Part shown: positions 1 through 64,000 of the stretch, piece after piece
How the letters are laid out: the number at the start of each line of letters is the position of its first letter
How positions within the stretch are numbered: the stretch's first letter is position 1
From: an uncultured virus (IMG/VR IMGVR_UViG_3300020727_000702)
Taxonomy: Duplodnaviria; Heunggongvirae; Uroviricota; Caudoviricetes
Virus record (IMG/VR): IMGVR_UViG_3300020727_000702
Reading direction: 5' to 3' (one strand)
Length of the DNA: 64,000 bases
Translations under genes and position numbers: made by a program
Notes under the pieces: model-generated
What the model was told of the DNA's origin: nothing
The model's database searches: none
Seen by the model: the letters and a program-made list of their open reading frames with translations, nothing else

Positions 1-2956
1 CAGTACTAGAAGCAGAACCATTACTGATATTTTGAAAGTTAATTTGACTATAATTATTAACATTGGCAGCAAACTGTACAACAACATTGGATCCCAATGA
101 GGTATACTCGGGAACACCTGCATATAGTGCGCCGTCACCTGTTATTGTGTTACCAATAAAAGTACCATTACCTTCTGGAGCTATAAATCCAGATGCTTGT
201 ATTACACCTTGAGCAGTAACATTATTAGCAAAGTAAGCGTTATAACCATTTACATTACCAATACCTGATTGTATAATATTCATGGCCACTACGCTGCCAG
301 TTGTCGAAACTCCGCTGTCGATAGTTGTGTTGGCTGTTACAAATGAGTTAGCTGAGATAACATTGGCACCCGTAATATTACCCCCTGATCCGCCAGTTAT
401 AAAGTTAGATGCTGTTACATTACCACTAGCACTGAAATTAATAGCATTAATTGTGTCAAAACCGTTAATACTGAGAGCAGGACTTGCTGTTACAGCGTTA
501 AGATTACCAGGAACAGTTAAATTACCGGTCGTATCAAATATCCATTGTGGATTACTACTTTGAGAATTAGAATTGATTGTAACATTAGCATTTGCCCATA
601 ATGCCGCGTCACCCGAATTATTTAAAGTTAATGCCGTAGACTGGTCAACAGAATTTCCGTATATCGTTACGCCAGTAACTGGATTTAGTTGTATTGCGGC
701 ATTGTTAGTAAAATTAATATTGCCCGGAGCAGTTAGGTTACCATCAGTATCAAAGACCCAGTTTTGTTGGGTACTATTGGCCAAGGAATCGCTGTTGACC
801 TGAATGGTAATAGCGGAGTTGTCCACATTCACATAGTTCTGGTCATTGGGTGAACCCATCTGAACTCCTGTGTTGTTGGCATCCTTGAATCTGCTGTAAG
901 GAGCATTGTAGTCCAACTGTCCATTGGGCAAGGTTAGAGTACCATCTGCTCCAAAACTCCAGCCTGCTGTGTTACCGTTACTGATAACTACATTGCTTGA
1001 GCTGGCCAACAGGCCATTAATTGTACCATTGGCATTGAGAGCACCAACGCCAGCTGTGTATTCTGTTGTAGTTAAGTTACCGTTGCCTGTTGTAGCACCC
1101 AATAAAATTGTATTACCAGGGCCAACAGCAATAGCATATTCGCTGGTAACACCAGGATCCATTCCTACTATACCAGCAAAGCCCTCACCTTCTACTCCTG
1201 CATACATTAGACCAGCGCCATGGTTGTCTACAATACCGCGAATCTCTGTTGTACCAGCACCCATGTAGATTTGACTGCTATAAATTGCTGTGCCATTTGA
1301 ATAAACTTCTGTGCCAAACTCTGCGGCATTGGTATTGCCTATGCCACCTGAATTAAGTTTAGCAATCGTTGGCATGAGCATGTCATCGCCACTGAATACA
1401 AAGTTACCAGTGCTGGCATTGCCACCTGAGATGCCAGTTAAGTAAGCGCCATTGCCATAAAAATAATCGGCAGTAACATTACCAGTAACGGATACCGATA
1501 CCGATGTGGGTCCACCAGTCTGTGTTATAATTACATTGCTGCCGAATATAACTACGTTGCCATTAGTTGAAGTAGAGTATGAGAAACCACCAGCCAAATA
1601 TAAATTACCGCCAAACGTGTTTCCGGCGCCACCGATTAACGATACATAATTTCCTACTGCTCCGGGTGCTAGTTGAGGAGTCGTACTAATACTAGTATCG
1701 CTAAATGTAATATTGCCAGTTGATCCGCCGCCAGCTGGACCATAAGTCAACTCAAATGTTGAAGTGTTGTAGTACAATGCGTTTGTTGTATTACCATTAT
1801 CGTTGCGTACTGGTGCTACATAGAAACTGTCGGTTTGATTAGCAACACCATCTACTTCAACACCAGTGGCATTTAGAATAATTGTGTTGTTGGCTTGACT
1901 ATCTAGCCCAGCAAAACTACCAATGGCTATGGCATCAGTACCTTGATAATTTGACCCAGCCTCCAAGCCAATGGCGATGGCATTAGTACCTTGATTATAA
2001 CGTCCAGTGTATTCACCAATTGCTACTGCATTAACACCTTGATTATTTTGACCAGCCGCAAAACCTAGAGCAATAGCCTGTGTTTCTTGGCCATTAGTCC
2101 CTGCAGCGCACCCAATGGCAATAGCATATTCTCCCTGGGCATTGCCAGCAGTTTGTCCAATTGCTATTGATATTGGGCCATTATTATTATTAATATTGCC
2201 AATGTTGGCCCAGTCAGTGTTGCCGCCACCTGATCCGCCATAAGGTTGACCGTTGGCATAGTTAATGCTTGGGGAAGAATAAGGGTAGTCAGGTAATGTT
2301 AAATTACCTAGGTTATCAAAGACCCAATTATTGAGAATCCTAGCGCCGCTGAAGCGGTTTAATGAAGTAGTAGTAATAACTACAGGACCACCAGCTCCGC
2401 CAACGTTACCAACGGCAGTGCCCACGCCGTATTGAAAAATGGATGCATTACCACCTTGTAAATGCAATGCTCCGCCTTCTGCCAGCACTTGCGAATTGGT
2501 ATAAGCATAATCACCGGCTTGTAAGTATAGGTTAGGACCATTTTGCCCGGCTATAACGGAATTTAACGGCTGAATTTGTATGGGTTCAGTAATAATTGTG
2601 CTAATGTTGGCATTGGTAAATGTAATATCACCAGTATTACCCCCACCACCGTTGCCTGTGACCACATTAGCACCATCCACTTGTAAAGTACCATTGTCAA
2701 TAGTAAGTGGAACAGATCCAATGTAAATTGTATTGCCTGATACCCACAAGTCTTGCCATTGATTAGTGGCATTACCCAAACTATAAGAGACGTTATCTGA
2801 TGGAATAACGTCAGTAGTTACATTGAGCAAATTGCCGTTAGCACCTTGCCATATACCGTTGGGGTAATTACCATTGACGTAAGTATAAACTACCCCGTTT
2901 TCAGCAGTAAATGTATCACCCTCGTTGGGGTTTGGTGGAAAAAATAATGTTGACAT
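1..2956 (-). CDS. Tail fibre / virion adhesin-like protein (partial; runs off the left edge; missing from ORF track)
   Basis: ATG at 2956 gives MSTLFFPPNPNEGDTFTAENG; frame spot-checked as open at both ends (..NYSQINFQNISNGSASST at the edge); G/N/T-rich with AIAIG-x-x-AG beta-roll repeats; shares DNA blocks with the neighbouring fibre gene. Confidence 0.8.
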   Translation of the reverse strand, partial: MSTLFFPPNPNEGDTFTAENGVVYTYVNGNYPNGIWQGANGNLLNVTTDVIPSDNVSYSLGNATNQWQDLWVSGNTIYIGSVPLTIDNGTLQVDGANVVTGNGGGGNTGDITFTNANISTIITEPIQIQPLNSVIAGQNGPNLYLQAGDYAYTNSQVLAEGGALHLQGGNASIFQYGVGTAVGNVGGAGGPVVITTTSLNRFSGARILNNWVFDNLGNLTLPDYPYSSPSINYANGQPYGGSGGGNTDWANIGNINNNNGPISIAIGQTAGNAQGEYAIAIGCAAGTNGQETQAIALGFAAGQNNQGVNAVAIGEYTGRYNQGTNAIAIGLEAGSNYQGTDAIAIGSFAGLDSQANNTIILNATGVEVDGVANQTDSFYVAPVRNDNGNTTNALYYNTSTFELTYGPAGGGSTGNITFSDTSISTTPQLAPGAVGNYVSLIGGAGNTFGGNLYLAGGFSYSTSTNGNVVIFGSNVIITQTGGPTSVSVSVTGNVTADYFYGNGAYLTGISGGNASTGNFVFSGDDMLMPTIAKLNSGGIGNTNAAEFGTEVYSNGTAIYSSQIYMGAGTTEIRGIVDNHGAGLMYAGVEGEGFAGIVGMDPGVTSEYAIAVGPGNTILLGATTGNGNLTTTEYTAGVGALNANGTINGLLASSSNVVISNGNTAGWSFGADGTLTLPNGQLDYNAPYSRFKDANNTGVQMGSPNDQNYVNVDNSAITIQVNSDSLANSTQQNWVFDTDGNLTAPGNINFTNNAAIQLNPVTGVTIYGNSVDQSTALTLNNSGDAALWANANVTINSNSQSSNPQWIFDTTGNLTVPGNLNAVTASPALSINGFDTINAINFSASGNVTASNFITGGSGGNITGANVISANSFVTANTTIDSGVSTTGSVVAMNIIQSGIGNVNGYNAYFANNVTAQGVIQASGFIAPEGNGTFIGNTITGDGALYAGVPEYTSLGSNVVVQFAANVNNYSQINFQNISNGSASST

Positions 2957-2996
2957 GTGTGTATCCTAGTTTTATATTTATTTAAAATGTACTTCC

Positions 2997-5900
2997 TTAT
3001 ACTGCCGAGTTATCACTGATATAACTCCAGCGATTGCTTGTTGTGTCCCAGAAAGCTATTCTGCCTCCTGATGTAGGACTGTCTGAAACTGATGCTATTT
3101 GTCCCACAGTTCCTGTAATTAAAATTAAATTTGCCGCTGTGTAAACTGGTAATTGAGCAAATACTGTGGCTGTGACACCAGCCGATGTTATATTGCCAAC
3201 CGTAGAAATACTTCCTGGAGCTGTAAAGTTACCAGTATTATCGAAAGTCCAAGTCTCACCCGGGCCTCCTGATCTTTGATTGTTTGTAATAATTTCTACG
3301 TTAGTATTATTAATATAGACTGCACTAGTACCAAATCCTTTGCCGTCACTGCCATAATTATAAATGCGAACGGCACTATTGTCAGTTGGACCAACGATGT
3401 TTAAACCATAGCGCCAGTTAGAACTTGGTTCTTCAAAAATAGCACTGGTTAACGGTAAAGTCAACGCTCCTGATGAATCATATACCCAATTTGGTGTACC
3501 CGCCACACGAATTGTATAGTTGGTAGCACCTGCTGTAAACGAGCCAGTCCCGCTACTATTGCGTAAGTCTACATCTGGTGTGTTGTTATTGATAACATAG
3601 TTTGTAGCTGATCCATTATTGGCAGCGAGCAAACTGCCATCATTTTCTATGGTAAGTGACTGCAAGCCGTTTATAATACTGTTGCTGCCAGGTGGACCAT
3701 ATGTCAACTCAAATGTATCTGTATTATAGTAAAGTGCGTTGACAGTATTGCCTGTGTCATTGCGTACTGGTGCCACTGTGAATGTATTGTCTGTTTGTTG
3801 ATCTACAATATTACCAGTGGCATTTAAGATAATTGAGTTATTGCCTTGCTTGTAATCGCCAGCATGTGCGCCAATAGCTATAGCGTTGGCACCTTGGAAA
3901 TTATAACCAGCTTGTTGTCCAATTGATATGGCCAATGAGTTCTGTCCAGTATGCCCAGAATTATCGCCAATGGCTATGGCACTATTGCCTTGAATAAATG
4001 CTCCAGCGGCTACACCAATAGCCACAGCATAGTCATGTTGTCCTTCTTGACCTGCCCATTTACCAAGTCCTACAGCACTATTGCCCTGTGTATCTTGCCC
4101 AGCAAATTGACCAATTGCAATCGCCGCTTCGTGTTGAGTATTATTGCCAGCGTAATATCCAACAGCAATACTATTAGCACCTTGCACATTTGAACCAGCA
4201 TTGGCACCAACAGCTATGTTACTTGGACCATATTGATTGTTGATATTCCCAATGTTGGCCCAGTCAGTATTGCCGCCACTTGATCCGCCATAAGGTTGAC
4301 CATTGGCATAATTAATGCTAGGATTGACAGTCTCGACTGCCACAACAGTTAACTCACCGTTGCCAGTACTGCTGGGCTGATTAATAGTTAACTGATCACC
4401 CGGCGCATAGCCTTGGCCACGCTGATTAAGGGTGACACTAGTAATTGAACCAGCGTTGCCACTATCGGCTATGATGTCAACAGTTAGGCCTGTGCCTGTA
4501 CCTGTGTCAGCAATGGTTGGCACGTTGGCCGCTGTGGAGTAGCCTACTGTGAGGCCAGCGTTAAGTGTGACAGCAGTAGCCAAGCCAGTTATAGCGCCCG
4601 GTAATGTCAAGTTGCCTGTAGCATCAAAAGTCCATTCAAAATTGTTTGAGCCATCGAATGTTTCTAATACCACAGGATAGTTGGTATTGGCTTGAACGTT
4701 AAATTGCATACCATTATCATCAATGCCACTACCATTAGGAAAGGTCAATACTCCTTTGTTGCCCCAGGTTAATGTATCGCCCGATACATCTGTTATACTG
4801 AGTCCTTGATTGACTCCATTTCCCGACGGTGATAATACAGTTCCATTAGATAAGACCAAATTGCCGGTATTATCAAATGTCCAAAAGCCATTGTCCGTCT
4901 CAACATACGCATTGCCATCTGCAAGATAAACATAAGATGATCCGTTGCTGTAGCTGTCATTTTCTAACTGTGTATAGCTATTTGGGCCGGTAACAATATT
5001 GATACCACCTGTGCCATTGCCGTATATACTAATATCTGTGTTGGCTAGATTAGTTGAAATGGTCGTGCTGTTAAATGTAATATTACCGGTATTCCCACTG
5101 CCCCCGCCTGGACCTGAAATTCCTGCTGGACTAGCATCTACCCACTGACTTGTAGTGCCATCATTGTAATAAACATATAAGCGCCCAGCCACTGAATTCC
5201 ACCAAAGTGTGCTTGGAGTTGGGTTTAAGGGAGCAGTATCACTTTGTATAATGCTTCCACCGCCACCGCCTGATCCACTAATACCAGCTGGAGCAGCATC
5301 TACCCACTGACTTGAGGTACCGTCATTGTAGTAAACATATAAACGACCTGATACTTCATCCCACCATAAGGTACTTGCTGTAGGGTTTAAGGGAGGAGTT
5401 GCGCTTTGAATAATGCTTCCGGCTCCGCCTGAGAATGGTGTGCCATTGGCATAATAATAGTTGTTGGTTAATATTCCGCCAACTGTAATGTTACCAATCA
5501 ACGATAAGTTAGCAGTTGGAGCTAACTCATAAGCCATGCCAGCTACAACAGCCGAATTGGCGTAATCAGATTGTACAGAATAACCAGATGAATTGGCACG
5601 CTGTGACATTACAGCATTATTGGCAAAGGCAGCTAAATTGGCATTTAGAGCAAATAGTGCTGTATCAGCATTAATAGATTGTGTGGCTAAAGCTGCTAAG
5701 TTAGCAGTAGCGGCAGTGCCAGCAAATGTGGCATAATAAACATTACCAGTAATGGCACTGGCTCTAACATTGCTAATATTACCACCATCACCTGCTAGTA
5801 TGCCTACTACAGTATTACCATATACAATGTTGGCATAAACATTACCAGTTGTGGAAATATCACCAACTGCTGAAATTGAATCTACAGAACCAAATGTAGT

Positions 5901-6551
5901 TAAATTAGAATAAACGACCGTGGGATTTATTGTAGTGCCTGAGATATTGGCTGCGTCAACATTGGCAGTTACATTAGTCAATTGGCTTCCGTCACCAATA
6001 AATGCTGGAGCTGTAACAGGAAGATTTGTCGTCCACGAATTTGATTCATATGAATAGGTGAAATTGGCATTGGCTCCATCTACCAGTATACCTGCTCCGT
6101 CAGCTTGGGCGCCATTAGAAGCGCCACTAGCCAGTGTAATTGTAGTATTTGATACAGTTAAATTAGAATAGTTAACAGTTACGATATTGCCTGTAACATT
6201 TAAATTGCCGTTTACATATAAATTACCAGTAAAAGTACTGGTATTGGCATTTAAATATTGTGTGTAAACTGTGTTAAAACGATTAGTTGATGTGCCAATT
6301 GAACGAACATTTGATAAATCTGGAGCTAGAGTGGAACGGACAACGACGGCCCCGACACCATTTGGTGCCAGTATCAAATTACCATTGGTATTGGTAGTTA
6401 TAATGCTGTTATTAACGATTTCAATATTGCTACCAACAGGGCCAGCGTTGAAAACTTGGTCAAAATTGAGATTTACTTGTGTAAATGCGGTTCGTAAGGG
6501 TTCACCGGTTCCATCATTTGCTACATTACCTGTGTTTATAATATATTGCAT
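2997..6551 (-). CDS. Tail fibre/baseplate-attached protein with T4 gp9/gp10-like N-terminus and YadA-like head repeats
   Basis: Starts MQYIINTGNVANDGTGEPLRTAF; tandem 14-aa QGxxAIAIGxxAG repeats; duplicated LWW..GRLYVYYNDGT..QWVDA module; CTAAATA upstream on the minus strand. Confidence 0.8.
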   Translation of the reverse strand: MQYIINTGNVANDGTGEPLRTAFTQVNLNFDQVFNAGPVGSNIEIVNNSIITTNTNGNLILAPNGVGAVVVRSTLAPDLSNVRSIGTSTNRFNTVYTQYLNANTSTFTGNLYVNGNLNVTGNIVTVNYSNLTVSNTTITLASGASNGAQADGAGILVDGANANFTYSYESNSWTTNLPVTAPAFIGDGSQLTNVTANVDAANISGTTINPTVVYSNLTTFGSVDSISAVGDISTTGNVYANIVYGNTVVGILAGDGGNISNVRASAITGNVYYATFAGTAATANLAALATQSINADTALFALNANLAAFANNAVMSQRANSSGYSVQSDYANSAVVAGMAYELAPTANLSLIGNITVGGILTNNYYYANGTPFSGGAGSIIQSATPPLNPTASTLWWDEVSGRLYVYYNDGTSSQWVDAAPAGISGSGGGGGSIIQSDTAPLNPTPSTLWWNSVAGRLYVYYNDGTTSQWVDASPAGISGPGGGSGNTGNITFNSTTISTNLANTDISIYGNGTGGINIVTGPNSYTQLENDSYSNGSSYVYLADGNAYVETDNGFWTFDNTGNLVLSNGTVLSPSGNGVNQGLSITDVSGDTLTWGNKGVLTFPNGSGIDDNGMQFNVQANTNYPVVLETFDGSNNFEWTFDATGNLTLPGAITGLATAVTLNAGLTVGYSTAANVPTIADTGTGTGLTVDIIADSGNAGSITSVTLNQRGQGYAPGDQLTINQPSSTGNGELTVVAVETVNPSINYANGQPYGGSSGGNTDWANIGNINNQYGPSNIAVGANAGSNVQGANSIAVGYYAGNNTQHEAAIAIGQFAGQDTQGNSAVGLGKWAGQEGQHDYAVAIGVAAGAFIQGNSAIAIGDNSGHTGQNSLAISIGQQAGYNFQGANAIAIGAHAGDYKQGNNSIILNATGNIVDQQTDNTFTVAPVRNDTGNTVNALYYNTDTFELTYGPPGSNSIINGLQSLTIENDGSLLAANNGSATNYVINNNTPDVDLRNSSGTGSFTAGATNYTIRVAGTPNWVYDSSGALTLPLTSAIFEEPSSNWRYGLNIVGPTDNSAVRIYNYGSDGKGFGTSAVYINNTNVEIITNNQRSGGPGETWTFDNTGNFTAPGSISTVGNITSAGVTATVFAQLPVYTAANLILITGTVGQIASVSDSPTSGGRIAFWDTTSNRWSYISDNSAV

Positions 6552-6732
6552 ATAGGTTTTTACCAATCCTTAGTATTTGTTATTATTTAGTTAAACTACC
6601 GTATAGCAAGTTTTGGATAAAATTATTAATACAATCAGCCAAAATAGTTGTTTTTCTCGGTTAGTTAGCGTATACTGCATATATGTTGTTAACTCAACTA
6701 CCGTTTATATTAACTATGAAAGGATAAACGAA

Positions 6733-7002
6733 ATGAAATTGATTAATCCAGAAAGCAAGACTTTTCGCGTATTTCGCGCACTCCAGTCCGGTCAAGCCTT
6801 AACCGCTAGCAAAGCAACTAAACTAGGTGTTAAGAATTTATCTGCTGAAGTTTCACGCATCAAGCAACATGGTTTTGCCGTTTATACCAACAGCCGCAAA
6901 GCAAATAACGGTGTCCAAGTTACTGAATACGTAATGGGCAAGCCAAGCCGTAAAATTGTAGCCCTTGGTTACAAAGCATTGGCCGCAGGAATGACTGTTT
7001 AA
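6733..7002 (+). CDS. Small basic helix-turn-helix-like protein
   Basis: AAGGA SD then MKLINPESK; LTASKATKLGVKNLSAEVSRIKQHG resembles a wHTH. Confidence 0.5.
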   Translation: MKLINPESKTFRVFRALQSGQALTASKATKLGVKNLSAEVSRIKQHGFAVYTNSRKANNGVQVTEYVMGKPSRKIVALGYKALAAGMTV

Positions 7003-7040
7003 AAACCTCGCTGTCCAAATCAAATTGGACACATTTCTTC

Positions 7041-7067
7041 AGAAAGGCTGTCAACGACAGTCTTTTT
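7041..7067 (+). terminator. Intrinsic terminator
   Basis: AGAAAGGCTGTC-AAC-GACAGTCTTTTT hairpin. Confidence 0.6.
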
Positions 7068-7069
7068 GT

Positions 7070-7098
7070 TTGACTTTAAATTCAATTGGTCATATAAT
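7070..7098 (+). promoter_or_regulatory. Sigma70-type promoter
   Basis: TTGACT-N17-TATAAT. Confidence 0.7.
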
Positions 7099-7104
7099 AT
7101 GGAT

Positions 7105-7548
7105 ATGCTCAAAAAACTATTTCAGCGTTTAGGACGCCATAGAATTATATTAGATAGAGAAAGCAACGATCCTTATTTGGAACGATATTATTTGTTCCTA
7201 AAAGATCGTAAACGTTTTCCATTTAACATATTTCTACACAAATTCCTCAAAGGTGATCGAGACCATTTACACGACCACCCTTGGTCTTACTGCACTTTAA
7301 TACTTAAAGGTGGATACTGGGAGTGGATACCTGGAAATAATTGTGAAATCCGCAAATGGCGTGGTCCGGGACATTTTCGTATGTGTAGAGCCAATTCCTA
7401 TCATCGCATAGAATTAGAACCTGGCGTAACTGCTTGGACATTGTTCATGCCCGGGCAACAACAACGTGACTGGGGATTTTTGGTTGATGATGTATGGATT
7501 CAAAACGAAGAATATTTTAAACAACGCAAGGAGAATGTAAGTGCCTAA
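7105..7548 (+). CDS. Cupin-fold protein
   Basis: FLHKFLKGDRDHLHDHPW...GGYWE...YHRIEL cupin metal motif; start placed at the ATG 7 nt after the -10 box. Confidence 0.7.
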   Translation: MLKKLFQRLGRHRIILDRESNDPYLERYYLFLKDRKRFPFNIFLHKFLKGDRDHLHDHPWSYCTLILKGGYWEWIPGNNCEIRKWRGPGHFRMCRANSYHRIELEPGVTAWTLFMPGQQQRDWGFLVDDVWIQNEEYFKQRKENVSA

Positions 7549-8062
7549 CTATTGTGATAACATTGCCACTATTTCTGGACCAGCAGAAGTAATTGGCCAA
7601 ATTAAAACTATACTGGAAGATCCCAAGGGTGAGTTGCTAAACTACATGGTTCCAGAACCCAAAGACAATGAAAGCTGGTATGAATGGCGTGTGGAAAATT
7701 GGGGCACTAAATGGGATATTTCGGATGTTTATTTGAACGATGAAGACACAGAAAATAATTCTATAGAATTTGGATTTAGTTCTGCTTGGTCTCCACCAAC
7801 ACAAGCATTTGAAACTTGGGCACGAGGTCAAGAAGGAGTAACTTTTACCTTAAAATACTTTGAACCTGGTGTGGGATTTTTAGGTGAAGCTACATATGAT
7901 GGTGAATATTTTGATGATAATTATATAGATAGCCAGTCAGATGCTACAGCATATAAAGATTTTGCTCGAGACGAATGGGGCTGGGAAGATGAGGAAGAAC
8001 CAGAACCATTTACTGAATGGTATAAACAGGGTGTTGAAGAAAAAGGATTGACAGATGATTGA
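7541..8062 (+). CDS. DUF1281/YubB ferredoxin-like domain protein
   Basis: MPNYCDN, WYEWRVENWGTKWD, FSSAWSPP and YFEPG motifs. Confidence 0.65.
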   Translation: MPNYCDNIATISGPAEVIGQIKTILEDPKGELLNYMVPEPKDNESWYEWRVENWGTKWDISDVYLNDEDTENNSIEFGFSSAWSPPTQAFETWARGQEGVTFTLKYFEPGVGFLGEATYDGEYFDDNYIDSQSDATAYKDFARDEWGWEDEEEPEPFTEWYKQGVEEKGLTDD

Positions 8063-8393
8063 AATTTTAACTGGAATAGTGTTGGGCATAGTTATTGCCA
8101 TAGTTGTTATCTACTTGTACATTCGTAGTTTGATTAGGCAAGTTATGATGGACATTGACGGATTAATCGAAGTAGCAAAAAATCAAATAATGCCCGTAAC
8201 AGTTGAGCGTGAAAACGGTATAATTTATTGTTATAATAAAAATGACAATCAATTTATTTGCCAAGGCGCCAATTTGTCCGAAATCAAAGCGGCATTTAAA
8301 GCTCGATTTCCCGATTGTACTGCTTATTTGGATGGTGGTAATCTCGAATTAGTGGAAGAATTGCGTAGTGAATTGAGAAAAGATTTAGTTTGA
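8055..8393 (+). CDS. Hypothetical membrane-anchored protein
   Basis: N-terminal hydrophobic helix; overlaps upstream stop. Confidence 0.6.
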   Translation: MIEILTGIVLGIVIAIVVIYLYIRSLIRQVMMDIDGLIEVAKNQIMPVTVERENGIIYCYNKNDNQFICQGANLSEIKAAFKARFPDCTAYLDGGNLELVEELRSELRKDLV

Positions 8394-8418
8394 CAAGCAA
8401 ATCAACAAGTAGTATAAT
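8390..8418 (+). promoter_or_regulatory. Consensus sigma70 promoter
   Basis: TTGACA-N17-TATAAT; ATG 7 nt downstream. Confidence 0.85.
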
Positions 8419-8424
8419 AATAAT

Positions 8425-9321
8425 ATGAAAATAGCCATTGCTTCCGACATACACCTTGAATTTGGTTCAATTATGTTACACAACGACAAACAAGCCGATG
8501 TGTTAATTCTTGCGGGTGATATTTGTACAGTTAAAACTTTTAAAAAGAAACCCAAAGAACGGGTGGGACTTATTGATTTTTTTAGTAACTGTTCCGCTAT
8601 GTTTAAAGATGTTATATACATTTGTGGTAATCACGAACACTATGATTATGACATTGCTGAAACTTATAAAACACTTAAAAAAGAATTAGCACAATTTCCT
8701 AATATTCACATTTTAGAAAAAGAAACTGTAGATATTGGCAACATTACTTTTGTTTGTGGCACACTTTGGACTGATATGAATAAAAATGATTCATTGACTT
8801 TATGGCATTGTGGTCGAGCAATGAATGATTTTCAGTTGATTAAAAATAGCTGTCGTATGACACATCATACCAATACAGTTTATGTTAAGAATCCTGATGG
8901 TTCGGGCATGAATTTAAAAGATGCCGAAGGTAACTTAGTTGTAGAACGAGTTGACCATTATGAAAAAGCATCTCGTTGGTCGCCAGAAGATTCAGTCGAA
9001 GACCACAAAAAAATGATTGACTACATTGATATTGTTACCAAAGATAAAACAAAACAATATGTGGTAGTTGGTCATCATGCGCCATCGACTTTAAGTATAG
9101 CCGAATGTTATAAAGGTGATAAGTTAATGAACGGAGCTTTCCATTCTGACCTCAGCGAATTCATCATTGATCGCCCGCAAATTAAACTTTGGGTACACGG
9201 ACACATGCACAATAATAGCAATTATTGGATTGGCGAAACTCATGTAGTTTGTAATCCCAGAGGATATGTTGGTTACGAAAGTTCTGCCACTTGGTTTGAA
9301 TTACAATATTTGGAAATATAA
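8425..9321 (+). CDS. Calcineurin-like metallophosphoesterase
   Basis: SDIHLE, LAGDI, GNHE, HH and HGHMH motifs. Confidence 0.9.
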   Translation: MKIAIASDIHLEFGSIMLHNDKQADVLILAGDICTVKTFKKKPKERVGLIDFFSNCSAMFKDVIYICGNHEHYDYDIAETYKTLKKELAQFPNIHILEKETVDIGNITFVCGTLWTDMNKNDSLTLWHCGRAMNDFQLIKNSCRMTHHTNTVYVKNPDGSGMNLKDAEGNLVVERVDHYEKASRWSPEDSVEDHKKMIDYIDIVTKDKTKQYVVVGHHAPSTLSIAECYKGDKLMNGAFHSDLSEFIIDRPQIKLWVHGHMHNNSNYWIGETHVVCNPRGYVGYESSATWFELQYLEI

Positions 9322-9575
9322 TGAGTAAATCTAAACACAAACCTTATCAATGGATTGACGGAGAAACTGCAGATCGTATTACTAGTCTTAACCTAAAGGA
9401 CTATCGAGCATATCTCAAAAAAGATCTTAAGGATTGGAAAAAGAATCCAAAAACTGAATCTAACCCCAATGGCTATTGGTTACATCCAGAAGATGTTGCT
9501 AGCCATATTCGTACTATTGATGCATTAGATTTAATTATTAGCCACTTTATAGAAACATCAGACGAAATCAAATAA
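9321..9575 (+). CDS. Hypothetical protein
   Basis: TAATG-coupled ORF. Confidence 0.6.
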   Translation: MSKSKHKPYQWIDGETADRITSLNLKDYRAYLKKDLKDWKKNPKTESNPNGYWLHPEDVASHIRTIDALDLIISHFIETSDEIK

Positions 9576-9587
9576 AAGGAATTAAAA

Positions 9588-9959
9588 ATGAGTGATTATT
9601 CACCAGACCGTTGGGTAGTTATAAAAATTACTACACCAACTGAACGTCTTTATAAAGTGTTTGCGTCATGGTCAGGTGGCTATGGCGGTTCAGACTCTTG
9701 GAAGATAAATTCAGGTATTACACAAGCTAGGCTTGTTAAGGATCGTTGGGAGTTTGATGGGTACAGCGGCTCTGTTTACAGTTGTCACACTCAGGCCTAT
9801 GGAACCAACGGTTATGGTGGCAATGTTTTACAAAATTTTATTGACTGTGCTCCAAGCGAAGGAGCTACAATTGAAATCATGCCAGGCGAGACCAATTGGG
9901 CCAGTTTAGACTATGATGCGCTACAGCAATTTATTGCTAACGGAGTTAAAAATGATTAA
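9588..9959 (+). CDS. Conserved phage hypothetical protein
   Basis: AAGGA SD; YSPDRWVVIKI..YKVFASWSGGYGGSDSWKINSGI. Confidence 0.65.
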   Translation: MSDYSPDRWVVIKITTPTERLYKVFASWSGGYGGSDSWKINSGITQARLVKDRWEFDGYSGSVYSCHTQAYGTNGYGGNVLQNFIDCAPSEGATIEIMPGETNWASLDYDALQQFIANGVKND

Positions 9960-10134
9960 CTGGTTGCGTTATTCCGGGGTCAGTGTTATAATAACATTAA
10001 ATCCTTTATGGTGGCGATTAGCACCCTGGGCGCAAAAAGACTATAATGAATGGGCTGGTCCCAATGAATGGACAGGTTCATGCGGCTGGTTGTTTTTAAC
10101 AATTCGTGTTTGGATTGACGACGGGAGTTGGTAG
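9952..10134 (+). CDS. Hypothetical Trp-rich protein
   Basis: GGAG SD then MINWLRYSG. Confidence 0.55.
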   Translation: MINWLRYSGVSVIITLNPLWWRLAPWAQKDYNEWAGPNEWTGSCGWLFLTIRVWIDDGSW

Positions 10135-10135
10135 T

Positions 10136-10534
10136 ATGGGCATGTTTGATTGGCTAAAATATCAAGGTGAGGAATATCAAACAAAGGATACTCCAGCCCA
10201 ATCATTAGATAATTATAAAATTGAACAGGATCAAACATCCGGTCATTGGCATTTATGGCATGAAGATTATGATGCTGAGTGGAAAGAAGATGCTGACAGA
10301 TTTGGTGGCGGATACATAAAACATTTTAATCAACGTTGGGTATGTTGCGAGGAGTTTGACGGTGAAATTCGTTTTTATCGAGAAGACAAAAACAATGGCG
10401 GGTACTACAACAACAGATGGATTGTATACAAAACATTGTTTATGAATGGACAGATGTTGAAGATTAAAGAAGTTTTTGATGAACCACTTACAAAGTGGTA
10501 CAAACAAGGTCTAGAAGATAAGGGAATAAAATGA
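10136..10534 (+). CDS. Hypothetical protein
   Basis: GGGAG SD then MGMFDW..YQTKD. Confidence 0.6.
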   Translation: MGMFDWLKYQGEEYQTKDTPAQSLDNYKIEQDQTSGHWHLWHEDYDAEWKEDADRFGGGYIKHFNQRWVCCEEFDGEIRFYREDKNNGGYYNNRWIVYKTLFMNGQMLKIKEVFDEPLTKWYKQGLEDKGIK

Positions 10535-11361
10535 GAGAATATTGGAGCTGTAGTAAATTGGCGGATAAGATTCGTGGTACTATGAAACCTGGTAGTTTAG
10601 AGTTGGGTAAATGGGAAGAGTGGGAGGAGCTAGCAAAAACTAACCACCCCGTTCGTTATTGGATAGTTGAGGAAGGCATGGACGCAGTACAAAAGTTTAT
10701 TAATTGGCCCGCTGATCAAATTAATAATGTTCGATATAGGCTTAATAATCGATTTGTTGCCGGAACCCACCAATTGACTTCGAGGCTTAAACGAGGTGAG
10801 TATCACGAATTGGATGAGCGCATACTACATTGTATCTTTGATGAGTTGGTTAATTTTGTTGAAATTGAAAAAGCATGGATGCAAGTTTGTTGGGGAGATG
10901 AAGCTACCCGGAAAAAATATCAACTACCATTTTGGCGTAAGCAATGGTGGACTCGTTGGTTTATGACTTGGCGCAACCCGCAAGCTGGAATTGATCATTT
11001 ACTTTGGGAAATGAGTTTGACTAATAATGAATATGTAAATGAAACTGATCCAGAATTTGGTAAGCCAACTTATCAATCACTTAGAGCACAAGAAATATTG
11101 GACTTGTATCAATGGTGGACTGTAACTCGTCCAGCTCGTCCTGATCCATATGAGGCCAGCGGGTGGACAGCGTACTGCGAAGCCAGTCGCGAAGCCAATG
11201 GCGGCAAGTTGGGATGGAGCGGCAGTAAGGATAATGCTACACTTAAGAAAATGTCTAAAGAAGCGCACAAAAAATTAAACAAAATAGAAGTGGCGTATGA
11301 TAAAGAAGATGAAGAAATGTTGATTAAATTGATTAAGATTCGTAAAAATCTTTGGACTTAA
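10531..11361 (+). CDS. Conserved phage hypothetical protein
   Basis: 276-aa coupled ORF. Confidence 0.65.
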   Translation: MREYWSCSKLADKIRGTMKPGSLELGKWEEWEELAKTNHPVRYWIVEEGMDAVQKFINWPADQINNVRYRLNNRFVAGTHQLTSRLKRGEYHELDERILHCIFDELVNFVEIEKAWMQVCWGDEATRKKYQLPFWRKQWWTRWFMTWRNPQAGIDHLLWEMSLTNNEYVNETDPEFGKPTYQSLRAQEILDLYQWWTVTRPARPDPYEASGWTAYCEASREANGGKLGWSGSKDNATLKKMSKEAHKKLNKIEVAYDKEDEEMLIKLIKIRKNLWT

Positions 11362-11901
11362 ATGGGATTAGTACTACCACCTAATGACCCCGCCAACCCC
11401 AAGCGTAATAAATCTAACGTAGCTAATGGACGCGACAGCAAAGATATGGAAGTGGGAGATAATTTAGTTGCATTTATTAATCGTAATGTTAGTCCTTATC
11501 CTGTAGATGTAGGTGGTCCTAGTTTTGATCTTATTCCCATCGAAAAACAAAAGGATCAGATGGTCAACGTGGCACGTATGCATGCCCGACAGGAATATAG
11601 TCGCATTATGGAGTTAGTAGCAGTATTACAGCGTCAAGCGGATGAAGTGCGCAAACGAGTAGATATTACAGACTTAGTTCATGCCGCAAAGTATGCGTTT
11701 CAGATTTATCATGGACAATGTTATTGGTTAGTAAGGGACCATAAACGAGGTGGAACTATTTTAGTACAAACAGGGCCGGATGAATGGACAACTACTCCCC
11801 CGGAATATTATGAGTATATTTGCCGTGTCAAGTGGTTAGGTGATTATACATGGATCGAAGTGGATAACGAGGGTAATGATGTCTGGACAAACCGTTTTTG
11901 A
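11362..11901 (+). CDS. DUF2452-like protein
   Basis: PYPVDVGGPSF..YAFQIYHGQCYWL..PDEW..DYTW pattern. Confidence 0.55.
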   Translation: MGLVLPPNDPANPKRNKSNVANGRDSKDMEVGDNLVAFINRNVSPYPVDVGGPSFDLIPIEKQKDQMVNVARMHARQEYSRIMELVAVLQRQADEVRKRVDITDLVHAAKYAFQIYHGQCYWLVRDHKRGGTILVQTGPDEWTTTPPEYYEYICRVKWLGDYTWIEVDNEGNDVWTNRF

Positions 11902-12139
11902 GCAAATAGCAACACATATGGCGGAACGTAACGATACTACATTAAAAGTATGGTCAGGTAAGATTGACATAGAAGAATACCTACAATGGAAGAAAGACTT
12001 TATTTGGGAAGCGTTACATGGACAACGCTATGGGCAAAGTTTTTGTAATCGTTTTGGCATACACGACAATCATTTGTTTTATAATACAGGTGGTATAGAA
12101 TGGGCAGACGAATATATTAAAAAGACTTATTTTGCTTGA
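11876..12139 (+). CDS. Hypothetical protein
   Basis: ORF in operon; GQRYGQSFCNRFGI. Confidence 0.55.
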   Translation: MMSGQTVFEQIATHMAERNDTTLKVWSGKIDIEEYLQWKKDFIWEALHGQRYGQSFCNRFGIHDNHLFYNTGGIEWADEYIKKTYFA

Positions 12140-12350
12140 TCCAAAATTTACTCACTCTGTTAGAATTACCATGGTACATAACGATGATATTTTGGCGTGG
12201 GATGAAATATGCTACAAGACTATAGAATTATTTGGACTGCCAGGCGACAGATATATAACTGATATCAGCTACAAATGGATGGATTGGATATTTCGAGATG
12301 CTAAAGATGCGCTGATATTCAAATTAAAGTTTAGTGAGGTCACCGTATGA
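12132..12350 (+). CDS. Small hypothetical protein (FxxxxDxxxFxLxF/W type)
   Basis: Ends FRDAKDALIFKLKF. Confidence 0.55.
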   Translation: MLDPKFTHSVRITMVHNDDILAWDEICYKTIELFGLPGDRYITDISYKWMDWIFRDAKDALIFKLKFSEVTV

Positions 12351-12580
12351 TTCTAGAACAAGGCGATTTTATACAACCAAAACAAGGATTTAATCATGCC
12401 AAAATGATTACCAAATCGTTTGGCGTAATTGAAGAAATATTAGATTGGTGTAAACGTGAATTATCAAATGAATGGCGCTGGCAACTTAAAGAAGTTAGTA
12501 CACATACTCGTAATGGTGAATACATATTTTATTTTGATTCCGAACGAGACTACTTGACTTTTTTAATGAAATGGGCATAG
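12347..12580 (+). CDS. Small hypothetical protein (FxxxxDxxxFxLxF/W type)
   Basis: Ends FDSERDYLTFLMKW. Confidence 0.55.
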   Translation: MILEQGDFIQPKQGFNHAKMITKSFGVIEEILDWCKRELSNEWRWQLKEVSTHTRNGEYIFYFDSERDYLTFLMKWA

Positions 12581-12581
12581 T

Positions 12582-12610
12582 TTGACTTTTAATCATTTTT
12601 CAATTATAAT
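12582..12610 (+). promoter_or_regulatory. Sigma70-type promoter
   Basis: TTGACT-N17-TATAAT. Confidence 0.7.
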
Positions 12611-12642
12611 ATAAACTGCTATAGTCAATTAAGGAGTAAAAA

Positions 12643-12996
12643 ATGAAATCATATAGATTCTTGGGAGAAGAAGCCGAAGTATTAGGCAATAGACTTGACC
12701 ATGCTCGTAAGATATTATTCGAAACAACAACACCATGGGCTAAAAATTACTGGGGCCAAACAGTGGAACGTTTACTATTTCAATGGCGCCAACTACCTAT
12801 TCTTCATGATGGAGATGCTCAAATAACTATCATACCCAAATGGACAATCAGTTATGAATTTTATGAAAGTCAACAAGAAGGCAACTTGTACGGAGTAAGT
12901 GATCGTTTATACGATAAAGTGTTTAATAGCAAAAATGCCGACTTAACTGCCAGTTGGGAAGCTCATAGAGCACAAAGATTGGCAAGGGCTCAGTAA
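12643..12996 (+). CDS. Hypothetical protein
   Basis: TAAGGAG SD. Confidence 0.65.
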   Translation: MKSYRFLGEEAEVLGNRLDHARKILFETTTPWAKNYWGQTVERLLFQWRQLPILHDGDAQITIIPKWTISYEFYESQQEGNLYGVSDRLYDKVFNSKNADLTASWEAHRAQRLARAQ

Positions 12997-13190
12997 TGAA
13001 CGAACGTATTCGACAATTTGCTGAACAATCTGGATGGTTAGCCAACGAACGTGATGTTGGTGATCAGTATCGTTTCTTCAATCAACTAAAATTTGCCAAA
13101 TTAGTTGCCAAAGAATGTGCTGCTATAGCCGAAGAAGGAAGAGCAGTGGCTGTTGATATTGCTATTAAAAAATATTTTGGAATTGAATAA
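12996..13190 (+). CDS. Hypothetical protein (MNERI-type small phage ORF)
   Basis: MNERIRQFAEQ..KFAKLVAKECA. Confidence 0.6.
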   Translation: MNERIRQFAEQSGWLANERDVGDQYRFFNQLKFAKLVAKECAAIAEEGRAVAVDIAIKKYFGIE

Positions 13191-13369
13191 TGAATATTAC
13201 AAGAAAGCGTTTTAAATCACATGATGGAAAACTTTTCCATGTTAGAGAAGTTTCAATGGGTAGCGACAACAAACTTTGGGTGTACTATAATGAAGTTGAC
13301 AAAGAGCATGAATATTCTTGTTTGCTAGAAGCATTTACTGATAGATTTACGCTAACGGAAGAAGAATGA
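13190..13369 (+). CDS. Small hypothetical protein (59 aa, not in track)
   Basis: TAATG and ATGA coupling at both ends; MNITRKRFKSHDGKLFHV..YSCLLEAFTDRF. Confidence 0.55.
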   Translation: MNITRKRFKSHDGKLFHVREVSMGSDNKLWVYYNEVDKEHEYSCLLEAFTDRFTLTEEE

Positions 13370-13557
13370 CTGAAGAAAGATTGATGATTGTCGAAGCTGT
13401 ATTCAATGGGCTTATTGGGCAAGAACATTTGACCCAAGACGAAATCGATGAGTTTATGGAATTGGTATGTGATGCCGCCATTCAAAAAGAATTAGATGCG
13501 GCTGTGGAACGCGGTTGCGCAGTCTTTAGTGGATACGAGGACGAATCAATACATTAG
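13366..13557 (+). CDS. Small acidic hypothetical protein
   Basis: Coupled ORF. Confidence 0.55.
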   Translation: MTEERLMIVEAVFNGLIGQEHLTQDEIDEFMELVCDAAIQKELDAAVERGCAVFSGYEDESIH

Positions 13558-13562
13558 TTGTT

Positions 13563-13648
13563 ATTAAAAAAATCAATAACGTTTATTAAAATTATTATTG
13601 GAAAAATTAATAAAAACCCTTGATCTTATTATTAAATACTATTACAAT
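13563..13648 (+). promoter_or_regulatory. OxyR/LysR-like operator plus sigma70 promoter upstream of rubrerythrin
   Basis: ATTA-N7-CAAT-N7-ATTA-N7-TATT phasing, then TTGATC-N17-TACAAT. Confidence 0.4.
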
Positions 13649-13673
13649 ATTACTTTACTTTAAGGAGATGTCA

Positions 13674-14123
13674 ATGAGTATTACTATTAAGAATTTGGAG
13701 GCGGCATTTGCAGGTGAAAGCCAAGCGTTTACCAAATATATGTATTTTGCTAAGATTGCTAGAGCAGAAGGATATGAGGAAGTAGCTAAACATTTTGAGC
13801 ATACAGCTTCGCAAGAACTATTGCATTCGCATGGTCACTTGGAATTGATTGTGGGTAAACCCTCTACTAAAGAATGTTTGCAAATGGCCATTGAAGGTGA
13901 AACATACGAATTCACTACGATGTATCCAGAATTTTTAGACAAAGCCATGGAAGAAGGCGACTATGCGGCAGCCAAAGAAGCAAAAACACAAATTGCCGAA
14001 AGCAGAGAACATGCTAGTGAATTCGTAACTATGCTGAAAAAAGCTGAAAAACGATTTGCTGCATTATCTCGAGTAGAAAAGCGTCATGCTGAGGCTTATT
14101 CAAAAGTGCTGGAGACTCTATAA
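13674..14123 (+). CDS. rbr: Rubrerythrin (di-iron four-helix bundle)
   Basis: NLEAAFAGESQA, ELLHSHGH, AIEGETYEFTTMYP, ESREH and EKRHAE motifs. Confidence 0.9.
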   Translation: MSITIKNLEAAFAGESQAFTKYMYFAKIARAEGYEEVAKHFEHTASQELLHSHGHLELIVGKPSTKECLQMAIEGETYEFTTMYPEFLDKAMEEGDYAAAKEAKTQIAESREHASEFVTMLKKAEKRFAALSRVEKRHAEAYSKVLETL

Positions 14124-14254
14124 TGAAACAAGTTTATCGTTGTATCGTTTGCGGACATACATTAACCGTAGAAGAATATAATTCTATGCCAGAGGACTAT
14201 ACCTGTCCAGATTGTGGAGTAGGTAAATCAGATTATGAATTGGTAGATTTTTAA
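14123..14254 (+). CDS. Rubredoxin (43 aa, not in track)
   Basis: MKQVYRCIVCGH..MPEDYTCPDCGVGKSDYE; two CxxC motifs; TAATG-coupled to rubrerythrin. Confidence 0.85.
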   Translation: MKQVYRCIVCGHTLTVEEYNSMPEDYTCPDCGVGKSDYELVDF

Positions 14255-14286
14255 TCCAATTGTAATATTTGAGTTAGTAAATACTC

Positions 14287-14326
14287 TGCGGGCACAAGAT
14301 AAGGTGTCGCTGGATCCGTAACCAGT
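14287..14326 (+). ncRNA. Candidate small pseudoknotted RNA
   Basis: Lies between TAAATA (14278) and a terminator; two hairpins plus TGCGG/CCGTA pairing. Confidence 0.4.
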
Positions 14327-14329
14327 ACT

Positions 14330-14353
14330 AAAGGACCTTTTGGTCCTTTTTTT
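14330..14353 (+). terminator. Intrinsic terminator
   Basis: AAAGGACC-TTTT-GGTCCTTT plus T-run. Confidence 0.75.
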
Positions 14354-14424
14354 ATTGTAATAATTTTCTGGTTGATTTTTGCTATATACTATGTTACAGT
14401 TATATTACAAAAGGAGGATTGGCT

Positions 14425-14583
14425 ATGAAACAAAAAAAATTAATTTCCAAATTGTATCAGGCTTGTCTAGACCACAACGTCGAAAAGGTTCAAGAACTCA
14501 AGAAAAAAGAGTTTGAAAAAATCTTTAAACACAAGGCCCAAGGCAAACAATTTGATACTAAGTGGCATGTAGTTACGGTGTAA
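14425..14583 (+). CDS. Small basic hypothetical protein (52 aa)
   Basis: [23 protein letters not shown]. Confidence 0.55.
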
Positions 14584-14595
14584 CAGGAGTGTAAT
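14578..14595 (+). promoter_or_regulatory. Pho-box-like direct repeat
   Basis: GTGTAAC-AGGA-GTGTAAT, 11-bp period, just upstream of the plcP-like gene. Confidence 0.4.
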
Positions 14596-14628
14596 AACGT
14601 TTTCTCTGGCAACGCAGTAAATAGTATT

Positions 14629-15387
14629 ATGCCAGAGAAAACTTACCGTTCAATCTTCATCTCAGACATACATCTCGGGACCCGTGACTGTAAGGCAGAA
14701 GCTCTCAATAACTTTCTCAAGCACAACACCTGCGAAACACTTTATCTTGTAGGCGATGTGATAGATGCCTGGAAAATACAGCAAAACAAATGGCGTTGGA
14801 AACAGAGCCATACCAATGTTGTACGCAGAATCTTGGGCCATGCCAAGCGCGGCACTAGAGTGATTTATGTGGCTGGAAATCACGATGAATTCCTCCGCCC
14901 GCTTATTCCTTATGGTATGGGTTTTGGCGCAGTAGAAATTGTTAATCAAACGGAACACATTGGATTAGATGGTAAACACTATCTAGTTACACACGGCGAT
15001 CTCTTTGATGGCATTACACGCTTGGCTCCCTGGCTGAGTTTCCTAGGAGATAAATTATATGACTTCGTTCTCGATCTTAACAGCAGGTTTAATTGGATAC
15101 GCCACAGGATGGGTTTTGGTTATTGGAGTTTGTCTAAGTTTCTCAAGCATAAGGTCAAGAAAGCCGCTGACTTTATGTTTCAGTTTGAGCTTAATCTTGC
15201 TGGTTATTGCCGCAAGCGCGGTTATGATGGCGTTATCGTAGGTCATATTCACTCGGCCGAAATAAAAGAAATAGATGGCATTATCTACATGAATGACGGT
15301 GACTGGGTGGAGTCAATGACCGCACTAGTGGAACATCACGATGGTCAGTGGGAAATTGTGTCTTGGACTAAAACAAGTGACAAATAA
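14629..15387 (+). CDS. plcP: PlcP-type phospholipase C / LpxH-like (COG2908) metallophosphoesterase
   Basis: FISDIHLG, LVGDVID, GNHDEFLR, HGDLFD, YWSLS, GHIH and NDGDWVES motifs; upstream of a GT4 gene. Confidence 0.8.
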   Translation: MPEKTYRSIFISDIHLGTRDCKAEALNNFLKHNTCETLYLVGDVIDAWKIQQNKWRWKQSHTNVVRRILGHAKRGTRVIYVAGNHDEFLRPLIPYGMGFGAVEIVNQTEHIGLDGKHYLVTHGDLFDGITRLAPWLSFLGDKLYDFVLDLNSRFNWIRHRMGFGYWSLSKFLKHKVKKAADFMFQFELNLAGYCRKRGYDGVIVGHIHSAEIKEIDGIIYMNDGDWVESMTALVEHHDGQWEIVSWTKTSDK

Positions 15388-16288
15388 CGACAAATTATAT
15401 GTAGTAACTAGCATATTCAATCCTCAAGAATATCAATCAAGATATCGGTTATACAATAATTTTGCTGATTATATTAAACAATTTGAAAATGTTGAATTGT
15501 GGACTGTAGAACTTATATTTGAAGGGCAAAATTTTGTAGTTACACAATCAGATTGTCCGCAACATATACAGCTCAAGACTGATGAAATTTTATGGTATAA
15601 AGAAAATTTACTTAATATCGGCATCCAACATCTTCCTGTTGAGGCCAAATATATTGCTTGGATAGATGCTGACATTGTATTTGAAAATCCTAATTGGTCA
15701 GTTAACACTATAGCCGCATTAGACCAGTATCCTTTTGTGCAAATGTTTGAAGAAGCTCTTGACCTTGGCCCTGACGGCGAAGTTGTTGGGCGAGATAAAA
15801 GTTTTATATACAAATGGTTAAACGGCAATGAAAATCCTAAAAAACGGGGCCGTTCGGGACTAGCTTGGGCCGCTACTCGTGATGCTTTAGATTGTGTTGG
15901 CGGGTTAATTGATTGGGGTATCGTAGGATCAGGTGACTGGTTTATGGCATTTAGTTTAACAGAGCAAGTAACGGATTCTAGTTTAAATAGAAAGAGCGGC
16001 GGATTCAGCGGCCAAGCTATACAAGCGTGGGCGGACTTATGTAAAAAATGCGTGGCAGGTAATGTAGGATATGTTACTGGATCAATAAAACATAACTGGC
16101 ACGGTAAAAAATCAAACCGTGGTTATAATTGGCGTTGGAAAATATTAAGCGAAAATAAATTTAATCCCATTGAAGATTTAGGATATAAAGAAAATGGATT
16201 GATTAAACTTAAATCGCACAAACCTCAATTATTAGAAGATATACAACAATACTTTCAATCTAGAGATGAAGACGATACAGAAAAATAA
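15377..16288 (+). CDS. GT-A fold glycosyltransferase-like protein
   Basis: WYKENLLNIGI, AWIDADI (DxD), GSGDWFMA and HNWHG motifs; GTG start inferred. Confidence 0.6.
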   Translation: MTNNDKLYVVTSIFNPQEYQSRYRLYNNFADYIKQFENVELWTVELIFEGQNFVVTQSDCPQHIQLKTDEILWYKENLLNIGIQHLPVEAKYIAWIDADIVFENPNWSVNTIAALDQYPFVQMFEEALDLGPDGEVVGRDKSFIYKWLNGNENPKKRGRSGLAWAATRDALDCVGGLIDWGIVGSGDWFMAFSLTEQVTDSSLNRKSGGFSGQAIQAWADLCKKCVAGNVGYVTGSIKHNWHGKKSNRGYNWRWKILSENKFNPIEDLGYKENGLIKLKSHKPQLLEDIQQYFQSRDEDDTEK

Positions 16289-17288
16289 ACTTAAAACAAT
16301 TTTAATAGTTACAGACAATGTTACAAATCAAATTAACGGAGTGGTCACAACTTTCAAAGCCTTGGAAGATTGCGCTAATGATGCTGGGTATAACATTGTT
16401 TATTGTGATCCCGGGCAGTTCCCTCATATTGATTGTCCTGGTTACCCTGAAGTTAAACTTTCCTGGCCACACGGCATTTCTAAAAAGATTAAGGCGTTAC
16501 AGCCGGATTATATTCACATTGCCACCGAAGGGCCAGTAGGATTCTTTGCTCGTTGGTGGTGTGAGCGTAATAGCATTCCATATAATACAAGTTATCATAC
16601 AGATTTTCCTAAGTTTTTAAAAACAATGTATGGCATACCTAAATCTTGGACTTATTGGTATTTGCGTTGGTTTCATAAAAACAGTCATCGAGTATTAACT
16701 ACAACCAAAAGTATTAAAAAAGATTTAGAACTACACGGATTTAAAAATTTAGTAGTATGGACTCGTGGGGTGGACAGAACTATATTTAATAGCACACATC
16801 GTGGAGAAACTGTAGCAGGCCGACCTATACTATTAAATGTTAGTCGTGTTAGTAAAGAAAAAGGCTTAGATGATTTTTGTCGTTTAGATTATCCTGGCGC
16901 AACTAAAATCATAGTAGGTGACGGTCCGTATCGACGAGAGTTAGAACAACGTTATCCCAAGGTTCATTTTGCTGGAGCCAAACGAGGAATACAATTGGCA
17001 CATTATTATGCCCAAGCTGATGTATTTGTATTTCCAAGTCGTTCCGATACGTTTGGTGTAGTTAACATAGAAGCCATGGCTTGTGGAACTCCTGTCGCTG
17101 CTTATCCCGTTCCTGGTCCCATTGACATTATCGAAGAAGGAATAACGGGTAGTTTAGATAATAATCTAGCATTGGCTATTGCTCGTTGTTTGCTACTCAA
17201 TCGTTCTCAAGTAGAAGATGCCAGTTTGAAATGGACATGGGATAAATGCTGGCATATATTCCAAAAAAACCTTGTGTCTATTGTATAA
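16266..17288 (+). CDS. GT4 glycosyltransferase (Agt-like glycolipid synthase)
   Basis: IVTD..QINGVVTT, HIATEGP, TSYHT, RGVD, RVSKEK and FPSRSDTFGVVNIEAMACGTPVAA motifs. Confidence 0.85.
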   Translation: MKTIQKNKLKTILIVTDNVTNQINGVVTTFKALEDCANDAGYNIVYCDPGQFPHIDCPGYPEVKLSWPHGISKKIKALQPDYIHIATEGPVGFFARWWCERNSIPYNTSYHTDFPKFLKTMYGIPKSWTYWYLRWFHKNSHRVLTTTKSIKKDLELHGFKNLVVWTRGVDRTIFNSTHRGETVAGRPILLNVSRVSKEKGLDDFCRLDYPGATKIIVGDGPYRRELEQRYPKVHFAGAKRGIQLAHYYAQADVFVFPSRSDTFGVVNIEAMACGTPVAAYPVPGPIDIIEEGITGSLDNNLALAIARCLLLNRSQVEDASLKWTWDKCWHIFQKNLVSIV

Positions 17289-17306
17289 AAATAAAATTAC
17301 TTTTGG

Positions 17307-17335
17307 TTGATTCTTTATTACCAAACTGTTATAAT
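17307..17335 (+). promoter_or_regulatory. Sigma70-type promoter
   Basis: TTGATT-N17-TATAAT; ATG 7 nt downstream. Confidence 0.65.
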
Positions 17336-17341
17336 CACAGT

Positions 17342-17572
17342 ATGAAAAATAAAGAATTAGCACATTACGTCAAGTGGGTAGCAACCACAATTACCCTTTC
17401 GGGCGCAGTATTAGCTTCATTAAACATTTATCCCTATAGTGCCGTCACGCTAAACATTGGAGCGGGGTTATTCTTAATCTGGGCTATTTTGGTTAAAGAT
17501 CGTGCTATGATCACAGTAAATCTTGGGTTATTACTAATATATTCAACGGGATTAGCTATTAAATCGTTGTAA
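17342..17572 (+). CDS. Small multi-pass membrane protein
   Basis: KWVAT..LASLNIYP..WAILVKDRAMITVN; three hydrophobic segments. Confidence 0.65.
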   Translation: MKNKELAHYVKWVATTITLSGAVLASLNIYPYSAVTLNIGAGLFLIWAILVKDRAMITVNLGLLLIYSTGLAIKSL

Positions 17573-17592
17573 AAATACAACATCTATTTTGG

Positions 17593-17621
17593 TTGACAAG
17601 TTATTCATTTGGAACTATACT
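17593..17621 (+). promoter_or_regulatory. Sigma70-type promoter
   Basis: TTGACA-N17-TATACT. Confidence 0.75.
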
Positions 17622-17650
17622 GCATGTATAGTAATTAATTAGGAGCAAAT

Positions 17651-17863
17651 ATGTTTGAAACTTGTGTAGATCAGTTAGTTAAAGTAACACTAACCAATGA
17701 ACCCATTAAAACTGAATGGTTTAATGGTACACTATTTGTTAGCACTATTAACGAAGCTCAAGCTCGTAGTGTGTTTCATAGATTGAGCCAAACTTTAGGA
17801 TTGGGCAAGGTTCAAATAAGTCCAATTGGTGATACAGGCGAATATGCCTACGATTTTGTTTAA
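17651..17863 (+). CDS. Hypothetical protein
   Basis: TAGGAG SD. Confidence 0.6.
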   Translation: MFETCVDQLVKVTLTNEPIKTEWFNGTLFVSTINEAQARSVFHRLSQTLGLGKVQISPIGDTGEYAYDFV

Positions 17864-17878
17864 TTAAGGAGCGATAAC

Positions 17879-18265
17879 ATGGCTTATATTAATAAAAATG
17901 ATGTGGCACAAATCCGTAATGAACTTAAAGCGGCATTCCCTAAATTTAAATTTGGGGTACGCAAAGACAACGGATTGGCAGTAGACGTGACCATCAAATC
18001 CGGTCCTACCAACTTTGACGCAATTTTTACTCATGGTAAAGGGTATGCTCAGATTAATCAATATTGGTTAGGAAACTATGGTGACCATAGTGAGTTTTTA
18101 ACCAAAGTATTAGATATTATCAAAACGGCTCCAAGTCGTGGCGAAGGATTCCACAAAGGTTCTGGCTGGTTTGATGAATCAGACGCAATGACTGACTACT
18201 TCCATACAGCATACTATATTCATTTGAATATTGGTAGCTGGAGCAAACCATACGAGGTGAAGTAA
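17879..18265 (+). CDS. Hypothetical protein (LPD29-like)
   Basis: IRNELKAAFPKFKFGVR..DESDAMTDYFH. Confidence 0.55.
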   Translation: MAYINKNDVAQIRNELKAAFPKFKFGVRKDNGLAVDVTIKSGPTNFDAIFTHGKGYAQINQYWLGNYGDHSEFLTKVLDIIKTAPSRGEGFHKGSGWFDESDAMTDYFHTAYYIHLNIGSWSKPYEVK

Positions 18266-18444
18266 TGATTAATCCAATTCCACGCAGTGGGTTGTTTGTC
18301 ACTCCAGATAGCTTTGAAGAGCTAATGAAAATGACTGAAGGATGTAGTGGCAGTGATCAAGAACGTAGATTAGTTTTTCTAGGAGCTATGATGGCACTTA
18401 ATCTAGCACATAAATTGGTTGAAGAATCTAAAGAGGTAGCATAA
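18265..18444 (+). CDS. Small hypothetical protein (59 aa)
   Basis: GAGGTG SD, TAATG coupling; MINPIPRSGLFVTP. Confidence 0.55.
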   Translation: MINPIPRSGLFVTPDSFEELMKMTEGCSGSDQERRLVFLGAMMALNLAHKLVEESKEVA

Positions 18445-18593
18445 TGACACAAATTAAAACTCGCACAGACGCAGAATTAGATGCGTTTGAATACTTAAGA
18501 TTTGAAATGGAGTATGAAGACTGGTGTAAAAAATATACTCCAAATTACATCATTGAAAATGAGGATGATGTTTTGGATAACCAAAATAACTAA
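18444..18593 (+). CDS. Small acidic hypothetical protein (49 aa)
   Basis: GAGGT SD, TAATG coupling. Confidence 0.45.
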   Translation: MTQIKTRTDAELDAFEYLRFEMEYEDWCKKYTPNYIIENEDDVLDNQNN

Positions 18594-18598
18594 AGTGG

Positions 18599-18627
18599 TT
18601 GATTTCAAAAGCAAATTCAGCTATAAT
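18599..18627 (+). promoter_or_regulatory. Sigma70-type promoter
   Basis: TTGATT-N17-TATAAT. Confidence 0.65.
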
Positions 18628-18690
18628 AGTAGTGTAGTAAGTAGTATAGGCATCAAAATTAACTTAAATAGGCAACTAGAAAGGCATCAA

Positions 18691-19020
18691 ATGAAACAAG
18701 AACTTTTATTTACAGTAGCAGGTACTTCAAACCGTCAAGGCGAAGTTAAAGTACGTTTTGCCAATGACTTGGTAAGTCGTATTAAAGCATTACATCGTGC
18801 TGGTCACGCCGACATTAACTTGGTTGAACTTCCAAAGCCAATGTCTAAACTTGAAGCGTTGCAATATCTTCAAGCACAAGGTATTACACAAGGTGACGCA
18901 GGTTATGCTGTGGCCGCTAAAGTGGCTGAGAAGACTAAAGTCGCCAAAAAAGGCGAAGTTAAAGTTAAAGCAACTGGTGTAAAAGCCACTGCTAAAACTG
19001 GTCAAGCTCAAGCGGTATAA
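18691..19020 (+). CDS. Conserved phage protein with Lys/Ala-rich tail
   Basis: FTVAGTS..KVRFANDLVSRIKAL..LVELPKPMSKLEA. Confidence 0.65.
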   Translation: MKQELLFTVAGTSNRQGEVKVRFANDLVSRIKALHRAGHADINLVELPKPMSKLEALQYLQAQGITQGDAGYAVAAKVAEKTKVAKKGEVKVKATGVKATAKTGQAQAV

Positions 19021-19024
19021 TCAT

Positions 19025-19044
19025 TTAGGGACTTTGGTCCCTAA
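19025..19044 (+). terminator. Hairpin/terminator
   Basis: TTAGGGAC-TTTG-GTCCCTAA. Confidence 0.5.
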
Positions 19045-19050
19045 TTATAT

Positions 19051-19112
19051 TTAAACACATTGACCCGAACCAAGTTATTGGTAGCAAAGCGAAAGCTGGT
19101 TAATGTGTTTAA
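19051..19112 (+). ncRNA. Candidate three-way-junction RNA
   Basis: 15-bp closing stem enclosing ACCAA-GTTA-TTGGT and AGC-GAAA-GCT hairpins. Confidence 0.45.
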
Positions 19113-19136
19113 TTATAAATTTTTAGAAAGAATAAC

Positions 19137-19496
19137 ATGAGTAAGCCAGTATTTTCAGATTTATTTAAATTTAGCGGTCGTCGTAATCGTCAATCTTATA
19201 TTTTATTAAAATTGTTTTATTTTTTAATATTTTGGATTGCGGTGGCATTATCGACCACAATGATTATGACAGTGCCTGTACTTGGATTCATTCTTTGGAT
19301 GGCCATAGGCATTGGTTTAATTGCCGCAGCAATTTCTGTTATAGCGGCAACAACACAACGTATTCGTGATTTTGGGCAAAGCGGGGTATGGGTATTGTTG
19401 TTGTTAATCCCATATGTTGGGTTAGCGTTTGCTCTTGCTCTTTGGTTCATCCCCAGTTCAAAAGGCGATAACAAATACGGATCAAGCTGTATTTAA
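19137..19496 (+). CDS. DUF805 family membrane protein
   Basis: FSGRRNRQSY..QRIRDFGQSGVWVLLLLIPYVG..GDNKYG. Confidence 0.85.
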   Translation: MSKPVFSDLFKFSGRRNRQSYILLKLFYFLIFWIAVALSTTMIMTVPVLGFILWMAIGIGLIAAAISVIAATTQRIRDFGQSGVWVLLLLIPYVGLAFALALWFIPSSKGDNKYGSSCI

Positions 19497-19524
19497 AATA
19501 CAAAGGGCCGAGCCCTTTGTATTT
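19496..19524 (+). terminator. Intrinsic terminator
   Basis: AAATACAAAGGGC-CGA-GCCCTTTGTATTT. Confidence 0.65.
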
Positions 19525-19542
19525 GTATAGAAAGGCATTAGC

Positions 19543-19668
19543 ATGGAAAACATCATTGAAAAAGCAAAACAGTTTTTAGAAACTGATAAGGGTAAAGCGG
19601 TAGGCATCGCAGCCGCAATTATAACAGCCTTAATTGCTATAAAACTGTACAATAAAAATAAAAAATAA
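19543..19668 (+). CDS. Small membrane peptide (41 aa)
   Basis: AAGG SD; single hydrophobic helix. Confidence 0.4.
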   Translation: MENIIEKAKQFLETDKGKAVGIAAAIITALIAIKLYNKNKK

Positions 19669-19760
19669 TTAGCATATTCACAGCGGTTAATTTATAGCCT
19701 TAAAAAGCAAATTTAACTGTTAGTTTTTTACAAATATTCATTAAGGGCATAATTAATATT

Positions 19761-20006
19761 ATGTCCCGCGAAGATGAAATAGAACAAGAAGTTAGAATAT
19801 TAATCATGGAACTCATGATGGTGTTATATAATCATAACATTACAGAAATTCATGTTGGTGCTCTCATGCGACTTATAGGAGTCGAGGATGATAAAGCCAC
19901 AGAATCAGACGATGAGCGTATTCAAATAGATGAAAGATTCAGTAAATATATAAAGCAAATGGTCGACTTGACGTTAGACACAGATCATGATCAAACTTTA
20001 CATTAA
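19761..20006 (+). CDS. Hypothetical protein
   Basis: ORF track; coupled to next gene. Confidence 0.6.
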   Translation: MSREDEIEQEVRILIMELMMVLYNHNITEIHVGALMRLIGVEDDKATESDDERIQIDERFSKYIKQMVDLTLDTDHDQTLH

Positions 20007-20248
20007 TGACACTTCCTATTTTTAAAAACGGTGATGCGCTTTATACTATCATTTACAGACAAGAAGACGCTAGAAGTCGACTACTAAAATGGCTTAATTC
20101 TAGCCGTTCAATACAAGCCCGAGTAGAAGATAACAAGTTATATCTTTACGATTACAATAGCTTATCCGTTTTTATTTTAAATTGGTCCTTTGGTTGGGAC
20201 AATTTATTAATTTGGGACTGTTACGCCAAAAGACACATTAACATCTAA
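20006..20248 (+). CDS. Hypothetical protein
   Basis: TAATG coupling. Confidence 0.6.
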   Translation: MTLPIFKNGDALYTIIYRQEDARSRLLKWLNSSRSIQARVEDNKLYLYDYNSLSVFILNWSFGWDNLLIWDCYAKRHINI

Positions 20249-20320
20249 GAAAATTTGACTTATACATTAATTCATGTATAATTAAGTATGTATTAAGACA
20301 CCAATCATAAAGGAATAACA

Positions 20321-20509
20321 ATGTCAACACATGAACAACTATTAGCAGCAATTGAAACATACAAAGCCGAAAATGAAAAATTTACAGGCAAAGGCGTTAA
20401 AGCCGCCGCCGCTCGTGCTCGTAAAGCACTACAAGAAATCAGCAAAGGTTGTAAGGCACGCCGTGCTGAAATTACTGAAGAAAAAAACTCATTAGCAGCC
20501 GCAAAATAA
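20321..20509 (+). CDS. Histone H1-like Hc1 family protein
   Basis: ENEKFTGKGVKAAAARARKALQEISKGCKARRAEI; upstream TTGACT-N16-TATAAT and AAGGA SD. Confidence 0.75.
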   Translation: MSTHEQLLAAIETYKAENEKFTGKGVKAAAARARKALQEISKGCKARRAEITEEKNSLAAAK

Positions 20510-20510
20510 T

Positions 20511-20681
20511 ATGACTCGCTACGAGTGGATACAAGCTCTTGTTGAGGATCCAGAGCATCCAGGTGAATTATTACTGGACCTCGGCAATGAGTTGTGTGAA
20601 TACCTTGATTGGAAAGAAGGTGACACACTGGATTGGATTGATAATAAGGACGGTACATGGACGATACGAAAGAAGACTTAA
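20511..20681 (+). CDS. AbrB/MazE-like small protein (56 aa, not in track)
   Basis: VEDPEHPGELLLDLGNELCEYLDWKEGDTLDWIDNKDGTWTIRK. Confidence 0.55.
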   Translation: MTRYEWIQALVEDPEHPGELLLDLGNELCEYLDWKEGDTLDWIDNKDGTWTIRKKT

Positions 20682-21247
20682 ATTTAGATATAAAAGAACT
20701 GCTAGACAAACTTAGGACTGTTGACGTGAACAAAAGTGCTTCTTCATCAGCAGATGTATCCACAAATGATGCCTGTTATGATAGCAGTCCATACATTTAT
20801 AATAATGCGTCTGATACTATTACCTTAAGTGGGAGTGAGTTAACTAATGGTGGGTCAACAATACTAAATCCCGGCGGGCTTACAGGATCATACGGGCAAG
20901 TTTATACCGCAAGCTCTGGTCTTGGTGGTACTTACAGTAATACCTCGCCCTGGGCAACCAGCACAGGCACTGCAAGTCCTTGGGTCACTAATACCACTCT
21001 AAAAGGCGGACAACTAGAACTCGAAGGCAAAGATGCCGATATTATTATAGATGGTAAAAGTTTGCTTGATACACTGGCAGCCTTAGAAGAACGATTAAAC
21101 CTATTGGTTCCCAATCCTGAAATGGAAAAGGAATGGGACCAACTTAAACGGTTAGGTGACCGGTATCGTAAGTTAGAAAAAAAACTTAAAGAACAAAGTG
21201 ACATGTGGAACAAACTAAAATCCATGCCACCTCCAGAAATATATTAG
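20657..21247 (+). CDS. Hypothetical protein (S/T/G-rich middle, coiled-coil C-terminus)
   Basis: ORF track. Confidence 0.6.
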   Translation: MDDTKEDLNLDIKELLDKLRTVDVNKSASSSADVSTNDACYDSSPYIYNNASDTITLSGSELTNGGSTILNPGGLTGSYGQVYTASSGLGGTYSNTSPWATSTGTASPWVTNTTLKGGQLELEGKDADIIIDGKSLLDTLAALEERLNLLVPNPEMEKEWDQLKRLGDRYRKLEKKLKEQSDMWNKLKSMPPPEIY

Positions 21248-21329
21248 TAGTTAATAGCAAAAAGACATCGAAATGATTGCTTTTTTACAAGTTCTGTAAT
21301 AAAATTAGTAAGTATTAATAGTAGCGAAC

Positions 21330-21591
21330 ACCGGACGGGCTTGATGCCGGAATATAAATGTAAGTCACGCCCAGTTAATAAGGTTTGTCCAAGTCTTATT
21401 AACTGTTCGAAAGAGGACTTCGGAACTCCTCTTCGTTGACAACTTAGAATTGTTTACACTCACTACAATTTATCGGACACAAGTGTAAACCAGGAAGAAG
21501 TATGCCAAAGAAGGCCGAGGTCTCGTATCTACACTTCTCCTTTTTAATTTGTCAATGTGCTCATCCTGAGCATCCGCCGAAACGGTCCGGT
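21330..21591 (+). ncRNA. Candidate large structured RNA / 5' leader
   Basis: Terminal ACCGGAC/GTCCGGT helix closing at least 7 internal helices; TAAGTA at 21309. Confidence 0.6.
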
Positions 21592-21611
21592 TGAACCGAA
21601 GGAGAACGACA

Positions 21612-22295
21612 ATGAAGAATATCTTATTATCGTTATTAATAGCATTAGGCAGTACCGCAGTAGTAGCACAAGAATACCAAGTAGCAGATTTAAAAGCAGA
21701 AGTAACATTTAAAGATCACGTGATTAACCAAGCCACAAGTTTTGTGGAATCAACAGTTAATATGATCGCAACACCATTCTTATCCGACAAGGATGTAGAA
21801 TGTTTAGCTCGTAATATATTTTATGAAGCTGGCGGCGAACCTATAGAAGGCAAAGCAGCAGTTGGAATAGTTACACTTAACCGCACTCAAGATGACAGAT
21901 ATCCACAAACCGTATGCGGTGTAGTTAAACAACGTACTGTATTATCAGTACCACATCGAGTAAAAGAAGTTAAAACTATTAAAACTGATTGGCTAAGCCC
22001 TCCAAAACAAGTTGTTGAAGTTAAAACAACTTGGGTACAAAAAACCATTTATCAATTTAGTTGGGTTGGACAACGCAATATCAAAATTCGTGAAGACGAT
22101 CCACGCTGGATAGAATCCCGAGCAGTAGCCGAAGAGTTAGCTCGTGGTGGATATGAAACGTGGCAAGAAAAATATGAAAATGCAAAAAATTTCCACGCGG
22201 TTTATGTACATCCGGGCTGGAAATTAAAGCGTATTGGCCGGGTAGGTAACCATATCTTCTACGAAGGCACAACTCCTATTCAGCGGGGCGGTTGA
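21612..22295 (+). CDS. Cell wall hydrolase, SleB/Hydrolase_2 family, with signal peptide
   Basis: ECLARNIFYEAGGEPIEGKAAVGIVTLNR..YPQTVCGVV..QFSW..GNHIFY. Confidence 0.9.
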   Translation: MKNILLSLLIALGSTAVVAQEYQVADLKAEVTFKDHVINQATSFVESTVNMIATPFLSDKDVECLARNIFYEAGGEPIEGKAAVGIVTLNRTQDDRYPQTVCGVVKQRTVLSVPHRVKEVKTIKTDWLSPPKQVVEVKTTWVQKTIYQFSWVGQRNIKIREDDPRWIESRAVAEELARGGYETWQEKYENAKNFHAVYVHPGWKLKRIGRVGNHIFYEGTTPIQRGG

Positions 22296-22320
22296 CAATA
22301 AATCCCAAGTTTGTTATAAT
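22292..22320 (+). promoter_or_regulatory. Consensus sigma70 promoter
   Basis: TTGACA-N17-TATAAT. Confidence 0.8.
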
Positions 22321-22352
22321 AGTAGTATGAATAGCAAATTTGGATTGATTTG

Positions 22353-22748
22353 ATGACGATGCATTTGGAAGGGCCGTGGTTAAGCACTACAGGCAAACAA
22401 AAGACCAAACGTAAGTGGACAAGTTCTGAAGCTAAGAAGTTAGCTGAAAAACGACAAGCTGAGTGGGATCGCAAGTTAGTTGAGTTTGATAAACTTGCTC
22501 CCAAATTCAGCACTGGGCCTTACAATGCTCCCCGAAAAACTATGGCAGATTTCATGCCCAAAACTCCCCCGGGTCGTGAAACTCCTCGAGTTCAATCACA
22601 GGACACAGGATGGGTGGCTTGTGTAAAAGTTAAGGATAACGAATATACTGGTGATGCTGTAGTCGGAATAGCGCAAATGGCAAAATCTAATGCAGTCCCT
22701 GTATTTGACTCTGACCATATTGTAGAGATCGCTAGGATGCGGCGATAA
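22353..22748 (+). CDS. Conserved T4-like phage hypothetical protein
   Basis: YTGDAVVGIAQMAKSNAVPVF..EIARMRR. Confidence 0.65.
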   Translation: MTMHLEGPWLSTTGKQKTKRKWTSSEAKKLAEKRQAEWDRKLVEFDKLAPKFSTGPYNAPRKTMADFMPKTPPGRETPRVQSQDTGWVACVKVKDNEYTGDAVVGIAQMAKSNAVPVFDSDHIVEIARMRR

Positions 22749-22791
22749 TATTTACACAGGTAATAAGATGATAGGGATAAATAAAGTTACT

Positions 22792-23682
22792 ATGAGTAAA
22801 CCATTTAAACCTACCACACTTTATATCAAGACCCATAATGTTACGGGACTTAAATATTTTGGCAAAACAACAGGAAACCCATTTGAATACCGCGGCTCCG
22901 GGATCTATTGGACGGCACACCTTAAAAAACATGGCAATGATATTACTACAGAAATTCTAGGTTATTATACTGATAAAGACGAATGCATACAAGCCGCTAA
23001 TTTGTTCTCTACTGAAAATAATATTGTTAAGGCCGTGAACGAAAATAATAAAAAGATATGGGCTAATCAAATTATCGAAAACGGCATCGATGGAGGAGCA
23101 ACTTGGTTCGGCCCGCGCCCAAGAGAAATGGTGGAAAGAATCGCCGCGAAACAACGAGGAGTACCAAAATCATTACCTCCTGAAGTAGCTAAAGCCGCCG
23201 CAGAAAAGGGATTGGCTACACGAGCAAAAAATGGAACTCTTCGAAAAAAAGGTGAGTGGAAATTCCCTGAAGCAAGTAAGCAAAAGTTAAGAGACGCTAA
23301 TTTAGGCAAAAAACAATCCAAAGAAACTATTGAAAAGCGCCGAGCTAACTTAATAGGAAAAAAACGTCCCGAAGTGGCAGCAAAGTTACGTGGCAGAACA
23401 CATACACTAGAAGCTAGAGCTAATATGAAAGCGGCCCAACAAAATAAAGGGCCGTTAACTAAAGAAACCAAGCAAAAAATAAAAGCGGCACGAGCAAAAC
23501 AGCAGAATGTTAAATCGTGGGGCGAACAAAATCAAGGCAAAGTAATAGTTATCGATAAAGAAGGAATAATGAGTCGAATACCAAAAGAACAGTATTATGC
23601 TCAAACGGGTCCAAAAAATGATTGGGAATGGTTAAGTCATAAATCAGCCGATGCTAACGCTCGTAAGCTAAGTAAAATATAG
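22792..23682 (+). mobile_element. Free-standing GIY-YIG homing endonuclease gene with NUMOD3-like repeats
   Basis: LYIKTHNVTGLKYFGKT..YRGSGIYW..WAN; repeats such as GKKQSKETIEK and GRTHTLEARANM; TAAATA upstream. Confidence 0.8.
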
Positions 23683-23693
23683 GGAGAATAACG

Positions 23694-23912
23694 ATTTCAA
23701 AAGACAATATTATTAAAATGGATGGTGTAATCACCGAGGTGCTACGCAACACTAACTACAGAGTTAAACTAGACAATATGGAAACTCCTATACTGGCTAC
23801 ATTATCCGGTAAAATGCGTATGAATAATATTAAAGTATTAGAAGGCGACGTTGTAGAATTAGAGCTCAGCCCATATGATTTAACTAGAGGCAGAATTTCT
23901 CGCCGTAGATAA
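23694..23912 (+). CDS. infA: Translation initiation factor IF-1 (probable ATT start)
   Basis: SKDNIIKMDGVITEVLRN..LSGKMRMNNIKVLEGDVVELELSPYDLTRGRI. Confidence 0.9.
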   Translation: MSKDNIIKMDGVITEVLRNTNYRVKLDNMETPILATLSGKMRMNNIKVLEGDVVELELSPYDLTRGRISRRR

Positions 23913-23920
23913 ATAACTTT

Positions 23921-24472
23921 ATGAACACACTACGCAAAGACATTAATTTAGTAGAGGCTACTACTAAACCAGCCAAATTAGAAACAACCCCACTGCCTTA
24001 TACACACAAGGCGCTTGAACCAGTAATGTCAGCTGAAACTATAGAATATCATTTTGAGCATCTTGCCAAAGGATACGCTAAAAAATACAATGCTGGGGAA
24101 GGGAATCCTGACTTTAATCGTGCGGGCAGTTTCTTGCACAACAAGTTTTTCCCACAACTTCGTGCGCCCAAGGGTGCTAATCGCCCTAAAGGTGCTGTGT
24201 TAGAATTAATTGAAACTAATTTTAAAACTTACGAAGATTTTAAAATAGCATTTAAAAAGGTGGCCATGGCCATCCAGGGAAGTGGATGGTCCTATCTCTC
24301 TACATCGGGCACGATTAAAACCATCCCAAACCATCAGGTGCGGACAGATGTCGCTCTTTTGCTTGATATGTGGGAGCATTCGTTCGTTTTAGACTATCTC
24401 TGGGACAAAGAAAAATATATAGATAACTTCTGGAAAATAGTAGACTGGAATGTCGTAAACGAACGGCTTTGA
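23921..24472 (+). CDS. sod: Fe/Mn superoxide dismutase
   Basis: LPYTHKALEPVMSAETIEYH, HNKFF, QGSGW and DMWEH motifs. Confidence 0.88.
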   Translation: MNTLRKDINLVEATTKPAKLETTPLPYTHKALEPVMSAETIEYHFEHLAKGYAKKYNAGEGNPDFNRAGSFLHNKFFPQLRAPKGANRPKGAVLELIETNFKTYEDFKIAFKKVAMAIQGSGWSYLSTSGTIKTIPNHQVRTDVALLLDMWEHSFVLDYLWDKEKYIDNFWKIVDWNVVNERL

Positions 24473-24502
24473 CATAAATACTTGTGGGAACACACAAGAA
24501 CA

Positions 24503-25150
24503 ATGTCAAAAAATTATAGAAAAGTATTTGAACGTTATCATCAATGTTGTTTATTACCGGGTGTAGATATACATCATATAGACGGCGATCATAACAATAA
24601 CCATCCTGAAAATTTACAAGCAGTTACATTACAAGAGCATTATGATATTCATAAATCTCAAAATGATCATTATGCCTGTTACATGATTGCTACTCGTATG
24701 GATATTAAACCAAACGATTGGATAGAAATGGCAAGGATCAATGGCCGTAAGTCAGCTATTAAAAACAAAGATAACGGAATTGGATTATTATCTTGGATAA
24801 AAAACAATCCTGAATTAGCACAAAAACAAAGATCAGATAGCGGAAAAGTTGGCGGCAAAAAATGTGCTGATGAAAAGATTGGATTCCATGGGTTATCTAA
24901 AGAACAAAAATTAGAAATAGCATCGCAAGGTGGTAAGAAAGCCGCTGAACTTGGATTGGGATTTAAGGCAGGACACGCATCTCAGGCAGGTAGAGTTGGT
25001 GGTAAGAAAGGCGGGCAATGGGCCAAAGAAAACAAGTCAGGAATTTTTGCTCTCACACCTGAGCAAATAAAAGCAAAAAATCAAAAAGCGGCAATAACTA
25101 AACTTATTAAAAACGGCAAAGCCTGTCGTTATCCAAAGGAAACCATATGA
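24503..25150 (+). mobile_element. Free-standing HNH homing endonuclease gene
   Basis: DIHHIDGDHNNNHPENLQAVTLQEHYDIH; C-terminal GKxGG repeats. Confidence 0.8.
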
Positions 25151-25473
25151 TTACTATTACAGAATCCGCTAATGCTAAGATTAAAGACATTATAGCTGAA
25201 GAAAACAACCCTGATTTAAAATTAAGGGTGTTTATACAAGGTGGTGGATGTTCTGGATTTCAAACAGGCTTTACTTTAGATGATACCCAAGCAGAAGACG
25301 ATTGGGATTTTGAAGCTGATGGGGTCCACGTGCTTGTAGATTCCATGAGTGGCGGCTATTTGGCGGGCGCTACAGTGGATTACAAAGAAGATATACACGG
25401 TGCGGCGTTTACAATTACCGGTATGGACGCTAAAACAACTTGCGGTTGCGGCTCCAGTTTTTCACCCTTTTAA
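25147..25473 (+). CDS. erpA: A-type Fe-S cluster carrier (ErpA/IscA/HesB)
   Basis: [26 protein letters not shown]. Confidence 0.88.
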
Positions 25474-25531
25474 CTCCCAAAATTACAGATATACTAATTT
25501 AGCTAAATACTTGTAGCTAAAGAGGAATGGT

Positions 25532-26467
25532 ATGTCTCAACAATACATTAATGTAGGTGCTTCGGCAAACGACGGTTTGGGCGATCCTATACGCACAGCA
25601 TTTCAAAAAACTAACGAAAATTTTAGTGAATTATACGCAAATAGTGGCGGCAATGCTAACACTGGTAATATTACATTCAGTGATACCACTATCAGCACAA
25701 CCAACAATAATTTAATCCAGTTTACACCAAACGCAGCACTTCCAAATCTCACTTGGGCTATGGGAGATGTATCTAGTGATGTAAGCCTTTTGGTAGCCCC
25801 TACCAGCGATAGTGCTCAGATTGGAGCTTTTTTTATGCCAGGTAGCAACGGCACAGGAATACTTGCTTGGTCAAATGTTAATCCTTATTATGATACTGTT
25901 CTATTAGAAAGCTCGAAAAACATAACTTTAGTAACAAATTCCAATGGGCCAGGTCAATTACCTTGGATATTTGATAATACTGGTGTGTTAACATTACCAA
26001 TCACCGCAGGCTCGGGCTTTAGTGTCATAGCGGCAGCCAATTCTTATCCAGAATTATTGGCCTATGGATCAAGTGGCGATGGTGGCCCAGAATTAGACTG
26101 GATGGATGCCGATGATCCTGCTAATACCTTTAGCAATGTCAACACTTATCGCAATACTTTGTATATCAACAGTACTGGGTTATATGTTGGGTTAAATGAA
26201 AACGGCAATGCTAATCATTTCACAGGCAATTTAACTTTAAGCAGCACCAACGGAGATTTGACTGTTCCTGGAAATATTGTTGCCAGTGGCACAATAACCA
26301 CTAGTGGGACATTTAGACTCCCAAGTTATACTACTAGTCAAATTGCTAATTTAACTGCCGTTGGCGGAGATATGGTTTATAATACAGATCTTCAAACTAT
26401 ACAGGGATATCAATTTAATTCAGTCACAAGCGTAATGGGATGGGTAAGCTGGGTTGTAGCCCCTTAA
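25532..26467 (+). CDS. Baseplate/tail-associated virion protein
   Basis: INVGASANDGLGDPIRTAFQKTNENF gp9/gp10-like N-terminus; CTAAATA upstream. Confidence 0.7.
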   Translation: MSQQYINVGASANDGLGDPIRTAFQKTNENFSELYANSGGNANTGNITFSDTTISTTNNNLIQFTPNAALPNLTWAMGDVSSDVSLLVAPTSDSAQIGAFFMPGSNGTGILAWSNVNPYYDTVLLESSKNITLVTNSNGPGQLPWIFDNTGVLTLPITAGSGFSVIAAANSYPELLAYGSSGDGGPELDWMDADDPANTFSNVNTYRNTLYINSTGLYVGLNENGNANHFTGNLTLSSTNGDLTVPGNIVASGTITTSGTFRLPSYTTSQIANLTAVGGDMVYNTDLQTIQGYQFNSVTSVMGWVSWVVAP

Positions 26468-26489
26468 CAATAAAGAGATCTATTAATCT

Positions 26490-29400
26490 ATGGCAACGCA
26501 ACCTGTTTGGATTACTCCTGCTGGTAGTTTAGGAACTGTTCCAGAAGGCGCTTTTTATCAAGTGCCATTGCAAGTTACTGACTCTGTCACTATTGCCATA
26601 ACAAGTCTAGTTTCAAATGGAAATACAGTTACAGTTACGTACGGTGCTTTAACATCTATACCATTTCAACGCGGTGATACTGTTGTTGTAGCTTCAGTAA
26701 ATCCTTCAGCATACAACGGAAATTATACAGCAACGTCTAGTAGCCTTACACAAACAACATTTACCTGCTCAGTCACTGATGCTTGGATTGGTGGTGGAAC
26801 CGTATCCGATATTCCCAGCACAGTTTATTTTGAACCTGTAGCTGGCGCACTACCTTCAGGAATTGAATGTACTCTAGATGGCGTGATACAAGGTGTGCCA
26901 AATAATATTGTTACTGTTGCTGACGAAGTAGTCATAGCAGGGCGCAATGTTACTAGTAAATTTGCCATACGAGCTTATACCGAAACGGTAGTGAATAATA
27001 TTATAGTTGTTAACCGACTAGCGGATCGTACATTTACTATAACAGTTGCGGGTCAAAATGCTCCGCAGTGGATAACACCGCCTGGTCGTATTGGTGAGTA
27101 TTGGGACGGAGAATTATTAGAACCTGGGCTACAACTGCAATATGTCAACGACAATAACACAGGTGTGCCTCCAGCCATTAGTCTTGTGTCAGGAAGGTTA
27201 CCGCCCGGATTGACTTTAAGTTCAACTGGGTTGATATCAGGATACATTGGACTTAACCCTATTATATCGACAACTCCAGGATTTAGTAGAGCGGGGCAAG
27301 GGTTTTCAGTTTATCCTTTTGATTTCAATGCAGAAACTCAAAACGCCAATTATGAATTTGTTTTACGAGTAACCGATGGAAAAACTTCGGCTCTACAAAC
27401 TTTTTCAATGTTTGTTTGGAGTACCGCAACATTTACTGCTGACACTACATTGATTACTGCTGATGATTCATATTTAACAGCATCAATTGCCAATGTAAAT
27501 GTGCCAGTATTAAACAACATACAGGGAAGTATTGGCAGTGCTCCTAGTGATACATTCTTTGCTTATAAATTTACTGGTGAAGACATCAACGGAGATGAAA
27601 TTAGATATAGTGGACTCAATATTCCACCTGGATTATATTTAGACCCTGTCAGCGGCTGGCTATCAGGATACTTGCCCGGTATCGGTCTAACTGAAACTGT
27701 TTACAACTTTAAAATCCAAGTGTATATCTACGCAACACCTTCAGTTATCAGCGATCCTTATCAATATAGTTTGACGTCAATTGGTCCTATATCAACCGAA
27801 GTTATTTGGGTTACACCATCTAATTTGGGATCTATAGTTAATGGCGGAACTAGTTTATTTTATGTTGAAGCAACTACTACAGCCGGATTACCATTAGAAT
27901 ATCGATTAGAATCTGGATCGGATTCTACGTTGCCGCAAGGTTTGACACTTTTACCATCAGGAAATATAGTAGGACGAGTAAGTTTTAACATATTTACTTT
28001 AGACAGTGGCGCTACTACAATTGACAGAAATAGCACTACCTTTGATCTCACATATACATTTACGGTAAATGCTTATAGCGTTAATGGATATGTTAATGTG
28101 TTTAAATCTTTTACTATTAATGTTGTGCCTGTATATAACACACCCTATAACAATTTGTATATTGAATGTATGCCGCCCGTTCCAGACCGTCAACTTATTG
28201 GAAATTTGTTGCAAAATATTTCCATATTTACTCCATCATTAATATACAGACCTGATGACTACAATTTTGGCGTAAGCGACAACGTAATTTATTATCATGC
28301 GTATGGACTAAACGCTGTTAGTTTAAATTACTATATTGAGTCACTACAACTTAATCATTATTGGAAAAATTTGACATTGGGCAAAATTAAAACAGCACAA
28401 GCTGTAGATCCAGTTACCGGCAAAGTTATTTACGAAGTAGTGTATAGTGAAGTTATAGATAATTTAGTTAACAATAACGGAGTCAGTGTTGGCAAAGAGG
28501 TAGTACTACCATATGCTATTACTGAAACCATATCTTGGATTTGGGATCCTGCCAAAGTTGGTCCAAACATAATTTTAAGCAATAATAATTTAACTGCCGC
28601 CGCAAATAGCAGTGATAATGAGTACGATTCTGTGCTGGGAAATTATGCAATTACTCCTGGTACCAAAGTCATGTTTAGCTTAACACAAGAAGCTTGGGCA
28701 CCTGAGTTTGAATCCACTGGCATTGGCATTGGCAATGCGTCAACAAATATTCAAGCATGGGTTGGGTATGATAATAATTCTGGTGGATTTTACGATGATG
28801 GAACATATTGGACCAACGGCAATAATCTTATTAGTGGATATCCCGCATTTGAAATTAGTCCATTAATTATAGATGTGGCGGTTGACCGTGTAAACAATTT
28901 GATGTGGATAAGAGTTAATGGTGGACTTTGGAATAATAGTACAGTAGCAGACCCAGGTGCTGCTTTAGGTGGAGTTGATATCTCCAATATTGCCGGTGAT
29001 GTTTATCCTTGTTATACTCCTTATTATTATGCTGGTATAGGAAGTCAGGCAACTATAAATCCTTCCGCATTATACGGTGTGCCACTAGGTTATACATTTA
29101 TAGCCGTATCTACATCAACAGATGTAGTATATCCAAATGCTTTAACTAATATGCGTGATCAAGTTATTGATGTAGTGGGCCAAGAAAGTGATATGCTACC
29201 GTTGTGGATGCTATCTACCCAAAGTAATGGGCATATATTAGGATTTACTCCGGCTTGGGTTATAGCATATACAGTACCAGGAGCCAGTGGTCAAATACAA
29301 TATAATATAGAAACACAATTTGGTACTCAATTAAATCAAATTGATTTTGAAGCTGACCGTTATGAATTAGATAATGCCTTAACACAAAATTGGGACGCTG

Positions 29401-30083
29401 ATACACAACAATGGATTCCAACGCCTCCAACATCAACTACGTTTGACATAAATTATCATTATACTGTTTTTGTACAATCAGCAGGGACAGGATATAGAGT
29501 TGGGGATCGAATTAAAATTTTAGGTACCAGTTTAGGCGGAGCTAGCCCGTACAATGATGCCGTTATGACTGTGGATACAGTAAACAATGCGGGCGGGATT
29601 GTCAATGCGTTTTACGAAGGAACAGCTTCTGTATTAGCATATAATAATAGTTATACTAATATAGCAGGGATAAACATTACAGGCACAGGATCAGGAGCAC
29701 GTTGGGATTTAATAATTGTTCCAGGATTGGGTGCTACGATTCCTGCATATGTAGTTTGGAATAACGATAACAACCAACAATTAGGATGGTATAATAATTA
29801 TTTTGAAATTGTTAATTGGGGATCCAGTATTGGAACTACTGTATTTGATACACAATTTGACGGAGGCAGTTTAACCTTTACTGCCCCTGCTGATCGAGAT
29901 ACTAATACTAATGCCTATGACAAATATTTGTTATTCCCTAAAAAGAATATTTTACAAAGTTTACCACAAACTGGAGTTGGCCCTTACCCAGGCCCTGGCG
30001 TAGTTTATTGGATCAATGAATATAATGAACTTATATCATGGGTAAATAACCTAAATCAGCCAATACCTTGGGCACACACTTAA
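26490..30083 (+). CDS. Large virion structural protein with putative Ig (He_PIG-like) repeats and a SPRY-like insert
   Basis: Repeated PxWITPxGSLG..SGxLPxGLTL..G.ISG units; WDPAKVGPNIILSNNNLTA..IDVAVDRVNNLMWIRVNG segment. Confidence 0.7.
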   Translation: MATQPVWITPAGSLGTVPEGAFYQVPLQVTDSVTIAITSLVSNGNTVTVTYGALTSIPFQRGDTVVVASVNPSAYNGNYTATSSSLTQTTFTCSVTDAWIGGGTVSDIPSTVYFEPVAGALPSGIECTLDGVIQGVPNNIVTVADEVVIAGRNVTSKFAIRAYTETVVNNIIVVNRLADRTFTITVAGQNAPQWITPPGRIGEYWDGELLEPGLQLQYVNDNNTGVPPAISLVSGRLPPGLTLSSTGLISGYIGLNPIISTTPGFSRAGQGFSVYPFDFNAETQNANYEFVLRVTDGKTSALQTFSMFVWSTATFTADTTLITADDSYLTASIANVNVPVLNNIQGSIGSAPSDTFFAYKFTGEDINGDEIRYSGLNIPPGLYLDPVSGWLSGYLPGIGLTETVYNFKIQVYIYATPSVISDPYQYSLTSIGPISTEVIWVTPSNLGSIVNGGTSLFYVEATTTAGLPLEYRLESGSDSTLPQGLTLLPSGNIVGRVSFNIFTLDSGATTIDRNSTTFDLTYTFTVNAYSVNGYVNVFKSFTINVVPVYNTPYNNLYIECMPPVPDRQLIGNLLQNISIFTPSLIYRPDDYNFGVSDNVIYYHAYGLNAVSLNYYIESLQLNHYWKNLTLGKIKTAQAVDPVTGKVIYEVVYSEVIDNLVNNNGVSVGKEVVLPYAITETISWIWDPAKVGPNIILSNNNLTAAANSSDNEYDSVLGNYAITPGTKVMFSLTQEAWAPEFESTGIGIGNASTNIQAWVGYDNNSGGFYDDGTYWTNGNNLISGYPAFEISPLIIDVAVDRVNNLMWIRVNGGLWNNSTVADPGAALGGVDISNIAGDVYPCYTPYYYAGIGSQATINPSALYGVPLGYTFIAVSTSTDVVYPNALTNMRDQVIDVVGQESDMLPLWMLSTQSNGHILGFTPAWVIAYTVPGASGQIQYNIETQFGTQLNQIDFEADRYELDNALTQNWDADTQQWIPTPPTSTTFDINYHYTVFVQSAGTGYRVGDRIKILGTSLGGASPYNDAVMTVDTVNNAGGIVNAFYEGTASVLAYNNSYTNIAGINITGTGSGARWDLIIVPGLGATIPAYVVWNNDNNQQLGWYNNYFEIVNWGSSIGTTVFDTQFDGGSLTFTAPADRDTNTNAYDKYLLFPKKNILQSLPQTGVGPYPGPGVVYWINEYNELISWVNNLNQPIPWAHT

Positions 30084-30117
30084 ACATAAATATATTAAAC
30101 TATTTTAGGATAAAAAA

Positions 30118-31896
30118 ATGACGGTACCATATACTTTTGCCAATCAAACTGGTCCAATACCTTTAGCGGAACTTGACGCTAATTTTGCTGCAGTTCCCAA
30201 TTACGCTAATGCAGCTGGAAGGGTTGTAGAAAATTCGCAACCAAATATTACATCTGTTGGTACGCTGACATCAGTTACGTCAACTGGAAATATTACAGGA
30301 AATTATTTTATTGGAAACGGCAGTCATTTAACAGGGGTAATTGCGTCTGGAGGAACTATTGATTGGGCCAACATTGGTAATATTTCTAATCAAAATGGAC
30401 CAAGTTATATATGGATTGGCACAAATGCTGGTGACGTCTCTAACGTTGCTATTGATACTATTGCCATTGGAAATTCTGCTGGTAATAATTTTCAAGGTAC
30501 GAATGCTATATCACTTGGTTCATTTGCAGGGTCAAACACACAAGGGGTTTATTCAATAGCAGTAGGACGTCTTGCTGCCAGCACGGCACAAGGTGGAAAT
30601 TCTATTGCTATTGGACACTCCGCCGGTAATAATAATCAAGGTGCTAATGTAGTTTCCATTGGTTATTTGTCGGGTAATTTAAACTCGGGTGACGATAGTA
30701 TAGCCATAGGGACCCAGTCTGGGTACAACACTCAAGGTAACGGTGCCGTTGCAATTGGACGTTTTGCTGGGAATAACACACAAGGGGCTAATTCAGTAGC
30801 ACTAGGTCGTAACTCAGGCAACCTATTTCAAGGGAACGAAGCAGTAGCAATTGGACATAGCGCAGGTAACAATAATCAAGGATTTGGAGCAGTTGCTATT
30901 GGAGCATATGCTGGTAATAATTTTCAAGGGGCGAATTCTATTGCCATAGGAGCTTATGCTGGCTATCCAACAGTAGCCAATAATTCTATTATAATTAATG
31001 GATTAGACGTACCATTTGCCGCCACAAATGCAGGGCTATACATAGCGCCAATAAGAAATATTACGTTATCTAATATAAGTGTTTTACAATATAATTCAGT
31101 GGATTCAGAAATAGTAGCATCTAATTCTCTTGCTTTGTCAGGTAATGTAAGTGCTAATTATTTTATTGGAAACGGCAGTCAATTAACTGGCATTAGTGCT
31201 GGAAACGTTGTCGGGGCTTATGGAAATTCTAATGTAGCGGCATATATGCCAACATATAATGGAGCGTTGGGATCAGTTAGTACTGTTACAGCAACTGGCA
31301 ATATAGTTGGTTCAACTATATTATCTACAGGAGTTGTTAGTGCTAACGGAAATGTTCGCGGTGGAAATATTAACACAACCGGATTAATAACTGCTACTGG
31401 CAACGTAACTGGTGGTAACATAACCACTGTGGGTCTCGTAACAGCTACTGGCAATATCGCTGGTAGCTATTTTATTGGAAACGGAGCATTTTTAACTGGG
31501 GTTTCTAATGTTGGAATGGCCAGTAGAACTCAAATTACAATTACTACACCTAGTTTAGCTGCCAATGCTGCCGCAAATATTATTGTAAATGGATTCAAAG
31601 GATATGCTCTTTACAGCATACAATCAAATGCTGGCGCTTGGGTTACTGTGTATACCTCAAATGCGGCGGCAGTTTCAGATTATACACGCACTATAAACAC
31701 TGATCCTACCCCAGGATCAGGAGTAATAGCCGAAGCCGTCAGCAACGTTGCTGCCACAACAAACTTTACTCCCGGAGTTCTTGGATTTAATCTTGAATCC
31801 CCTCCAACTACGGCCATTCCCATAAAAGTAGTTAATAATGATAGCGTAACTGGAAATATATCAGTAACATTTACTTTATTACAGACTGAACAGTGA
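30118..31896 (+). CDS. Tail fibre protein with YadA-like head repeats
   Basis: About 13 14-aa QGxxAIAIGxxAG repeats; TGNITGN repeats; TAAATA upstream. Confidence 0.75.
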   Translation: MTVPYTFANQTGPIPLAELDANFAAVPNYANAAGRVVENSQPNITSVGTLTSVTSTGNITGNYFIGNGSHLTGVIASGGTIDWANIGNISNQNGPSYIWIGTNAGDVSNVAIDTIAIGNSAGNNFQGTNAISLGSFAGSNTQGVYSIAVGRLAASTAQGGNSIAIGHSAGNNNQGANVVSIGYLSGNLNSGDDSIAIGTQSGYNTQGNGAVAIGRFAGNNTQGANSVALGRNSGNLFQGNEAVAIGHSAGNNNQGFGAVAIGAYAGNNFQGANSIAIGAYAGYPTVANNSIIINGLDVPFAATNAGLYIAPIRNITLSNISVLQYNSVDSEIVASNSLALSGNVSANYFIGNGSQLTGISAGNVVGAYGNSNVAAYMPTYNGALGSVSTVTATGNIVGSTILSTGVVSANGNVRGGNINTTGLITATGNVTGGNITTVGLVTATGNIAGSYFIGNGAFLTGVSNVGMASRTQITITTPSLAANAAANIIVNGFKGYALYSIQSNAGAWVTVYTSNAAAVSDYTRTINTDPTPGSGVIAEAVSNVAATTNFTPGVLGFNLESPPTTAIPIKVVNNDSVTGNISVTFTLLQTEQ

Positions 31897-32071
31897 TATG
31901 TCTTTATTGACTGATCTTAATACCCCAATAATGATCAGTGTATATCTTAAAAGAGATACACATGATACAAGACCTTCTACGGGGCAAACTTTCCCCAGAG
32001 TAAACAACTTTTATTAATTTTGTTTAGATACTAAAATAACTAAATACAGCAACAACTAGGAACAGTAAAAA

Positions 32072-32950
32072 ATGACTTCACAAATTAACCCGAATAACAT
32101 TAATGGCGCTTACCCAGTAGCTGGTCAGGACAATAATTCGCAAGGTTTTCGTGATAATTTCACGAACACTTCAACAAATTTTCAATACGCTGCAAATGAA
32201 ATTACTGATTTGCAAAACAAAGCTATTGTAAACGCTCAATTGACAGGCGGTAGCGCATTGACTACACAAAATAACATGTTAAATTCGCCGTTGCTTAATG
32301 CCTTAATTAGTGATTTTGCCGCTACTACTGTAAATTTGGGAGTGTTGTCAGGTACTGTTACAATTAACTATGTTTCAGGGCATTATCAAACTGTTACTAC
32401 TGGGGCCAGTTTAACTTTAGGTTTTACTAATTTCCCCATCGCAGGCCAAATGGGATTGGTAACTGTACAAATTACCGTAACTGACATTGCTTATACTGTA
32501 ACTTTCCCCACTGCCGTAAGTGTTAATACAACAGGTGTTCAAGGATTAGATCCTGCCACAAACATAATGGAATTTGCGGCTACAGGAGTTTATACATTTA
32601 CATTTGTAACTTCCGATGGCGGAACTACTGTTACACTTTCACAAGCCAACCAATCGCTAACACCATTTAATGCCAGTAGTGAAAGTTTAGCTAGTGCCGG
32701 AGCTGCAAACTTGGCTGTTACCACAAGTTATTTTACCACAGCTGGTACAGCTACACTAGCCAATGGTGTTGAAGGACAAATCAAAGTGTTTACACAAACT
32801 TTTGCAGGTTCAATGGTAGTTACTGTTGCCACCCCAGGATGGGGCGGAGCCGGTCACATTACTTTAGGTTCAACTGGAACTGGTTGTACACTTCAATATA
32901 CCAATTCAGCTTGGTGGTGTATTGGCAACAATGGTTGTGTGTTTGCCTAA
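32072..32950 (+). CDS. Virion structural protein
   Basis: YPVAGQDNNSQGFRDNF N-terminus; T/G-rich; CTAAATA upstream. Confidence 0.65.
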   Translation: MTSQINPNNINGAYPVAGQDNNSQGFRDNFTNTSTNFQYAANEITDLQNKAIVNAQLTGGSALTTQNNMLNSPLLNALISDFAATTVNLGVLSGTVTINYVSGHYQTVTTGASLTLGFTNFPIAGQMGLVTVQITVTDIAYTVTFPTAVSVNTTGVQGLDPATNIMEFAATGVYTFTFVTSDGGTTVTLSQANQSLTPFNASSESLASAGAANLAVTTSYFTTAGTATLANGVEGQIKVFTQTFAGSMVVTVATPGWGGAGHITLGSTGTGCTLQYTNSAWWCIGNNGCVFA

Positions 32951-32959
32951 TCAAAACTA

Positions 32960-32988
32960 TTGATTTACTGACAAAAATCCTATACAAT
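32960..32988 (+). promoter_or_regulatory. Sigma70-type promoter
   Basis: TTGATT-N17-TACAAT; ATG 7 nt downstream. Confidence 0.55.
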
Positions 32989-32994
32989 TAGGAT

Positions 32995-33228
32995 ATGGAC
33001 TACCCCGAACACCCACTAATTCCTAGCCTTGATGCTCTCACTACCGAAGAGCTCAGTGAAAAAATCACTGAATTAAATAAAAAACTTGCAATTGCTTATC
33101 GTATTGGCAATAATGATTTATGTAATCAATTGCGTATGTCATTGAACACTTATCAAACCAAATACACACAAAAAATGCGTACCGATCAAACCGGTACCGA
33201 TTTTAATGGAATCATAGATATTTCATGA
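32995..33228 (+). CDS. Hypothetical protein
   Basis: ORF track. Confidence 0.6.
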   Translation: MDYPEHPLIPSLDALTTEELSEKITELNKKLAIAYRIGNNDLCNQLRMSLNTYQTKYTQKMRTDQTGTDFNGIIDIS

Positions 33229-33842
33229 ATGTGAGAATACAATTCCCTGTAAACTTTACAGCAGGCATTTTTTATAATGGAAAAATGCAAATGAACAATT
33301 ACACAGCTAAAATTTACATGATGACTAATACTCCAGATGGAGATGCCAACAATGTAGCATTTGAACGTGTAAAGCATTTTATCTACAATGAACTTGATAG
33401 TTCTATTTTTATTAGCAGTGAGTATGAAGAGCAATGTAAAAAATATTTAGAAGCTGGAATTAAAATTACTACGTTTCCCGGAGATCCTGTAGACCAACTA
33501 GTGGGTATTATGCTGCATTTTAAATTATCTGCCATTGCGGAAGAACGACTCCTTGTTGGCGAGGTGGAATTAAGCAGCGTACTTGGTGATGGATTGATTT
33601 ATGTACACAGTGAAATTGAAAATATAAATGATGTAGAAGTACCTGAATGGTGGGATACTGTGGATTTGGTACATTGTGACACGGACTTGATTGATTCCGA
33701 TAAAATTGTTACAATGCATCACAGTAGCGTTTGGCGTGAATTAGACCTACAATGGCCCGATATCAAAGACGTTGCCATTGATAAAGAGGAAGAAAACACA
33801 GTGGTATTTGCTGATTTTAAACGAAAAGATGAAACAGAATAA
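33225..33842 (+). CDS. Hypothetical protein
   Basis: ATGA-coupled ORF. Confidence 0.65.
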   Translation: MNVRIQFPVNFTAGIFYNGKMQMNNYTAKIYMMTNTPDGDANNVAFERVKHFIYNELDSSIFISSEYEEQCKKYLEAGIKITTFPGDPVDQLVGIMLHFKLSAIAEERLLVGEVELSSVLGDGLIYVHSEIENINDVEVPEWWDTVDLVHCDTDLIDSDKIVTMHHSSVWRELDLQWPDIKDVAIDKEEENTVVFADFKRKDETE

Positions 33843-34347
33843 TTACGGTGAAATGATTTTTGACAACAACGATGTAGCTGATTTGCTTATGCAAGGTCGT
33901 GAAGTTGAATCATTAAATGGCATGTTAGTAGACAGCACAGTTAATATTGAAAAAATAGTTGAATTTGTAGAAGACTTTCCCAACAAATTCGTTTATTATA
34001 ATTATGTTGATGATGCACTTATTCCAGAATGGGATCATGTACAACAACAAAACTGGCATATGCCACAAGCGTACAAAGATTTAGACATTGCCGAATATAT
34101 TTTGTCTTTATGTAGTAATGAAACAGAGTTACAAAGATGCGCTGAAGAATTGCTATTATATCAGGAACGTGATTTATTCAATTTACTCAAATATTTGAAG
34201 TATTTGGTAGATTTAATGACCAAAAATCATGTAATTTGGGGAGTTGGTCGCGGTAGCTCCACAGCTTCATATGTACTTTATAAATTAGGCGTACATAAAA
34301 TTGACTCAATTTTTTACAAATTAAATATCAACGAATTTTTACGTTAA
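33829..34347 (+). CDS. Stand-alone DNA polymerase III alpha (DnaE) fragment
   Basis: RCAEEL..LKYLVD..WGVGRGSSTASYVLYKLGVHKID matches the DnaE GxGRGS region. Confidence 0.75.
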   Translation: MKQNNYGEMIFDNNDVADLLMQGREVESLNGMLVDSTVNIEKIVEFVEDFPNKFVYYNYVDDALIPEWDHVQQQNWHMPQAYKDLDIAEYILSLCSNETELQRCAEELLLYQERDLFNLLKYLKYLVDLMTKNHVIWGVGRGSSTASYVLYKLGVHKIDSIFYKLNINEFLR

Positions 34348-34374
34348 ATACAACGAGAATTTAGGAGAAAGATT

Positions 34375-34764
34375 ATGACACAAAAAATTTACAAAAGTTC
34401 CAGAGGTAAAACAATTGATATGGGCGCTCTACGTCTTCAAAATGAACACGTTCGTGCTGTTGGTAATATGAGTGTTAATGCCCGCGGAGATCGTATTGAC
34501 GCCCAAGGCAAAGTAATAGATTCAAAAAGTCAGCAAGTAACACGACGTATTCAACGTCAAACTAATGTAACCGAAGGACCGGTACATACAAGCAGTCGCG
34601 ATGCTGCCGCACATCAACCTGCTCCTACAGTAGTAAAAGCTCCTGTTGCTCCTGTAGTAGAAAATATTCCCGTTGAATCGGTCTCTGATTCAACGGATCC
34701 TAAAGAAACTGGCGGCTTGGCTGGTGCCATTGCTCGTTCCAAAAAACAAAAAGAAACAAAATGA
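34375..34764 (+). CDS. Hypothetical protein
   Basis: CTAAATA-like promoter and AGGAG SD; RAVGNMSVNARGD. Confidence 0.65.
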   Translation: MTQKIYKSSRGKTIDMGALRLQNEHVRAVGNMSVNARGDRIDAQGKVIDSKSQQVTRRIQRQTNVTEGPVHTSSRDAAAHQPAPTVVKAPVAPVVENIPVESVSDSTDPKETGGLAGAIARSKKQKETK

Positions 34765-35156
34765 AACCAGCATTTTCACCACACAAGTTACGCAAGGAAC
34801 AAATTGTAGCAGTAAAAGATCATATCCTAGTTTCAGATATGGCATTCGATGTGCGTATTACTAACGGTGGTATTTGGTTGCCAAACGATAACGGCAAAGG
34901 ACATGGTATTCGCCCACGATGGGGTCGCGTTTATGCCGTGGGTCCTAAACAACAAGATGTAAAAGTTGGGCAATGGATTCTAGTTGAACATGGGCGTTGG
35001 ACTCGTGGCTTGGAAATCGAAGATGAAACGGGCGAGCGTACAATTCGCAAGGTTGATCCAAAATGTATTATGATGGTGTCCGATGAAAAAGAATGCCCAG
35101 ACGTTGAAGGCATCTCTAGTGCGGTACACATCGAAAAACAAGAAATGCCAACTTAA
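34761..35156 (+). CDS. groES: GroES-like co-chaperonin
   Basis: KDHILV..RITNGGIWLP..WGRVYAVGP..VKVGQWILV. Confidence 0.75.
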   Translation: MKPAFSPHKLRKEQIVAVKDHILVSDMAFDVRITNGGIWLPNDNGKGHGIRPRWGRVYAVGPKQQDVKVGQWILVEHGRWTRGLEIEDETGERTIRKVDPKCIMMVSDEKECPDVEGISSAVHIEKQEMPT

Positions 35157-35202
35157 CCAAAGTTTATTGTAAAATAGGGTATTAGACAATATAATATACT
35201 TT

Positions 35203-35469
35203 ATGAAACAAGAAAAATGTACAGCTTGTGGGCAATTTCCAAAAATTAATTGTAATTGGAAACAAGGTCGATGCCCACATTTGCCACCATTAATTAAAGG
35301 AACTGTTATGAATCATAGAAATATTAGCCTCATTAAAAGTGTATTTAGAATTGTGGCTGGTCTAGCACTTGCTGGCGGTGGGTGGCTAGAAATGAATCCA
35401 TATATTCAAGCGGCTGGGTACATACTAGTGTTTGCTGAAATTTTAGGAATTGCCGAGGAATTGGTTTAA
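35203..35469 (+). CDS. Small membrane protein (start may be 35308)
   Basis: HRNISLIKSVFRI..AEILGIAEELV. Confidence 0.5.
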   Translation: MKQEKCTACGQFPKINCNWKQGRCPHLPPLIKGTVMNHRNISLIKSVFRIVAGLALAGGGWLEMNPYIQAAGYILVFAEILGIAEELV

Positions 35470-35616
35470 TGGCTTTAGGTGGTGATGGCGGCAAAGGTCA
35501 TGGGCGCAGACCACAGCTTGCGCCAAATGACGTAGTTGAATCAAACTGGGAAAAAATATTTGGAACTAAAAAGCCCGACCCTAATAATAAAAAACAACCG
35601 CATAAGGAAAATATAA

Positions 35617-36537
35617 ATGCAATCCCTTTGGACAGAAAAATTTAGACCTAATACCACAGAAGGTTATGTGTTTACAGACGAAAGTCAACGGCAACAAGTT
35701 TTAGCATGGATTAAACAAGGTAGTATTCCTCACTTGTTATTATCCGGCAGTCCTGGCACAGGCAAAACTACATTAGCCAAACTTCTAATCAACGAGTTAG
35801 GTGTAGATGAATATGATGTTATGTCTGCTAATGGATCTAAAGATGCTCGCAAAGTTGAATGGATTGACAAACTAATTGGATTTTGTAGTACTATGCCATT
35901 TGGTAAGTTTAAAGTGGTACTAATTGATGAAGCTGACTATATGAATATTAATTCTGTACAGCCAGCACTTCGTAACTTAATGGAAGACTATGCTGAATCA
36001 GTTCGTTTTATATTAACTTGTAATTATCCCAACAAAATTATGCCGGCCATACATAGTCGTTGTCAAGGTTTCCATATTGAAAAAACAGATATTACAGAGT
36101 TTACTGCTCGTGTAGCAACTGTATTAGTGACTGAGGAAGTTGAATTTGATTTAGACACACTAGATTCTTATGTGCGTGCCACTTACCCAGACTTGCGCAA
36201 ATGTTTAAATTTAGTACAACCCAATAGCATGACCGGCACTTTAGTTAAACCAGGCGACAATGATCAGTCAGTTAAAGATTGGAAGCTAGACGCTGTAGCA
36301 TTATTTAAAGCTGGTAAAATTATAGAAGCTAGGAAACTGATGTGTAGTCAAGCAAGTACTGAAGACATGGATTCCATGTTTAGATGGATGTACGATAATT
36401 TGGATTTGTGGAGCACGGATACGCACAAGCAAGATCAAGCAATTATAATCATACGCAATGGTCTAATAAATGTGCCTCTAGTCAGTGATCAAGAAATTAA
36501 TATTTCGGCAACACTTACGGAATTATGCCAACTATGA
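35617..36537 (+). CDS. Sliding clamp loader AAA+ subunit (T4 gp44/RFC-like)
   Basis: LWTEKFRP, GSPGTGKTT, IDEAD, FILTCNY, SRC and PDLR motifs. Confidence 0.92.
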   Translation: MQSLWTEKFRPNTTEGYVFTDESQRQQVLAWIKQGSIPHLLLSGSPGTGKTTLAKLLINELGVDEYDVMSANGSKDARKVEWIDKLIGFCSTMPFGKFKVVLIDEADYMNINSVQPALRNLMEDYAESVRFILTCNYPNKIMPAIHSRCQGFHIEKTDITEFTARVATVLVTEEVEFDLDTLDSYVRATYPDLRKCLNLVQPNSMTGTLVKPGDNDQSVKDWKLDAVALFKAGKIIEARKLMCSQASTEDMDSMFRWMYDNLDLWSTDTHKQDQAIIIIRNGLINVPLVSDQEINISATLTELCQL

Positions 36538-36824
36538 GATATTTGTTTTTAACATACTATACGCAAGCTTCGGGTAAAATTGACGAAGCCATGACTGTGT
36601 CTAATAAAATTCGCACTCGAGACTGGCAAACAGTCAACGTTATATTAGATTTCAAGGAACAAAAAGTTATTAAAGCAGGAGTTAAAGATACTAGTATACC
36701 AAAAGATTGGGATCGTATTGTAGGATACTATTATCCTTTTTACACTAAAATCTTTGAACGATTGTTTGAAGAAAACGGCCATGCCCTTAGTATTAAAGCA
36801 GATGCGCCTACAACAGAAAGTTAG
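36534..36824 (+). CDS. Hypothetical protein
   Basis: ATGA-coupled to the clamp loader. Confidence 0.6.
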   Translation: MRYLFLTYYTQASGKIDEAMTVSNKIRTRDWQTVNVILDFKEQKVIKAGVKDTSIPKDWDRIVGYYYPFYTKIFERLFEENGHALSIKADAPTTES

Positions 36825-36842
36825 TAAACACTAACATATCGT

Positions 36843-36871
36843 TTGACTTTTAATTCATTTTACATTATAAT
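36843..36871 (+). promoter_or_regulatory. Sigma70-type promoter
   Basis: TTGACT-N17-TATAAT; ATG 7 nt downstream. Confidence 0.7.
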
Positions 36872-36877
36872 AGTAAT

Positions 36878-37489
36878 ATGAAATCAAAATATAGAAACAG
36901 AAAAAAATTAATCCTAACTGATGCTGACGGCTGTTTGCTGGATTGGGAGTGGGCTTTTAATGTATGGATGCAAGAACATGGTTTTGAAGAAGTTGCTGGG
37001 TCCAAATTAAACTATGACATGGCTATACGCTATGGTATTCCTAGAGAACAAGTAGTAAAGCTGATACGCATTTTTAATGAATCTGCGGCTATTGGATTTC
37101 TTCCTGCCCAGCGCGATGCTATGTACTATGTCAAACGGTTAGTCGAAGAACACGGATATAAATTCCATTGTATTACTTCGTTAAGTCTAGATCCTAATGC
37201 GCAAAGACTTCGTGAGATGAATCTAAGTAAGTTGTTCGGTGAACATACATTTGAACGTATCGTATGTTTAGATACCGGAGCGCACAAAGATGACGCACTA
37301 GAAGAATATGAAGGCACTGGCCTCGTTTGGATTGAGGACAAGCCAGAGAATGCTGAGGCCGGATATAAGTACGGATTAAATTCCCTACTTATAGAACATG
37401 GTCATAATTTTGAATATGCCCATCCGCATATTAAATTAGTTAAAAATTGGAAACATATTTATAGTATAATTACAGGAGAACAGGGTTAA
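36878..37489 (+). CDS. HAD-family 5'(3')-deoxyribonucleotidase-like protein (T4 30.2-like)
   Basis: ILTDADGCLLDW, ITS and WIEDKPEN motifs. Confidence 0.8.
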   Translation: MKSKYRNRKKLILTDADGCLLDWEWAFNVWMQEHGFEEVAGSKLNYDMAIRYGIPREQVVKLIRIFNESAAIGFLPAQRDAMYYVKRLVEEHGYKFHCITSLSLDPNAQRLREMNLSKLFGEHTFERIVCLDTGAHKDDALEEYEGTGLVWIEDKPENAEAGYKYGLNSLLIEHGHNFEYAHPHIKLVKNWKHIYSIITGEQG

Positions 37490-38099
37490 GTTTGCAATTA
37501 TCATTGTGCCATCGTACTAAGTGACTTGGTTGAAACATTCCGTTACAATGAATACACTTAAATCGTTCTCTGTTTTTTGCTTTATTGCTAAGTACAGCCC
37601 GATATTCTACCGATGATCTTGACTCTGCTTGTTTCTTAATATAATCTGGATCATTCCATAGAGCTTTTACGGAATTAGTAATATTATTAATTATCACTTT
37701 TCCAGCAGGAGTAGTATATCGAGTTTGCCTTTCAATTTTCATAGTGTTGTATTGATCTGTATCCTGCCAACGGGCTATAGCACTTTTATGTTGAAGATAA
37801 CTTGATTGCTCAGTTGAATTATAACTTCTGCCAGTTCCACCTGATCGTAAATTATAACAGAGCGGATTGGATAAGTTTTCGTTAATAACTTTAATTTCCT
37901 GTTGATAGGCCTCACCCTCATTGTCAAACTCAAACAGAGTTTCACGAACAAAGTTGTCTTTTCCGTATTTTTTGATTGCTTTTGCTAATAACGATCCAGA
38001 CCCGTAATATCCGTCAAATGATTCTTTAGATTGATTATGTTTGCCAATGTAAAATTTTCCATTGACTAAATTTGTAGTTTTGTATATAATAAATATCAT
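37470..38099 (-). mobile_element. Free-standing GIY-YIG (Seg-like) homing endonuclease gene
   Basis: IIYKTTNLVNGKFYIGKH..YYGSG..AIKKYGKDNF..E..YN; C-terminal CIHC..RWHNDNC zinc finger. Confidence 0.85.
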
Positions 38100-38168
38100 T
38101 GCTGATTGCTCCTTTAAAGCGTTAGAGTCCCTGGGTGTTTCAGCACCGCGAGGGACATCTTTATTTAG
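38100..38168 (-). ncRNA. Structured 5' leader, copy 1 (with late promoter)
   Basis: CTAAATA..GTCCCT-CGC-GGTG-CTGAAA-CACC-C-AGGGAC..GCTTTAAAGGAGCAATCAGCA-ATG; covaries with the copy at 54563-54630. Confidence 0.75.
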
Positions 38169-38171
38169 TGC

Positions 38172-38903
38172 TTAATCGTACATCTTTAAGATATGCGTTA
38201 TCATATGATGACGCTGAATATCCTTAGATTCAAACTCGCATAGACTAATGCCCTTTACACCCCCTTTCTTAAGTCTGGTTAGGATGTCGGCTAAGCCGTT
38301 TTTTGCGCCGGTTCGATCGGTCTGTTCGGTGTCCCCTGTCACTACTATCTTACTGCCTTCGCCAATGCGTGTTAGAAGCATGACCATTTGAGCAGGGGTC
38401 ATATTTTGAGCCTCGTCAGCGATGATAAATGCTTTTTTTAGTGATCTGCCTCTCATAAACGACAACGGAGCAATTTCAATTTTCTGATCTTCGATCATCG
38501 CTGCAATGTCTTGCGGACGATAATACTCTCTCAGTATGTCTGTAATTGGTTTAATCCACGGGTCCATTTTTTGATTTAAGTCACCCGGTAAAAATCCGTG
38601 ATTTTCGTTTTCAACAGAAACTGCTGGTCTAGTTAGTACTATGCGATCTACTTCTCCTTCTCTAAAGGCTTTTATTGCCGCCAGGACGGCAAGATATGTC
38701 TTGCCTGTGCCTGCCGGACCCGCTGTTACGACAATATACTGACTATCGTCTTGTAAAGCCAATACTAACTTTTCCTGATTTCTAGTTCTGGGAACTATGT
38801 CAATCGGGCGTTGTTTTACTGGTTTAACTTGGTCGAAGCGTATTGTGTTTTCTGGTTGTGCCATTTGGCGTTTTTGTGATTTTACTGCTCTGTGTCTACT
38901 CAA
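38172..38903 (-). CDS. phoH: PhoH-like ATPase
   Basis: GPAGTGKT, LTRPAV, GFLPG, MRGRS, DEAQN, LTRIG and GDxxQ motifs; TTG start after GGAG inferred. Confidence 0.92.
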   Translation of the reverse strand: MSRHRAVKSQKRQMAQPENTIRFDQVKPVKQRPIDIVPRTRNQEKLVLALQDDSQYIVVTAGPAGTGKTYLAVLAAIKAFREGEVDRIVLTRPAVSVENENHGFLPGDLNQKMDPWIKPITDILREYYRPQDIAAMIEDQKIEIAPLSFMRGRSLKKAFIIADEAQNMTPAQMVMLLTRIGEGSKIVVTGDTEQTDRTGAKNGLADILTRLKKGGVKGISLCEFESKDIQRHHMITHILKMYD

Positions 38904-39081
38904 TTTATACTCCATTGTAGTTGAGTTACTTCCGACAGCACCTTGCTGTCCAAAGTATTTACGACCCATGATTTTTATATTCTATGGGTGTTAATAAGTG
39001 TAATAGATAGCATAAGTACATACCCAGGCCCCAAAAATTCAAAATAACCCTAACCTTTCCATTTAACTAAATAATAGTACC

Positions 39082-39672
39082 ATGGCAAACAAACCTTTCG
39101 ACTCGGACATATTTAAAGACCATCAAGATTATTGGCAGGTCGCTAAGAATATTAAAGATATCTACATGTCTGAAGGATCTTTATTAACTTTGCTGGATTT
39201 TGAGCGGGTTTTAGATTCGCTTGATTTATATGCTTTTAAGAACTGGGATATTGGCGAGCTAGTTCAAGGCCCAACAATTACTAGATATAATGTGTCCTGT
39301 ATATTTTTGTGGCCTGAGAATTTAATGCCCGATCCACGTGGCGCACGTAGATTACTTCCATTTGATTGCGAAGTAAAGTTTAAAAAAACTAACATGAAGA
39401 TTCCTATTAAAATTGAGGATCCTACCGACTATCGCCCAGGTACTAAGATTGCTAGAATTACCGAAAAGAAAATATGGCTAGTTGAAATTACTATGCCCAA
39501 GAGTTTAATGAGTGATATACGCACTGGCAGTATTGAAATGGAAGAACAAGAAATTGATTTGGCAGCTTTAGATAAAGCCTATACTCAAAATTTTGGAAAA
39601 GACCAACAACCTGATGAAACAGAAAATGAACAACAACCAGCACAACCACCAGCCCAACCACCAGCCCAATAA
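39082..39672 (+). CDS. Conserved phage hypothetical protein
   Basis: LLDFERVLD..LYAFKNW..GELVQGP..MPDPRG; CTAAATA upstream. Confidence 0.7.
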   Translation: MANKPFDSDIFKDHQDYWQVAKNIKDIYMSEGSLLTLLDFERVLDSLDLYAFKNWDIGELVQGPTITRYNVSCIFLWPENLMPDPRGARRLLPFDCEVKFKKTNMKIPIKIEDPTDYRPGTKIARITEKKIWLVEITMPKSLMSDIRTGSIEMEEQEIDLAALDKAYTQNFGKDQQPDETENEQQPAQPPAQPPAQ

Positions 39673-40216
39673 CCCCAACTCTAATTTTATATTTGAAACT
39701 TTAACATATAAAGATATGGAAGGGTTGTTAAAACCTACAATTCATGTTGACGAGTTTACTTCCAAGATGGGCGAAGATGACGACATTATTGTTGTGTCAT
39801 TTTTTGTTCGTGACGAAAAAGCCGCCAAAGACCTAATGAATTGGTTTGAAAAAGGCTATGATTTTGTTATTGACGCTGACCGTTCGCCAGGTGAAATTAA
39901 ACCTAATCGTTACTTAGTATACGTTGAAATTCGTCGACGCAGTACAGCAGGAGCACATGTACAACAATTATTAGATGATCTGGCAACGCTTACAGAATTT
40001 GAAGCAAAAGATTGGTCTATGATATATGGTGGCAAAGAAACGCCATTTAGTCAAGAAGAATTTGAGCGCATAGTTCCACTATCGCCAAAAGAATACCGTA
40101 AAGAACACGATGAAGATTTAAATGAAGTGCGTGTTGCTGCCGGGTTACCTCCTCGAACATTTTACGAGCAGGATGAGGACATTAAGGCTCTTCAAAGCGC
40201 CGCAGGAATATTATAA
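39626..40216 (+). CDS. Conserved phage hypothetical protein
   Basis: IHVDEFTSKMGEDDDIIVVSF..FEKGYDFVIDAD; start uncertain. Confidence 0.65.
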   Translation: MNNNQHNHQPNHQPNNPNSNFIFETLTYKDMEGLLKPTIHVDEFTSKMGEDDDIIVVSFFVRDEKAAKDLMNWFEKGYDFVIDADRSPGEIKPNRYLVYVEIRRRSTAGAHVQQLLDDLATLTEFEAKDWSMIYGGKETPFSQEEFERIVPLSPKEYRKEHDEDLNEVRVAAGLPPRTFYEQDEDIKALQSAAGIL

Positions 40217-40325
40217 TATGAAAATTGGTGAAATTTTAAGAACTATAGCAGATGCTATGGAACAAGCATAAAACAGTACAAAAATGTAATAATGCTTAAC
40301 TAAATAGTAGATAATACTATCTACT

Positions 40326-40940
40326 ATGCCGATTACAGAACAACAATTACAGCAGTTTTTACCCAATAATTCCTATATTGCAGAGTGGTGTAACACTTTG
40401 AATACGTATTTTCCAACATATGAAATTGATAATACTTACAGAATAGCACAATTTTTAGCTCAAACTTATGTTGAATCAGAAGCATATACAGCACTAATAG
40501 AAAATTTGAATTATAGTGCTCAAAGTTTGATGCGGGAATGGCCCAATTATTTTCCTACTATTCAAATAGCCAATGAATATGCACATCATCCAGAACAGAT
40601 TGCTAATCGTGCCTACGCTAATAGACTAGGAAATGGCGATGAAGCATCTGGAGATGGATGGCGTTATATAGGACGTGGGTTAATTCAAATTACTGGTAAA
40701 TACAATTATAATTTATTTGCGCAAAACACTGATATGGATATTACACAAGTGCCAGCGTACTTACTTACATTTGATGGGGCAGTAGAAGTAGCATGTTGGG
40801 TTTGGTCGACAAACAACTTAAATCAATATTCAGATACTCAAAATACTAAGGAAGTAACTTATCTTATTAATGGTGGGTATACAGATTTACAACAACGCGA
40901 AGCTGCTTACAGCAACGCATTAACTATATTGGAGCAGTAA
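40326..40940 (+). CDS. Glycoside hydrolase family 19 endolysin
   Basis: FLAQTYVES, ENLNYS, YANRLGNG..GDGWRYIGRGLIQITGKYNY and INGG motifs. Confidence 0.9.
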   Translation: MPITEQQLQQFLPNNSYIAEWCNTLNTYFPTYEIDNTYRIAQFLAQTYVESEAYTALIENLNYSAQSLMREWPNYFPTIQIANEYAHHPEQIANRAYANRLGNGDEASGDGWRYIGRGLIQITGKYNYNLFAQNTDMDITQVPAYLLTFDGAVEVACWVWSTNNLNQYSDTQNTKEVTYLINGGYTDLQQREAAYSNALTILEQ

Positions 40941-41411
40941 ATGTTTACATTTTACGTTAATCATGTCTTAGCATATATTCCTACTTGGATGTGGCCAATT
41001 TTGGCAGGGGGTGGAGTAGCGGCTTTTTTCTTGGCAGGAGTTGGAAGTTATGTTCCAGCATTATCTCCGTATGCTAACTTCATTAAACCTATTAGTTTTA
41101 TAACAATTTGTGTTAGTTTTTTCATGTGGGGCGGGGCTGGAGTACAGGATGTGTATCAAGCAGAAGTTAATGAGCAAAAAGCTAAAGCCGACGCAGCCGA
41201 ACAAGCCAGTAAAGATACTAATAACCAACTTCAAAAAACATTGGTATCACAAAATCAAATCATTTTGCAAAAAACTAAAACACTAAATGACATCATAGCA
41301 AGCGAAGGCAATAGAATTAATAAAAACTGCACTATAGACAGCGCCACAGTTAATTTATATAATAACATTGTAACAAATAGTATAACCACACCCGCAGGAG
41401 TAAAAAAATAA
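40941..41411 (+). CDS. Putative inner-membrane spanin
   Basis: N-terminal TM helices plus coiled coil; follows the endolysin. Confidence 0.6.
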   Translation: MFTFYVNHVLAYIPTWMWPILAGGGVAAFFLAGVGSYVPALSPYANFIKPISFITICVSFFMWGGAGVQDVYQAEVNEQKAKADAAEQASKDTNNQLQKTLVSQNQIILQKTKTLNDIIASEGNRINKNCTIDSATVNLYNNIVTNSITTPAGVKK

Positions 41412-41680
41412 TGAAAAAATTTTTATTGAGTTTTTTATTAGTTTTGTCAGGTTGTGCTACTCATGTAGCGGCTCCAGGAGAAAATTGGCCAGCGGCGCCT
41501 GATACTTTATTAGATCCAGTTCCAAATTTAACTGTATTGCCAGAGGGTGATTCAAAACTTACCGATCTACTCTCTAATGTTAATCAAAATTATTCCGCAT
41601 ATTATTTGTTAAAAAATAAATTTGAATTATGGCAGCAATGGTACAACCAACAAAAACAAATTTATAAACAATCACAATAA
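41411..41680 (+). CDS. Putative outer-membrane spanin lipoprotein
   Basis: Lipobox LSGC; Pro-rich; ends WQQWYNQQKQIY. Confidence 0.65.
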   Translation: MKKFLLSFLLVLSGCATHVAAPGENWPAAPDTLLDPVPNLTVLPEGDSKLTDLLSNVNQNYSAYYLLKNKFELWQQWYNQQKQIYKQSQ

Positions 41681-42099
41681 TGAAAAAAATATTTTATATA
41701 ATTTTACTATTGAATTGCTTGGTTGGATGTGCTGTGTATGATAATTATTTCAAAGCTGGTTATGATAATCAAGAATATGAACATATTGTTGAAATAAGAC
41801 TGTTGGCCAGACAAGGAGTTCAGATGTGTGGAAATCCCTATAAAGTAACAAAAAGTAAAACAGCGGAGATTATAAGCCAGATGCTTGATAAAGCTGAATT
41901 ATTTGAAATTTATGAAGAACATAGGCCAAAAAATGATTCAGAATATGATGCCGCTGTTAAACTACGCGAAATTATAGAAAGTTTTAATAACCGATATCAA
42001 AAAGGATCAGTATCCTATTTTTATTGTAAAACTAAATTTGAAAGCATAGATTCTAGCGCAGGAGTTATACAATCAGTTATAGGAAATAGACCCAAATGA
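41680..42099 (+). CDS. Lipoprotein
   Basis: Lipobox LVGC. Confidence 0.6.
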   Translation: MKKIFYIILLLNCLVGCAVYDNYFKAGYDNQEYEHIVEIRLLARQGVQMCGNPYKVTKSKTAEIISQMLDKAELFEIYEEHRPKNDSEYDAAVKLREIIESFNNRYQKGSVSYFYCKTKFESIDSSAGVIQSVIGNRPK

Positions 42100-42362
42100 C
42101 AATGGATGAAATTAAGCATACTTTGAATGCTTTACACACTTGCGGAGATCCAACATTTGAAAGAGCCGCAGAATATATACAACAACTCATACAGCGAATT
42201 CAAAGCTCTCAATTAAGTCAACAAGATGCCGCAGAATTATTGTTAGACGTTCAAAGACAGTTACAAATAGTACAAGATTCTCAAGAATTACACCATAAAG
42301 AATCATTGAATACTGCCATCACTAGTTTACTATCTATACTGACATTAGGCAGCAACACATAG
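42096..42362 (+). CDS. Hypothetical protein
   Basis: ATGA-coupled ORF. Confidence 0.55.
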   Translation: MTMDEIKHTLNALHTCGDPTFERAAEYIQQLIQRIQSSQLSQQDAAELLLDVQRQLQIVQDSQELHHKESLNTAITSLLSILTLGSNT

Positions 42363-42389
42363 TTATAAATACAAGTTACAAAGGATTTT

Positions 42390-42956
42390 ATGGAAAAAGC
42401 ACAGCACCATAGAAAAAATCGTGATGAAAATGATTACGTAGATGCGTCAGACGCTTGGATTTATACCAAATGGCGTCCAATGATGGCTTGGATGTATTTG
42501 GTAGTTTGTTTATTTGATTTCGTGCTTTTTCCAATTGGCTGGAGTTTTTTACAAGCTCTAGAACACGGGCAAATAGCCTCTCAATGGCAGCCATTAACAT
42601 TGCAAGGAGGCGGATTATTTCATATTGCCATGGGATTAATATTAGGTGTAAGTGCTTATGGCAGAACTAAAGAAAAAATAGCTGGTGTAGCATCTCCGGG
42701 GTATTTAAATGATTTCTTTGGTGCTAACGCTGGCACCACTTATATTCCGCCAGGACAAGGGCAGGCTAATGTAAACAACACTAACCAGCCACCATATAAT
42801 AATAGATTTTATCATTCAGACAATCGCTATGATCCAGACGAAAATGGTAATTATGTAGCTCCGCCATTATTTGGTACAGCACCCAATAACACAACAAATA
42901 GTAAACCTGATTCAACTCCAGCTGGACCACCGATCCCCCCGTTCCCAGAAAAATAA
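42390..42956 (+). CDS. Holin (GTA 3TM-type)
   Basis: KWRPMMAWMY..FDFVLFP..LFHIAMGLILGVSAYGRTKEK. Confidence 0.7.
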   Translation: MEKAQHHRKNRDENDYVDASDAWIYTKWRPMMAWMYLVVCLFDFVLFPIGWSFLQALEHGQIASQWQPLTLQGGGLFHIAMGLILGVSAYGRTKEKIAGVASPGYLNDFFGANAGTTYIPPGQGQANVNNTNQPPYNNRFYHSDNRYDPDENGNYVAPPLFGTAPNNTTNSKPDSTPAGPPIPPFPEK

Positions 42957-42989
42957 TTGCAGTGACTTTAAAAATACATAATTAGTAAT

Positions 42990-43769
42990 ATGTCAGATCA
43001 TTATCAAACACTAAATGTTCCCCGCGGAGCAACGCAAGAAGAAATTAAAAAGGCTTATCGCAAATTAGCCGGGCAATATCATCCAGATAAAGGTGGTGAT
43101 AAAGTAAAGTTTCAGGAAATTCAAGCCGCATACTCTGTATTAGGTGATGATCAAAAAAGAGCACAATACGATAATCCTGGACAAAATATTCATTTTGAAT
43201 TTGGCAGTCCCGGAGGTTTTGATTTTAGTTCCATTTTTAGTATGTTTGGACAGCAAGTTCATCAACAATCACATCGTCAAAGTCATACACGCATGAGTTT
43301 GTGGGTAACACTACAAGATGTCGCACAAGGCGGAAAACGCCCAGTTACTGTTGGTACTAGCCACGGTACTATGAATATTGAAATTGAAATTCCTTTGGGC
43401 ATTGAAGATGGGGATAATGTTCAGTATCCAAAATTGGGGCCCGGCGGTACAGATTTAATTGTTAATTTCCGCATACATCCTAATCCTAAATGGGCACGAG
43501 CTGGGTTACATTTAACCACTGAACATTCTATTAGTATTTGGGACTGTATGGTTGGTGGCACAACAGAAATACGTGATATATTAGGCAACCAAATTAATCT
43601 TACCATTCCTGCACTTACACAGCCTGGCAGTTTATTGCGTTTAAAGGGCAGAGGGTTATCATCGCGTCAAGGAATCACAGGTGATTTATTGGTTAGAATT
43701 CAAGCCAAAATGCCATCAAATATTAGCACAGAATTATCCGAACTTATTAAACAAGAACAAAAAAAATAG
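42990..43769 (+). CDS. dnaJ: DnaJ/CbpA-like co-chaperone
   Basis: J-domain IKKAYRKLAGQYHPDKGG; C-terminal LRLKGRGL..GDLLV; no zinc finger. Confidence 0.88.
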   Translation: MSDHYQTLNVPRGATQEEIKKAYRKLAGQYHPDKGGDKVKFQEIQAAYSVLGDDQKRAQYDNPGQNIHFEFGSPGGFDFSSIFSMFGQQVHQQSHRQSHTRMSLWVTLQDVAQGGKRPVTVGTSHGTMNIEIEIPLGIEDGDNVQYPKLGPGGTDLIVNFRIHPNPKWARAGLHLTTEHSISIWDCMVGGTTEIRDILGNQINLTIPALTQPGSLLRLKGRGLSSRQGITGDLLVRIQAKMPSNISTELSELIKQEQKK

Positions 43770-43832
43770 CCATAACAGTTGTGTTTGCGACAAAATTGCT
43801 ATATACTATTACAGTACCAAGCAAAGGAAAAC

Positions 43833-46112
43833 ATGCAGAATAATAAAGAAATTGAACAAATTGTTGCGCAGGCTGTCAAAATAGCTAAAGATCTTCAACA
43901 CGAATACGTGTTAACCGAACATGTTTTATTGGCGCTAATACGTCATGCTCCATTTCAGACTGTGATGGAAAATTTTGGTATCAATGTCAATATGTTAGAC
44001 ATGGAACTTGATGCTTATTTGCAAAGTTTAACAAATTTAGTCACTGACAAAAAAGATCACCAGCCTAGAAAAACAAATGCGTTGGAACGCTGTTTTAATC
44101 GAGCAATGACACAAGTTCTTTTTACTGGTCGTCGCTCTATGACTACTGGAGATTTATATCTTGCTATTATGGCCGAAACCAATAGCCATGCTCAATATTT
44201 CCTTTTAAAATATGGTGTTAAAAAAGTTGAGTTTTATGATTATTGGCAACAAAATTATAAACATGATGACATTAAACTTACAGGCACACAAGCGGATGAA
44301 ATATTAAATGAATACTGTGTAAATTTGACTCGTTTGGCAACAGAAGATAGACTAGAGCCAATGATTGGACGCAGTGAAGAATTAGATCAAATGATTACAG
44401 CACTGGCAAGGCGTTTTAAAGCCAATGTATTAATGGTAGGCGATCCTGGCGTGGGCAAAACTGCTATTGTAGAAGGACTTGCTCAAGAAATTATTGCTAA
44501 TCGTGTTCCTAAATTCCTTATTGGACACGAAGTATGGTCGTTAGAAATTGGATCATTGCTTGCTGGCAGCAAATACCGCGGTGAATTTGAAGAAAAATTT
44601 AAACAAGTTATTGGTGCGCTTGAAGCTAAGAAAAATTGTATTTTGTTTATTGACGAAGCACATACAATGAAAGGTGCTGGTGCTAGTTCACAAAGTACTT
44701 TAGACTTTGCCAATATGTTGAAGCCAAGCATTACTAAAGGCACACTCAAAGTTGTAGCGTCAACAACATGGGAAGAATATTACGAATCATTTGAAAAAGA
44801 TCGTGCTTTAATGCGTCGTTTCCATCGTGTGGCTATTGATGAGCCAAGTCCAGAAGTTACGGAACAAATTCTTATTGGATTAAGCCCACGTTTAGAATTA
44901 TTTCACAATGTTATGATTGAAACAGAAGCCATTAAAACTGCTGTGGATTTAAGCGGCCGTTATATACATGACCGTAAGAATCCGGATAAGTCAATTGACT
45001 TATTAGATGGTGCTTGTGCTCGTGAACGTGTTAAAGATGCAGGCAATGTGCCTATTACTAAAGATTTAATTATGGCTCAGTTAAGTCGTGTAACTGAAGT
45101 GCCAATAGATAGACTACAAAACGAACGTTCTGCCAGCATAGTAGAGTTAGAAAGCAATATTAAAGAAAAACTATATGGGCAAGACGAAGCAGTAGATTCA
45201 GTACTTGAACGTGTCTACATTAACTTTTCAGGCATTGGCAACGATTCTCGCCCCATTGCTTCATTTTTGTTCTTGGGTCCAACAGGTACTGGTAAAACGG
45301 AACTTGCTAAATTGCTGGCCAAGAATTTAGATATGCAATTATTAAAGTATGACATGAGTGAATATCAAGAAAAACATACTGTTAGCTCATTAATTGGTGC
45401 TCCGCCTGGTTATGTAGGATTTGAAGATGGCAATGTCGGAGGTGGAAAACTTATTTCGGACATTTCAAAGAATCCATATTCAATTATTTTGTTTGACGAA
45501 ATTGAAAAAGCACATCCAGATGTTATCAACATTATGTTACAAATGCTTGATGAAGCTCGCATTACATCAGCCAATGGAAAAACAGTTAATCTCAAAAATA
45601 CCATTATCATTATGACATCAAATTTAGGATCTCGTGATAATGAAAATAATAATATTGGGTTTGGGCAAGACTTAGAAAAAACTGGATCAGAAGAAAAAGC
45701 AATGAAAAACTTCTTCAAGCCTGAACTACGCAATCGTATTGACCAAATATGTAAATTCAAAAAACTTGATACATTGGCCATTAAGAAAGTTGTACTTAAA
45801 TTTGTTGAGCAATTACAAACAAGTTTAACTACAAAAAATATCAAACTTAATTTATCCGAATCAGTTATTGACATGTTAGCTGAAAAAGGATATGACAGTA
45901 AAATGGGGGCTCGTCCTTTGAATCGCAAAATTGATGAACTTATTCGTGTACCATTAAGTAAGAAAATTTTATTCGAACGGTTAACTGACTGTGTAATTAA
46001 TGCTATAATGGTAGATGATAAAATTGATTTTACAATTATACCAACAACTACATTTCCAGCTTTAGATAGTTCCGGAATAATTGTGCTGAATAATGAATCC
46101 CCTAACATTTAA
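43833..46112 (+). CDS. clpA: ClpA-like AAA+ chaperone
   Basis: Clp N-domain (EHVLLAL); two NBDs (GDPGVGKT/IDEAH and GPTGTGKT/DEIEKAH); IGF loop; MGARP. Confidence 0.9.
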   Translation: MQNNKEIEQIVAQAVKIAKDLQHEYVLTEHVLLALIRHAPFQTVMENFGINVNMLDMELDAYLQSLTNLVTDKKDHQPRKTNALERCFNRAMTQVLFTGRRSMTTGDLYLAIMAETNSHAQYFLLKYGVKKVEFYDYWQQNYKHDDIKLTGTQADEILNEYCVNLTRLATEDRLEPMIGRSEELDQMITALARRFKANVLMVGDPGVGKTAIVEGLAQEIIANRVPKFLIGHEVWSLEIGSLLAGSKYRGEFEEKFKQVIGALEAKKNCILFIDEAHTMKGAGASSQSTLDFANMLKPSITKGTLKVVASTTWEEYYESFEKDRALMRRFHRVAIDEPSPEVTEQILIGLSPRLELFHNVMIETEAIKTAVDLSGRYIHDRKNPDKSIDLLDGACARERVKDAGNVPITKDLIMAQLSRVTEVPIDRLQNERSASIVELESNIKEKLYGQDEAVDSVLERVYINFSGIGNDSRPIASFLFLGPTGTGKTELAKLLAKNLDMQLLKYDMSEYQEKHTVSSLIGAPPGYVGFEDGNVGGGKLISDISKNPYSIILFDEIEKAHPDVINIMLQMLDEARITSANGKTVNLKNTIIIMTSNLGSRDNENNNIGFGQDLEKTGSEEKAMKNFFKPELRNRIDQICKFKKLDTLAIKKVVLKFVEQLQTSLTTKNIKLNLSESVIDMLAEKGYDSKMGARPLNRKIDELIRVPLSKKILFERLTDCVINAIMVDDKIDFTIIPTTTFPALDSSGIIVLNNESPNI

Positions 46113-46806
46113 TCCTGTTCCTAAAGACAAATATTTTTACGACAAATATCGATATTGTATAGCGTTTGCTTTAGATGAAGTAAGTGCTATGAAAACACTC
46201 GACCATCAATATATTGATGCTGTTATTGAACGTAGAAAAGTTTGGCGCGAAGTCGCACAACAACGCTGGGTCAATGGGAAAAAAGGTGGTATTACTAGAT
46301 CAATGCCTTCCATAGCAGGATATCGTTGGAAGGAAATTACAGATAAAACTGTAGAAAATTTACACGAATTAGCCGACATATTAATGAAAACTTCTATAGA
46401 TTTTAAATTAGTTACATCAGTTAATCAAGGTTGGGTGTATACAAATAGTGTTACATTAATTAAACGATTAACTTCCGTAAGTTTTCTTAAAGATATAGAG
46501 TATACCGAGTCAATAATTGTACGTCCTAGAAATACTATTAAGTTAACAAATCCTACGCACACTCATCGTAGTTATTTTAAAGGTACAAAATTAACCGCCC
46601 AAGATAAAACAAATCTCAATAACTTTTTTATCAATCAAACAGAATATATACGAATTAGCCCTGCTTTGAGCAAATGGTTAGAAAATCCCTATACCCGTAC
46701 TCAAGATTATTTCTTTATAGATCATACAGGTGAAAGCTGGTTAATAATGTTATCTTTAGTTAGAGCAGGATTAGTGAGGAAAACTGCTGAAATTATACCA
46801 GCATAA
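46093..46806 (+). CDS. Hypothetical protein
   Basis: 237-aa ORF. Confidence 0.65.
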   Translation: MNPLTFNPVPKDKYFYDKYRYCIAFALDEVSAMKTLDHQYIDAVIERRKVWREVAQQRWVNGKKGGITRSMPSIAGYRWKEITDKTVENLHELADILMKTSIDFKLVTSVNQGWVYTNSVTLIKRLTSVSFLKDIEYTESIIVRPRNTIKLTNPTHTHRSYFKGTKLTAQDKTNLNNFFINQTEYIRISPALSKWLENPYTRTQDYFFIDHTGESWLIMLSLVRAGLVRKTAEIIPA

Positions 46807-46816
46807 ATACTTGACT

Positions 46817-47182
46817 ATGACTTTAACTACAGAAACACTATTACCCACAACCGTTTATGGTACCCCCTCGGGAAACTATGATGGATCTAGTACTACTTTT
46901 ATTGGCAACGCTATTCCGGCTGCTAACTTTTACGGTGGACAAGGTTCCGCGCAAACTGCTATAATTGAAGTAACAGGTCTACTAGCCAATATTACAATAC
47001 AAGGCAGTTTAAATGATTGGACCGAACAGGCTGTATGGTTTGACATTGAACGTTATGGTAATACTACAGTTCCAGTCACTGAAACAACTGCTATTAATAT
47101 GGTGGGTAATTTTGTTTGGCTTCGAGCCGCTGTTACAGATTTTACCGCAGGCACCGTCAATTCAGCTAACGTAATATATTAA
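46817..47182 (+). CDS. Probable virion protein
   Basis: ITIQGSL..WFDI..GNFVWLRA; TAAATA upstream. Confidence 0.55.
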   Translation: MTLTTETLLPTTVYGTPSGNYDGSSTTFIGNAIPAANFYGGQGSAQTAIIEVTGLLANITIQGSLNDWTEQAVWFDIERYGNTTVPVTETTAINMVGNFVWLRAAVTDFTAGTVNSANVIY

Positions 47183-47195
47183 GCTAAATATTACA

Positions 47196-48020
47196 ATGCG
47201 TACTATTGTAATTTACCCCGGTCGTTATCAACCCCCACACAAAGGTCATAAATCTTCTTATGATTATTTGACAAAAAAGTTTGGTGAAAATAACGTTTTT
47301 GTAGCCACGTCAGATGTTGTTGCTCCAATGACTAGCCCTTTTAGTTATCCAGATAAAGTAGAAATGCTTGCCAAATTGGGAATTCCAGCTAGTCACATTG
47401 TGCAAGTTCGGAACCCATATCAAGCGCAGGAAATTACACGTGATATTTCTAATCCTGAAGATACAGCATTGGTATTTGCTGTATCTGAAAAAGATATGAC
47501 TGATGAAAAGCCACGTTTTACGTTTGGAGTGAAGAAAAACGGTGAGCCATCTTACATGCAACCATATCCAGAAAATGGTAAAAAATTGCAACCATTAACT
47601 AAACACGGTTATGTTATGGTAACTCCGACTACTACATTTAAAGTTAAAGGAAAAGACGCCAATTCTGCTACAGCAATACGCAAACTGTATATAGATGGAA
47701 ATGACAATGACCGTAAACAAATTATCCATGATTTATATGGTGTCGATGATTCAGCAATTAAAGATATTTTTGACAAGAAATTAGGCGTAGCTAAAAAGAC
47801 TAAAGAAGTAGTATTACAACCGCCTCCACTTGATGCCAATGTATTAGATACCCCGGCGCCATTGCAACGTGAAAATAAAAAATACCAAGCAAAAAAAGCA
47901 CGTTTATTAGAATCAACTATACTAGCTGAACGTAAAGCTGCACATTGTTATCGTTCCTATGACGAAGATTTAATACCTAATTACATAGACGAAAAAACAG
48001 GCAGAAAATTTTACCGGTGA
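47196..48020 (+). CDS. Cytidylyltransferase-like (HxGH) protein
   Basis: IYPGRYQPPHKGH..SPF..SATAIR. Confidence 0.75.
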   Translation: MRTIVIYPGRYQPPHKGHKSSYDYLTKKFGENNVFVATSDVVAPMTSPFSYPDKVEMLAKLGIPASHIVQVRNPYQAQEITRDISNPEDTALVFAVSEKDMTDEKPRFTFGVKKNGEPSYMQPYPENGKKLQPLTKHGYVMVTPTTTFKVKGKDANSATAIRKLYIDGNDNDRKQIIHDLYGVDDSAIKDIFDKKLGVAKKTKEVVLQPPPLDANVLDTPAPLQRENKKYQAKKARLLESTILAERKAAHCYRSYDEDLIPNYIDEKTGRKFYR

Positions 48021-48065
48021 TATAACTTCTGTTAAATATTAGGACATATTTTAACAGAGGAAAAA

Positions 48066-49025
48066 ATGGTATCCACAAATCAAGCAGTAGAAGCAAAAGC
48101 CCCCGAAGTAACTCCAACAACAGAAGCCCCAGCTCAACAGGCACCTGGACCCGGTCAAGTACAAATCAATATTGATTTCTTAAAAACTACTAGAGTACAC
48201 ATCTGTATGCCCTGTTACGGTGGAATGTTAACAGAATCAACTTTCATGAGCTATATTAAATGGGCTAATACTGCTCGTCAATTGGGCATTGATTGGACTA
48301 TGGAAACCATGACCAATGAGAGTTTAATCTCTCGTGCCCGTAATACTCTCACAGCCAAATTCCTCTCAAATCCAGATTCCACACATTTAATGTTTATTGA
48401 TGCTGACATTGGTTGGGAACCATGGCATTTGCTAGTTATGTTAAATCGTGATGTGGATGTTATTGGTGGACTATACCCGATGAAATCACTGCCAGTTAAA
48501 TGGTGTGTAAACGGCTTTGAAGGTGCCGAAGAAGGTCCAGATGGTTTACAAGAAGTTACTAAAACAGGCACAGGTTTCCTCTTAATGAAACGTGGAGTAT
48601 TTGAAAAATTAAATGCTCACCCAGCAGTTAAACCATTTAACTCCGATATTGGTCTCCCACCAGAGTTAAATGTGTATATGAAAACTTATTTTGACACAGC
48701 AGTTCGCGAAAATCGCTATTATAGTGAAGATTGGACATTCTGCGAAAACTGGCGCGATCTAGGTGGTAAAGTTTGGGTAGATAAACGAGTATTGCTACGT
48801 CATACTGGAACTTATGTATTTGACTTTGCTACCCAAGATCAACTGTACAAAGATTTACATGAAATTGTGGTTAACAATCAAGCACAAGCACAGACTGTAG
48901 CACAGGCTACTGGTGCGGCTCCGGCACCAGCAATGGCAGCCCCAGTTGATACTACCGCTGTTCCTGCTCCGGCTGCTCCGGCTGCTCAGGTTATAGCAAG
49001 TAGTAAGGGAAAAAAGAAAAAATAA
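48066..49025 (+). CDS. GT-A fold glycosyltransferase-like protein
   Basis: NESLISRARN, HLMFIDADI, GGLYPMK, GTGFLL and SEDWTFC motifs. Confidence 0.75.
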   Translation: MVSTNQAVEAKAPEVTPTTEAPAQQAPGPGQVQINIDFLKTTRVHICMPCYGGMLTESTFMSYIKWANTARQLGIDWTMETMTNESLISRARNTLTAKFLSNPDSTHLMFIDADIGWEPWHLLVMLNRDVDVIGGLYPMKSLPVKWCVNGFEGAEEGPDGLQEVTKTGTGFLLMKRGVFEKLNAHPAVKPFNSDIGLPPELNVYMKTYFDTAVRENRYYSEDWTFCENWRDLGGKVWVDKRVLLRHTGTYVFDFATQDQLYKDLHEIVVNNQAQAQTVAQATGAAPAPAMAAPVDTTAVPAPAAPAAQVIASSKGKKKK

Positions 49026-49047
49026 ACTGAATAGTTTATAAACGGGC

Positions 49048-49085
49048 AAAGCCGCTATCAGCAATGTTAGCGGTTTTGTTTTTTT
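49048..49085 (+). terminator. Intrinsic terminator
   Basis: AAAGCCGCTATCA-GCAA-TGTTAGCGGTTTT plus T-run. Confidence 0.7.
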
Positions 49086-49100
49086 GCACTAAATATATTA

Positions 49101-50843
49101 ATGAACATTCAAGAACTTAAATCTTATAATCTAGCCGATGCAGTAAAGTTTCATGACCATCTTAATCCTTTATTGTGGGATAGGCAAGAACATTTACACC
49201 CCGAAATAAAGGATCAATTATTAGCCATTGCCGCTGATTTTAGCGAATTTTTGGGAGTTAAAGATTTAGAACTTAAAGACATAACAATATCTGGTAGCAA
49301 TGCCGCTTATTCTTATACGCCACACTCAGACATAGATTTACACTTAATTGTTGATTTATCCAATGAAGCTAATAACGAAGTTTATCGCGAGTTATTTGAT
49401 GCTAAGAAATTTATATATAATAGCGAAAATAAAATTACCATAAAAGGTATTCCAGTTGAGTTATATGTACAAGATGCTGGACAGGCGCATCATAGTCAAG
49501 GAATTTATAGTATTTTAAATAATAATTGGATACAAGTACCTCGTAGAAAACATGCTGACATAGATGACATGAGTGTTCGTAGCAAATATCGAGATTTAAG
49601 CAAACGTATTCGAGAAGCTATCAAAACTAATTCTACAGAAAAAATGTCCGAGGTTATGGATAAAATAAGAGCTTTGCGTCAAACTGGTCTTGCTGAACAT
49701 GGAGAATTTGGTGCTGAAAATTTAGCATTCAAACTGCTCCGCAATAAAGGTGATTTAGAAAAATTATCCAAAGCTCGTAAAGCAGCAAAAAGTCAAGAAT
49801 TAAGTTTAAAAGAACGCGAACGTACGCCTACCCCAGTTGTATATGGATATAAATCTGATCGAGATTACATTGATGAAGTAGGTATTACTCCTGATGGTAC
49901 TGATCCTAGCACTTGTGAATTTACCAATGAAGGACAATTAAACGAAGTAGGTATTACGCCTGATGGTACTGATCCTAGCACTTGTGAATTTACCAATGAA
50001 AATGATAATAATCAATCAGAAACAAATATCATTGATGACTTTGTAAAATTTTGTATTGACAAATTAAAATTAGATAATCCTCCTAAATTAAGATTACGCC
50101 GAGATCCAACATGGTCACAACGCAATAAAACATTTGGAAGATTTAATCCTCAAACAGGTGAGTTAGAGGTGGCGGTAGGATCTAGACATATTATGGATAC
50201 TCTTCGTACCCTGGCACACGAACTTACACACCAACACCAGCACGAAACTATCGATATGCCAGATACAGCAGGAGAAACTGGAAGCGAGTTTGAAAATGAA
50301 GCTAATGCTCGCGCTGGCATAATTATGCGCGACTATGGTAGTATGCATCCTGAATTGTTTACTGACAATATTATTGACGAAGGATACGGAGCCATTACAC
50401 CTGCTGGCGAAAAAATTGTTAAATGGCAACAAGATAAACTTGCTGGAAAAGAATTTGCCATTCAAGGTTATAGAATTAAATTTACTGATAAAGGTCTTTT
50501 GATTTTTAAAGGTGCTGATTTAATTTTTAAAAAACCCGGAGATTATTCCAATCCTACTAATTTGGATATGACCAAGGCTAGGCGATATATTACTAATTTG
50601 TCTAGAAATTGGAAACCAGATCCTATAGTAAATGAAGCTACTGGCTATATCCCCACTGCCGCAGAAGCACATGATCCACGTTTTGAAATGGCACTTACTG
50701 TAGATATACGCCCAGGTGCGCTTGGCAAAAATGCCAATAAGTTATTATTAGATACTGATAGCCAAGGTCGTCCACAAGAACTACGTCCAGATGGCATAGT
50801 ACATCGTATGATGGAAGAATTAGAATTGTTTAAAAGGAATTAA
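49101..50843 (+). CDS. Multidomain protein: pol-beta-type nucleotidyltransferase plus Zn-metallopeptidase-like domain
   Basis: SGSNAAYSYTPHSDIDLH (GS..DxD); RTLAHELTHQHQ..ENEANARAG (HExxH..E). Confidence 0.75.
   Translation: MNIQELKSYNLADAVKFHDHLNPLLWDRQEHLHPEIKDQLLAIAADFSEFLGVKDLELKDITISGSNAAYSYTPHSDIDLHLIVDLSNEANNEVYRELFDAKKFIYNSENKITIKGIPVELYVQDAGQAHHSQGIYSILNNNWIQVPRRKHADIDDMSVRSKYRDLSKRIREAIKTNSTEKMSEVMDKIRALRQTGLAEHGEFGAENLAFKLLRNKGDLEKLSKARKAAKSQELSLKERERTPTPVVYGYKSDRDYIDEVGITPDGTDPSTCEFTNEGQLNEVGITPDGTDPSTCEFTNENDNNQSETNIIDDFVKFCIDKLKLDNPPKLRLRRDPTWSQRNKTFGRFNPQTGELEVAVGSRHIMDTLRTLAHELTHQHQHETIDMPDTAGETGSEFENEANARAGIIMRDYGSMHPELFTDNIIDEGYGAITPAGEKIVKWQQDKLAGKEFAIQGYRIKFTDKGLLIFKGADLIFKKPGDYSNPTNLDMTKARRYITNLSRNWKPDPIVNEATGYIPTAAEAHDPRFEMALTVDIRPGALGKNANKLLLDTDSQGRPQELRPDGIVHRMMEELELFKRN
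49875..50000 (+). repeat. In-frame tandem duplication (2 x 57 bp, 69-bp period)
   Basis: EVGITPDGTDPSTCEFTNE at 49875-49931 and 49944-50000; one synonymous difference. Confidence 0.95.
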
Positions 50844-50845
50844 CA

Positions 50846-52186
50846 ATGAAAGCTCGTGAATTTATTATCGAATCTGCACAGACAACACTAGGTGGATTTA
50901 AAGTCACTCCGTTACATATTGAAGATCAAGGTGTTGAAGAATCTGACATTAGTGGGTTATTAGCAGCCGGCCAATTTAATAAACAATTTAGAATTACAGC
51001 AAATATATACGGTGTCATAAAACACTTTAAGGTCAAAGCTCAGAGCGCACGAATCGCACAACATAAAGTTGAGATTCACCACCCCGGGGCTAAAATTTTA
51101 AATGTAGAAGAAATTACAAATGAAGCTATTGGGTTAAATGCTCCACATCGCCGAATGAGTCGCGATGAGTTACAAGGTTATACCGATCGTATTAAAACTG
51201 GTACTAAGACAAAGAAAGATAGATTTGCTCCAATCATACACGGTAGCAATATCAAAGCAATTACTAAAGATGACGAAGGTACCGAATGGGATTTAGATGA
51301 TTTAGCCCGACAAATCACTACCCGCCCTCGTTCATTATTAGGCACTAATGCTAAAATGAGTAAGAGTGCTACAGAAGGCGAAATTGTTTATGACTTAACA
51401 TTGCCAGCATTAAGCGGTGTTGTTGTGGACGAGGAAACAGGCGATTTTGTAGAAATTACTACTTGCCCTGGTGCTGGTGGTTGTCAATTATTTTGTTACG
51501 CTCGTAAAGGTGGATATGTAATGTTCCCTGCTAGTAGTATGTCAGCTGCACAAGCATTAAACTTTTTAGTCAATGACCCTGCTGGATATATGGCCATGGT
51601 TAACAAAGAAATACAAGGTCTTAAAGGCAAAGCAGACAAGCATGGTATTAGATTAGTTGTACGCTGGCATGATGCTGGAGATTTCTTTAGTAAAGAATAT
51701 TTAGATCTAGCATTTAACGTTGCTCGTACTAATCCAGATGTAAAATTTTATGCTTATACAAAAATAGCCGCGGCTGCGACTGCCAACAAACCAGATAATT
51801 TTATTGTTAACTTTAGTTCGGGAAGTAAACGCGGTGAAGAAAAGCAAATTGAACTACACAAAGCTCAAGGAAACGCAGTGAAAGATGCTGTAACATTACC
51901 CAAAGACTTGTTCCGCACATTGTTTGTTACGGATGCTAAAGGCAAATATGTTAAAGATACCAAAGGTCGTACACAAGTTAAAAGTCCTGAAGCATGGGAA
52001 GAATTTAAAAAAATGCTGGCCACTAGGTATAAAATTGATCCAGCATCAATTATCACATACGATCAAATGTTAACAATTCCTGAAGGCCCTCAACCTAAGT
52101 GGAATGTGGTTATATTTCCAGCAGGACACGGAGACCGTGCTGCCAACAGATTGGATGTAATTAACAGTTTTTTAATGTTCCACTAA
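50846..52186 (+). CDS. GP88-like (Cys-cluster) protein with N-terminal extensions
   Basis: NAKMSK..LPA..TCPGAGGCQLFCYARKG..RWHDAGDF..FYAYTK. Confidence 0.7.
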   Translation: MKAREFIIESAQTTLGGFKVTPLHIEDQGVEESDISGLLAAGQFNKQFRITANIYGVIKHFKVKAQSARIAQHKVEIHHPGAKILNVEEITNEAIGLNAPHRRMSRDELQGYTDRIKTGTKTKKDRFAPIIHGSNIKAITKDDEGTEWDLDDLARQITTRPRSLLGTNAKMSKSATEGEIVYDLTLPALSGVVVDEETGDFVEITTCPGAGGCQLFCYARKGGYVMFPASSMSAAQALNFLVNDPAGYMAMVNKEIQGLKGKADKHGIRLVVRWHDAGDFFSKEYLDLAFNVARTNPDVKFYAYTKIAAAATANKPDNFIVNFSSGSKRGEEKQIELHKAQGNAVKDAVTLPKDLFRTLFVTDAKGKYVKDTKGRTQVKSPEAWEEFKKMLATRYKIDPASIITYDQMLTIPEGPQPKWNVVIFPAGHGDRAANRLDVINSFLMFH

Positions 52187-52187
52187 A

Positions 52188-53063
52188 ATGATTTTAAACG
52201 ATTTTATCCAACCTAAACTAAAGTTTAGTCGTGAAAAACTAGACGCAGTTCTTGTTGAGCTTTGCGATATGGTTATCGAAGGTCAACAAGATAATCCAGA
52301 CTTTTATGGTATGGTAGCTGCCGCGGTATTAGATCCTCGAGGTAGATTAGTCACTGGTGTAAATTATCTATATGGAAATTCAAGAATCCATGCTGAACGA
52401 GCAGCCATAGACAAGTATGAAGAAGAGTATGGAGAATTGCCAAAAGGCAGTATTGTAATTACTACACTGAGCCCATGCTGTGAAGATACTGGCGATAATC
52501 GCTATGGTGTTAGCTGTACAGATTTATTAAATGAAAAACATGTCAAATTAGCCTATTGTGGGTATCAAGATCCCACACAGGACAGTAAAAATAGTTTTAT
52601 AGTTATTGTCACTGAAAATGAAAAATTAAAATCACTCTGTAAAAAATTTGCTGATACATTTTTGGACAAAGGCATTACTGAAAGTGCTGAATCAAGTCGT
52701 GCCCAACAGTTTATTGACAGCGTATATAGTCAGTATCCAGATTGGCCTTATGGCCAAGCAGATAAAGTTATGGTATGGGGTGAGGGCGAAGATCAACAAT
52801 TTGCCGCGTTCAAACTTAAACCTGGAACGGCACCTGACACAGTAGAAATAGATTGGATTATGGCTGGCCCCGAACAGCGCAAAGGCGTTGGTAGTCGCGC
52901 TATTAAAGAATTACAGCGACAAGCAAAAGAGGCCGGTATCAAATTAACATTATACCCTTGGGCTAAAGGCAATGTAAGTCAAGCATCACTGACTAGGTTA
53001 TACAAACGTCATGGATTTAAACCTGTCGCAAAAGGTGCTAAGCCAATGCGCTGGAACTGCTAA
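52188..53063 (+). CDS. Zn-dependent deaminase fused to GNAT acetyltransferase
   Basis: IHAERAAI..TLSPC..C; PEQRKGVGSRAI..LYKRHGF. Confidence 0.75.
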   Translation: MILNDFIQPKLKFSREKLDAVLVELCDMVIEGQQDNPDFYGMVAAAVLDPRGRLVTGVNYLYGNSRIHAERAAIDKYEEEYGELPKGSIVITTLSPCCEDTGDNRYGVSCTDLLNEKHVKLAYCGYQDPTQDSKNSFIVIVTENEKLKSLCKKFADTFLDKGITESAESSRAQQFIDSVYSQYPDWPYGQADKVMVWGEGEDQQFAAFKLKPGTAPDTVEIDWIMAGPEQRKGVGSRAIKELQRQAKEAGIKLTLYPWAKGNVSQASLTRLYKRHGFKPVAKGAKPMRWNC

Positions 53064-53666
53064 ATGAGATTTTTTGAAATAGCCCGCATACCAAAAAGCC
53101 AATTAGATGGGTGGGGCGATGCAGATACCATAACCCCACAGCAAGAACCTGTAGGTTCAAAACCCTTGCCAGGTGGTAGTGGATACAAATATCACGTAAA
53201 TCGCAAAGGCAACGATAATATAGAAATTACTTTGTATGACAAAGGAGAAATTATTGCCGAATTAGATTTAGAAGAATTAGGAGCTCCCATTCCACTTTGG
53301 CGAGTTGAAACTGTTGTTGCTACTCCCGAATATCAAGGTCGAGGCTTAGGTATGGCATTATATGGTATAGCATTAAGTATATTAAAATTAACTCTAGTAG
53401 CAGGCGAAACACAAACTCAACACGGTGCTCGCCAATGGCTTAAACTAAGTCAGATACCCGGTGTAGAAGTTATGGGTATGAAAACTGCTCCTAAAAAAGA
53501 TTATAACCCTGGACCAGATAATCAAGTATTATGGTCGGGACCTGAATACCATACATATACTTTCCCTGTAGCACAAGGATCTAAATCAATGAAAAGTGCC
53601 CAGCGCGGTAATGGAATATATAATTCAGCTGGCGCATCTATGATTGCCAAATGGACTGGCAAATAA
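53064..53666 (+). CDS. GNAT acetyltransferase-like protein
   Basis: VVATPEYQGRGLGMALY..QTQHGARQW. Confidence 0.7.
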   Translation: MRFFEIARIPKSQLDGWGDADTITPQQEPVGSKPLPGGSGYKYHVNRKGNDNIEITLYDKGEIIAELDLEELGAPIPLWRVETVVATPEYQGRGLGMALYGIALSILKLTLVAGETQTQHGARQWLKLSQIPGVEVMGMKTAPKKDYNPGPDNQVLWSGPEYHTYTFPVAQGSKSMKSAQRGNGIYNSAGASMIAKWTGK

Positions 53667-53695
53667 TACTAAAAATATAATACGCTAAATACAGT

Positions 53696-53983
53696 ATGAC
53701 AAAACAATTTGTTCGCATACTGAGTAATATTGACTGTGATTGGGAAGGTTTATCTCCCACATACAGACTATATGTTAACGATGAGTTATTTTCTGAACGT
53801 ACTTGGCGCTGGACCGATAAAGTTTTACAGGAAAATTTACAAGTTGAGGCAGAACCTGGAATTTATGAATTAAAATATGAGCTGGTACCTCCTCATTTAG
53901 CCACTTTTAAAGTGGGCAGTTTATCTGTAGCTTATGGGCCAGCTGAGATCGTCGACAACACACATTTTAGGATTACAGCATGA
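53696..53983 (+). CDS. Hypothetical protein
   Basis: YRLYVNDELFSERTW; CTAAATA upstream. Confidence 0.6.
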   Translation: MTKQFVRILSNIDCDWEGLSPTYRLYVNDELFSERTWRWTDKVLQENLQVEAEPGIYELKYELVPPHLATFKVGSLSVAYGPAEIVDNTHFRITA

Positions 53984-54186
53984 GATTACATGAATTTGTT
54001 AATTTGCAAGAAGAGGCATCAGTTGGGGCAACTGCTAGCGGCAGTGTTGCCACTGTAGCAATGCCGCTAGGCGCTGTACAAAGAAGAATACCAGCAGATT
54101 CATTTTTTATCGGAGTTGAAACTATAGATTCTACTCCTAATACTCCTAAAGAGTATAAAACATATAAGGAAAAATCTAAAGTTTAA
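53980..54186 (+). CDS. Small hypothetical (probable internal head) protein
   Basis: MRLHEFVNLQEEASVGATASGSVA. Confidence 0.55.
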   Translation: MRLHEFVNLQEEASVGATASGSVATVAMPLGAVQRRIPADSFFIGVETIDSTPNTPKEYKTYKEKSKV

Positions 54187-54562
54187 CCAATTTATTTCTT
54201 GATTTATTTCTTTGTATTGAACCAACACCACGATAATACCCCTCAGGGCATCTATCTGATTTAACACTATCTCTTCCTTTAACGCCGCCCGGCCCTCCCC
54301 CTGTTTCAGGTATACGATTTGCCCAATTATTGCTTTCGGCAACATTCCATAATTTGCTGTAGTATCTTCCAGCAGATTTCATTTCTTCTTTATTATCAGT
54401 TTCTAATAAAATTTCGGTATCGACGTCATAACCATAATCTTGTATATGCAAAGTCCAATCAACACCCGAACCTTCATATTTAAATGGATTTTTAGATGGT
54501 TGACCTAAATATTGTAACCCTGTTATTCTGCGAGTCTTTTTGTAGAGATAGTAAATACTCAT
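54176..54562 (-). mobile_element. Short, possibly degenerate GIY-YIG homing endonuclease gene
   Basis: YYLYKKTRRITGLQYLGQ..YEGSGVDW..WANRIPETG; antisense to its neighbours; very short C-terminus. Confidence 0.7.
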
Positions 54563-54630
54563 GCTGATTGCTCCTTTAAAGCATTAGGGTAGTTGGGGAT
54601 TACAGTCCCGCGAACTACACTTCTATTTAG
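54563..54630 (-). ncRNA. Structured 5' leader, copy 2 (with late promoter)
   Basis: CTAAATA..GTAGTT-CGC-GGGA-CTGTAA-TCCC-C-AACTAC..GCTTTAAAGGAGCAATCAGC-ATG. Confidence 0.75.
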
Positions 54631-54646
54631 TTAATTTAACTAAATA
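54624..54646. promoter_or_regulatory. Back-to-back divergent late promoters
   Basis: Palindrome TATTTAGTTAA-T-TTAACTAAATA. Confidence 0.6.
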
Positions 54647-54671
54647 ATAGATAATATATAAAGGATTTATA

Positions 54672-55112
54672 ATGCTTGCTGAATTATTAAAAGTGCTACT
54701 TGCTTCTACATTTACTTATTACCTTAAAGCACACTTTTTTCATTGGTCAGTAGAAGGCAAAGACTTCTATCAATATCACAAATTCCTACAAAAAATCTAC
54801 GAAGATGCTTACGGGGCTGTAGATACTATTGCGGAATTTATTCGCACACTAGACGAATATGCCCCGGGAAGCCTAACTCGTTATCAAGAACTATCACGTA
54901 TTCAAGATCAAACTAAAGTGCCAAGAGCACAACTAATGATAGAAGAGTTATTGCATGACTCACATATTATGATTGAACTTCTCAATGAATGTTTTGCTGC
55001 TGCCACAGCAGAAAATAAACAAGACATCGCAAATTTTATTGCTGAAAGATTAACTGCTACTAATAAGTATATCTGGATGCTATCAAGTTTTTTAAAAGAA
55101 TCTAGAGAGTGA
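54672..55112 (+). CDS. dps: Dps/ferritin-like DNA protection protein
   Basis: KAHFFHWSVEGKDFYQYHKFLQKIYE..VDTIAEFIRTL..WML. Confidence 0.85.
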   Translation: MLAELLKVLLASTFTYYLKAHFFHWSVEGKDFYQYHKFLQKIYEDAYGAVDTIAEFIRTLDEYAPGSLTRYQELSRIQDQTKVPRAQLMIEELLHDSHIMIELLNECFAAATAENKQDIANFIAERLTATNKYIWMLSSFLKESRE

Positions 55113-55113
55113 T

Positions 55114-56343
55114 ATGGATAATGAATTTTACAGCATAGTAGAAAAATTAGCTATTCTTGAAGGACGTATTGCTCCCAAGGATAAAGAAACATTGTCTGCG
55201 GCAAAACAAAAGAAGCCAGCACTTTTTAATAATTTAAAAAAAGCTGATGAAAATGTTATACCTGATGTTGGCGGCGTTCCTGTTGCTGAAGCTAATATGG
55301 AAGAAGATGTAGTATCCAAAGTAAAAGCATCACTAGCTGATTATTTAAAATCTGCCGAAGAAGAATTAAAACAAGATTCAGATTTAATCAAAAAGAAAAA
55401 ACAAGATTTAGATCTAAAGAAAAAAGAATTAAAGGATTTAGACTTACAACAAAAAGCTCATCAAGAAGTTGACGAAGCTGATGAAGACGATGAAGACGAT
55501 GAAGAAGGTGATGACGATTTATTCTATGTTGTTTTACATGACCGCGATGATGACTCAACATTTGTTGGCGAAATTTATAAGCAAGATGGCCGTTGGCGCG
55601 AAGGCAATGTCAGTGGAAATCCTCCATATAATTGGGGTGGATCACACACTTATATGAGTTATTTGACACCTCAAGATATCTGGCAACATATTCAAAATGA
55701 TTTCCGTCGCGGGTTTGATATTGCTGGCCCATTTAGCGACCAGCAAAAAGCATTAGACTACGCAGAATATGAATTTGGAACTGAAGAATTAGACGAAGAC
55801 CACAGAAAACTTGAAGTAGGCGACCGCGTTATGGTTATGGGACCAAATCATTATCAAGGTGAATTTGCTAAGGTTGAAGAATTTAGTCCGTCAGGTAAAT
55901 TTGTTGTAGTAAAATTTGACAATGGCGATGAAGCAAGTATGCATTTATCAGATGTTGAATTTCACAATGATCAAGAAGATGTCGAAGATTGGGAAGAAGA
56001 ATTGGATGAAAACCCAACAGAAGCTCCTCCGCAATCAGCTTCAGGTGGTGGAGGGAATCCCACATACGCAGAAAGTACTACAGCGCCAGTAAAAACAGTT
56101 CATGTACCAGTGGAATGTGGCGATACTGCTATTGGCGGAGCAGGTGGAGCAGGCGGTGGCACACTATTAGTTGAACTACATGGTGATGAACGTGATGGAT
56201 TTTGTATTAAACGTGCTGGACGAGAATTACCAACAAGATTTAAAACATTAGCAGAAGCTGAATTAGCATTAGAAATGTATGTAGCGCATCGTAAGACCAA
56301 ACACGATGCTGAACAATCTACTGATTATCTTGAAGAAAAATAA
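55114..56343 (+). CDS. Modular acidic protein with SH3/KOW-like module (probable internal head protein)
   Basis: Modules separated by ILE/VAE/VDE/LDE motifs; LEVGDRVMVMGP..VKFDNG. Confidence 0.6.
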   Translation: MDNEFYSIVEKLAILEGRIAPKDKETLSAAKQKKPALFNNLKKADENVIPDVGGVPVAEANMEEDVVSKVKASLADYLKSAEEELKQDSDLIKKKKQDLDLKKKELKDLDLQQKAHQEVDEADEDDEDDEEGDDDLFYVVLHDRDDDSTFVGEIYKQDGRWREGNVSGNPPYNWGGSHTYMSYLTPQDIWQHIQNDFRRGFDIAGPFSDQQKALDYAEYEFGTEELDEDHRKLEVGDRVMVMGPNHYQGEFAKVEEFSPSGKFVVVKFDNGDEASMHLSDVEFHNDQEDVEDWEEELDENPTEAPPQSASGGGGNPTYAESTTAPVKTVHVPVECGDTAIGGAGGAGGGTLLVELHGDERDGFCIKRAGRELPTRFKTLAEAELALEMYVAHRKTKHDAEQSTDYLEEK

Positions 56344-56345
56344 AC

Positions 56346-58259
56346 ATGAATATATTTGATTTGTTCGAAGGCGACTCTGCTCGCGATAAATGGAATAAAG
56401 AATCCGCCAAACGTGATGCGGCCGCTAAAAAGCGTGAAGAAGAAATGACAGCACGACATAATCGAGGCAAAGAAGATATGTCAGGCGCAATTGATCGTTT
56501 AGAAAAACATTTAAATACTCCTGTTAAAGAACATGATATGTCGGAAGGCTGGAGTGACGCGATTGTTAGTCAAAGAACCGGCCGACCACGCACACCCTAC
56601 TCAGTGTATATCAAAGGTAAGAAGTGGCGAGATTTTGAAAACGAAGATCATGCAGAAGCTGTAGCAAATAAATTACGAGCCAAATTCAAAGCTGACGGTC
56701 GTGACGCCAGTGTTATTACTATTGCCCCTACTGACTATGATAAAGATATAGTAAAAAAAGAAGCAGCAGTAAACGACGTAAACTTTGGTCATACAGTAAC
56801 TAAAGGTGCTTGGATTGTACACCAGGATGGCAAGAAACCAATTAGATTTAAGACACACATCGGCGCTAAAAAATATGCTGAAAAAAACGGCGGCAAAGTT
56901 TACTCAAGTGAGTTCTACGCAGACAAGATTCAATCACAGGTTGATGAGCATGGTGGTGGTGTAAACGCTATGAATAAATATATTTCATGGCGCAATAGTG
57001 CTAACAAAGAACGTGGAATCACAAAATACCAACCTGTAGGCAAACCTGCCGAAAGTTTACGAGAGTTTGCCCTAGGTGATGAAGGTGAGGAAGATACTTT
57101 ACTCAAGTTTGCTCGCTTATGGTGGAATGGTGACGAAGCTACACAAAATAAAGTTGAAGAAGTATTAGCCAAGATGGGTTGGACTATTGGTGAAAATGAA
57201 TCTGGCGATGAAAACGATGCTTGTTTTGTTGTTCGCAATGGTGACATGAACGGCGATAGTTATATTGCGTTTGGCAAAGAAGATTTAAATGAAGGTTCAA
57301 TGTCCACTGCCGCACATCATCATGCTGGTCCAGAATTTCCAGGATATTGGAAAGGAACTGACTCTGCTAGTTTATCACGTAGACGTATGGTGGGTGATGA
57401 TATAGAAGAAGGTATTGAAGGTAACATGACCGTTAAGTCCTCACCACTATCAGAGCCATTACGTAAACGTAATTTTGTTGCTAAAAATTCTCCCATTACC
57501 GGTGCTGGAAAACACACCAATCAGTTAAAAAAAGCCATGGCAGCAGGCCGCAATGCCAAGCATAAAGCACAAACTATTCCATTCGATGAAAGTATGAATT
57601 TTATGGAGTGGGCAGTAAACAATGACTATAATTTTGCAAAAAATCCCGCTGTTTACAAAGAAGCCAAAGAAGCATTTAAAAAAAAAATAAACGAAATATC
57701 TAAAGATAAAATTGAAAAGTACTACACTGATGTTATTAAAAAACAAGCTGACAACATTGGTATCCAGCCTAATATGTATAGCAAGCTAGAACCAAAACAT
57801 CAACGTGGTATTGATAGAGCAAATAATCGTTTATACAAAAATAATGAAGAGCGCGGACCAATAGCGCCGCACGAAACATATTATGGCGCAATGGATGAAG
57901 CCAAAGGTTTAGGTACACAAGTTAAAATCATCAAAGGCAGTGATGCGGGCAAAATTGGATGGATTAGAGAAATTAAACTTGGTTCTTTTAAAGGAGCTCC
58001 AAAAACTTATTATATTGATCTCGAAGATGGTGGGCAAGCAAATAATTTACCTGGCACTGCATTACGCATAATTAAAAACAAAGTAGATGAAAGTTTACAG
58101 CCAGGCGAATACTATGTTTGGACCGTATACTTTGATAATGGCGGTAAACAAAATATTAAAGTAACCTCAGATAATTTTGATCCAACAGCATATTATGCCA
58201 ATCAAAACAAAGCGGTAGTAAATGTAGATTATAATTGGGAGAAACATAATGAAATTTAA
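56346..58259 (+). CDS. Modular polyprotein-like protein (probable internal head protein)
   Basis: MNIFDLFE start; many short modules bounded by (L/V/M/I)xE; KOW-like GTQVKIIKGSDAGKIG. Confidence 0.6.
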   Translation: MNIFDLFEGDSARDKWNKESAKRDAAAKKREEEMTARHNRGKEDMSGAIDRLEKHLNTPVKEHDMSEGWSDAIVSQRTGRPRTPYSVYIKGKKWRDFENEDHAEAVANKLRAKFKADGRDASVITIAPTDYDKDIVKKEAAVNDVNFGHTVTKGAWIVHQDGKKPIRFKTHIGAKKYAEKNGGKVYSSEFYADKIQSQVDEHGGGVNAMNKYISWRNSANKERGITKYQPVGKPAESLREFALGDEGEEDTLLKFARLWWNGDEATQNKVEEVLAKMGWTIGENESGDENDACFVVRNGDMNGDSYIAFGKEDLNEGSMSTAAHHHAGPEFPGYWKGTDSASLSRRRMVGDDIEEGIEGNMTVKSSPLSEPLRKRNFVAKNSPITGAGKHTNQLKKAMAAGRNAKHKAQTIPFDESMNFMEWAVNNDYNFAKNPAVYKEAKEAFKKKINEISKDKIEKYYTDVIKKQADNIGIQPNMYSKLEPKHQRGIDRANNRLYKNNEERGPIAPHETYYGAMDEAKGLGTQVKIIKGSDAGKIGWIREIKLGSFKGAPKTYYIDLEDGGQANNLPGTALRIIKNKVDESLQPGEYYVWTVYFDNGGKQNIKVTSDNFDPTAYYANQNKAVVNVDYNWEKHNEI

Positions 58260-58824
58260 AAATATTGTAGCAATGACGCTAGTAGTATTTGCAGGCGCAG
58301 TTTCAGCCGAGCCATTACACATTTGCAAAAACATTGACTATGCACTTTGTGCTGCTAGTCCAACAACACCAACAGGTAAAACTATGAAGGTTGATGGCAA
58401 AACATTCAAAGAAGGTATGGCAGTTTGTCCCATACTTCACGGCGATGCTGTAGCCAATTTGAGTTTAATGAATGGATCGTGTGATGTTCCTGGACCAGGT
58501 AAAATTTGGAGTTTGTTTGGAGTTCCGGCTCAAACAAACTATCCGCAACAACCAACATGGGCAGTAGCCCCAGCCGCATTTAGAAGTTTTACAATTGGCA
58601 CAACATCAACAACCGGTATGAGCAATATGTGGAGTTTTCCATGCGATATACAAGCACAAAAAGTCAATGGCGTAAAATTGGCATCTTGCTACGGTCCTAT
58701 CATGGAAAGTCCTTGGACAAATGACCATGTCAAACCAGGCCAAATTGGATTTACGCAAGCCGCCGAAGGTGTAACATATCCTGTTGGTGGTAATGCTCCT
58801 GCTAATATCGTAATTAAAAAGTAA
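58249..58824 (+). CDS. Secreted Cys-containing hypothetical protein
   Basis: Signal peptide ending AVSA; six Cys. Confidence 0.6.
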   Translation: MKFKNIVAMTLVVFAGAVSAEPLHICKNIDYALCAASPTTPTGKTMKVDGKTFKEGMAVCPILHGDAVANLSLMNGSCDVPGPGKIWSLFGVPAQTNYPQQPTWAVAPAAFRSFTIGTTSTTGMSNMWSFPCDIQAQKVNGVKLASCYGPIMESPWTNDHVKPGQIGFTQAAEGVTYPVGGNAPANIVIKK

Positions 58825-58903
58825 TATGAATCCAAACGAGTATCCGGTATACCCAGAAGATGATGGGTATGACACTCCAAAAAATCCATTTTCTCCAGTT
58901 TAG

Positions 58904-58932
58904 TTGACTAGTCAAGATAAATATGCTATCAT
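58904..58932 (+). promoter_or_regulatory. Sigma70-type promoter
   Basis: TTGACT-N17-TATCAT; ATG 6 nt downstream. Confidence 0.55.
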
Positions 58933-58937
58933 AGCAT

Positions 58938-60302
58938 ATGACACTTAAATCTACTAAACGAATTGGTATACTGGTTGCCCGCACTAACTTTGTTTATCGC
59001 GGGGTAGGTGCTTATGCTAAAAGTATTATTGATTGGGCATTAAGTTTAGGATACCACGTTGATGTCATTTCTGATGCTCCTGTAAGACGTGATGGTTTAT
59101 TTGATCAATATGAATTACGGGTTCAGTGGATTAGTCCTCCTACTACCATAGATGATAATGTTTACAAAGAACTGGCTTCTTTTTCAAAACCATTTGATAC
59201 CACACTGAGCATTAATTTTCGTAACGCATTAGTTTACGCATTGCGTCATCATACTTACGATATGATAATTACAAATACTGGCGAAGCATTGGATGCTGTA
59301 ACTGGTATTGGTGTACACAAATATTGCACAGTACTACATCCTACGCATCATGAATCCGAAGCTGGAGTTAAAGTTAAACATGACATTTTTGCTCCTGGTG
59401 TAACCGATCGTTATCGCGCTTTATGTAACTTACCCGATGTACTACTGGCTTGCCAAAGTGATTGGATACAAGAAAATGCTCAAACACAATATCCTGACAA
59501 AGTGACTGAATGTTTAGTTGTGCCTCCATTAGTTCCAGAAAAAGAATTACTTGATTTTAGCACATTGCCAACAGAACGTTGGGGAGTAGGATTTGTTGGC
59601 CCTTGGGAACCACGTAAAAATCCCGAAGCATATATTGCCGCACTTAAAGCCTCGGGATTACCTGGCGTAGTACTGGTGCCATCAGAAACATCTGCTAAGA
59701 AATTTAAGGAACGTTTTAAACAAGAAGGTATTGAGTATAAAATTCACGTGGGTGTCACTGGCGCGGAAAAAACAAGAATTATACAAAGTTTGGCGGCTGC
59801 ATATCATCCAGCAGTTAGTGAAACTTTTGGATTAGGAGCATTAGAAACTGCTCACAGTTGCCCTACTGTATTACTATCTAAACATGATTGGAGCTACGCA
59901 CATAAAGACTATGCTGTTATAGTGGAAGAAAGTGAAGCCGCTGATGTACTTAAATCAGTATATGGAGCAGGAGTTATCAAAGAAGTACAAGACATATTAA
60001 CAGCACGTCATAAAACTATTAGTGAGCAATTAGTCAAATTGGCTACCCGAAAAAAAATCACAACCGTTCACAAAAATAACTTTCACACAGAATTGGGAAC
60101 CGTGGGTTTAATAAATCATAAAGAATTTACTGATACTCATAATTCTTTTTGTACAGATGAAATATATAAAATGTTACGACTACCGGCGGTAGAAGCTGTA
60201 GAAGTGTTACATAGTTATAACGAAACATATTATAGAAATCGAGGAAGTAACTTGTTGCCGGAGGAAAAATCAGATCCTAGCAGTTTGTTTACTTTCGAAT
60301 AG
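58938..60302 (+). CDS. GT-B (GT4-like) glycosyltransferase
   Basis: RGVGAY, FVGPWEPRKN and PAVSETFGLGALE motifs. Confidence 0.75.
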   Translation: MTLKSTKRIGILVARTNFVYRGVGAYAKSIIDWALSLGYHVDVISDAPVRRDGLFDQYELRVQWISPPTTIDDNVYKELASFSKPFDTTLSINFRNALVYALRHHTYDMIITNTGEALDAVTGIGVHKYCTVLHPTHHESEAGVKVKHDIFAPGVTDRYRALCNLPDVLLACQSDWIQENAQTQYPDKVTECLVVPPLVPEKELLDFSTLPTERWGVGFVGPWEPRKNPEAYIAALKASGLPGVVLVPSETSAKKFKERFKQEGIEYKIHVGVTGAEKTRIIQSLAAAYHPAVSETFGLGALETAHSCPTVLLSKHDWSYAHKDYAVIVEESEAADVLKSVYGAGVIKEVQDILTARHKTISEQLVKLATRKKITTVHKNNFHTELGTVGLINHKEFTDTHNSFCTDEIYKMLRLPAVEAVEVLHSYNETYYRNRGSNLLPEEKSDPSSLFTFE

Positions 60303-60395
60303 AATGGCCTTAGGACCGGTAATTCGTTACCGTAGGCTGGGCGGCTACTGCCTTGAGTAATCCGATTCGCTACCGGAACCTCTAAAAGTAGCATT
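60303..60395 (+). ncRNA. Candidate structured RNA
   Basis: CGGTAA-TTCG-TTACCG, GGCGG-CTA-CTGCC and TCCG/CGGA stems; GCTAC/GTAGC pseudoknot possible. Confidence 0.5.
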
Positions 60396-60455
60396 ACCAA
60401 TTTACTACAATTTAATTAATTAATCGTGTATAATACTACATCAAAGGAGATTTAA

Positions 60456-60716
60456 ATGTCAGACAGAATTTTTACCGCAGAACAAACTAATAAACTTACT
60501 CAAGTCATTAATGAAGGCATGCAGGTTATGCAAGAAATTGAAACACTGACTGGCGGATTAAGTGACACTGTCAAAGCAGTTGCTGAAGAATTGGAAATCA
60601 AACCCAACATTCTCAAAAAAGCCATTCGCTTGGCACATAAATCTGAATTTGGTCGTGAACAAGATGACCATGCTTTACTTGAACAAATTCTCACACAAGT
60701 TGGTAAGACACTATAA
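60456..60716 (+). CDS. Small helical DNA-binding-like protein (T4 DsbA/GapR-like)
   Basis: AAGGAG SD; LSDTVKAVAEELEIKPNILKKAIRLAHK. Confidence 0.5.
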   Translation: MSDRIFTAEQTNKLTQVINEGMQVMQEIETLTGGLSDTVKAVAEELEIKPNILKKAIRLAHKSEFGREQDDHALLEQILTQVGKTL

Positions 60717-60737
60717 ATATTATAGTTAGAAGTAAGA

Positions 60738-60790
60738 GTCGTTCACTTAAAGAACATGAGACACGGCTTACCGGCCATAAACGGAGAATA
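60738..60790 (+). promoter_or_regulatory. Structured leader / candidate translational operator of the DNA polymerase
   Basis: Two hairpins after TAAATA (60714); loop CCG can pair with CGG overlapping the SD. Confidence 0.4.
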
Positions 60791-60792
60791 AT

Positions 60793-63450
60793 TTGAGTTA
60801 TGTAGATTGTCTATACGATCGCGAACATGATCGTATCCATGTTGTAGAACGTGTCAACGGCGAACGTGTTTACAAAGAATATCCAGCTGATTATATCTTT
60901 TACTACAACGATCCGCGTGGTAAATTTACTTCAATATATGGCACTCCTGTTGCTCGTTTTTCCAGTCGCAACGCCAAAGAGTTTCGAAAAGAAGTTGCTA
61001 TCCAACGTGGCAAACAACTTTATGAATCGGATATCAATCCTATATTCCGTTGTTTAGAAGAAAACTATAAAGGCAAAGATGCTCCTGAGCTTCAAACAGC
61101 GTTTTTTGACATTGAAGTAGACTTCCACAAAGACAAAGGATTTTCTCCTACCACTGATCCGTTCAACGCCATTACTGCCATTTCAGTTTACCTACAATGG
61201 ATGAATCAACTGGTTACTTTAGTTGTTCCGCCCGCACATATGAGTTTGGCAACAGCGCAGGAAGTTGCCGCTGACTTTGAAAATTGTATTGTGTTCGAGC
61301 ATGAAGCTGATATGCTTAAAACATTCCTTGACTTAATTGAAGATGCTGATGTTATATCCGGCTGGAATAGTGAAGGATATGACGTGCCATATACTATCAA
61401 TCGTATTACTAGAATACTAAGCAAAGACGACACCCGTAGATTTTGTTTATGGGGCCAATACCCTAAACAACGAGAATTCGAACGCTTTGGCGCCACTAGT
61501 ACAACTTATGATATTGTTGGTCGTGTACACATGGACTACATGCAATTATATCGCAAATACACATACGAAGAGCGACATAGTTACAGTTTAGATGCTATTG
61601 GTGAATATGAATTAAGTGAAAGTAAAACAGCATACGAAGGTACGCTAGATCAATTATATAATCAAAATTTTAAAAAGTTTATTGAATATAATAGACAAGA
61701 TACATTGTTACTTGACAAGTTAGATAAAAAGTTGCGGTTTATCGAATTAGCAAATGAATTAGCTCACGCCAATACTGTATTACTTCCAACTACAATGGGA
61801 GCGGTGGCTGTAACTGAGCAAGCTATTATTAACGAAGCACATGAACGTGGGCTTGTTGTGCCAAATCGTAAACAAAGATTAACTGATGATGAAACTGCGG
61901 CTGCTGGTGCCTATGTTGCGTATCCCAAAAAAGGAACACATGAATGGGTAGGTGCTGTAGACATTAACTCTCTATATCCAAGTGCTATCCGCGCACTAAA
62001 CATGGGAATGGAAACAGTAGTTGGGCAACTAAGACCTGTAATGACTGAACGTTATATCGACGAATTAGTATCTAAAGGAAAAACATTTGCCGCGGCTTGG
62101 GAAGGTGTATTTGCCAGTTTGGAATATACAGCAATCATGGAACAACAGCGTGGCACTGAAATTACTATTGACTGGCAGGACGGGGAACATTCAGTACATT
62201 CTGCTTCTGAAATATGGGAAATGATTTTTAATAGTAATCAACCTTGGATGTTAACAGCCAATGGCACTATCGTTACTTACGAAAAGAAAGGTGTCGTTCC
62301 TGGATTATTAGAGCGTTGGTATGCCGAACGAAAAGAAATGCAAGAAAAGAAAAAAGAAGCTACCGATCCTAAAGAAATTGCATTTTGGGATAAACGACAA
62401 CTTGTAAAAAAGATTAACTTGAATAGCCTATACGGGGCAATTCTTAATCCGCATTGTAGATTTGCGGACAAACGTATTGGACAATCAACCACATTATCTG
62501 GACGCAGTATTGCTCGGCATATGGCAGGTTATATCAACGAATGTATTACCGGCAAGTTTGATCATTTGGGTGATGCTATTGTATATGGCGATACAGACTC
62601 GTGTTATTTTAGTGCCTGGCCCGTTCTCAAAAAAGAAGTTGCGGCAGGCAATATGGAATGGAGCAAAGAAATTTGTATTCAATTATATGATTCAATTGCT
62701 GAACAAGTAAATTTATCGTTTCCAGCATTTATGGAACAAGCGTTCCACTGCCCTAGAGAAGCTGGTGAATTAATCAAAGCCGGTAGAGAATTAATAGCAT
62801 CTAACAGTTTGTTCATTACTAAAAAACGTTATGCTGTATTAATTTATGATTTAGAAAATAAACGTCTTGACATTAATGGGTCACATGGCAAAATTAAAGC
62901 TATGGGCTTAGATTTAAAACGAAGCGATACACCAAAAGTTATTCAAGAATTTTTGTATGAAATTTTAGAAAAAGTATTGACAGGTACTACGAGAGATGAA
63001 ATCGTAGACCGTATTCGAGAATTTAAATATGCGTTTGCTGAGCGTCCAGCCTGGGAAAAAGGAACTCCTAAACGTGTCAACAATTTAACCAAATATGGAA
63101 AAGCCGAAGAAGCTGAAGGCAAAGCAAATATGCCAGGGCATGTTCGAGCAGCATTGAACTGGAACAATATGCGTCGCATGAACAGCGACAATTATTCTAT
63201 TGCGGTAGTTGACGGAATGAAAACCATTGTGTGTAAATTAAAACCCAATCCCATGGGATGGACTAGTATTGGATACCCAACTGACGAACAACGATTACCG
63301 GATTGGTTTAAAGAATTACCCTTTGACGATGGATTAATGGAAGCTACTATTGTAGATCAAAAAATTGACAATTTATTAAGTGTATTAAACTGGGATTTAG
63401 CAAGTGCTACTAACACAGAAAATACATTCCAAACATTATTCGAGTTCTAA
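60793..63450 (+). CDS. Family B DNA polymerase (T4 gp43-like)
   Basis: Exonuclease motifs FDIE, GWNSEGYD and YNRQD; polymerase motifs DINSLYP, KKINLNSLYG, YGDTDS and KKRY; TTG start after GGAG. Confidence 0.95.
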   Translation: MSYVDCLYDREHDRIHVVERVNGERVYKEYPADYIFYYNDPRGKFTSIYGTPVARFSSRNAKEFRKEVAIQRGKQLYESDINPIFRCLEENYKGKDAPELQTAFFDIEVDFHKDKGFSPTTDPFNAITAISVYLQWMNQLVTLVVPPAHMSLATAQEVAADFENCIVFEHEADMLKTFLDLIEDADVISGWNSEGYDVPYTINRITRILSKDDTRRFCLWGQYPKQREFERFGATSTTYDIVGRVHMDYMQLYRKYTYEERHSYSLDAIGEYELSESKTAYEGTLDQLYNQNFKKFIEYNRQDTLLLDKLDKKLRFIELANELAHANTVLLPTTMGAVAVTEQAIINEAHERGLVVPNRKQRLTDDETAAAGAYVAYPKKGTHEWVGAVDINSLYPSAIRALNMGMETVVGQLRPVMTERYIDELVSKGKTFAAAWEGVFASLEYTAIMEQQRGTEITIDWQDGEHSVHSASEIWEMIFNSNQPWMLTANGTIVTYEKKGVVPGLLERWYAERKEMQEKKKEATDPKEIAFWDKRQLVKKINLNSLYGAILNPHCRFADKRIGQSTTLSGRSIARHMAGYINECITGKFDHLGDAIVYGDTDSCYFSAWPVLKKEVAAGNMEWSKEICIQLYDSIAEQVNLSFPAFMEQAFHCPREAGELIKAGRELIASNSLFITKKRYAVLIYDLENKRLDINGSHGKIKAMGLDLKRSDTPKVIQEFLYEILEKVLTGTTRDEIVDRIREFKYAFAERPAWEKGTPKRVNNLTKYGKAEEAEGKANMPGHVRAALNWNNMRRMNSDNYSIAVVDGMKTIVCKLKPNPMGWTSIGYPTDEQRLPDWFKELPFDDGLMEATIVDQKIDNLLSVLNWDLASATNTENTFQTLFEF

Positions 63451-64000
63451 ATGCCTTTAAGCGATATTGTACTTGTAAAAACACAATTAGATAAATTATC
63501 GGCTATTCCAATTCAAAAAGTAGCTGTTCATTCATTAAATGAAATTACACAATTATCCAACAGACTGAATGATACAAAACAAACCATAGAACAAGCATTT
63601 GATAATTTTGAACATGAGCTTGACCAAGTTAAATTAGGAATAAAAAAAGACATAGAAGAAAGTGAAAAACACTGGTTTCAAGAAAGTTATAAATCTTATA
63701 AAGAAGTAATTGAATGGGAGTTATCTGAAGATCCTGATACTATATTTAAAATTAGAAAAGGGTATGTTGAGGATATGGAATTGTTGCGTAGTAGATTACG
63801 ATTATACGTAGATTGGAAATATGCCGCTATCGTTATTCATCCAGGACAAGAAGAATTTATAGAAGATATGGTAGGATTTGATCCATTATACATAATAGAC
63901 GTAAAACACGATTTACTGTTATCAGCATTAGGAAAATTCCCTGAACAATATCAAAATCGATTACGCTCTTATACCATTACTGAAAATTTTGATAAAGATA
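63451..64000 (+). CDS. Hypothetical protein, partial (runs off the right edge)
   Basis: ATG immediately after the polymerase stop; MPLSDIVLVKTQLDKL..; apparently open to the edge. Confidence 0.6.
   Translation, partial: MPLSDIVLVKTQLDKLSAIPIQKVAVHSLNEITQLSNRLNDTKQTIEQAFDNFEHELDQVKLGIKKDIEESEKHWFQESYKSYKEVIEWELSEDPDTIFKIRKGYVEDMELLRSRLRLYVDWKYAAIVIHPGQEEFIEDMVGFDPLYIIDVKHDLLLSALGKFPEQYQNRLRSYTITENFDKD

Follow-up and report, generated by a model that had tools for sequence, protein, structure and literature searches.

What occupies the gap between the 196-aa and 227-aa open reading frames at positions 21248-21611 of this 64,000-nt stretch of uncultured viral DNA (hereafter the window)? An initial annotation proposed a large multibranched RNA controlling the peptidoglycan hydrolase gene that follows. 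The assignment of the downstream gene to the SleB-type hydrolases proved sound: the 227-aa protein matches Pfam PF07486 (Hydrolase_2, E 4e-16) and the PHROG endolysin family phrog_938 (E 5.5e-15), and its N-terminus carries a signal peptide-like segment. The description of the gap as free of open reading frames and richer in GC than its surroundings held in part. Short open reading frames of 30-32 aa are present in the leader stretch, although none is conserved in place, strand or length among the family members compared, and the GC content does rise, but only slightly (0.385-0.44 against 0.35-0.385 in the flanks).

The viral record to which the window belongs is 96.8 kb long, has a CheckV completeness of 28% and contains a single copy of the leader RNA; the DNA runs containing the stretch are labelled freshwater or freshwater sediment. 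Five large relatives with the same RNA measure 317-349 kb, are 89-100% complete (two have terminal repeats) and carry one full copy each. Given the size of these related records, the virus of the window is taken to be a jumbo phage. As detailed below, sequence comparison makes the leader a member of an uncatalogued structured RNA family found in uncultured jumbo phages of about 320-350 kb.

Relatives of the leader were collected by several scans. A protein-guided scan returned one relative (hydrolase identity 69%), whose upstream gap aligns with that of the window and displays compensatory changes. Scanning for the hairpin B motif yielded 30 viral loci, and scanning for GUAUG.CA...CCGAGGUCU yielded 81 loci, 46 of which carried the family signature; a pattern running from the 3′ strand of hairpin B through P4 to GUAUG recovered 46 loci, all of them family members and four on new contigs. 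A scan of metagenomes found at least 117 family loci among the 120 matches listed, contributing 71 new distinct sequences. Altogether 119 distinct leader versions were analysed, drawn from viral and metagenome contigs of uncultured origin, most of them freshwater. The search patterns fix certain bases, such that the invariance of the hairpin B 3′ strand, of UUGACAA and of GUAUG arises partly by construction, as does that of CCGAGGUCU, which was fixed in two scans; the window was not used in choosing the hits of the later search patterns. A motif scan of genome contigs behaved differently from the metagenome scan: of the 120 matches listed, 119 lay outside the family and one was a true member (L266), located on a contig of 2.4 kb that had been assigned to a Dehalococcoidia MAG. 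Most of the inspected matches outside the family fall in a conserved gene that we take to be ATP synthase beta.

Across the family the leader is 196-359 nt long, and in every case a conserved TAAGTA box marks one end and the ribosome binding site of a SleB-type exported endolysin gene the other. The minimal members (196-240 nt) retain the whole core. The family is defined by an ordered series of elements, namely hairpin B with its YUCGG loop, CRUUGACA(A), hairpin C, GUAUG.CA...CCGAGGUCU, UGUCAAYG, hairpin D, UCCG, a pseudoknot (PK2), the Shine-Dalgarno sequence (SD) and the SleB-type gene, and the window contains every one of them in this order. A SleB-type gene follows the RNA in 31/31 loci with an SD-to-start spacer of 6-7 nt, and with the same spacer in 16/16 further loci; the SleB motif NI[YF]xE was found downstream in all 98 cases with a readable stretch of at least 85 aa. 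The downstream genes are of two types, one encoding a protein of ~186 aa with an N-terminal membrane anchor and mostly a TTG start, the other a signal peptide-bearing protein of ~220 aa. Many of the hydrolase genes begin with the weak start codon TTG (23/31 loci, and 55/118 in the larger set).

The initial annotation held that the RNA resembles neither tRNA nor tmRNA and named an existing Rfam hit among the findings that would refute the proposal. Searching the 64-kb window with Rfam 15 (4227 models) gave no match above the gathering threshold, and region 21100-21800 gave none at E values up to 10. When seven typical relatives were searched with the same models, only two sub-threshold chance matches were obtained (23.2 bits against a threshold of 46, and 20.1 against 50). 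ARAGORN predicted no tRNA or tmRNA gene in 20500-22500. Neither the window nor a typical RNA had a blastn match among 50,697 phage records. The closest hydrolases from cultured phages share only ~30% identity with that of the window, and the family motifs are missing upstream of the SleB genes of Xanthomonas phage BUDD and Stenotrophomonas phages DLP_6 and Bhz51. Searching of full-text literature found no description of the leader RNA family.

Table 1. Elements of the leader and its downstream gene, with their positions in the window and the number of base pairs changed on both sides among 78 typical members; P1 and P2 belong to the 5′ domain that most relatives have in place of A2.
Element	Position	Strand	Sequence or pairing	Pairs changed on both sides
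TAAGTA box, promoter-like	21309..21314	+	5′ edge of the RNA	
P1				3/7
P2				2/5
PK3 stem 1	21331..21350	+	CCGG 21331-21334 with hairpin A loop CCGG 21347-21350	
Hairpin A (PK3 stem 2)	21337..21372	+	GGGCTTGA / TCACGCCC, 7/8 pairs	4/5
Hairpin A2	21373..21404	+	AGTTAATAAGG / TCTTATTAACT, loop UUUGUCCAAG	
Kissing loop		+	UGUCC 21386-21390 (A2 loop) with GGACA 21475-21479 (hairpin C loop)	
Hairpin B	21408..21435	+	CGAA-A-GAGGA / TCCTCTTCG, loop CUUCGGAAC	
PK1		+	B loop CUUCGG 21418-21423 (5′ half) with CCGAGG 21515-21520 (3′ half)	
P4 domain	21434..21557	+	CGTTGACAA 21434-21442 with TTGTCAATG 21549-21557	
Hairpin C	21452..21490	+	GTTTACACT / AGTGTAAAC	6/8
Conserved segment	21500..21523	+	GUAUGCCAAAGAAGGCCGAGGUCU	
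Hairpin D	21558..21572	+	TGCTCA-TCC-TGAGCA	4/5
UCCG, conserved; candidate anti-SD	21573..21576	+	UCC against GGA of the SD	
PK2, H-type pseudoknot	21576..21598	+	stems S1 and S2	
PK2 stem 1 (S1)			GCCG 21576-21579 with CGGT 21588-21591	2/4; CG 50 / GC 27 at one pair
PK2 stem 2 (S2)			CGGT 21583-21586 with ACCG 21595-21598	5/5
SD and hydrolase start	21599..21614	+	SD AAGGAG 21599-21604; ATG 21612	
SleB-type cell wall hydrolase, 227 aa	21612..22295	+	putative regulated gene	

Folding energies gave a mixed answer to whether the stretch is more structured than expected. The core (21328-21593) folds far better than shuffled sequence (z -3.91; 0/200 shuffles as good), whereas the exact span of the original proposal, 21309-21612, stands out only modestly (-78.7 kcal/mol, z -1.75; 5/100 shuffles as good). 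The minus strand folds comparably (z -2.09), and therefore thermodynamics alone says little. The RNA was assigned to the plus strand because conserved G-U pairs would be A-C on the other strand, and because of the linked gene; in an alignment of 78 typical members (A4), GU is found in 76/78 sequences at columns 286-301 and UG in 76 at columns 136-220.

Comparison of the homologous leaders established both conservation of the structure and compensatory changes within it. Using a structure model of 64 pairs on alignment A4, 94.9% of cells are paired, against 87.5% when partners are shuffled, and 29/64 pairs have changes on both sides, against 18.8 in shuffles; none of 500 shuffles attained either figure. 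When the partners were slid by 1-3 columns, pairing fell to 31-40%, and an alignment of 27 sequences (A3) gave the same picture. Because the members are related to one another, such shuffle controls overstate significance and independence. The covariation counts of individual helices (Table 1) are clear despite this kinship.

All of the helices that had been listed from the single sequence are present where they were placed, and seven of the nine listed elements (hairpins A, A2, B, C and D, P4 and the kissing loop) gained comparative support. Most aligned pairs of hairpins A and D covary, as do six to seven of the eight of hairpin C in typical members, and hairpin D is also stable by itself (z -3.08). 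Hairpin B (GAGGA/TCCTC) is represented by at least seven complementary stem variants across groups, while its loop keeps UCGG in 119/119 sequences. P4 (TTGACAA/TTGTCAA) encloses hairpin C, the conserved GUAUG.CA...CCGAGGUCU segment and a pyrimidine-rich linker; its homologues display A-U, G-C and G-U variants, with CAUUGACA/UGUCAAUG alternating with CGUUGACA/UGUCAACG across subfamilies, G-U forms included. A small candidate hairpin, GGC/GCC, within the conserved segment is ambiguous: of 27 sequences, 19 have GC at its middle pair and 8 cannot pair there, possibly through a shift of register.

Hairpin A2 is a peripheral module. By itself it folds well (z -4.12), its loop can close further to leave a GUCC tetraloop (which makes the loop size given here provisional), and it is found in 25/119 members, with unrelated stems but always together with GGAC in hairpin C. 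The proposed kissing interaction between the A2 and C loops is upheld by this co-occurrence: among 119 members both motifs are present in 25, neither in 92, GGAC alone in two and A2 alone in none. The pairing takes the forms UGUCC/GGACA, UUUGUCC/GGACAAA, UGUCC/GGACG and CGUCCA/UGGACG, with U-A, U-G and C-G variants at the pairs, and is reduced to GUCC/GGAC in two sequences. The co-occurrence persists even though neither the A2 stem nor the C stem of one group resembles that of another. Members lacking A2 contain instead a conserved GAAACAAA in a GAAA-containing C loop together with a 5′ P1/P2 domain, and in most members the 5′ end is base-paired (P1). The peripheral contact is thus swapped between subfamilies, P1/P2 and the GAAA C loop replacing A2 and the kissing loop. 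Such module swapping is typical of RNAs selected for their three-dimensional shape.

The comparison also points to three pseudoknots (PK1, PK2 and PK3) that the first reading of the sequence missed. PK2 has the strongest comparative record. An alignment-free search located it at the homologous place in 47/48 members, and a stricter score detected it in 100/117 members against 85/585 shuffled tails. It occurs in 10 variants for stem 1 and in 25-27 distinct complementary variants for stem 2; in the four members of group Y a mere hairpin takes its place. The gap between the end of stem 2 and the SD core is 1-3 nt in 94/100 members and 2 nt in the window, so the conserved structure reaches considerably closer to the SD than the ~10 nt given originally.

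PK3 joins bases 5′ of hairpin A to the conserved A loop UGCCG, typically as ACGG/CCGU. Among the 78 typical members its core pairs are nearly constant (CG76/GC2, GC77/AU1 and GC78), and all three changes are compensated, in the three sequences with ACAG/CUGU, AGGG/CCCU and AGGG/CCCC. Other groups contain CCGAAC/GUUCGG, CCGGA/UCCGG, CCGGU/ACCGG and CUCGG/CCGAG at this position. PK1 links the loop of hairpin B to the conserved segment. Its UCGG/CCGA is kept in 118/119 members, the exception being one sequence with a deletion, but this invariance was partly forced by the search patterns and there is no clean covariation. At the fifth pair the 119 members have U-G 89 times, C-G 17 times, G-U twice and A-U once, with 10 mismatches, and the partner U is seen only opposite a loop G or A (3/3 distinct sequences; 5/5 loci). 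The PK1 pairing would fit these data, although as proof they are weak.

Two of the proposed pairings, and with them the overall architecture, did not survive comparison. It had been suggested that the RNA is closed by ACCGGAC (21330-21336) pairing with GTCCGGT (21585-21591), around an inner helix AGGAAGAAGT/ACTTCTCCT. Both helices occur in the minimum-energy fold of this leader, and the closing helix, at 7 bp, could form in an alternative conformation, in competition with PK2 and PK3; a multibranched fold of this kind might in principle work in this particular phage. Against this, the closing helix reuses bases of PK3 and of the covarying stems S1 and S2 of PK2, shrinks to 4 bp in the nearest relatives L003, L288 and L367 and is missing from L315. 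The inner helix does not outperform shuffled sequence (best duplex 4.91 against 4.84 with shuffled linkers, 48 members) and is an effect of composition. We therefore regard the multibranched fold as improbable even for this phage. A second candidate, a long-range closing helix CGGA/UCCG following the logic of a riboswitch P1, has no double changes, and three changed sequences are left unpaired there, yet are compensated in PK3. With both candidate closing helices and the inner helix failing, the conserved RNA is read as a chain of domains tied together by tertiary pairings and not as a closed multibranch loop.

Three further pairings were considered and rejected. A triplex of the pyrimidine linker on the purine strand of hairpin B scored 4.04 against 3.92, and reached p<=0.05 in the window only (1/48). 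Pairing of GGAGGA in the 5′ domain with CUCCG or with the hairpin B 3′ strand encountered uncompensated changes in the alignments. Pairing of the B loop CUUCGG with CCGAAG at the SD (21596-21601) is confined to the window, L003, L008, L019, L020 and similar sequences and is not general.

At the 5′ edge, the expectation that the RNA begins after TAAGTA agrees with the comparison: the box is found at the 5′ end of 44/44 members with enough upstream sequence, 5′ of all conserved structure. TAAGTATTTT is conserved at 90% or more in the 78 typical members, and the TAAGTA hexamer is under-represented in the window (29 occurrences against 54.6 expected). We infer that the box is a promoter and that transcription would start after it. 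No sigma-70-like site was found inside the RNA on the plus strand.

At the 3′ edge, UCCG directly precedes PK2 stem 1 in 89/100 scored members, and its UCC could pair with GGA of the SD. In nested folds, the SD was more than 50% unpaired in only 11 of 48 leaders, and most of the pairing mass of the SD lay just 5′ of PK2 (18.7 of about 29); for the window itself, the SD is predicted to be mostly unpaired (0.75). The UCC:GGA masking stem is short (3-4 bp), is weakened in the variants AUCC, CCCC, AGCC and UUCG, and cannot covary, the SD being fixed. It is mutually exclusive with PK2 stem 1, which makes a two-state platform plausible; the choice between PK2 and UCC:GGA would then be the expression platform.

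What, then, does the RNA do? Of the function originally suggested, the part that stands is a large, conserved, structured non-coding RNA tied to a peptidoglycan hydrolase gene, as attested by the structure and by the strict linkage. None of the outcomes named beforehand as refuting the proposal, namely folding like shuffled sequence, a structure not conserved in related phages or an Rfam hit, came about. Location and the SD-adjacent pseudoknot favour a translational leader, and we infer that it acts in cis on translation. Our preferred reading, to which we assign a probability of roughly 0.6, is that the stretch is the 5′ leader of an endolysin mRNA and exerts cis-acting translational control over the lysis enzyme. 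A free-standing, trans-acting RNA (a decoy or RNP component) that merely shares its promoter region with the hydrolase gene would account for the conserved box at the 5′ edge and for a size and tertiary complexity like those of large orphan bacterial non-coding RNAs. It is nevertheless very improbable, given that no terminator intervenes before the gene, that conserved structure comes within 1-3 nt of the SD, and that the RNA, present in one copy per genome, was never away from a SleB-type gene in the loci examined. We consider it more doubtful still that this is a catalytic, for example self-cleaving, RNA which processes the endolysin transcript. The compact pseudoknotted core of ~165 nt with invariant unpaired nucleotides is of a size and complexity comparable to glmS-type ribozymes, yet no ribozyme family of Rfam 15 matched at E values up to 10 and no conserved candidate cleavage site was identified.

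The leader might also be a purely structural element that never switches. It could guard the 5′ end of a late mRNA from decay and hold the SD and a weak start in a fixed context that ensures constant low translation. The base-paired 5′ end of most members, the largely open SD predicted for the window, the frequent TTG starts and the fact that no alternative pairing is proven are all compatible with a constitutive role. However, stability or spacing would need far less than what 119 diverged members retain, namely a kissing loop, three pseudoknots and long unpaired segments that do not vary, and even the minimal members of 196-240 nt keep the whole core; we consider a constitutive role rather unlikely.

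Several known systems resemble the leader in part. The preQ1-II, SAM-II/SAM-V and fluoride riboswitches are translational, have a pseudoknot at or next to the SD and are all in Rfam. Like the leader, they combine a 5′ leader position and an H-type pseudoknot beside the ribosome binding site with conserved unpaired nucleotides and covarying stems, but the leader has no Rfam match and is 4-8 times larger. Moreover, it does not place the SD inside the pseudoknot as the preQ1-II and SAM-II type does, with PK2 stopping short of it. The cobalamin riboswitch and other large junction RNAs share with the leader a kissing loop and variable peripheral modules around a constant core; the leader has neither sequence nor model similarity to them and lacks a closing P1-type helix.

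Among phage lysis genes, the leader of T4 gene e (lysozyme), like those of soc and I-TevI, contains a late promoter inside the hairpin that masks the SD. The leader would have in common with gene e that mRNA structure controls how a phage lysis enzyme is translated. In the family described here, TAAGTA lies 5′ of all helices. With the promoter-like box upstream of all conserved structure, the choice of promoter cannot remove half a hairpin. The E. coli rpsO (S15) operator alternates between a pseudoknot and a double hairpin at the initiation region; both it and the T4 gene 32 operator are short and bind the product of their own gene. The rpsO operator and the gene 32 leader pseudoknot share with the leader a pseudoknot near the start, an alternative fold that alters ribosome access and control of their own downstream gene (see also PMC3985624, PMC3014915). 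The body of the leader is larger (~165-330 nt) with three pseudoknots, and it precedes the gene for an exported hydrolase that gives no indication of binding RNA. Finally, the ydaO/c-di-AMP riboswitch is reported upstream of cell-wall hydrolase genes in Actinobacteria (PMC9960051); a structured leader on a peptidoglycan hydrolase gene is the common point, whereas the leader is a different RNA (no Rfam hit) and belongs to a phage and not a cellular gene. In function, the leader comes closest to riboswitches and operators with a pseudoknot beside the SD and to the leader of T4 gene e, but it does not share their defining features.

According to the model of cis-acting translational control, the 5′ end of the RNA would lie just after the TAAGTA box, followed by a chain of domains without a long-range closing helix. 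In the window, this chain runs from PK3 through A2, B, the P4 domain (hairpin C and the conserved single-stranded segment) and D to PK2, with the A2-C kissing interaction and PK1, between the B loop and CCGAGG, tying the domains into one compact body. This body would govern translation initiation of an exported, potentially lethal enzyme by setting the conformation next to the SD. With PK2 formed, the SD would be free; alternatively, the UCC 5′ of PK2 would mask the SD by pairing with its GGA, the PK2 stem-2 hairpin being enclosed between them. The balance might be shifted by a small molecule, making the leader a riboswitch, or equally possibly by a phage or host protein. One general feature of riboswitches is present in the leader, a conserved, structured, aptamer-like RNA in the 5′ UTR of a putative target gene. 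Tentatively, it may represent a new riboswitch class or a ligand-dependent ribozyme that reads a small molecule, derived from the host or from the infection, to time endolysin translation; candidates would be cell-wall precursors, nucleotide second messengers or signals of energy state. It would then act as an "RNA lysis clock", independent of, or additional to, control by holin.

Phage fitness is decided by the timing of lysis, and for endolysins exported by the Sec pathway of the host, control must act before or at synthesis. If the proposed role is true, a three-pseudoknot RNA at the start of endolysin translation would constitute a new layer of lysis control. The jumbo phages that carry the family form an abundant, uncultured freshwater clade, and the family adds an entry missing from current RNA catalogues. 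Its unusually complex orphan fold is new material for structural work and for ligand discovery, and the swapped peripheral contacts provide natural variants with which to test how such folds are built.

Across the whole 64 kb window the TAAGTA hexamer is depleted on both strands (29 copies observed, 54.6 +/- 6.9 expected), and several plus-strand copies lie 35-55 nt upstream of SD-start pairs (18638, 20283). Together, the depletion and this placement would fit a signal that is kept out of other sites. Typical loci of the leader family carry a further conserved element 5′ of the TAAGTA box, in which TATAATATATGTATATTATGG is followed by AAAAA..TATCAAAA and of which the window holds a weaker counterpart (21250-21290). 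Within this element lie a hexamer resembling TATAAT and what may be a micro-ORF (MxKxYQ...); the element may act as an additional promoter or encode a leader peptide.

The gene neighbourhood was covered from 19137 to 25150 of the window. One typical family member, L266, was found together with its hydrolase start on CAITCX010000170.1, a 2,370-base contig that is binned in a Dehalococcoidia MAG from lake sediment; in all likelihood the contig is a piece of phage DNA placed in the wrong bin.

Elements at loci of the leader family and genes neighbouring the leader in the window
Feature	Position	Loci or match
Start-codon hairpin	First 25 nt of hydrolase genes, e.g. columns 326-350 of A4 (alignment of 78 typical members)	L004-L033 and L290-L404
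TATAATATATGTATATTATGG/AAAAA..TATCAAAA element	About 70-95 nt upstream of TAAGTA box	Typical loci, e.g. L037, L065, L295, L305, L363
DUF805 membrane protein	19137-19496	
Hc1 histone H1-like protein	20321-20509	PF07432, E 7.7e-14
Homing-endonuclease-like ORF	22768-23682	phrog_314
Homing-endonuclease-like ORF	24482-25150	HNH families

Where the hydrolase gene is of the ~186 aa membrane-anchored type, the start codon, usually UUG, lies within a local hairpin of 5-6 bp formed with codons 4-6 (for example UUGAAG-ACAU-CUUCAA, UUGAAA..UUUCAA and UUGAA/UUCAG). Under nested folding, the partners of the start codon lie chiefly in the coding region, which takes 21.7 of about 34 of the paired mass.

Candidate alternative pairings also occur within the leader itself. 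In group X (L035, L046, L049, L068, L083, L086, L090 and L105), an invariant ACUCGGG that complements CCCGAG, the 3′ side of the pseudoknot PK1, stands at the position of hairpin D in place of a clear hairpin. The A2 loop GUUUGUCCAA of these loci is also able to form 9-10 bp with the 5′ side of hairpin C. Both may be alternative pairings. The hairpin B loop of the window (CUUCGG, 21418-21423), which forms one side of PK1, is also perfectly complementary to CCGAAG (21596-21601), overlapping the SD. This complementarity is not family-wide: besides the window, only a few family members (L003, L008, L019, L020) share it. In these sequences, CCGAAG would be a second, SD-occluding partner of the B loop, in competition with PK1.

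Follow-up and report, generated by a model that had tools for sequence, protein, structure and literature searches.

Homing endonuclease genes of uncultured T4-superfamily phages share a two-hairpin cassette whose fold is conserved on the antisense strand

Few selfish elements are as common in large phages as homing endonuclease genes. To our knowledge, what keeps them from harming the phage that carries them is understood from individual cases in T4 only. The window considered here, which is the whole 64,000-nt stretch of DNA from the uncultured virus IMGVR_UViG_3300020727_000702, has two copies of a cassette of about 79 bp on its minus strand, each placed at the start of a gene related to homing endonucleases. 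An earlier note on this DNA read the structured part of the cassette as an RNA leader of the nuclease mRNA, acting as a switch or as a nuclease cofactor. The question raised by the locus is whether the conserved fold does belong to the mRNA or to the strand opposite it, and what role it would then have. The relevant features of the window are as follows.

38090..38168, minus strand: cassette copy A, from CTAAATA through TATTTA (sequence; model R1 83.1 bits, E 1.8e-21)
38162..38168, minus strand: sense late-promoter-like CTAAATA box of copy A (sequence); predicted mRNA start at G 38156
38127..38156, minus strand: hairpin 1 of copy A (sequence and covariation)
38102..38125, minus strand: hairpin 2 (P3) of copy A, with a conserved A·C at 38123/38103; the Shine-Dalgarno AAGGAG lies across its loop and 3' arm
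38090..38095, plus strand: mirrored TAAATA of copy A, inside nuclease codons 2-4; predicted antisense start at G 38101
37470..38099, minus strand: Seg-like GIY-YIG homing endonuclease gene A, 209 aa (PF01541, 23.6 bits; phrog_314, E 1e-34)
54552..54630, minus strand: cassette copy B, from CTAAATA through TATTTA (sequence; model R1 93 bits, E 1.8e-24)
54624..54630, minus strand: sense late-promoter-like CTAAATA box of copy B (sequence); predicted mRNA start at G 54618
54589..54618, minus strand: hairpin 1 of copy B (P1 54613-54618/54589-54594; P2 54606-54609/54596-54599; loop 54600-54605)
54564..54587, minus strand: hairpin 2 (P3) of copy B, with the Shine-Dalgarno in the loop
54552..54557, plus strand: mirrored TAAATA of copy B, inside codons 2-4; predicted antisense start at G 54563
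54176..54562, minus strand: short homing-endonuclease-like gene B, 128 aa (phrog_314 only, E 1e-7)
54672..55112, plus strand: Dps/ferritin-like gene, the divergent neighbour of copy B, which the predicted outward transcript would enter

The general layout of the cassette is TAAATA, 5 nt, hairpin 1 (helix P1, a bulged G-C pair and helix P2), 1 nt, and hairpin 2 (helix P3), whose loop holds the Shine-Dalgarno sequence, followed by about 5 nt containing the ATG and then TATTTA. In hairpin 1 of copy A, P1 is formed by 38151-38156 and 38127-38132 and P2 by 38144-38147 and 38134-38137, the loop occupies 38138-38143, and a C, a G-C pair and a C lie between the helices at 38148-38150 with C 38133. Direct reading bears out the view that both copies share one architecture (CTAAATA, 5 nt, P1, CGC...C, P2, a 6-nt loop that is CTGAAA or CTGTAA, YCTAAY, GCTTTAAAGGAGCAATCAGC and ATG) and that five base pairs differ between them by compensatory change on both sides, three in P1 (GTCCCT/AGGGAC in copy A, GTAGTT/AACTAC in copy B) and two in P2 (GGTG/CACC and GGGA/TCCC, respectively). 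A 20-mer common to the two copies occurs exactly twice in the window and was found in 0 of 100 dinucleotide shuffles, even with 3 mismatches allowed. Other details of the initial description need revision. The GCT..AGC mini-hairpin is really the inner part of the 8-pair helix P3 (CTAAYGCT/AGCAATCAG), whose loop carries the Shine-Dalgarno. Conservation is lacking for the pairing proposed between the loop CTG and CAG, as CTG is present in the P2 loop of only 9/46, 19/113 and 10/51 distinct copies and the CAG is paired inside P3. The conserved unit, first taken to end at the ATG, continues beyond it to the TATTTA in codons 2-4. An outer helix extended past TAAATA/TATTTA was ruled out, as covariation is absent there. 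A third match in the same genome (G000:C1:88503-88580, 30.6 bits) is degenerate and lacks an ORF, and was excluded from the counts.

Altogether 200 distinct copies of the cassette were collected from IMG/VR viral contigs, with up to 13 in one genome; the record with 13 copies is 360 kb. A search with the 20-mer returned 22 viral loci and a pattern search anchored on P1 returned at least 126. Alignment A1 holds 113 distinct copies, 14 of 127 distinct leaders having been dropped (L132, a chance match, and 13 with atypical or longer downstream parts). A pattern without the common P1 gave 118 loci, 100 of which were searched with model R1; 62 were confirmed and 38 were chance matches in G+C-rich contigs. 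Alignment A4 consists of loci fetched by protein only. The novelty suspected in the earlier note held up in the whole window, which had 0 matches at gathering thresholds in Rfam 15, and at E values up to 1 the sole Rfam match among 10 loci was unrelated and away from the cassette. Searching one cassette with blastn against 50,697 phage records gave zero matches, as did model R1 on the five cultured jumbo phages nearest by polymerase (Phosso, Atu_ph07, Vibrio phage 2.275.O, 121Q and GAP32), the latter being a weak null. A pattern scan of 185,579 bacterial species genomes gave only 5 matches, all in MAG contigs. No earlier description of the cassette was found in the literature, with subscription journals outside the coverage.

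Both genes downstream of the cassette in the window had been called GIY-YIG genes. This is correct for gene A, whose product is at most 39% identical to Seg-like genes of cultured phages; the 128-aa product of gene B matches phrog_314 alone, and a Pfam search with it gave zero family matches. The third nuclease gene of the window (ATG at 22792) does lack the element, as had been noted, having GATAAATA 8 nt upstream and zero matches to model R1. Restriction to GIY-YIG genes did not survive the wider collection, as the cassette also heads HNH, HNH_3, NUMOD3, TnsA-like, DUF7487 and phrog_15526 (function not known) genes. It is therefore unlikely that the RNA serves a single enzyme family as cofactor. 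The predicted enrichment ahead of endonuclease genes was confirmed, tabulation of the downstream genes revealing a strong tie, and where HNH_3-type nuclease loci were fetched by protein alone the cassette headed 60/80. The proposal of a portable cassette of promoter, structured element and nuclease gene also stands, for the identical architecture occurs beside unrelated upstream flanks, and nuclease families with no relation to one another carry the one head, with an indel-rich junction after 'MxIY'. In large uncultured phages of the T4 superfamily, the cassette of about 79 bp has become attached to homing endonuclease genes from several such families.

Strong covariation of all three helices, drawn from alignments A1, A2 and A4, bears out the suggestion that selection acts at the level of RNA. 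Changes on both sides were seen in 14/18 pairs in A1, amounting to 227 cells versus 56 in shuffles; 0/500 shuffles reached the observed value, and slid controls gave 4-36 cells. In alignment A2, 5/6 P1 pairs covary, and 15/18 pairs do so in the protein-fetched A4.

The mismatches indicate which strand is folded. Read on the sense strand, Watson-Crick, A·C, G·U and other cells number 1809/185/5/23 in A1, where two column pairs supply 159 of the 185 A·C cells and the 'other' class includes 12 gap cells, and 798/108/2/5 and 726/87/0/9 in two further alignments, for totals of 380 A·C cells versus 7 G·U. Since the cells that are not Watson-Crick are nearly all A·C and hardly ever G·U, about 99% of cells pair on the antisense strand, standard pairs making up 98.6-99.2% of cells there versus 87.6-89.7% on the sense strand. 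The same bias is evident in P1 by itself, where all 14 non-Watson-Crick cells in one alignment are A·C, and in the CGC/C internal loop, which had been considered invariant and whose central pair in fact covaries (G-C 27, A·C 14, A-T 5, G·T 0), corresponding to the antisense series G-C, G·U and A-U. The asymmetry persists for either direction of the upstream neighbour. The antisense fold is the stabler one in 129/144 copies (-15.9 versus -12.4 kcal/mol, Wilcoxon p 2e-22), and hairpin 1 taken separately is nearly equal on the two strands (sense -8.3 versus antisense -9.0 kcal/mol), so that a role as a sense 5' stabiliser is conceivable. The conserved hairpins are maintained by selection on the antisense strand, via G·U pairs that are A·C in the mRNA, and the hairpin around the mRNA Shine-Dalgarno is thereby left weak. 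On the antisense strand, which is structured and complementary to the 5' UTR, the second hairpin (hairpin 2') has the complement of the Shine-Dalgarno as its loop. As the fold has been selected on the strand opposite the mRNA, a plain leader switch on the sense strand is no longer the principal interpretation. Because the fold fits the strand opposite the gene, the cassette probably acts as an antisense or outward-reading RNA.

A sense leader nonetheless has a documented precedent. In the T-even phages and Aeh1, hairpins of I-TevI, I-TevII, I-TevIII, segB and mobE have a T4-type late promoter right upstream and structure around the Shine-Dalgarno, and they keep the selfish nuclease tightly limited and late (PMC2988022). 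By analogy, TAAATA could pair with TATTTA (P0) in early or middle read-through RNA and, together with the hairpins, mask the translation start, while late transcripts that start at P1 would lack the 5' arm and be translated, with hairpin 1 protecting the 5' end of the late mRNA. Such a scheme, which is the one documented for those five genes (PMC2988022), would need no antisense promoter, would explain the invariance of TATTTA if this were forced to complement a fixed promoter box, and is consistent with a TATAAATA-like late promoter directly upstream of the endonuclease gene in both copies, with hairpin 1 lying flush with the predicted mRNA 5' end and with a Shine-Dalgarno partly paired within P3. 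TAAATA/TATTTA is the only candidate for a masking helix, and its mean pair probability is 0.40, exceeding 0.5 in 52/130 copies. It would comprise six A-U pairs closing a multiloop, and its flanks do not covary: the base 5' of TAAATA and the base 3' of TATTTA vary independently, a C before TAAATA never being partnered by G (0/27). Moreover, structure selected on the mRNA strand should keep G·U and purge A·C, the reverse of the mismatch spectrum found in every alignment (A·C 185, 108 and 87 versus G·U 5, 2 and 0). Because the predicted late start precedes P3, late transcripts would not be released from this helix, and since most nuclease genes run opposite to their neighbours, genes upstream would seldom give sense read-through. 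The sense leader is accordingly judged unlikely. The T-even and Aeh1 hairpins further differ from the cassette in that they are individual to each gene and form on the sense strand, in long transcripts only, whereas the cassette is one two-hairpin module common to at least 4 nuclease families that lies downstream of the predicted late start and has a mirrored promoter box and an antisense-strand fold.

The boxes that flank the hairpins resemble late promoters. CTAAATA or NATAAATA occurs on the sense strand upstream of the nuclease gene, with a distance of 5 nt from box to P1 in 110/140 copies. A TAAATA within 60 nt upstream is found for 17/76 genes of the window, structural and lysis genes included, versus 3.4% of random windows; 8/17 of these gene-proximal boxes read CTAAATA, and the mirrored boxes read ATAAATA and GTAAATA instead. 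The motif TA[TC]TTA is present 3' of the start in 141/145 copies and follows CAGC by 5 nt in 106 of them; about a tenth of copies carry TACTTA, which is TAAGTA on the antisense strand. The mirrored motif keeps its fixed spacing while the ATG occupies three reading registers, and the second codons are of twelve different kinds, every one ending in T. Among HNH_3-type genes, the mirrored motif is present in 44/46 with the cassette and in 0/20 relatives without it. T4 late promoters consist of an 8-bp box with no -35 element and are usable in either polarity (PMC2988020), and ATAAATA together with a gp55-like sigma factor has been reported for the Rak2-like jumbo phages (PMC5259590), which are the closest cultured clade by polymerase. 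A gp55 late sigma factor was not found among the proteins of the window, whose record is about 28% complete. The outward-reading TAAATA near the nuclease-gene start is a predicted antisense promoter. A search for RNA sequencing runs that contain window positions 47000-56999 returned none. In copy A alone, a sigma-70-like TTGACT-17-TATAAT on the antisense strand (38062-38090, 11/12 matches) overlaps the mirrored TAAATA and appears to be a chance match.

Among 115 copies with enough flank, the upstream neighbour was divergent in 67, co-directional in 10 and not assignable in 38, and an earlier, looser orientation rule gave 52, 35 and 33, respectively, both tallies being based on crude ORF calls. 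For 30 copies on five large contigs, the upstream neighbour lay on the opposite strand in 18, on the same strand in 9 and was absent in 3, the gaps to it were mostly 42-68 nt, and the downstream neighbour was reversed relative to the nuclease gene in 16/21 copies with a called nuclease ORF. No TAAATA of the neighbour's own was present in the gap for 27/42 divergent neighbours. In the window, the Dps/ferritin-like neighbour of copy B has its own promoter box (AACTAAATA at 54638-54646) and the upstream neighbour of copy A, PhoH, is co-directional; a role in serving the neighbour is therefore unneeded there. It is conceivable that the antisense fold acts only in read-through RNA of the flanking operon, as a processing site, decay barrier or weak terminator before the next gene, with no antisense promoter of its own. 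The predominantly reversed orientation of the nuclease genes agrees with this, as do the position of the fold 42-68 nt ahead of the next gene and the U-rich run, such as ACUUUUAUUUA, in the antisense tail behind hairpin 1' (mean 4.1 T in the first 8 nt). That tail begins with a conserved AC and not with U, a terminator scan made no call at either copy, and the A·C asymmetry is also found with a co-directional upstream neighbour (18 versus 0 in 10 copies). Read-through would in addition leave unexplained a TATTTA that keeps its spacing across three registers and is missing from cassette-less relatives, and this account is considered improbable.

Alternatively, the cassette could function as DNA, either as a miniature inverted-repeat-like module or as a homology patch for swapping heads, with the hairpins as by-products or single-stranded DNA structures. 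TAAATA and TATTTA form perfect inverted-repeat ends, one head is found on unrelated nuclease families with the indel-rich junction following 'MxIY', and as many as 13 copies are present per genome. A parallel is provided by the PeSL motifs, small conserved regulatory cassettes that are repeated across T4-like genomes beside variable genes and are proposed to mediate modular shuffling (PMC4122927). In a PeSL motif, a sigma-70 early promoter, TTGACA-N17-TATAAT, comes after a terminator stem-loop (same source), whereas the cassette, which is tied to endonuclease genes, combines two hairpins and a Shine-Dalgarno with a late-type TAAATA on each strand. It is not a PeSL, as order and promoter type differ and the sole sigma-70 match is the chance-like one in copy A. 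Recombinational shuffling may well occur in addition, yet it leaves the fold unexplained. Rich covariation of helices amid sequence drift indicates selection on pairing rather than on homology, strand-specific wobble bias is unexpected in duplex DNA, and promoter boxes, Shine-Dalgarno and ATG are all positioned for expression. A function at the DNA level is thus very improbable.

The explanation favored here, with moderate confidence, is that the cassette is a portable unit of two facing predicted late promoters and that its RNA, outward or antisense, holds the nuclease in check, serves as leader of the neighboring gene, or does both. The left TAAATA would be a T4-type late promoter from which the nuclease mRNA begins at the first G of hairpin 1. 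The right TATTTA, which is TAAATA on the other strand, would be a second late promoter facing inward, and the antisense RNA would begin at the G opposite the C immediately before the ATG. An antisense RNA starting there would be the exact complement of the entire nuclease 5' UTR, and it would contain hairpin 2' with its anti-Shine-Dalgarno loop first and then hairpin 1'. The antisense RNA, together with convergent transcription, may keep nuclease expression low, as with the transposases of IS10 and IS200. Because the nuclease gene is usually opposite in direction to its neighbors, the outward RNA may also provide the next phage gene, some 40-70 nt away, with a stable hairpin leader at its 5' end as well as with a late promoter. 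These two roles are not mutually exclusive.

The nearest precedents for the first role are found in insertion sequences. RNA-OUT of IS10 is a structured antisense RNA opposite the 5' UTR and Shine-Dalgarno of the element's own enzyme gene, and its promoter, located close to where that gene begins, points outward. Likewise, art200 of IS200 is a structured small RNA opposite the 5' UTR and Shine-Dalgarno of its own enzyme gene, with a promoter outward from near the gene start, and secondary structure of the mRNA adds to the repression (PMC4513863). The cassette shares with both an antisense strand that is structured and complementary to the 5' UTR and Shine-Dalgarno, and has zero sequence or Rfam similarity to either. 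It differs in belonging to phage homing endonuclease genes rather than insertion sequences and in having T4-late-like promoters, and its antisense transcript is a prediction. Among T4-like phages, cyanophage S-PM2 has an antisense RNA, CfrI, which overlaps the gene of a homing endonuclease and connects that gene to its neighbor (PMC2984593). CfrI is about 225 nt, covers the endonuclease gene F-CphI and the end of psbA, and is described for one phage lineage (PMC2984593), whereas the cassette is short, has two covarying hairpins and is located 5' in genes of many nuclease families.

A more far-reaching, and doubtful, proposal is that the cassette RNAs form a new family of phage small RNAs, with a late promoter hidden in the first nuclease codons, that governs all resident homing endonucleases in trans by multicopy inhibition and also rewires late transcription of host-phage genes split by nucleases. 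By eye, copies inside one genome share hairpin 2 and the anti-Shine-Dalgarno loop and differ in P2 and its loop, and the RNAs could therefore act in trans on all resident nucleases. If so, the cassette would be a domesticated bidirectional insulator that lets nuclease genes insert in reverse at almost no cost.

Apart from its function, the cassette illustrates that a test of wobble asymmetry can flip the apparent strand of a 'leader', which is usable as an annotation rule, and it offers a compact natural part for phage work in which a promoter, a stabiliser and a start site of translation are combined. Should the antisense RNA prove real, homing endonucleases would have a conserved, covarying family of antisense RNAs, the first of its kind found in the literature searched, and the cassette would be a natural example of convergent T4-type late promoters. 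The presence of one portable module on GIY-YIG, HNH, HNH_3 and TnsA-like nucleases suggests that what spreads among these phages is expression control and not the nuclease alone.

The cassette, a unit of about 79 bp running from CTAAATA through TATTTA, heads two nuclease genes in the window:

38090-38168, minus strand, cassette copy A (sequence reading)
54552-54630, minus strand, cassette copy B (sequence reading)

Reading the minus strand bears out the claim of an earlier note that the copies have one leader architecture in common, the order in both being CTAAATA, 5 nt, stem P1, C-G-C opposite C, stem P2, a 6-nt loop, YCTAAY, GCTTTAAAGGAGCAATCAGC and ATG. The five compensatory base-pair differences that it listed are also present: P1 has three and P2 two, each changed on both sides. 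Neither the window nor the whole 96.8-kb record contains more than two occurrences of a 20-mer that the copies share, and none of 100 shuffles had a match with up to three mismatches permitted. Both genes had been called GIY-YIG; the 209-aa Seg-like product behind copy A is a GIY-YIG nuclease, and the sole match of the 128-aa product behind copy B is phrog_314. Most complete cassette-headed genes encode about 165-256 aa, and nuclease gene B (54176-54562, minus) seems to be without the C-terminal DNA-binding part. As the note had said, the third nuclease gene (ATG at 22792) is without hairpins; GATAAATA stands 8 nt ahead of it. A third, degenerate match to the cassette model scores 30.6 bits and is followed by no ORF. 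It lies in the same record outside the window, some 150 nt from a tRNA-Met gene encoded on the opposite strand (L153:1280-1355 and 1501-1578), and may be a decayed copy.

Twenty-two viral loci were retrieved with the 20-mer alone, at least 126 with a pattern built around the common P1, and 118 with a pattern excluding it; of the last set, 100 loci were searched with the model R1, which confirmed 62, the remainder being chance matches in G+C-rich contigs. The cleanest sample consists of 80 loci retrieved by HNH_3-type protein motifs alone, and the cassette is directly upstream on the same strand in 60 of them. The distinct cassette sequences collected number 200, and five large records carry 13, 13, 8, 2 and 1 copies per contig. 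Among prokaryote genome contigs the cassette was found only in five MAG contigs (L307-L311), binned as four Bacteroidota (Mucilaginibacter, Saprospiraceae, Bacteroidetes, Haliscomenobacter) and one Polynucleobacter; these either hint weakly at the host or are phage DNA assigned to the wrong bin.

Downstream ORFs (n = 114, each at least 60 aa) match the domains GIY-YIG/SegE, HNH (PF01844), HNH_3 (PF13392), NUMOD3, TnsA-like nuclease, DUF7487 and the I-TevI DNA-binding domain, as well as phrog_314, phrog_655 and the unannotated phrog_15526 and phrog_10829. The cassette is therefore not the GIY-YIG-specific accessory it had been thought to be but a module common to unrelated homing endonuclease families, which also argues against the suggestion that its RNA is the cofactor of one enzyme. 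About ten intact cassettes front nuclease genes that are frameshifted, truncated or prematurely stopped (L159, L184, L186, L230, L251, L086, L128 and others), and thus the cassette outlives the gene, at least for a while.

Covariation was assessed in A1, a MAFFT alignment of 113 distinct copies from the P1-anchored pattern with a three-helix structure, in A2, from the P1-excluding pattern, and in A4, from the protein-only retrieval. All three helices covary. A1 has both-sided changes at 14 of 18 pairs and 227 covarying cells, against 56 ± 6 in shuffles (0 of 500 as high) and 4-36 in slid controls. The search pattern kept P1 constant in A1; in the other two alignments five of its six pairs (A2) and six of six (A4) covary. 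No nucleotide search pattern was involved in A4, although its copies were aligned to the model, and 15 of its 18 pairs covary. Some details of the proposed fold change. The GCT..AGC mini-hairpin forms the inner section of P3 (hairpin 2), a helix of eight pairs with the Shine-Dalgarno sequence displayed in its loop; the supposedly invariant CGC/C internal loop conceals a covarying pair, with two bulged bases flanking it; and pairing of the P2-loop CTG with CAG is not conserved among copies.

The mismatches indicate which strand the fold fits.

Pair cells in the three alignments
A1: Watson-Crick 1809; A·C 185, of which 159 stem from two column pairs; G·U 5; other 23 (12 of them gap cells)
A2: Watson-Crick 798; A·C 108; G·U 2; other 5
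A4: Watson-Crick 726; A·C 87; G·U 0; other 9

A·C and C·A predominate among the non-Watson-Crick cells of each alignment; every data set shows this bias, which extends over nine pair positions, and P1 considered by itself has 14 mismatched cells, all of them A·C. Because A·C in the mRNA corresponds to G·U in its complement, standard pairs make up 98.6-99.2% of cells on the antisense strand versus 87.6-89.7% on the sense strand. A structure selected in the mRNA would give the reverse spectrum. The central pair of hairpin 1 (P1, this pair and P2) is G-C in 27 copies, A·C in 14, A-T in 5 and G·T in none, which read on the opposite strand is the series G-C, G·U, A-U, the classic path of pair change. 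In folding, the antisense element is the stabler in 129 of 144 copies (-15.9 versus -12.4 kcal/mol), and hairpin 2 supplies most of the gap (-5.5 versus -2.9). The fold belongs to the strand opposite the nuclease mRNA. The chief competing explanation is a T4-like mask formed in long sense transcripts by pairing of TAAATA with TATTTA, which thermodynamics would allow but which leaves this strand bias unexplained. A role solely in read-through transcripts and a role at the DNA level are less likely.

After the start codon, 141 of 145 distinct copies have TA[TC]TTA, which is TAAATA when read on the opposite strand; it lies 5 nt past CAGC in 106, 4 in 16, 6 in 14, 7 in 3 and 8 in 1, with one further copy having no CAGC-like anchor. 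The ATG occurs in three registers relative to the box (ATGxxTATTTA, AATGATATTTA and AAATGTATTTA), and the second codons are of twelve kinds, every one T-ending. The resulting 'MxIY' head is linked to a real HNH_3 domain via an indel-rich stretch and is absent from 20 of 20 HNH_3 relatives without the cassette, several of which carry TAAATA-N5-ATG instead. Since registers and codons vary and the cassette-less relatives are without the head, TATTTA is a part of the cassette rather than a protein requirement. Either strand reads TAAATA, N4, T, G, that G being the foot of a hairpin. A sigma-70-like TTGACT-17-TATAAT (11 of 12 matches; 38062-38090, plus strand), antisense within nuclease gene A, overlaps the mirrored TAAATA of copy A, and nothing comparable is found at copy B.

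The window belongs to an IMG/VR viral record with a CheckV completeness of 28%. The genome encodes a T4-type family B polymerase, clamp loader, PhoH (38172-38969), structural proteins and endolysins. Judged by the polymerase, its nearest cultured relatives belong to the jumbo myoviruses, namely Sinorhizobium phage Phosso (49.5%), Agrobacterium phage Atu_ph07 (45.9%), and 121Q and GAP32 (42%). It also encodes a double AAA+ ATPase of ClpB-like type (phrog_4871, E 2e-233; 43779-46112) and Dps/ferritin-like (54672-55112) and cysteine-dioxygenase-like (7066-7545) proteins. T4 late promoters are described as an 8-bp box about one helical turn before the start, without a -35 element and in either polarity (PMC2988020); the late box given for T4-like cyanophages is NATAAATA (PMC2984593), and Rak2-like jumbo phages are reported to have ATAAATA ahead of structural genes and a gp55-like sigma factor (PMC5259590). 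In the window, 17 of 76 called genes, structural and lysis genes among them, have TAAATA within the 60 nt that precede them, versus 3.4% of random windows. Both cassette boxes are thus predicted, from sequence, to be late promoters. Five plus-strand genes (starts 14629, 23921, 47196, 49101 and 53696) have TAAATA just 4-5 nt before the ATG, as in several cassette-less HNH_3 nuclease genes elsewhere (TAAATA-N5-ATG), and a start at the sixth base after the box would yield leaderless late mRNAs. At 54624-54646 the predicted promoters of the nuclease and the Dps-like gene stand back to back and form a perfect inverted repeat of 11 bp (TATTTAGTTAA, T, TTAACTAAATA); the longer form TTAACTAAATA is found in four window boxes, at 6589 (minus), 39068, 54629 (minus) and 54641.

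When ORF calls had to include a stop codon, the 115 copies with enough flank had a divergent upstream neighbour in 67 cases, a co-directional one in 10 and an unclear one in 38; a looser ORF rule gave 52, 35 and 33. Of 30 copies on the five large contigs, 18 have their upstream neighbour on the opposite strand, 9 have it on their own strand and 3 have none, and the divergent neighbour mostly starts 42-68 nt past the cassette. The gap is without a TAAATA of the neighbour's own in 27 of 42 divergent cases. Copy B faces the Dps-like gene, which possesses its own box; copy A comes after PhoH and shares its strand. Of the 21 copies for which a nuclease ORF was called, 16 have a downstream neighbour on the other strand.

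Most economically, the element is read as a two-faced cassette: two predicted late promoters would face each other across about 56 bp, a stretch transcribed from both. The sense RNA would begin at hairpin 1 and have a weak hairpin 2, so that the Shine-Dalgarno sequence stays usable. The outward RNA would begin at the stable hairpin 2', the antisense counterpart, with an anti-Shine-Dalgarno loop, and would be complementary to the whole nuclease 5' UTR. It could repress the nuclease, by analogy with the antisense repression exerted by IS200 art200 and IS10 RNA-OUT. For art200, the target is described as the element's own enzyme (PMC4513863). Alternatively, it could be a promoter and protective leader for the adjoining phage gene, or both roles could operate together; in T4, promoters of adjoining genes are reported to be embedded within endonuclease genes (PMC2988022). 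No already described Rfam family matches on either strand, and no prior description of the cassette was found in the freely accessible literature. PeSL motifs consist of other parts in another order, and CfrI of S-PM2 is another antisense RNA, longer than the predicted one.
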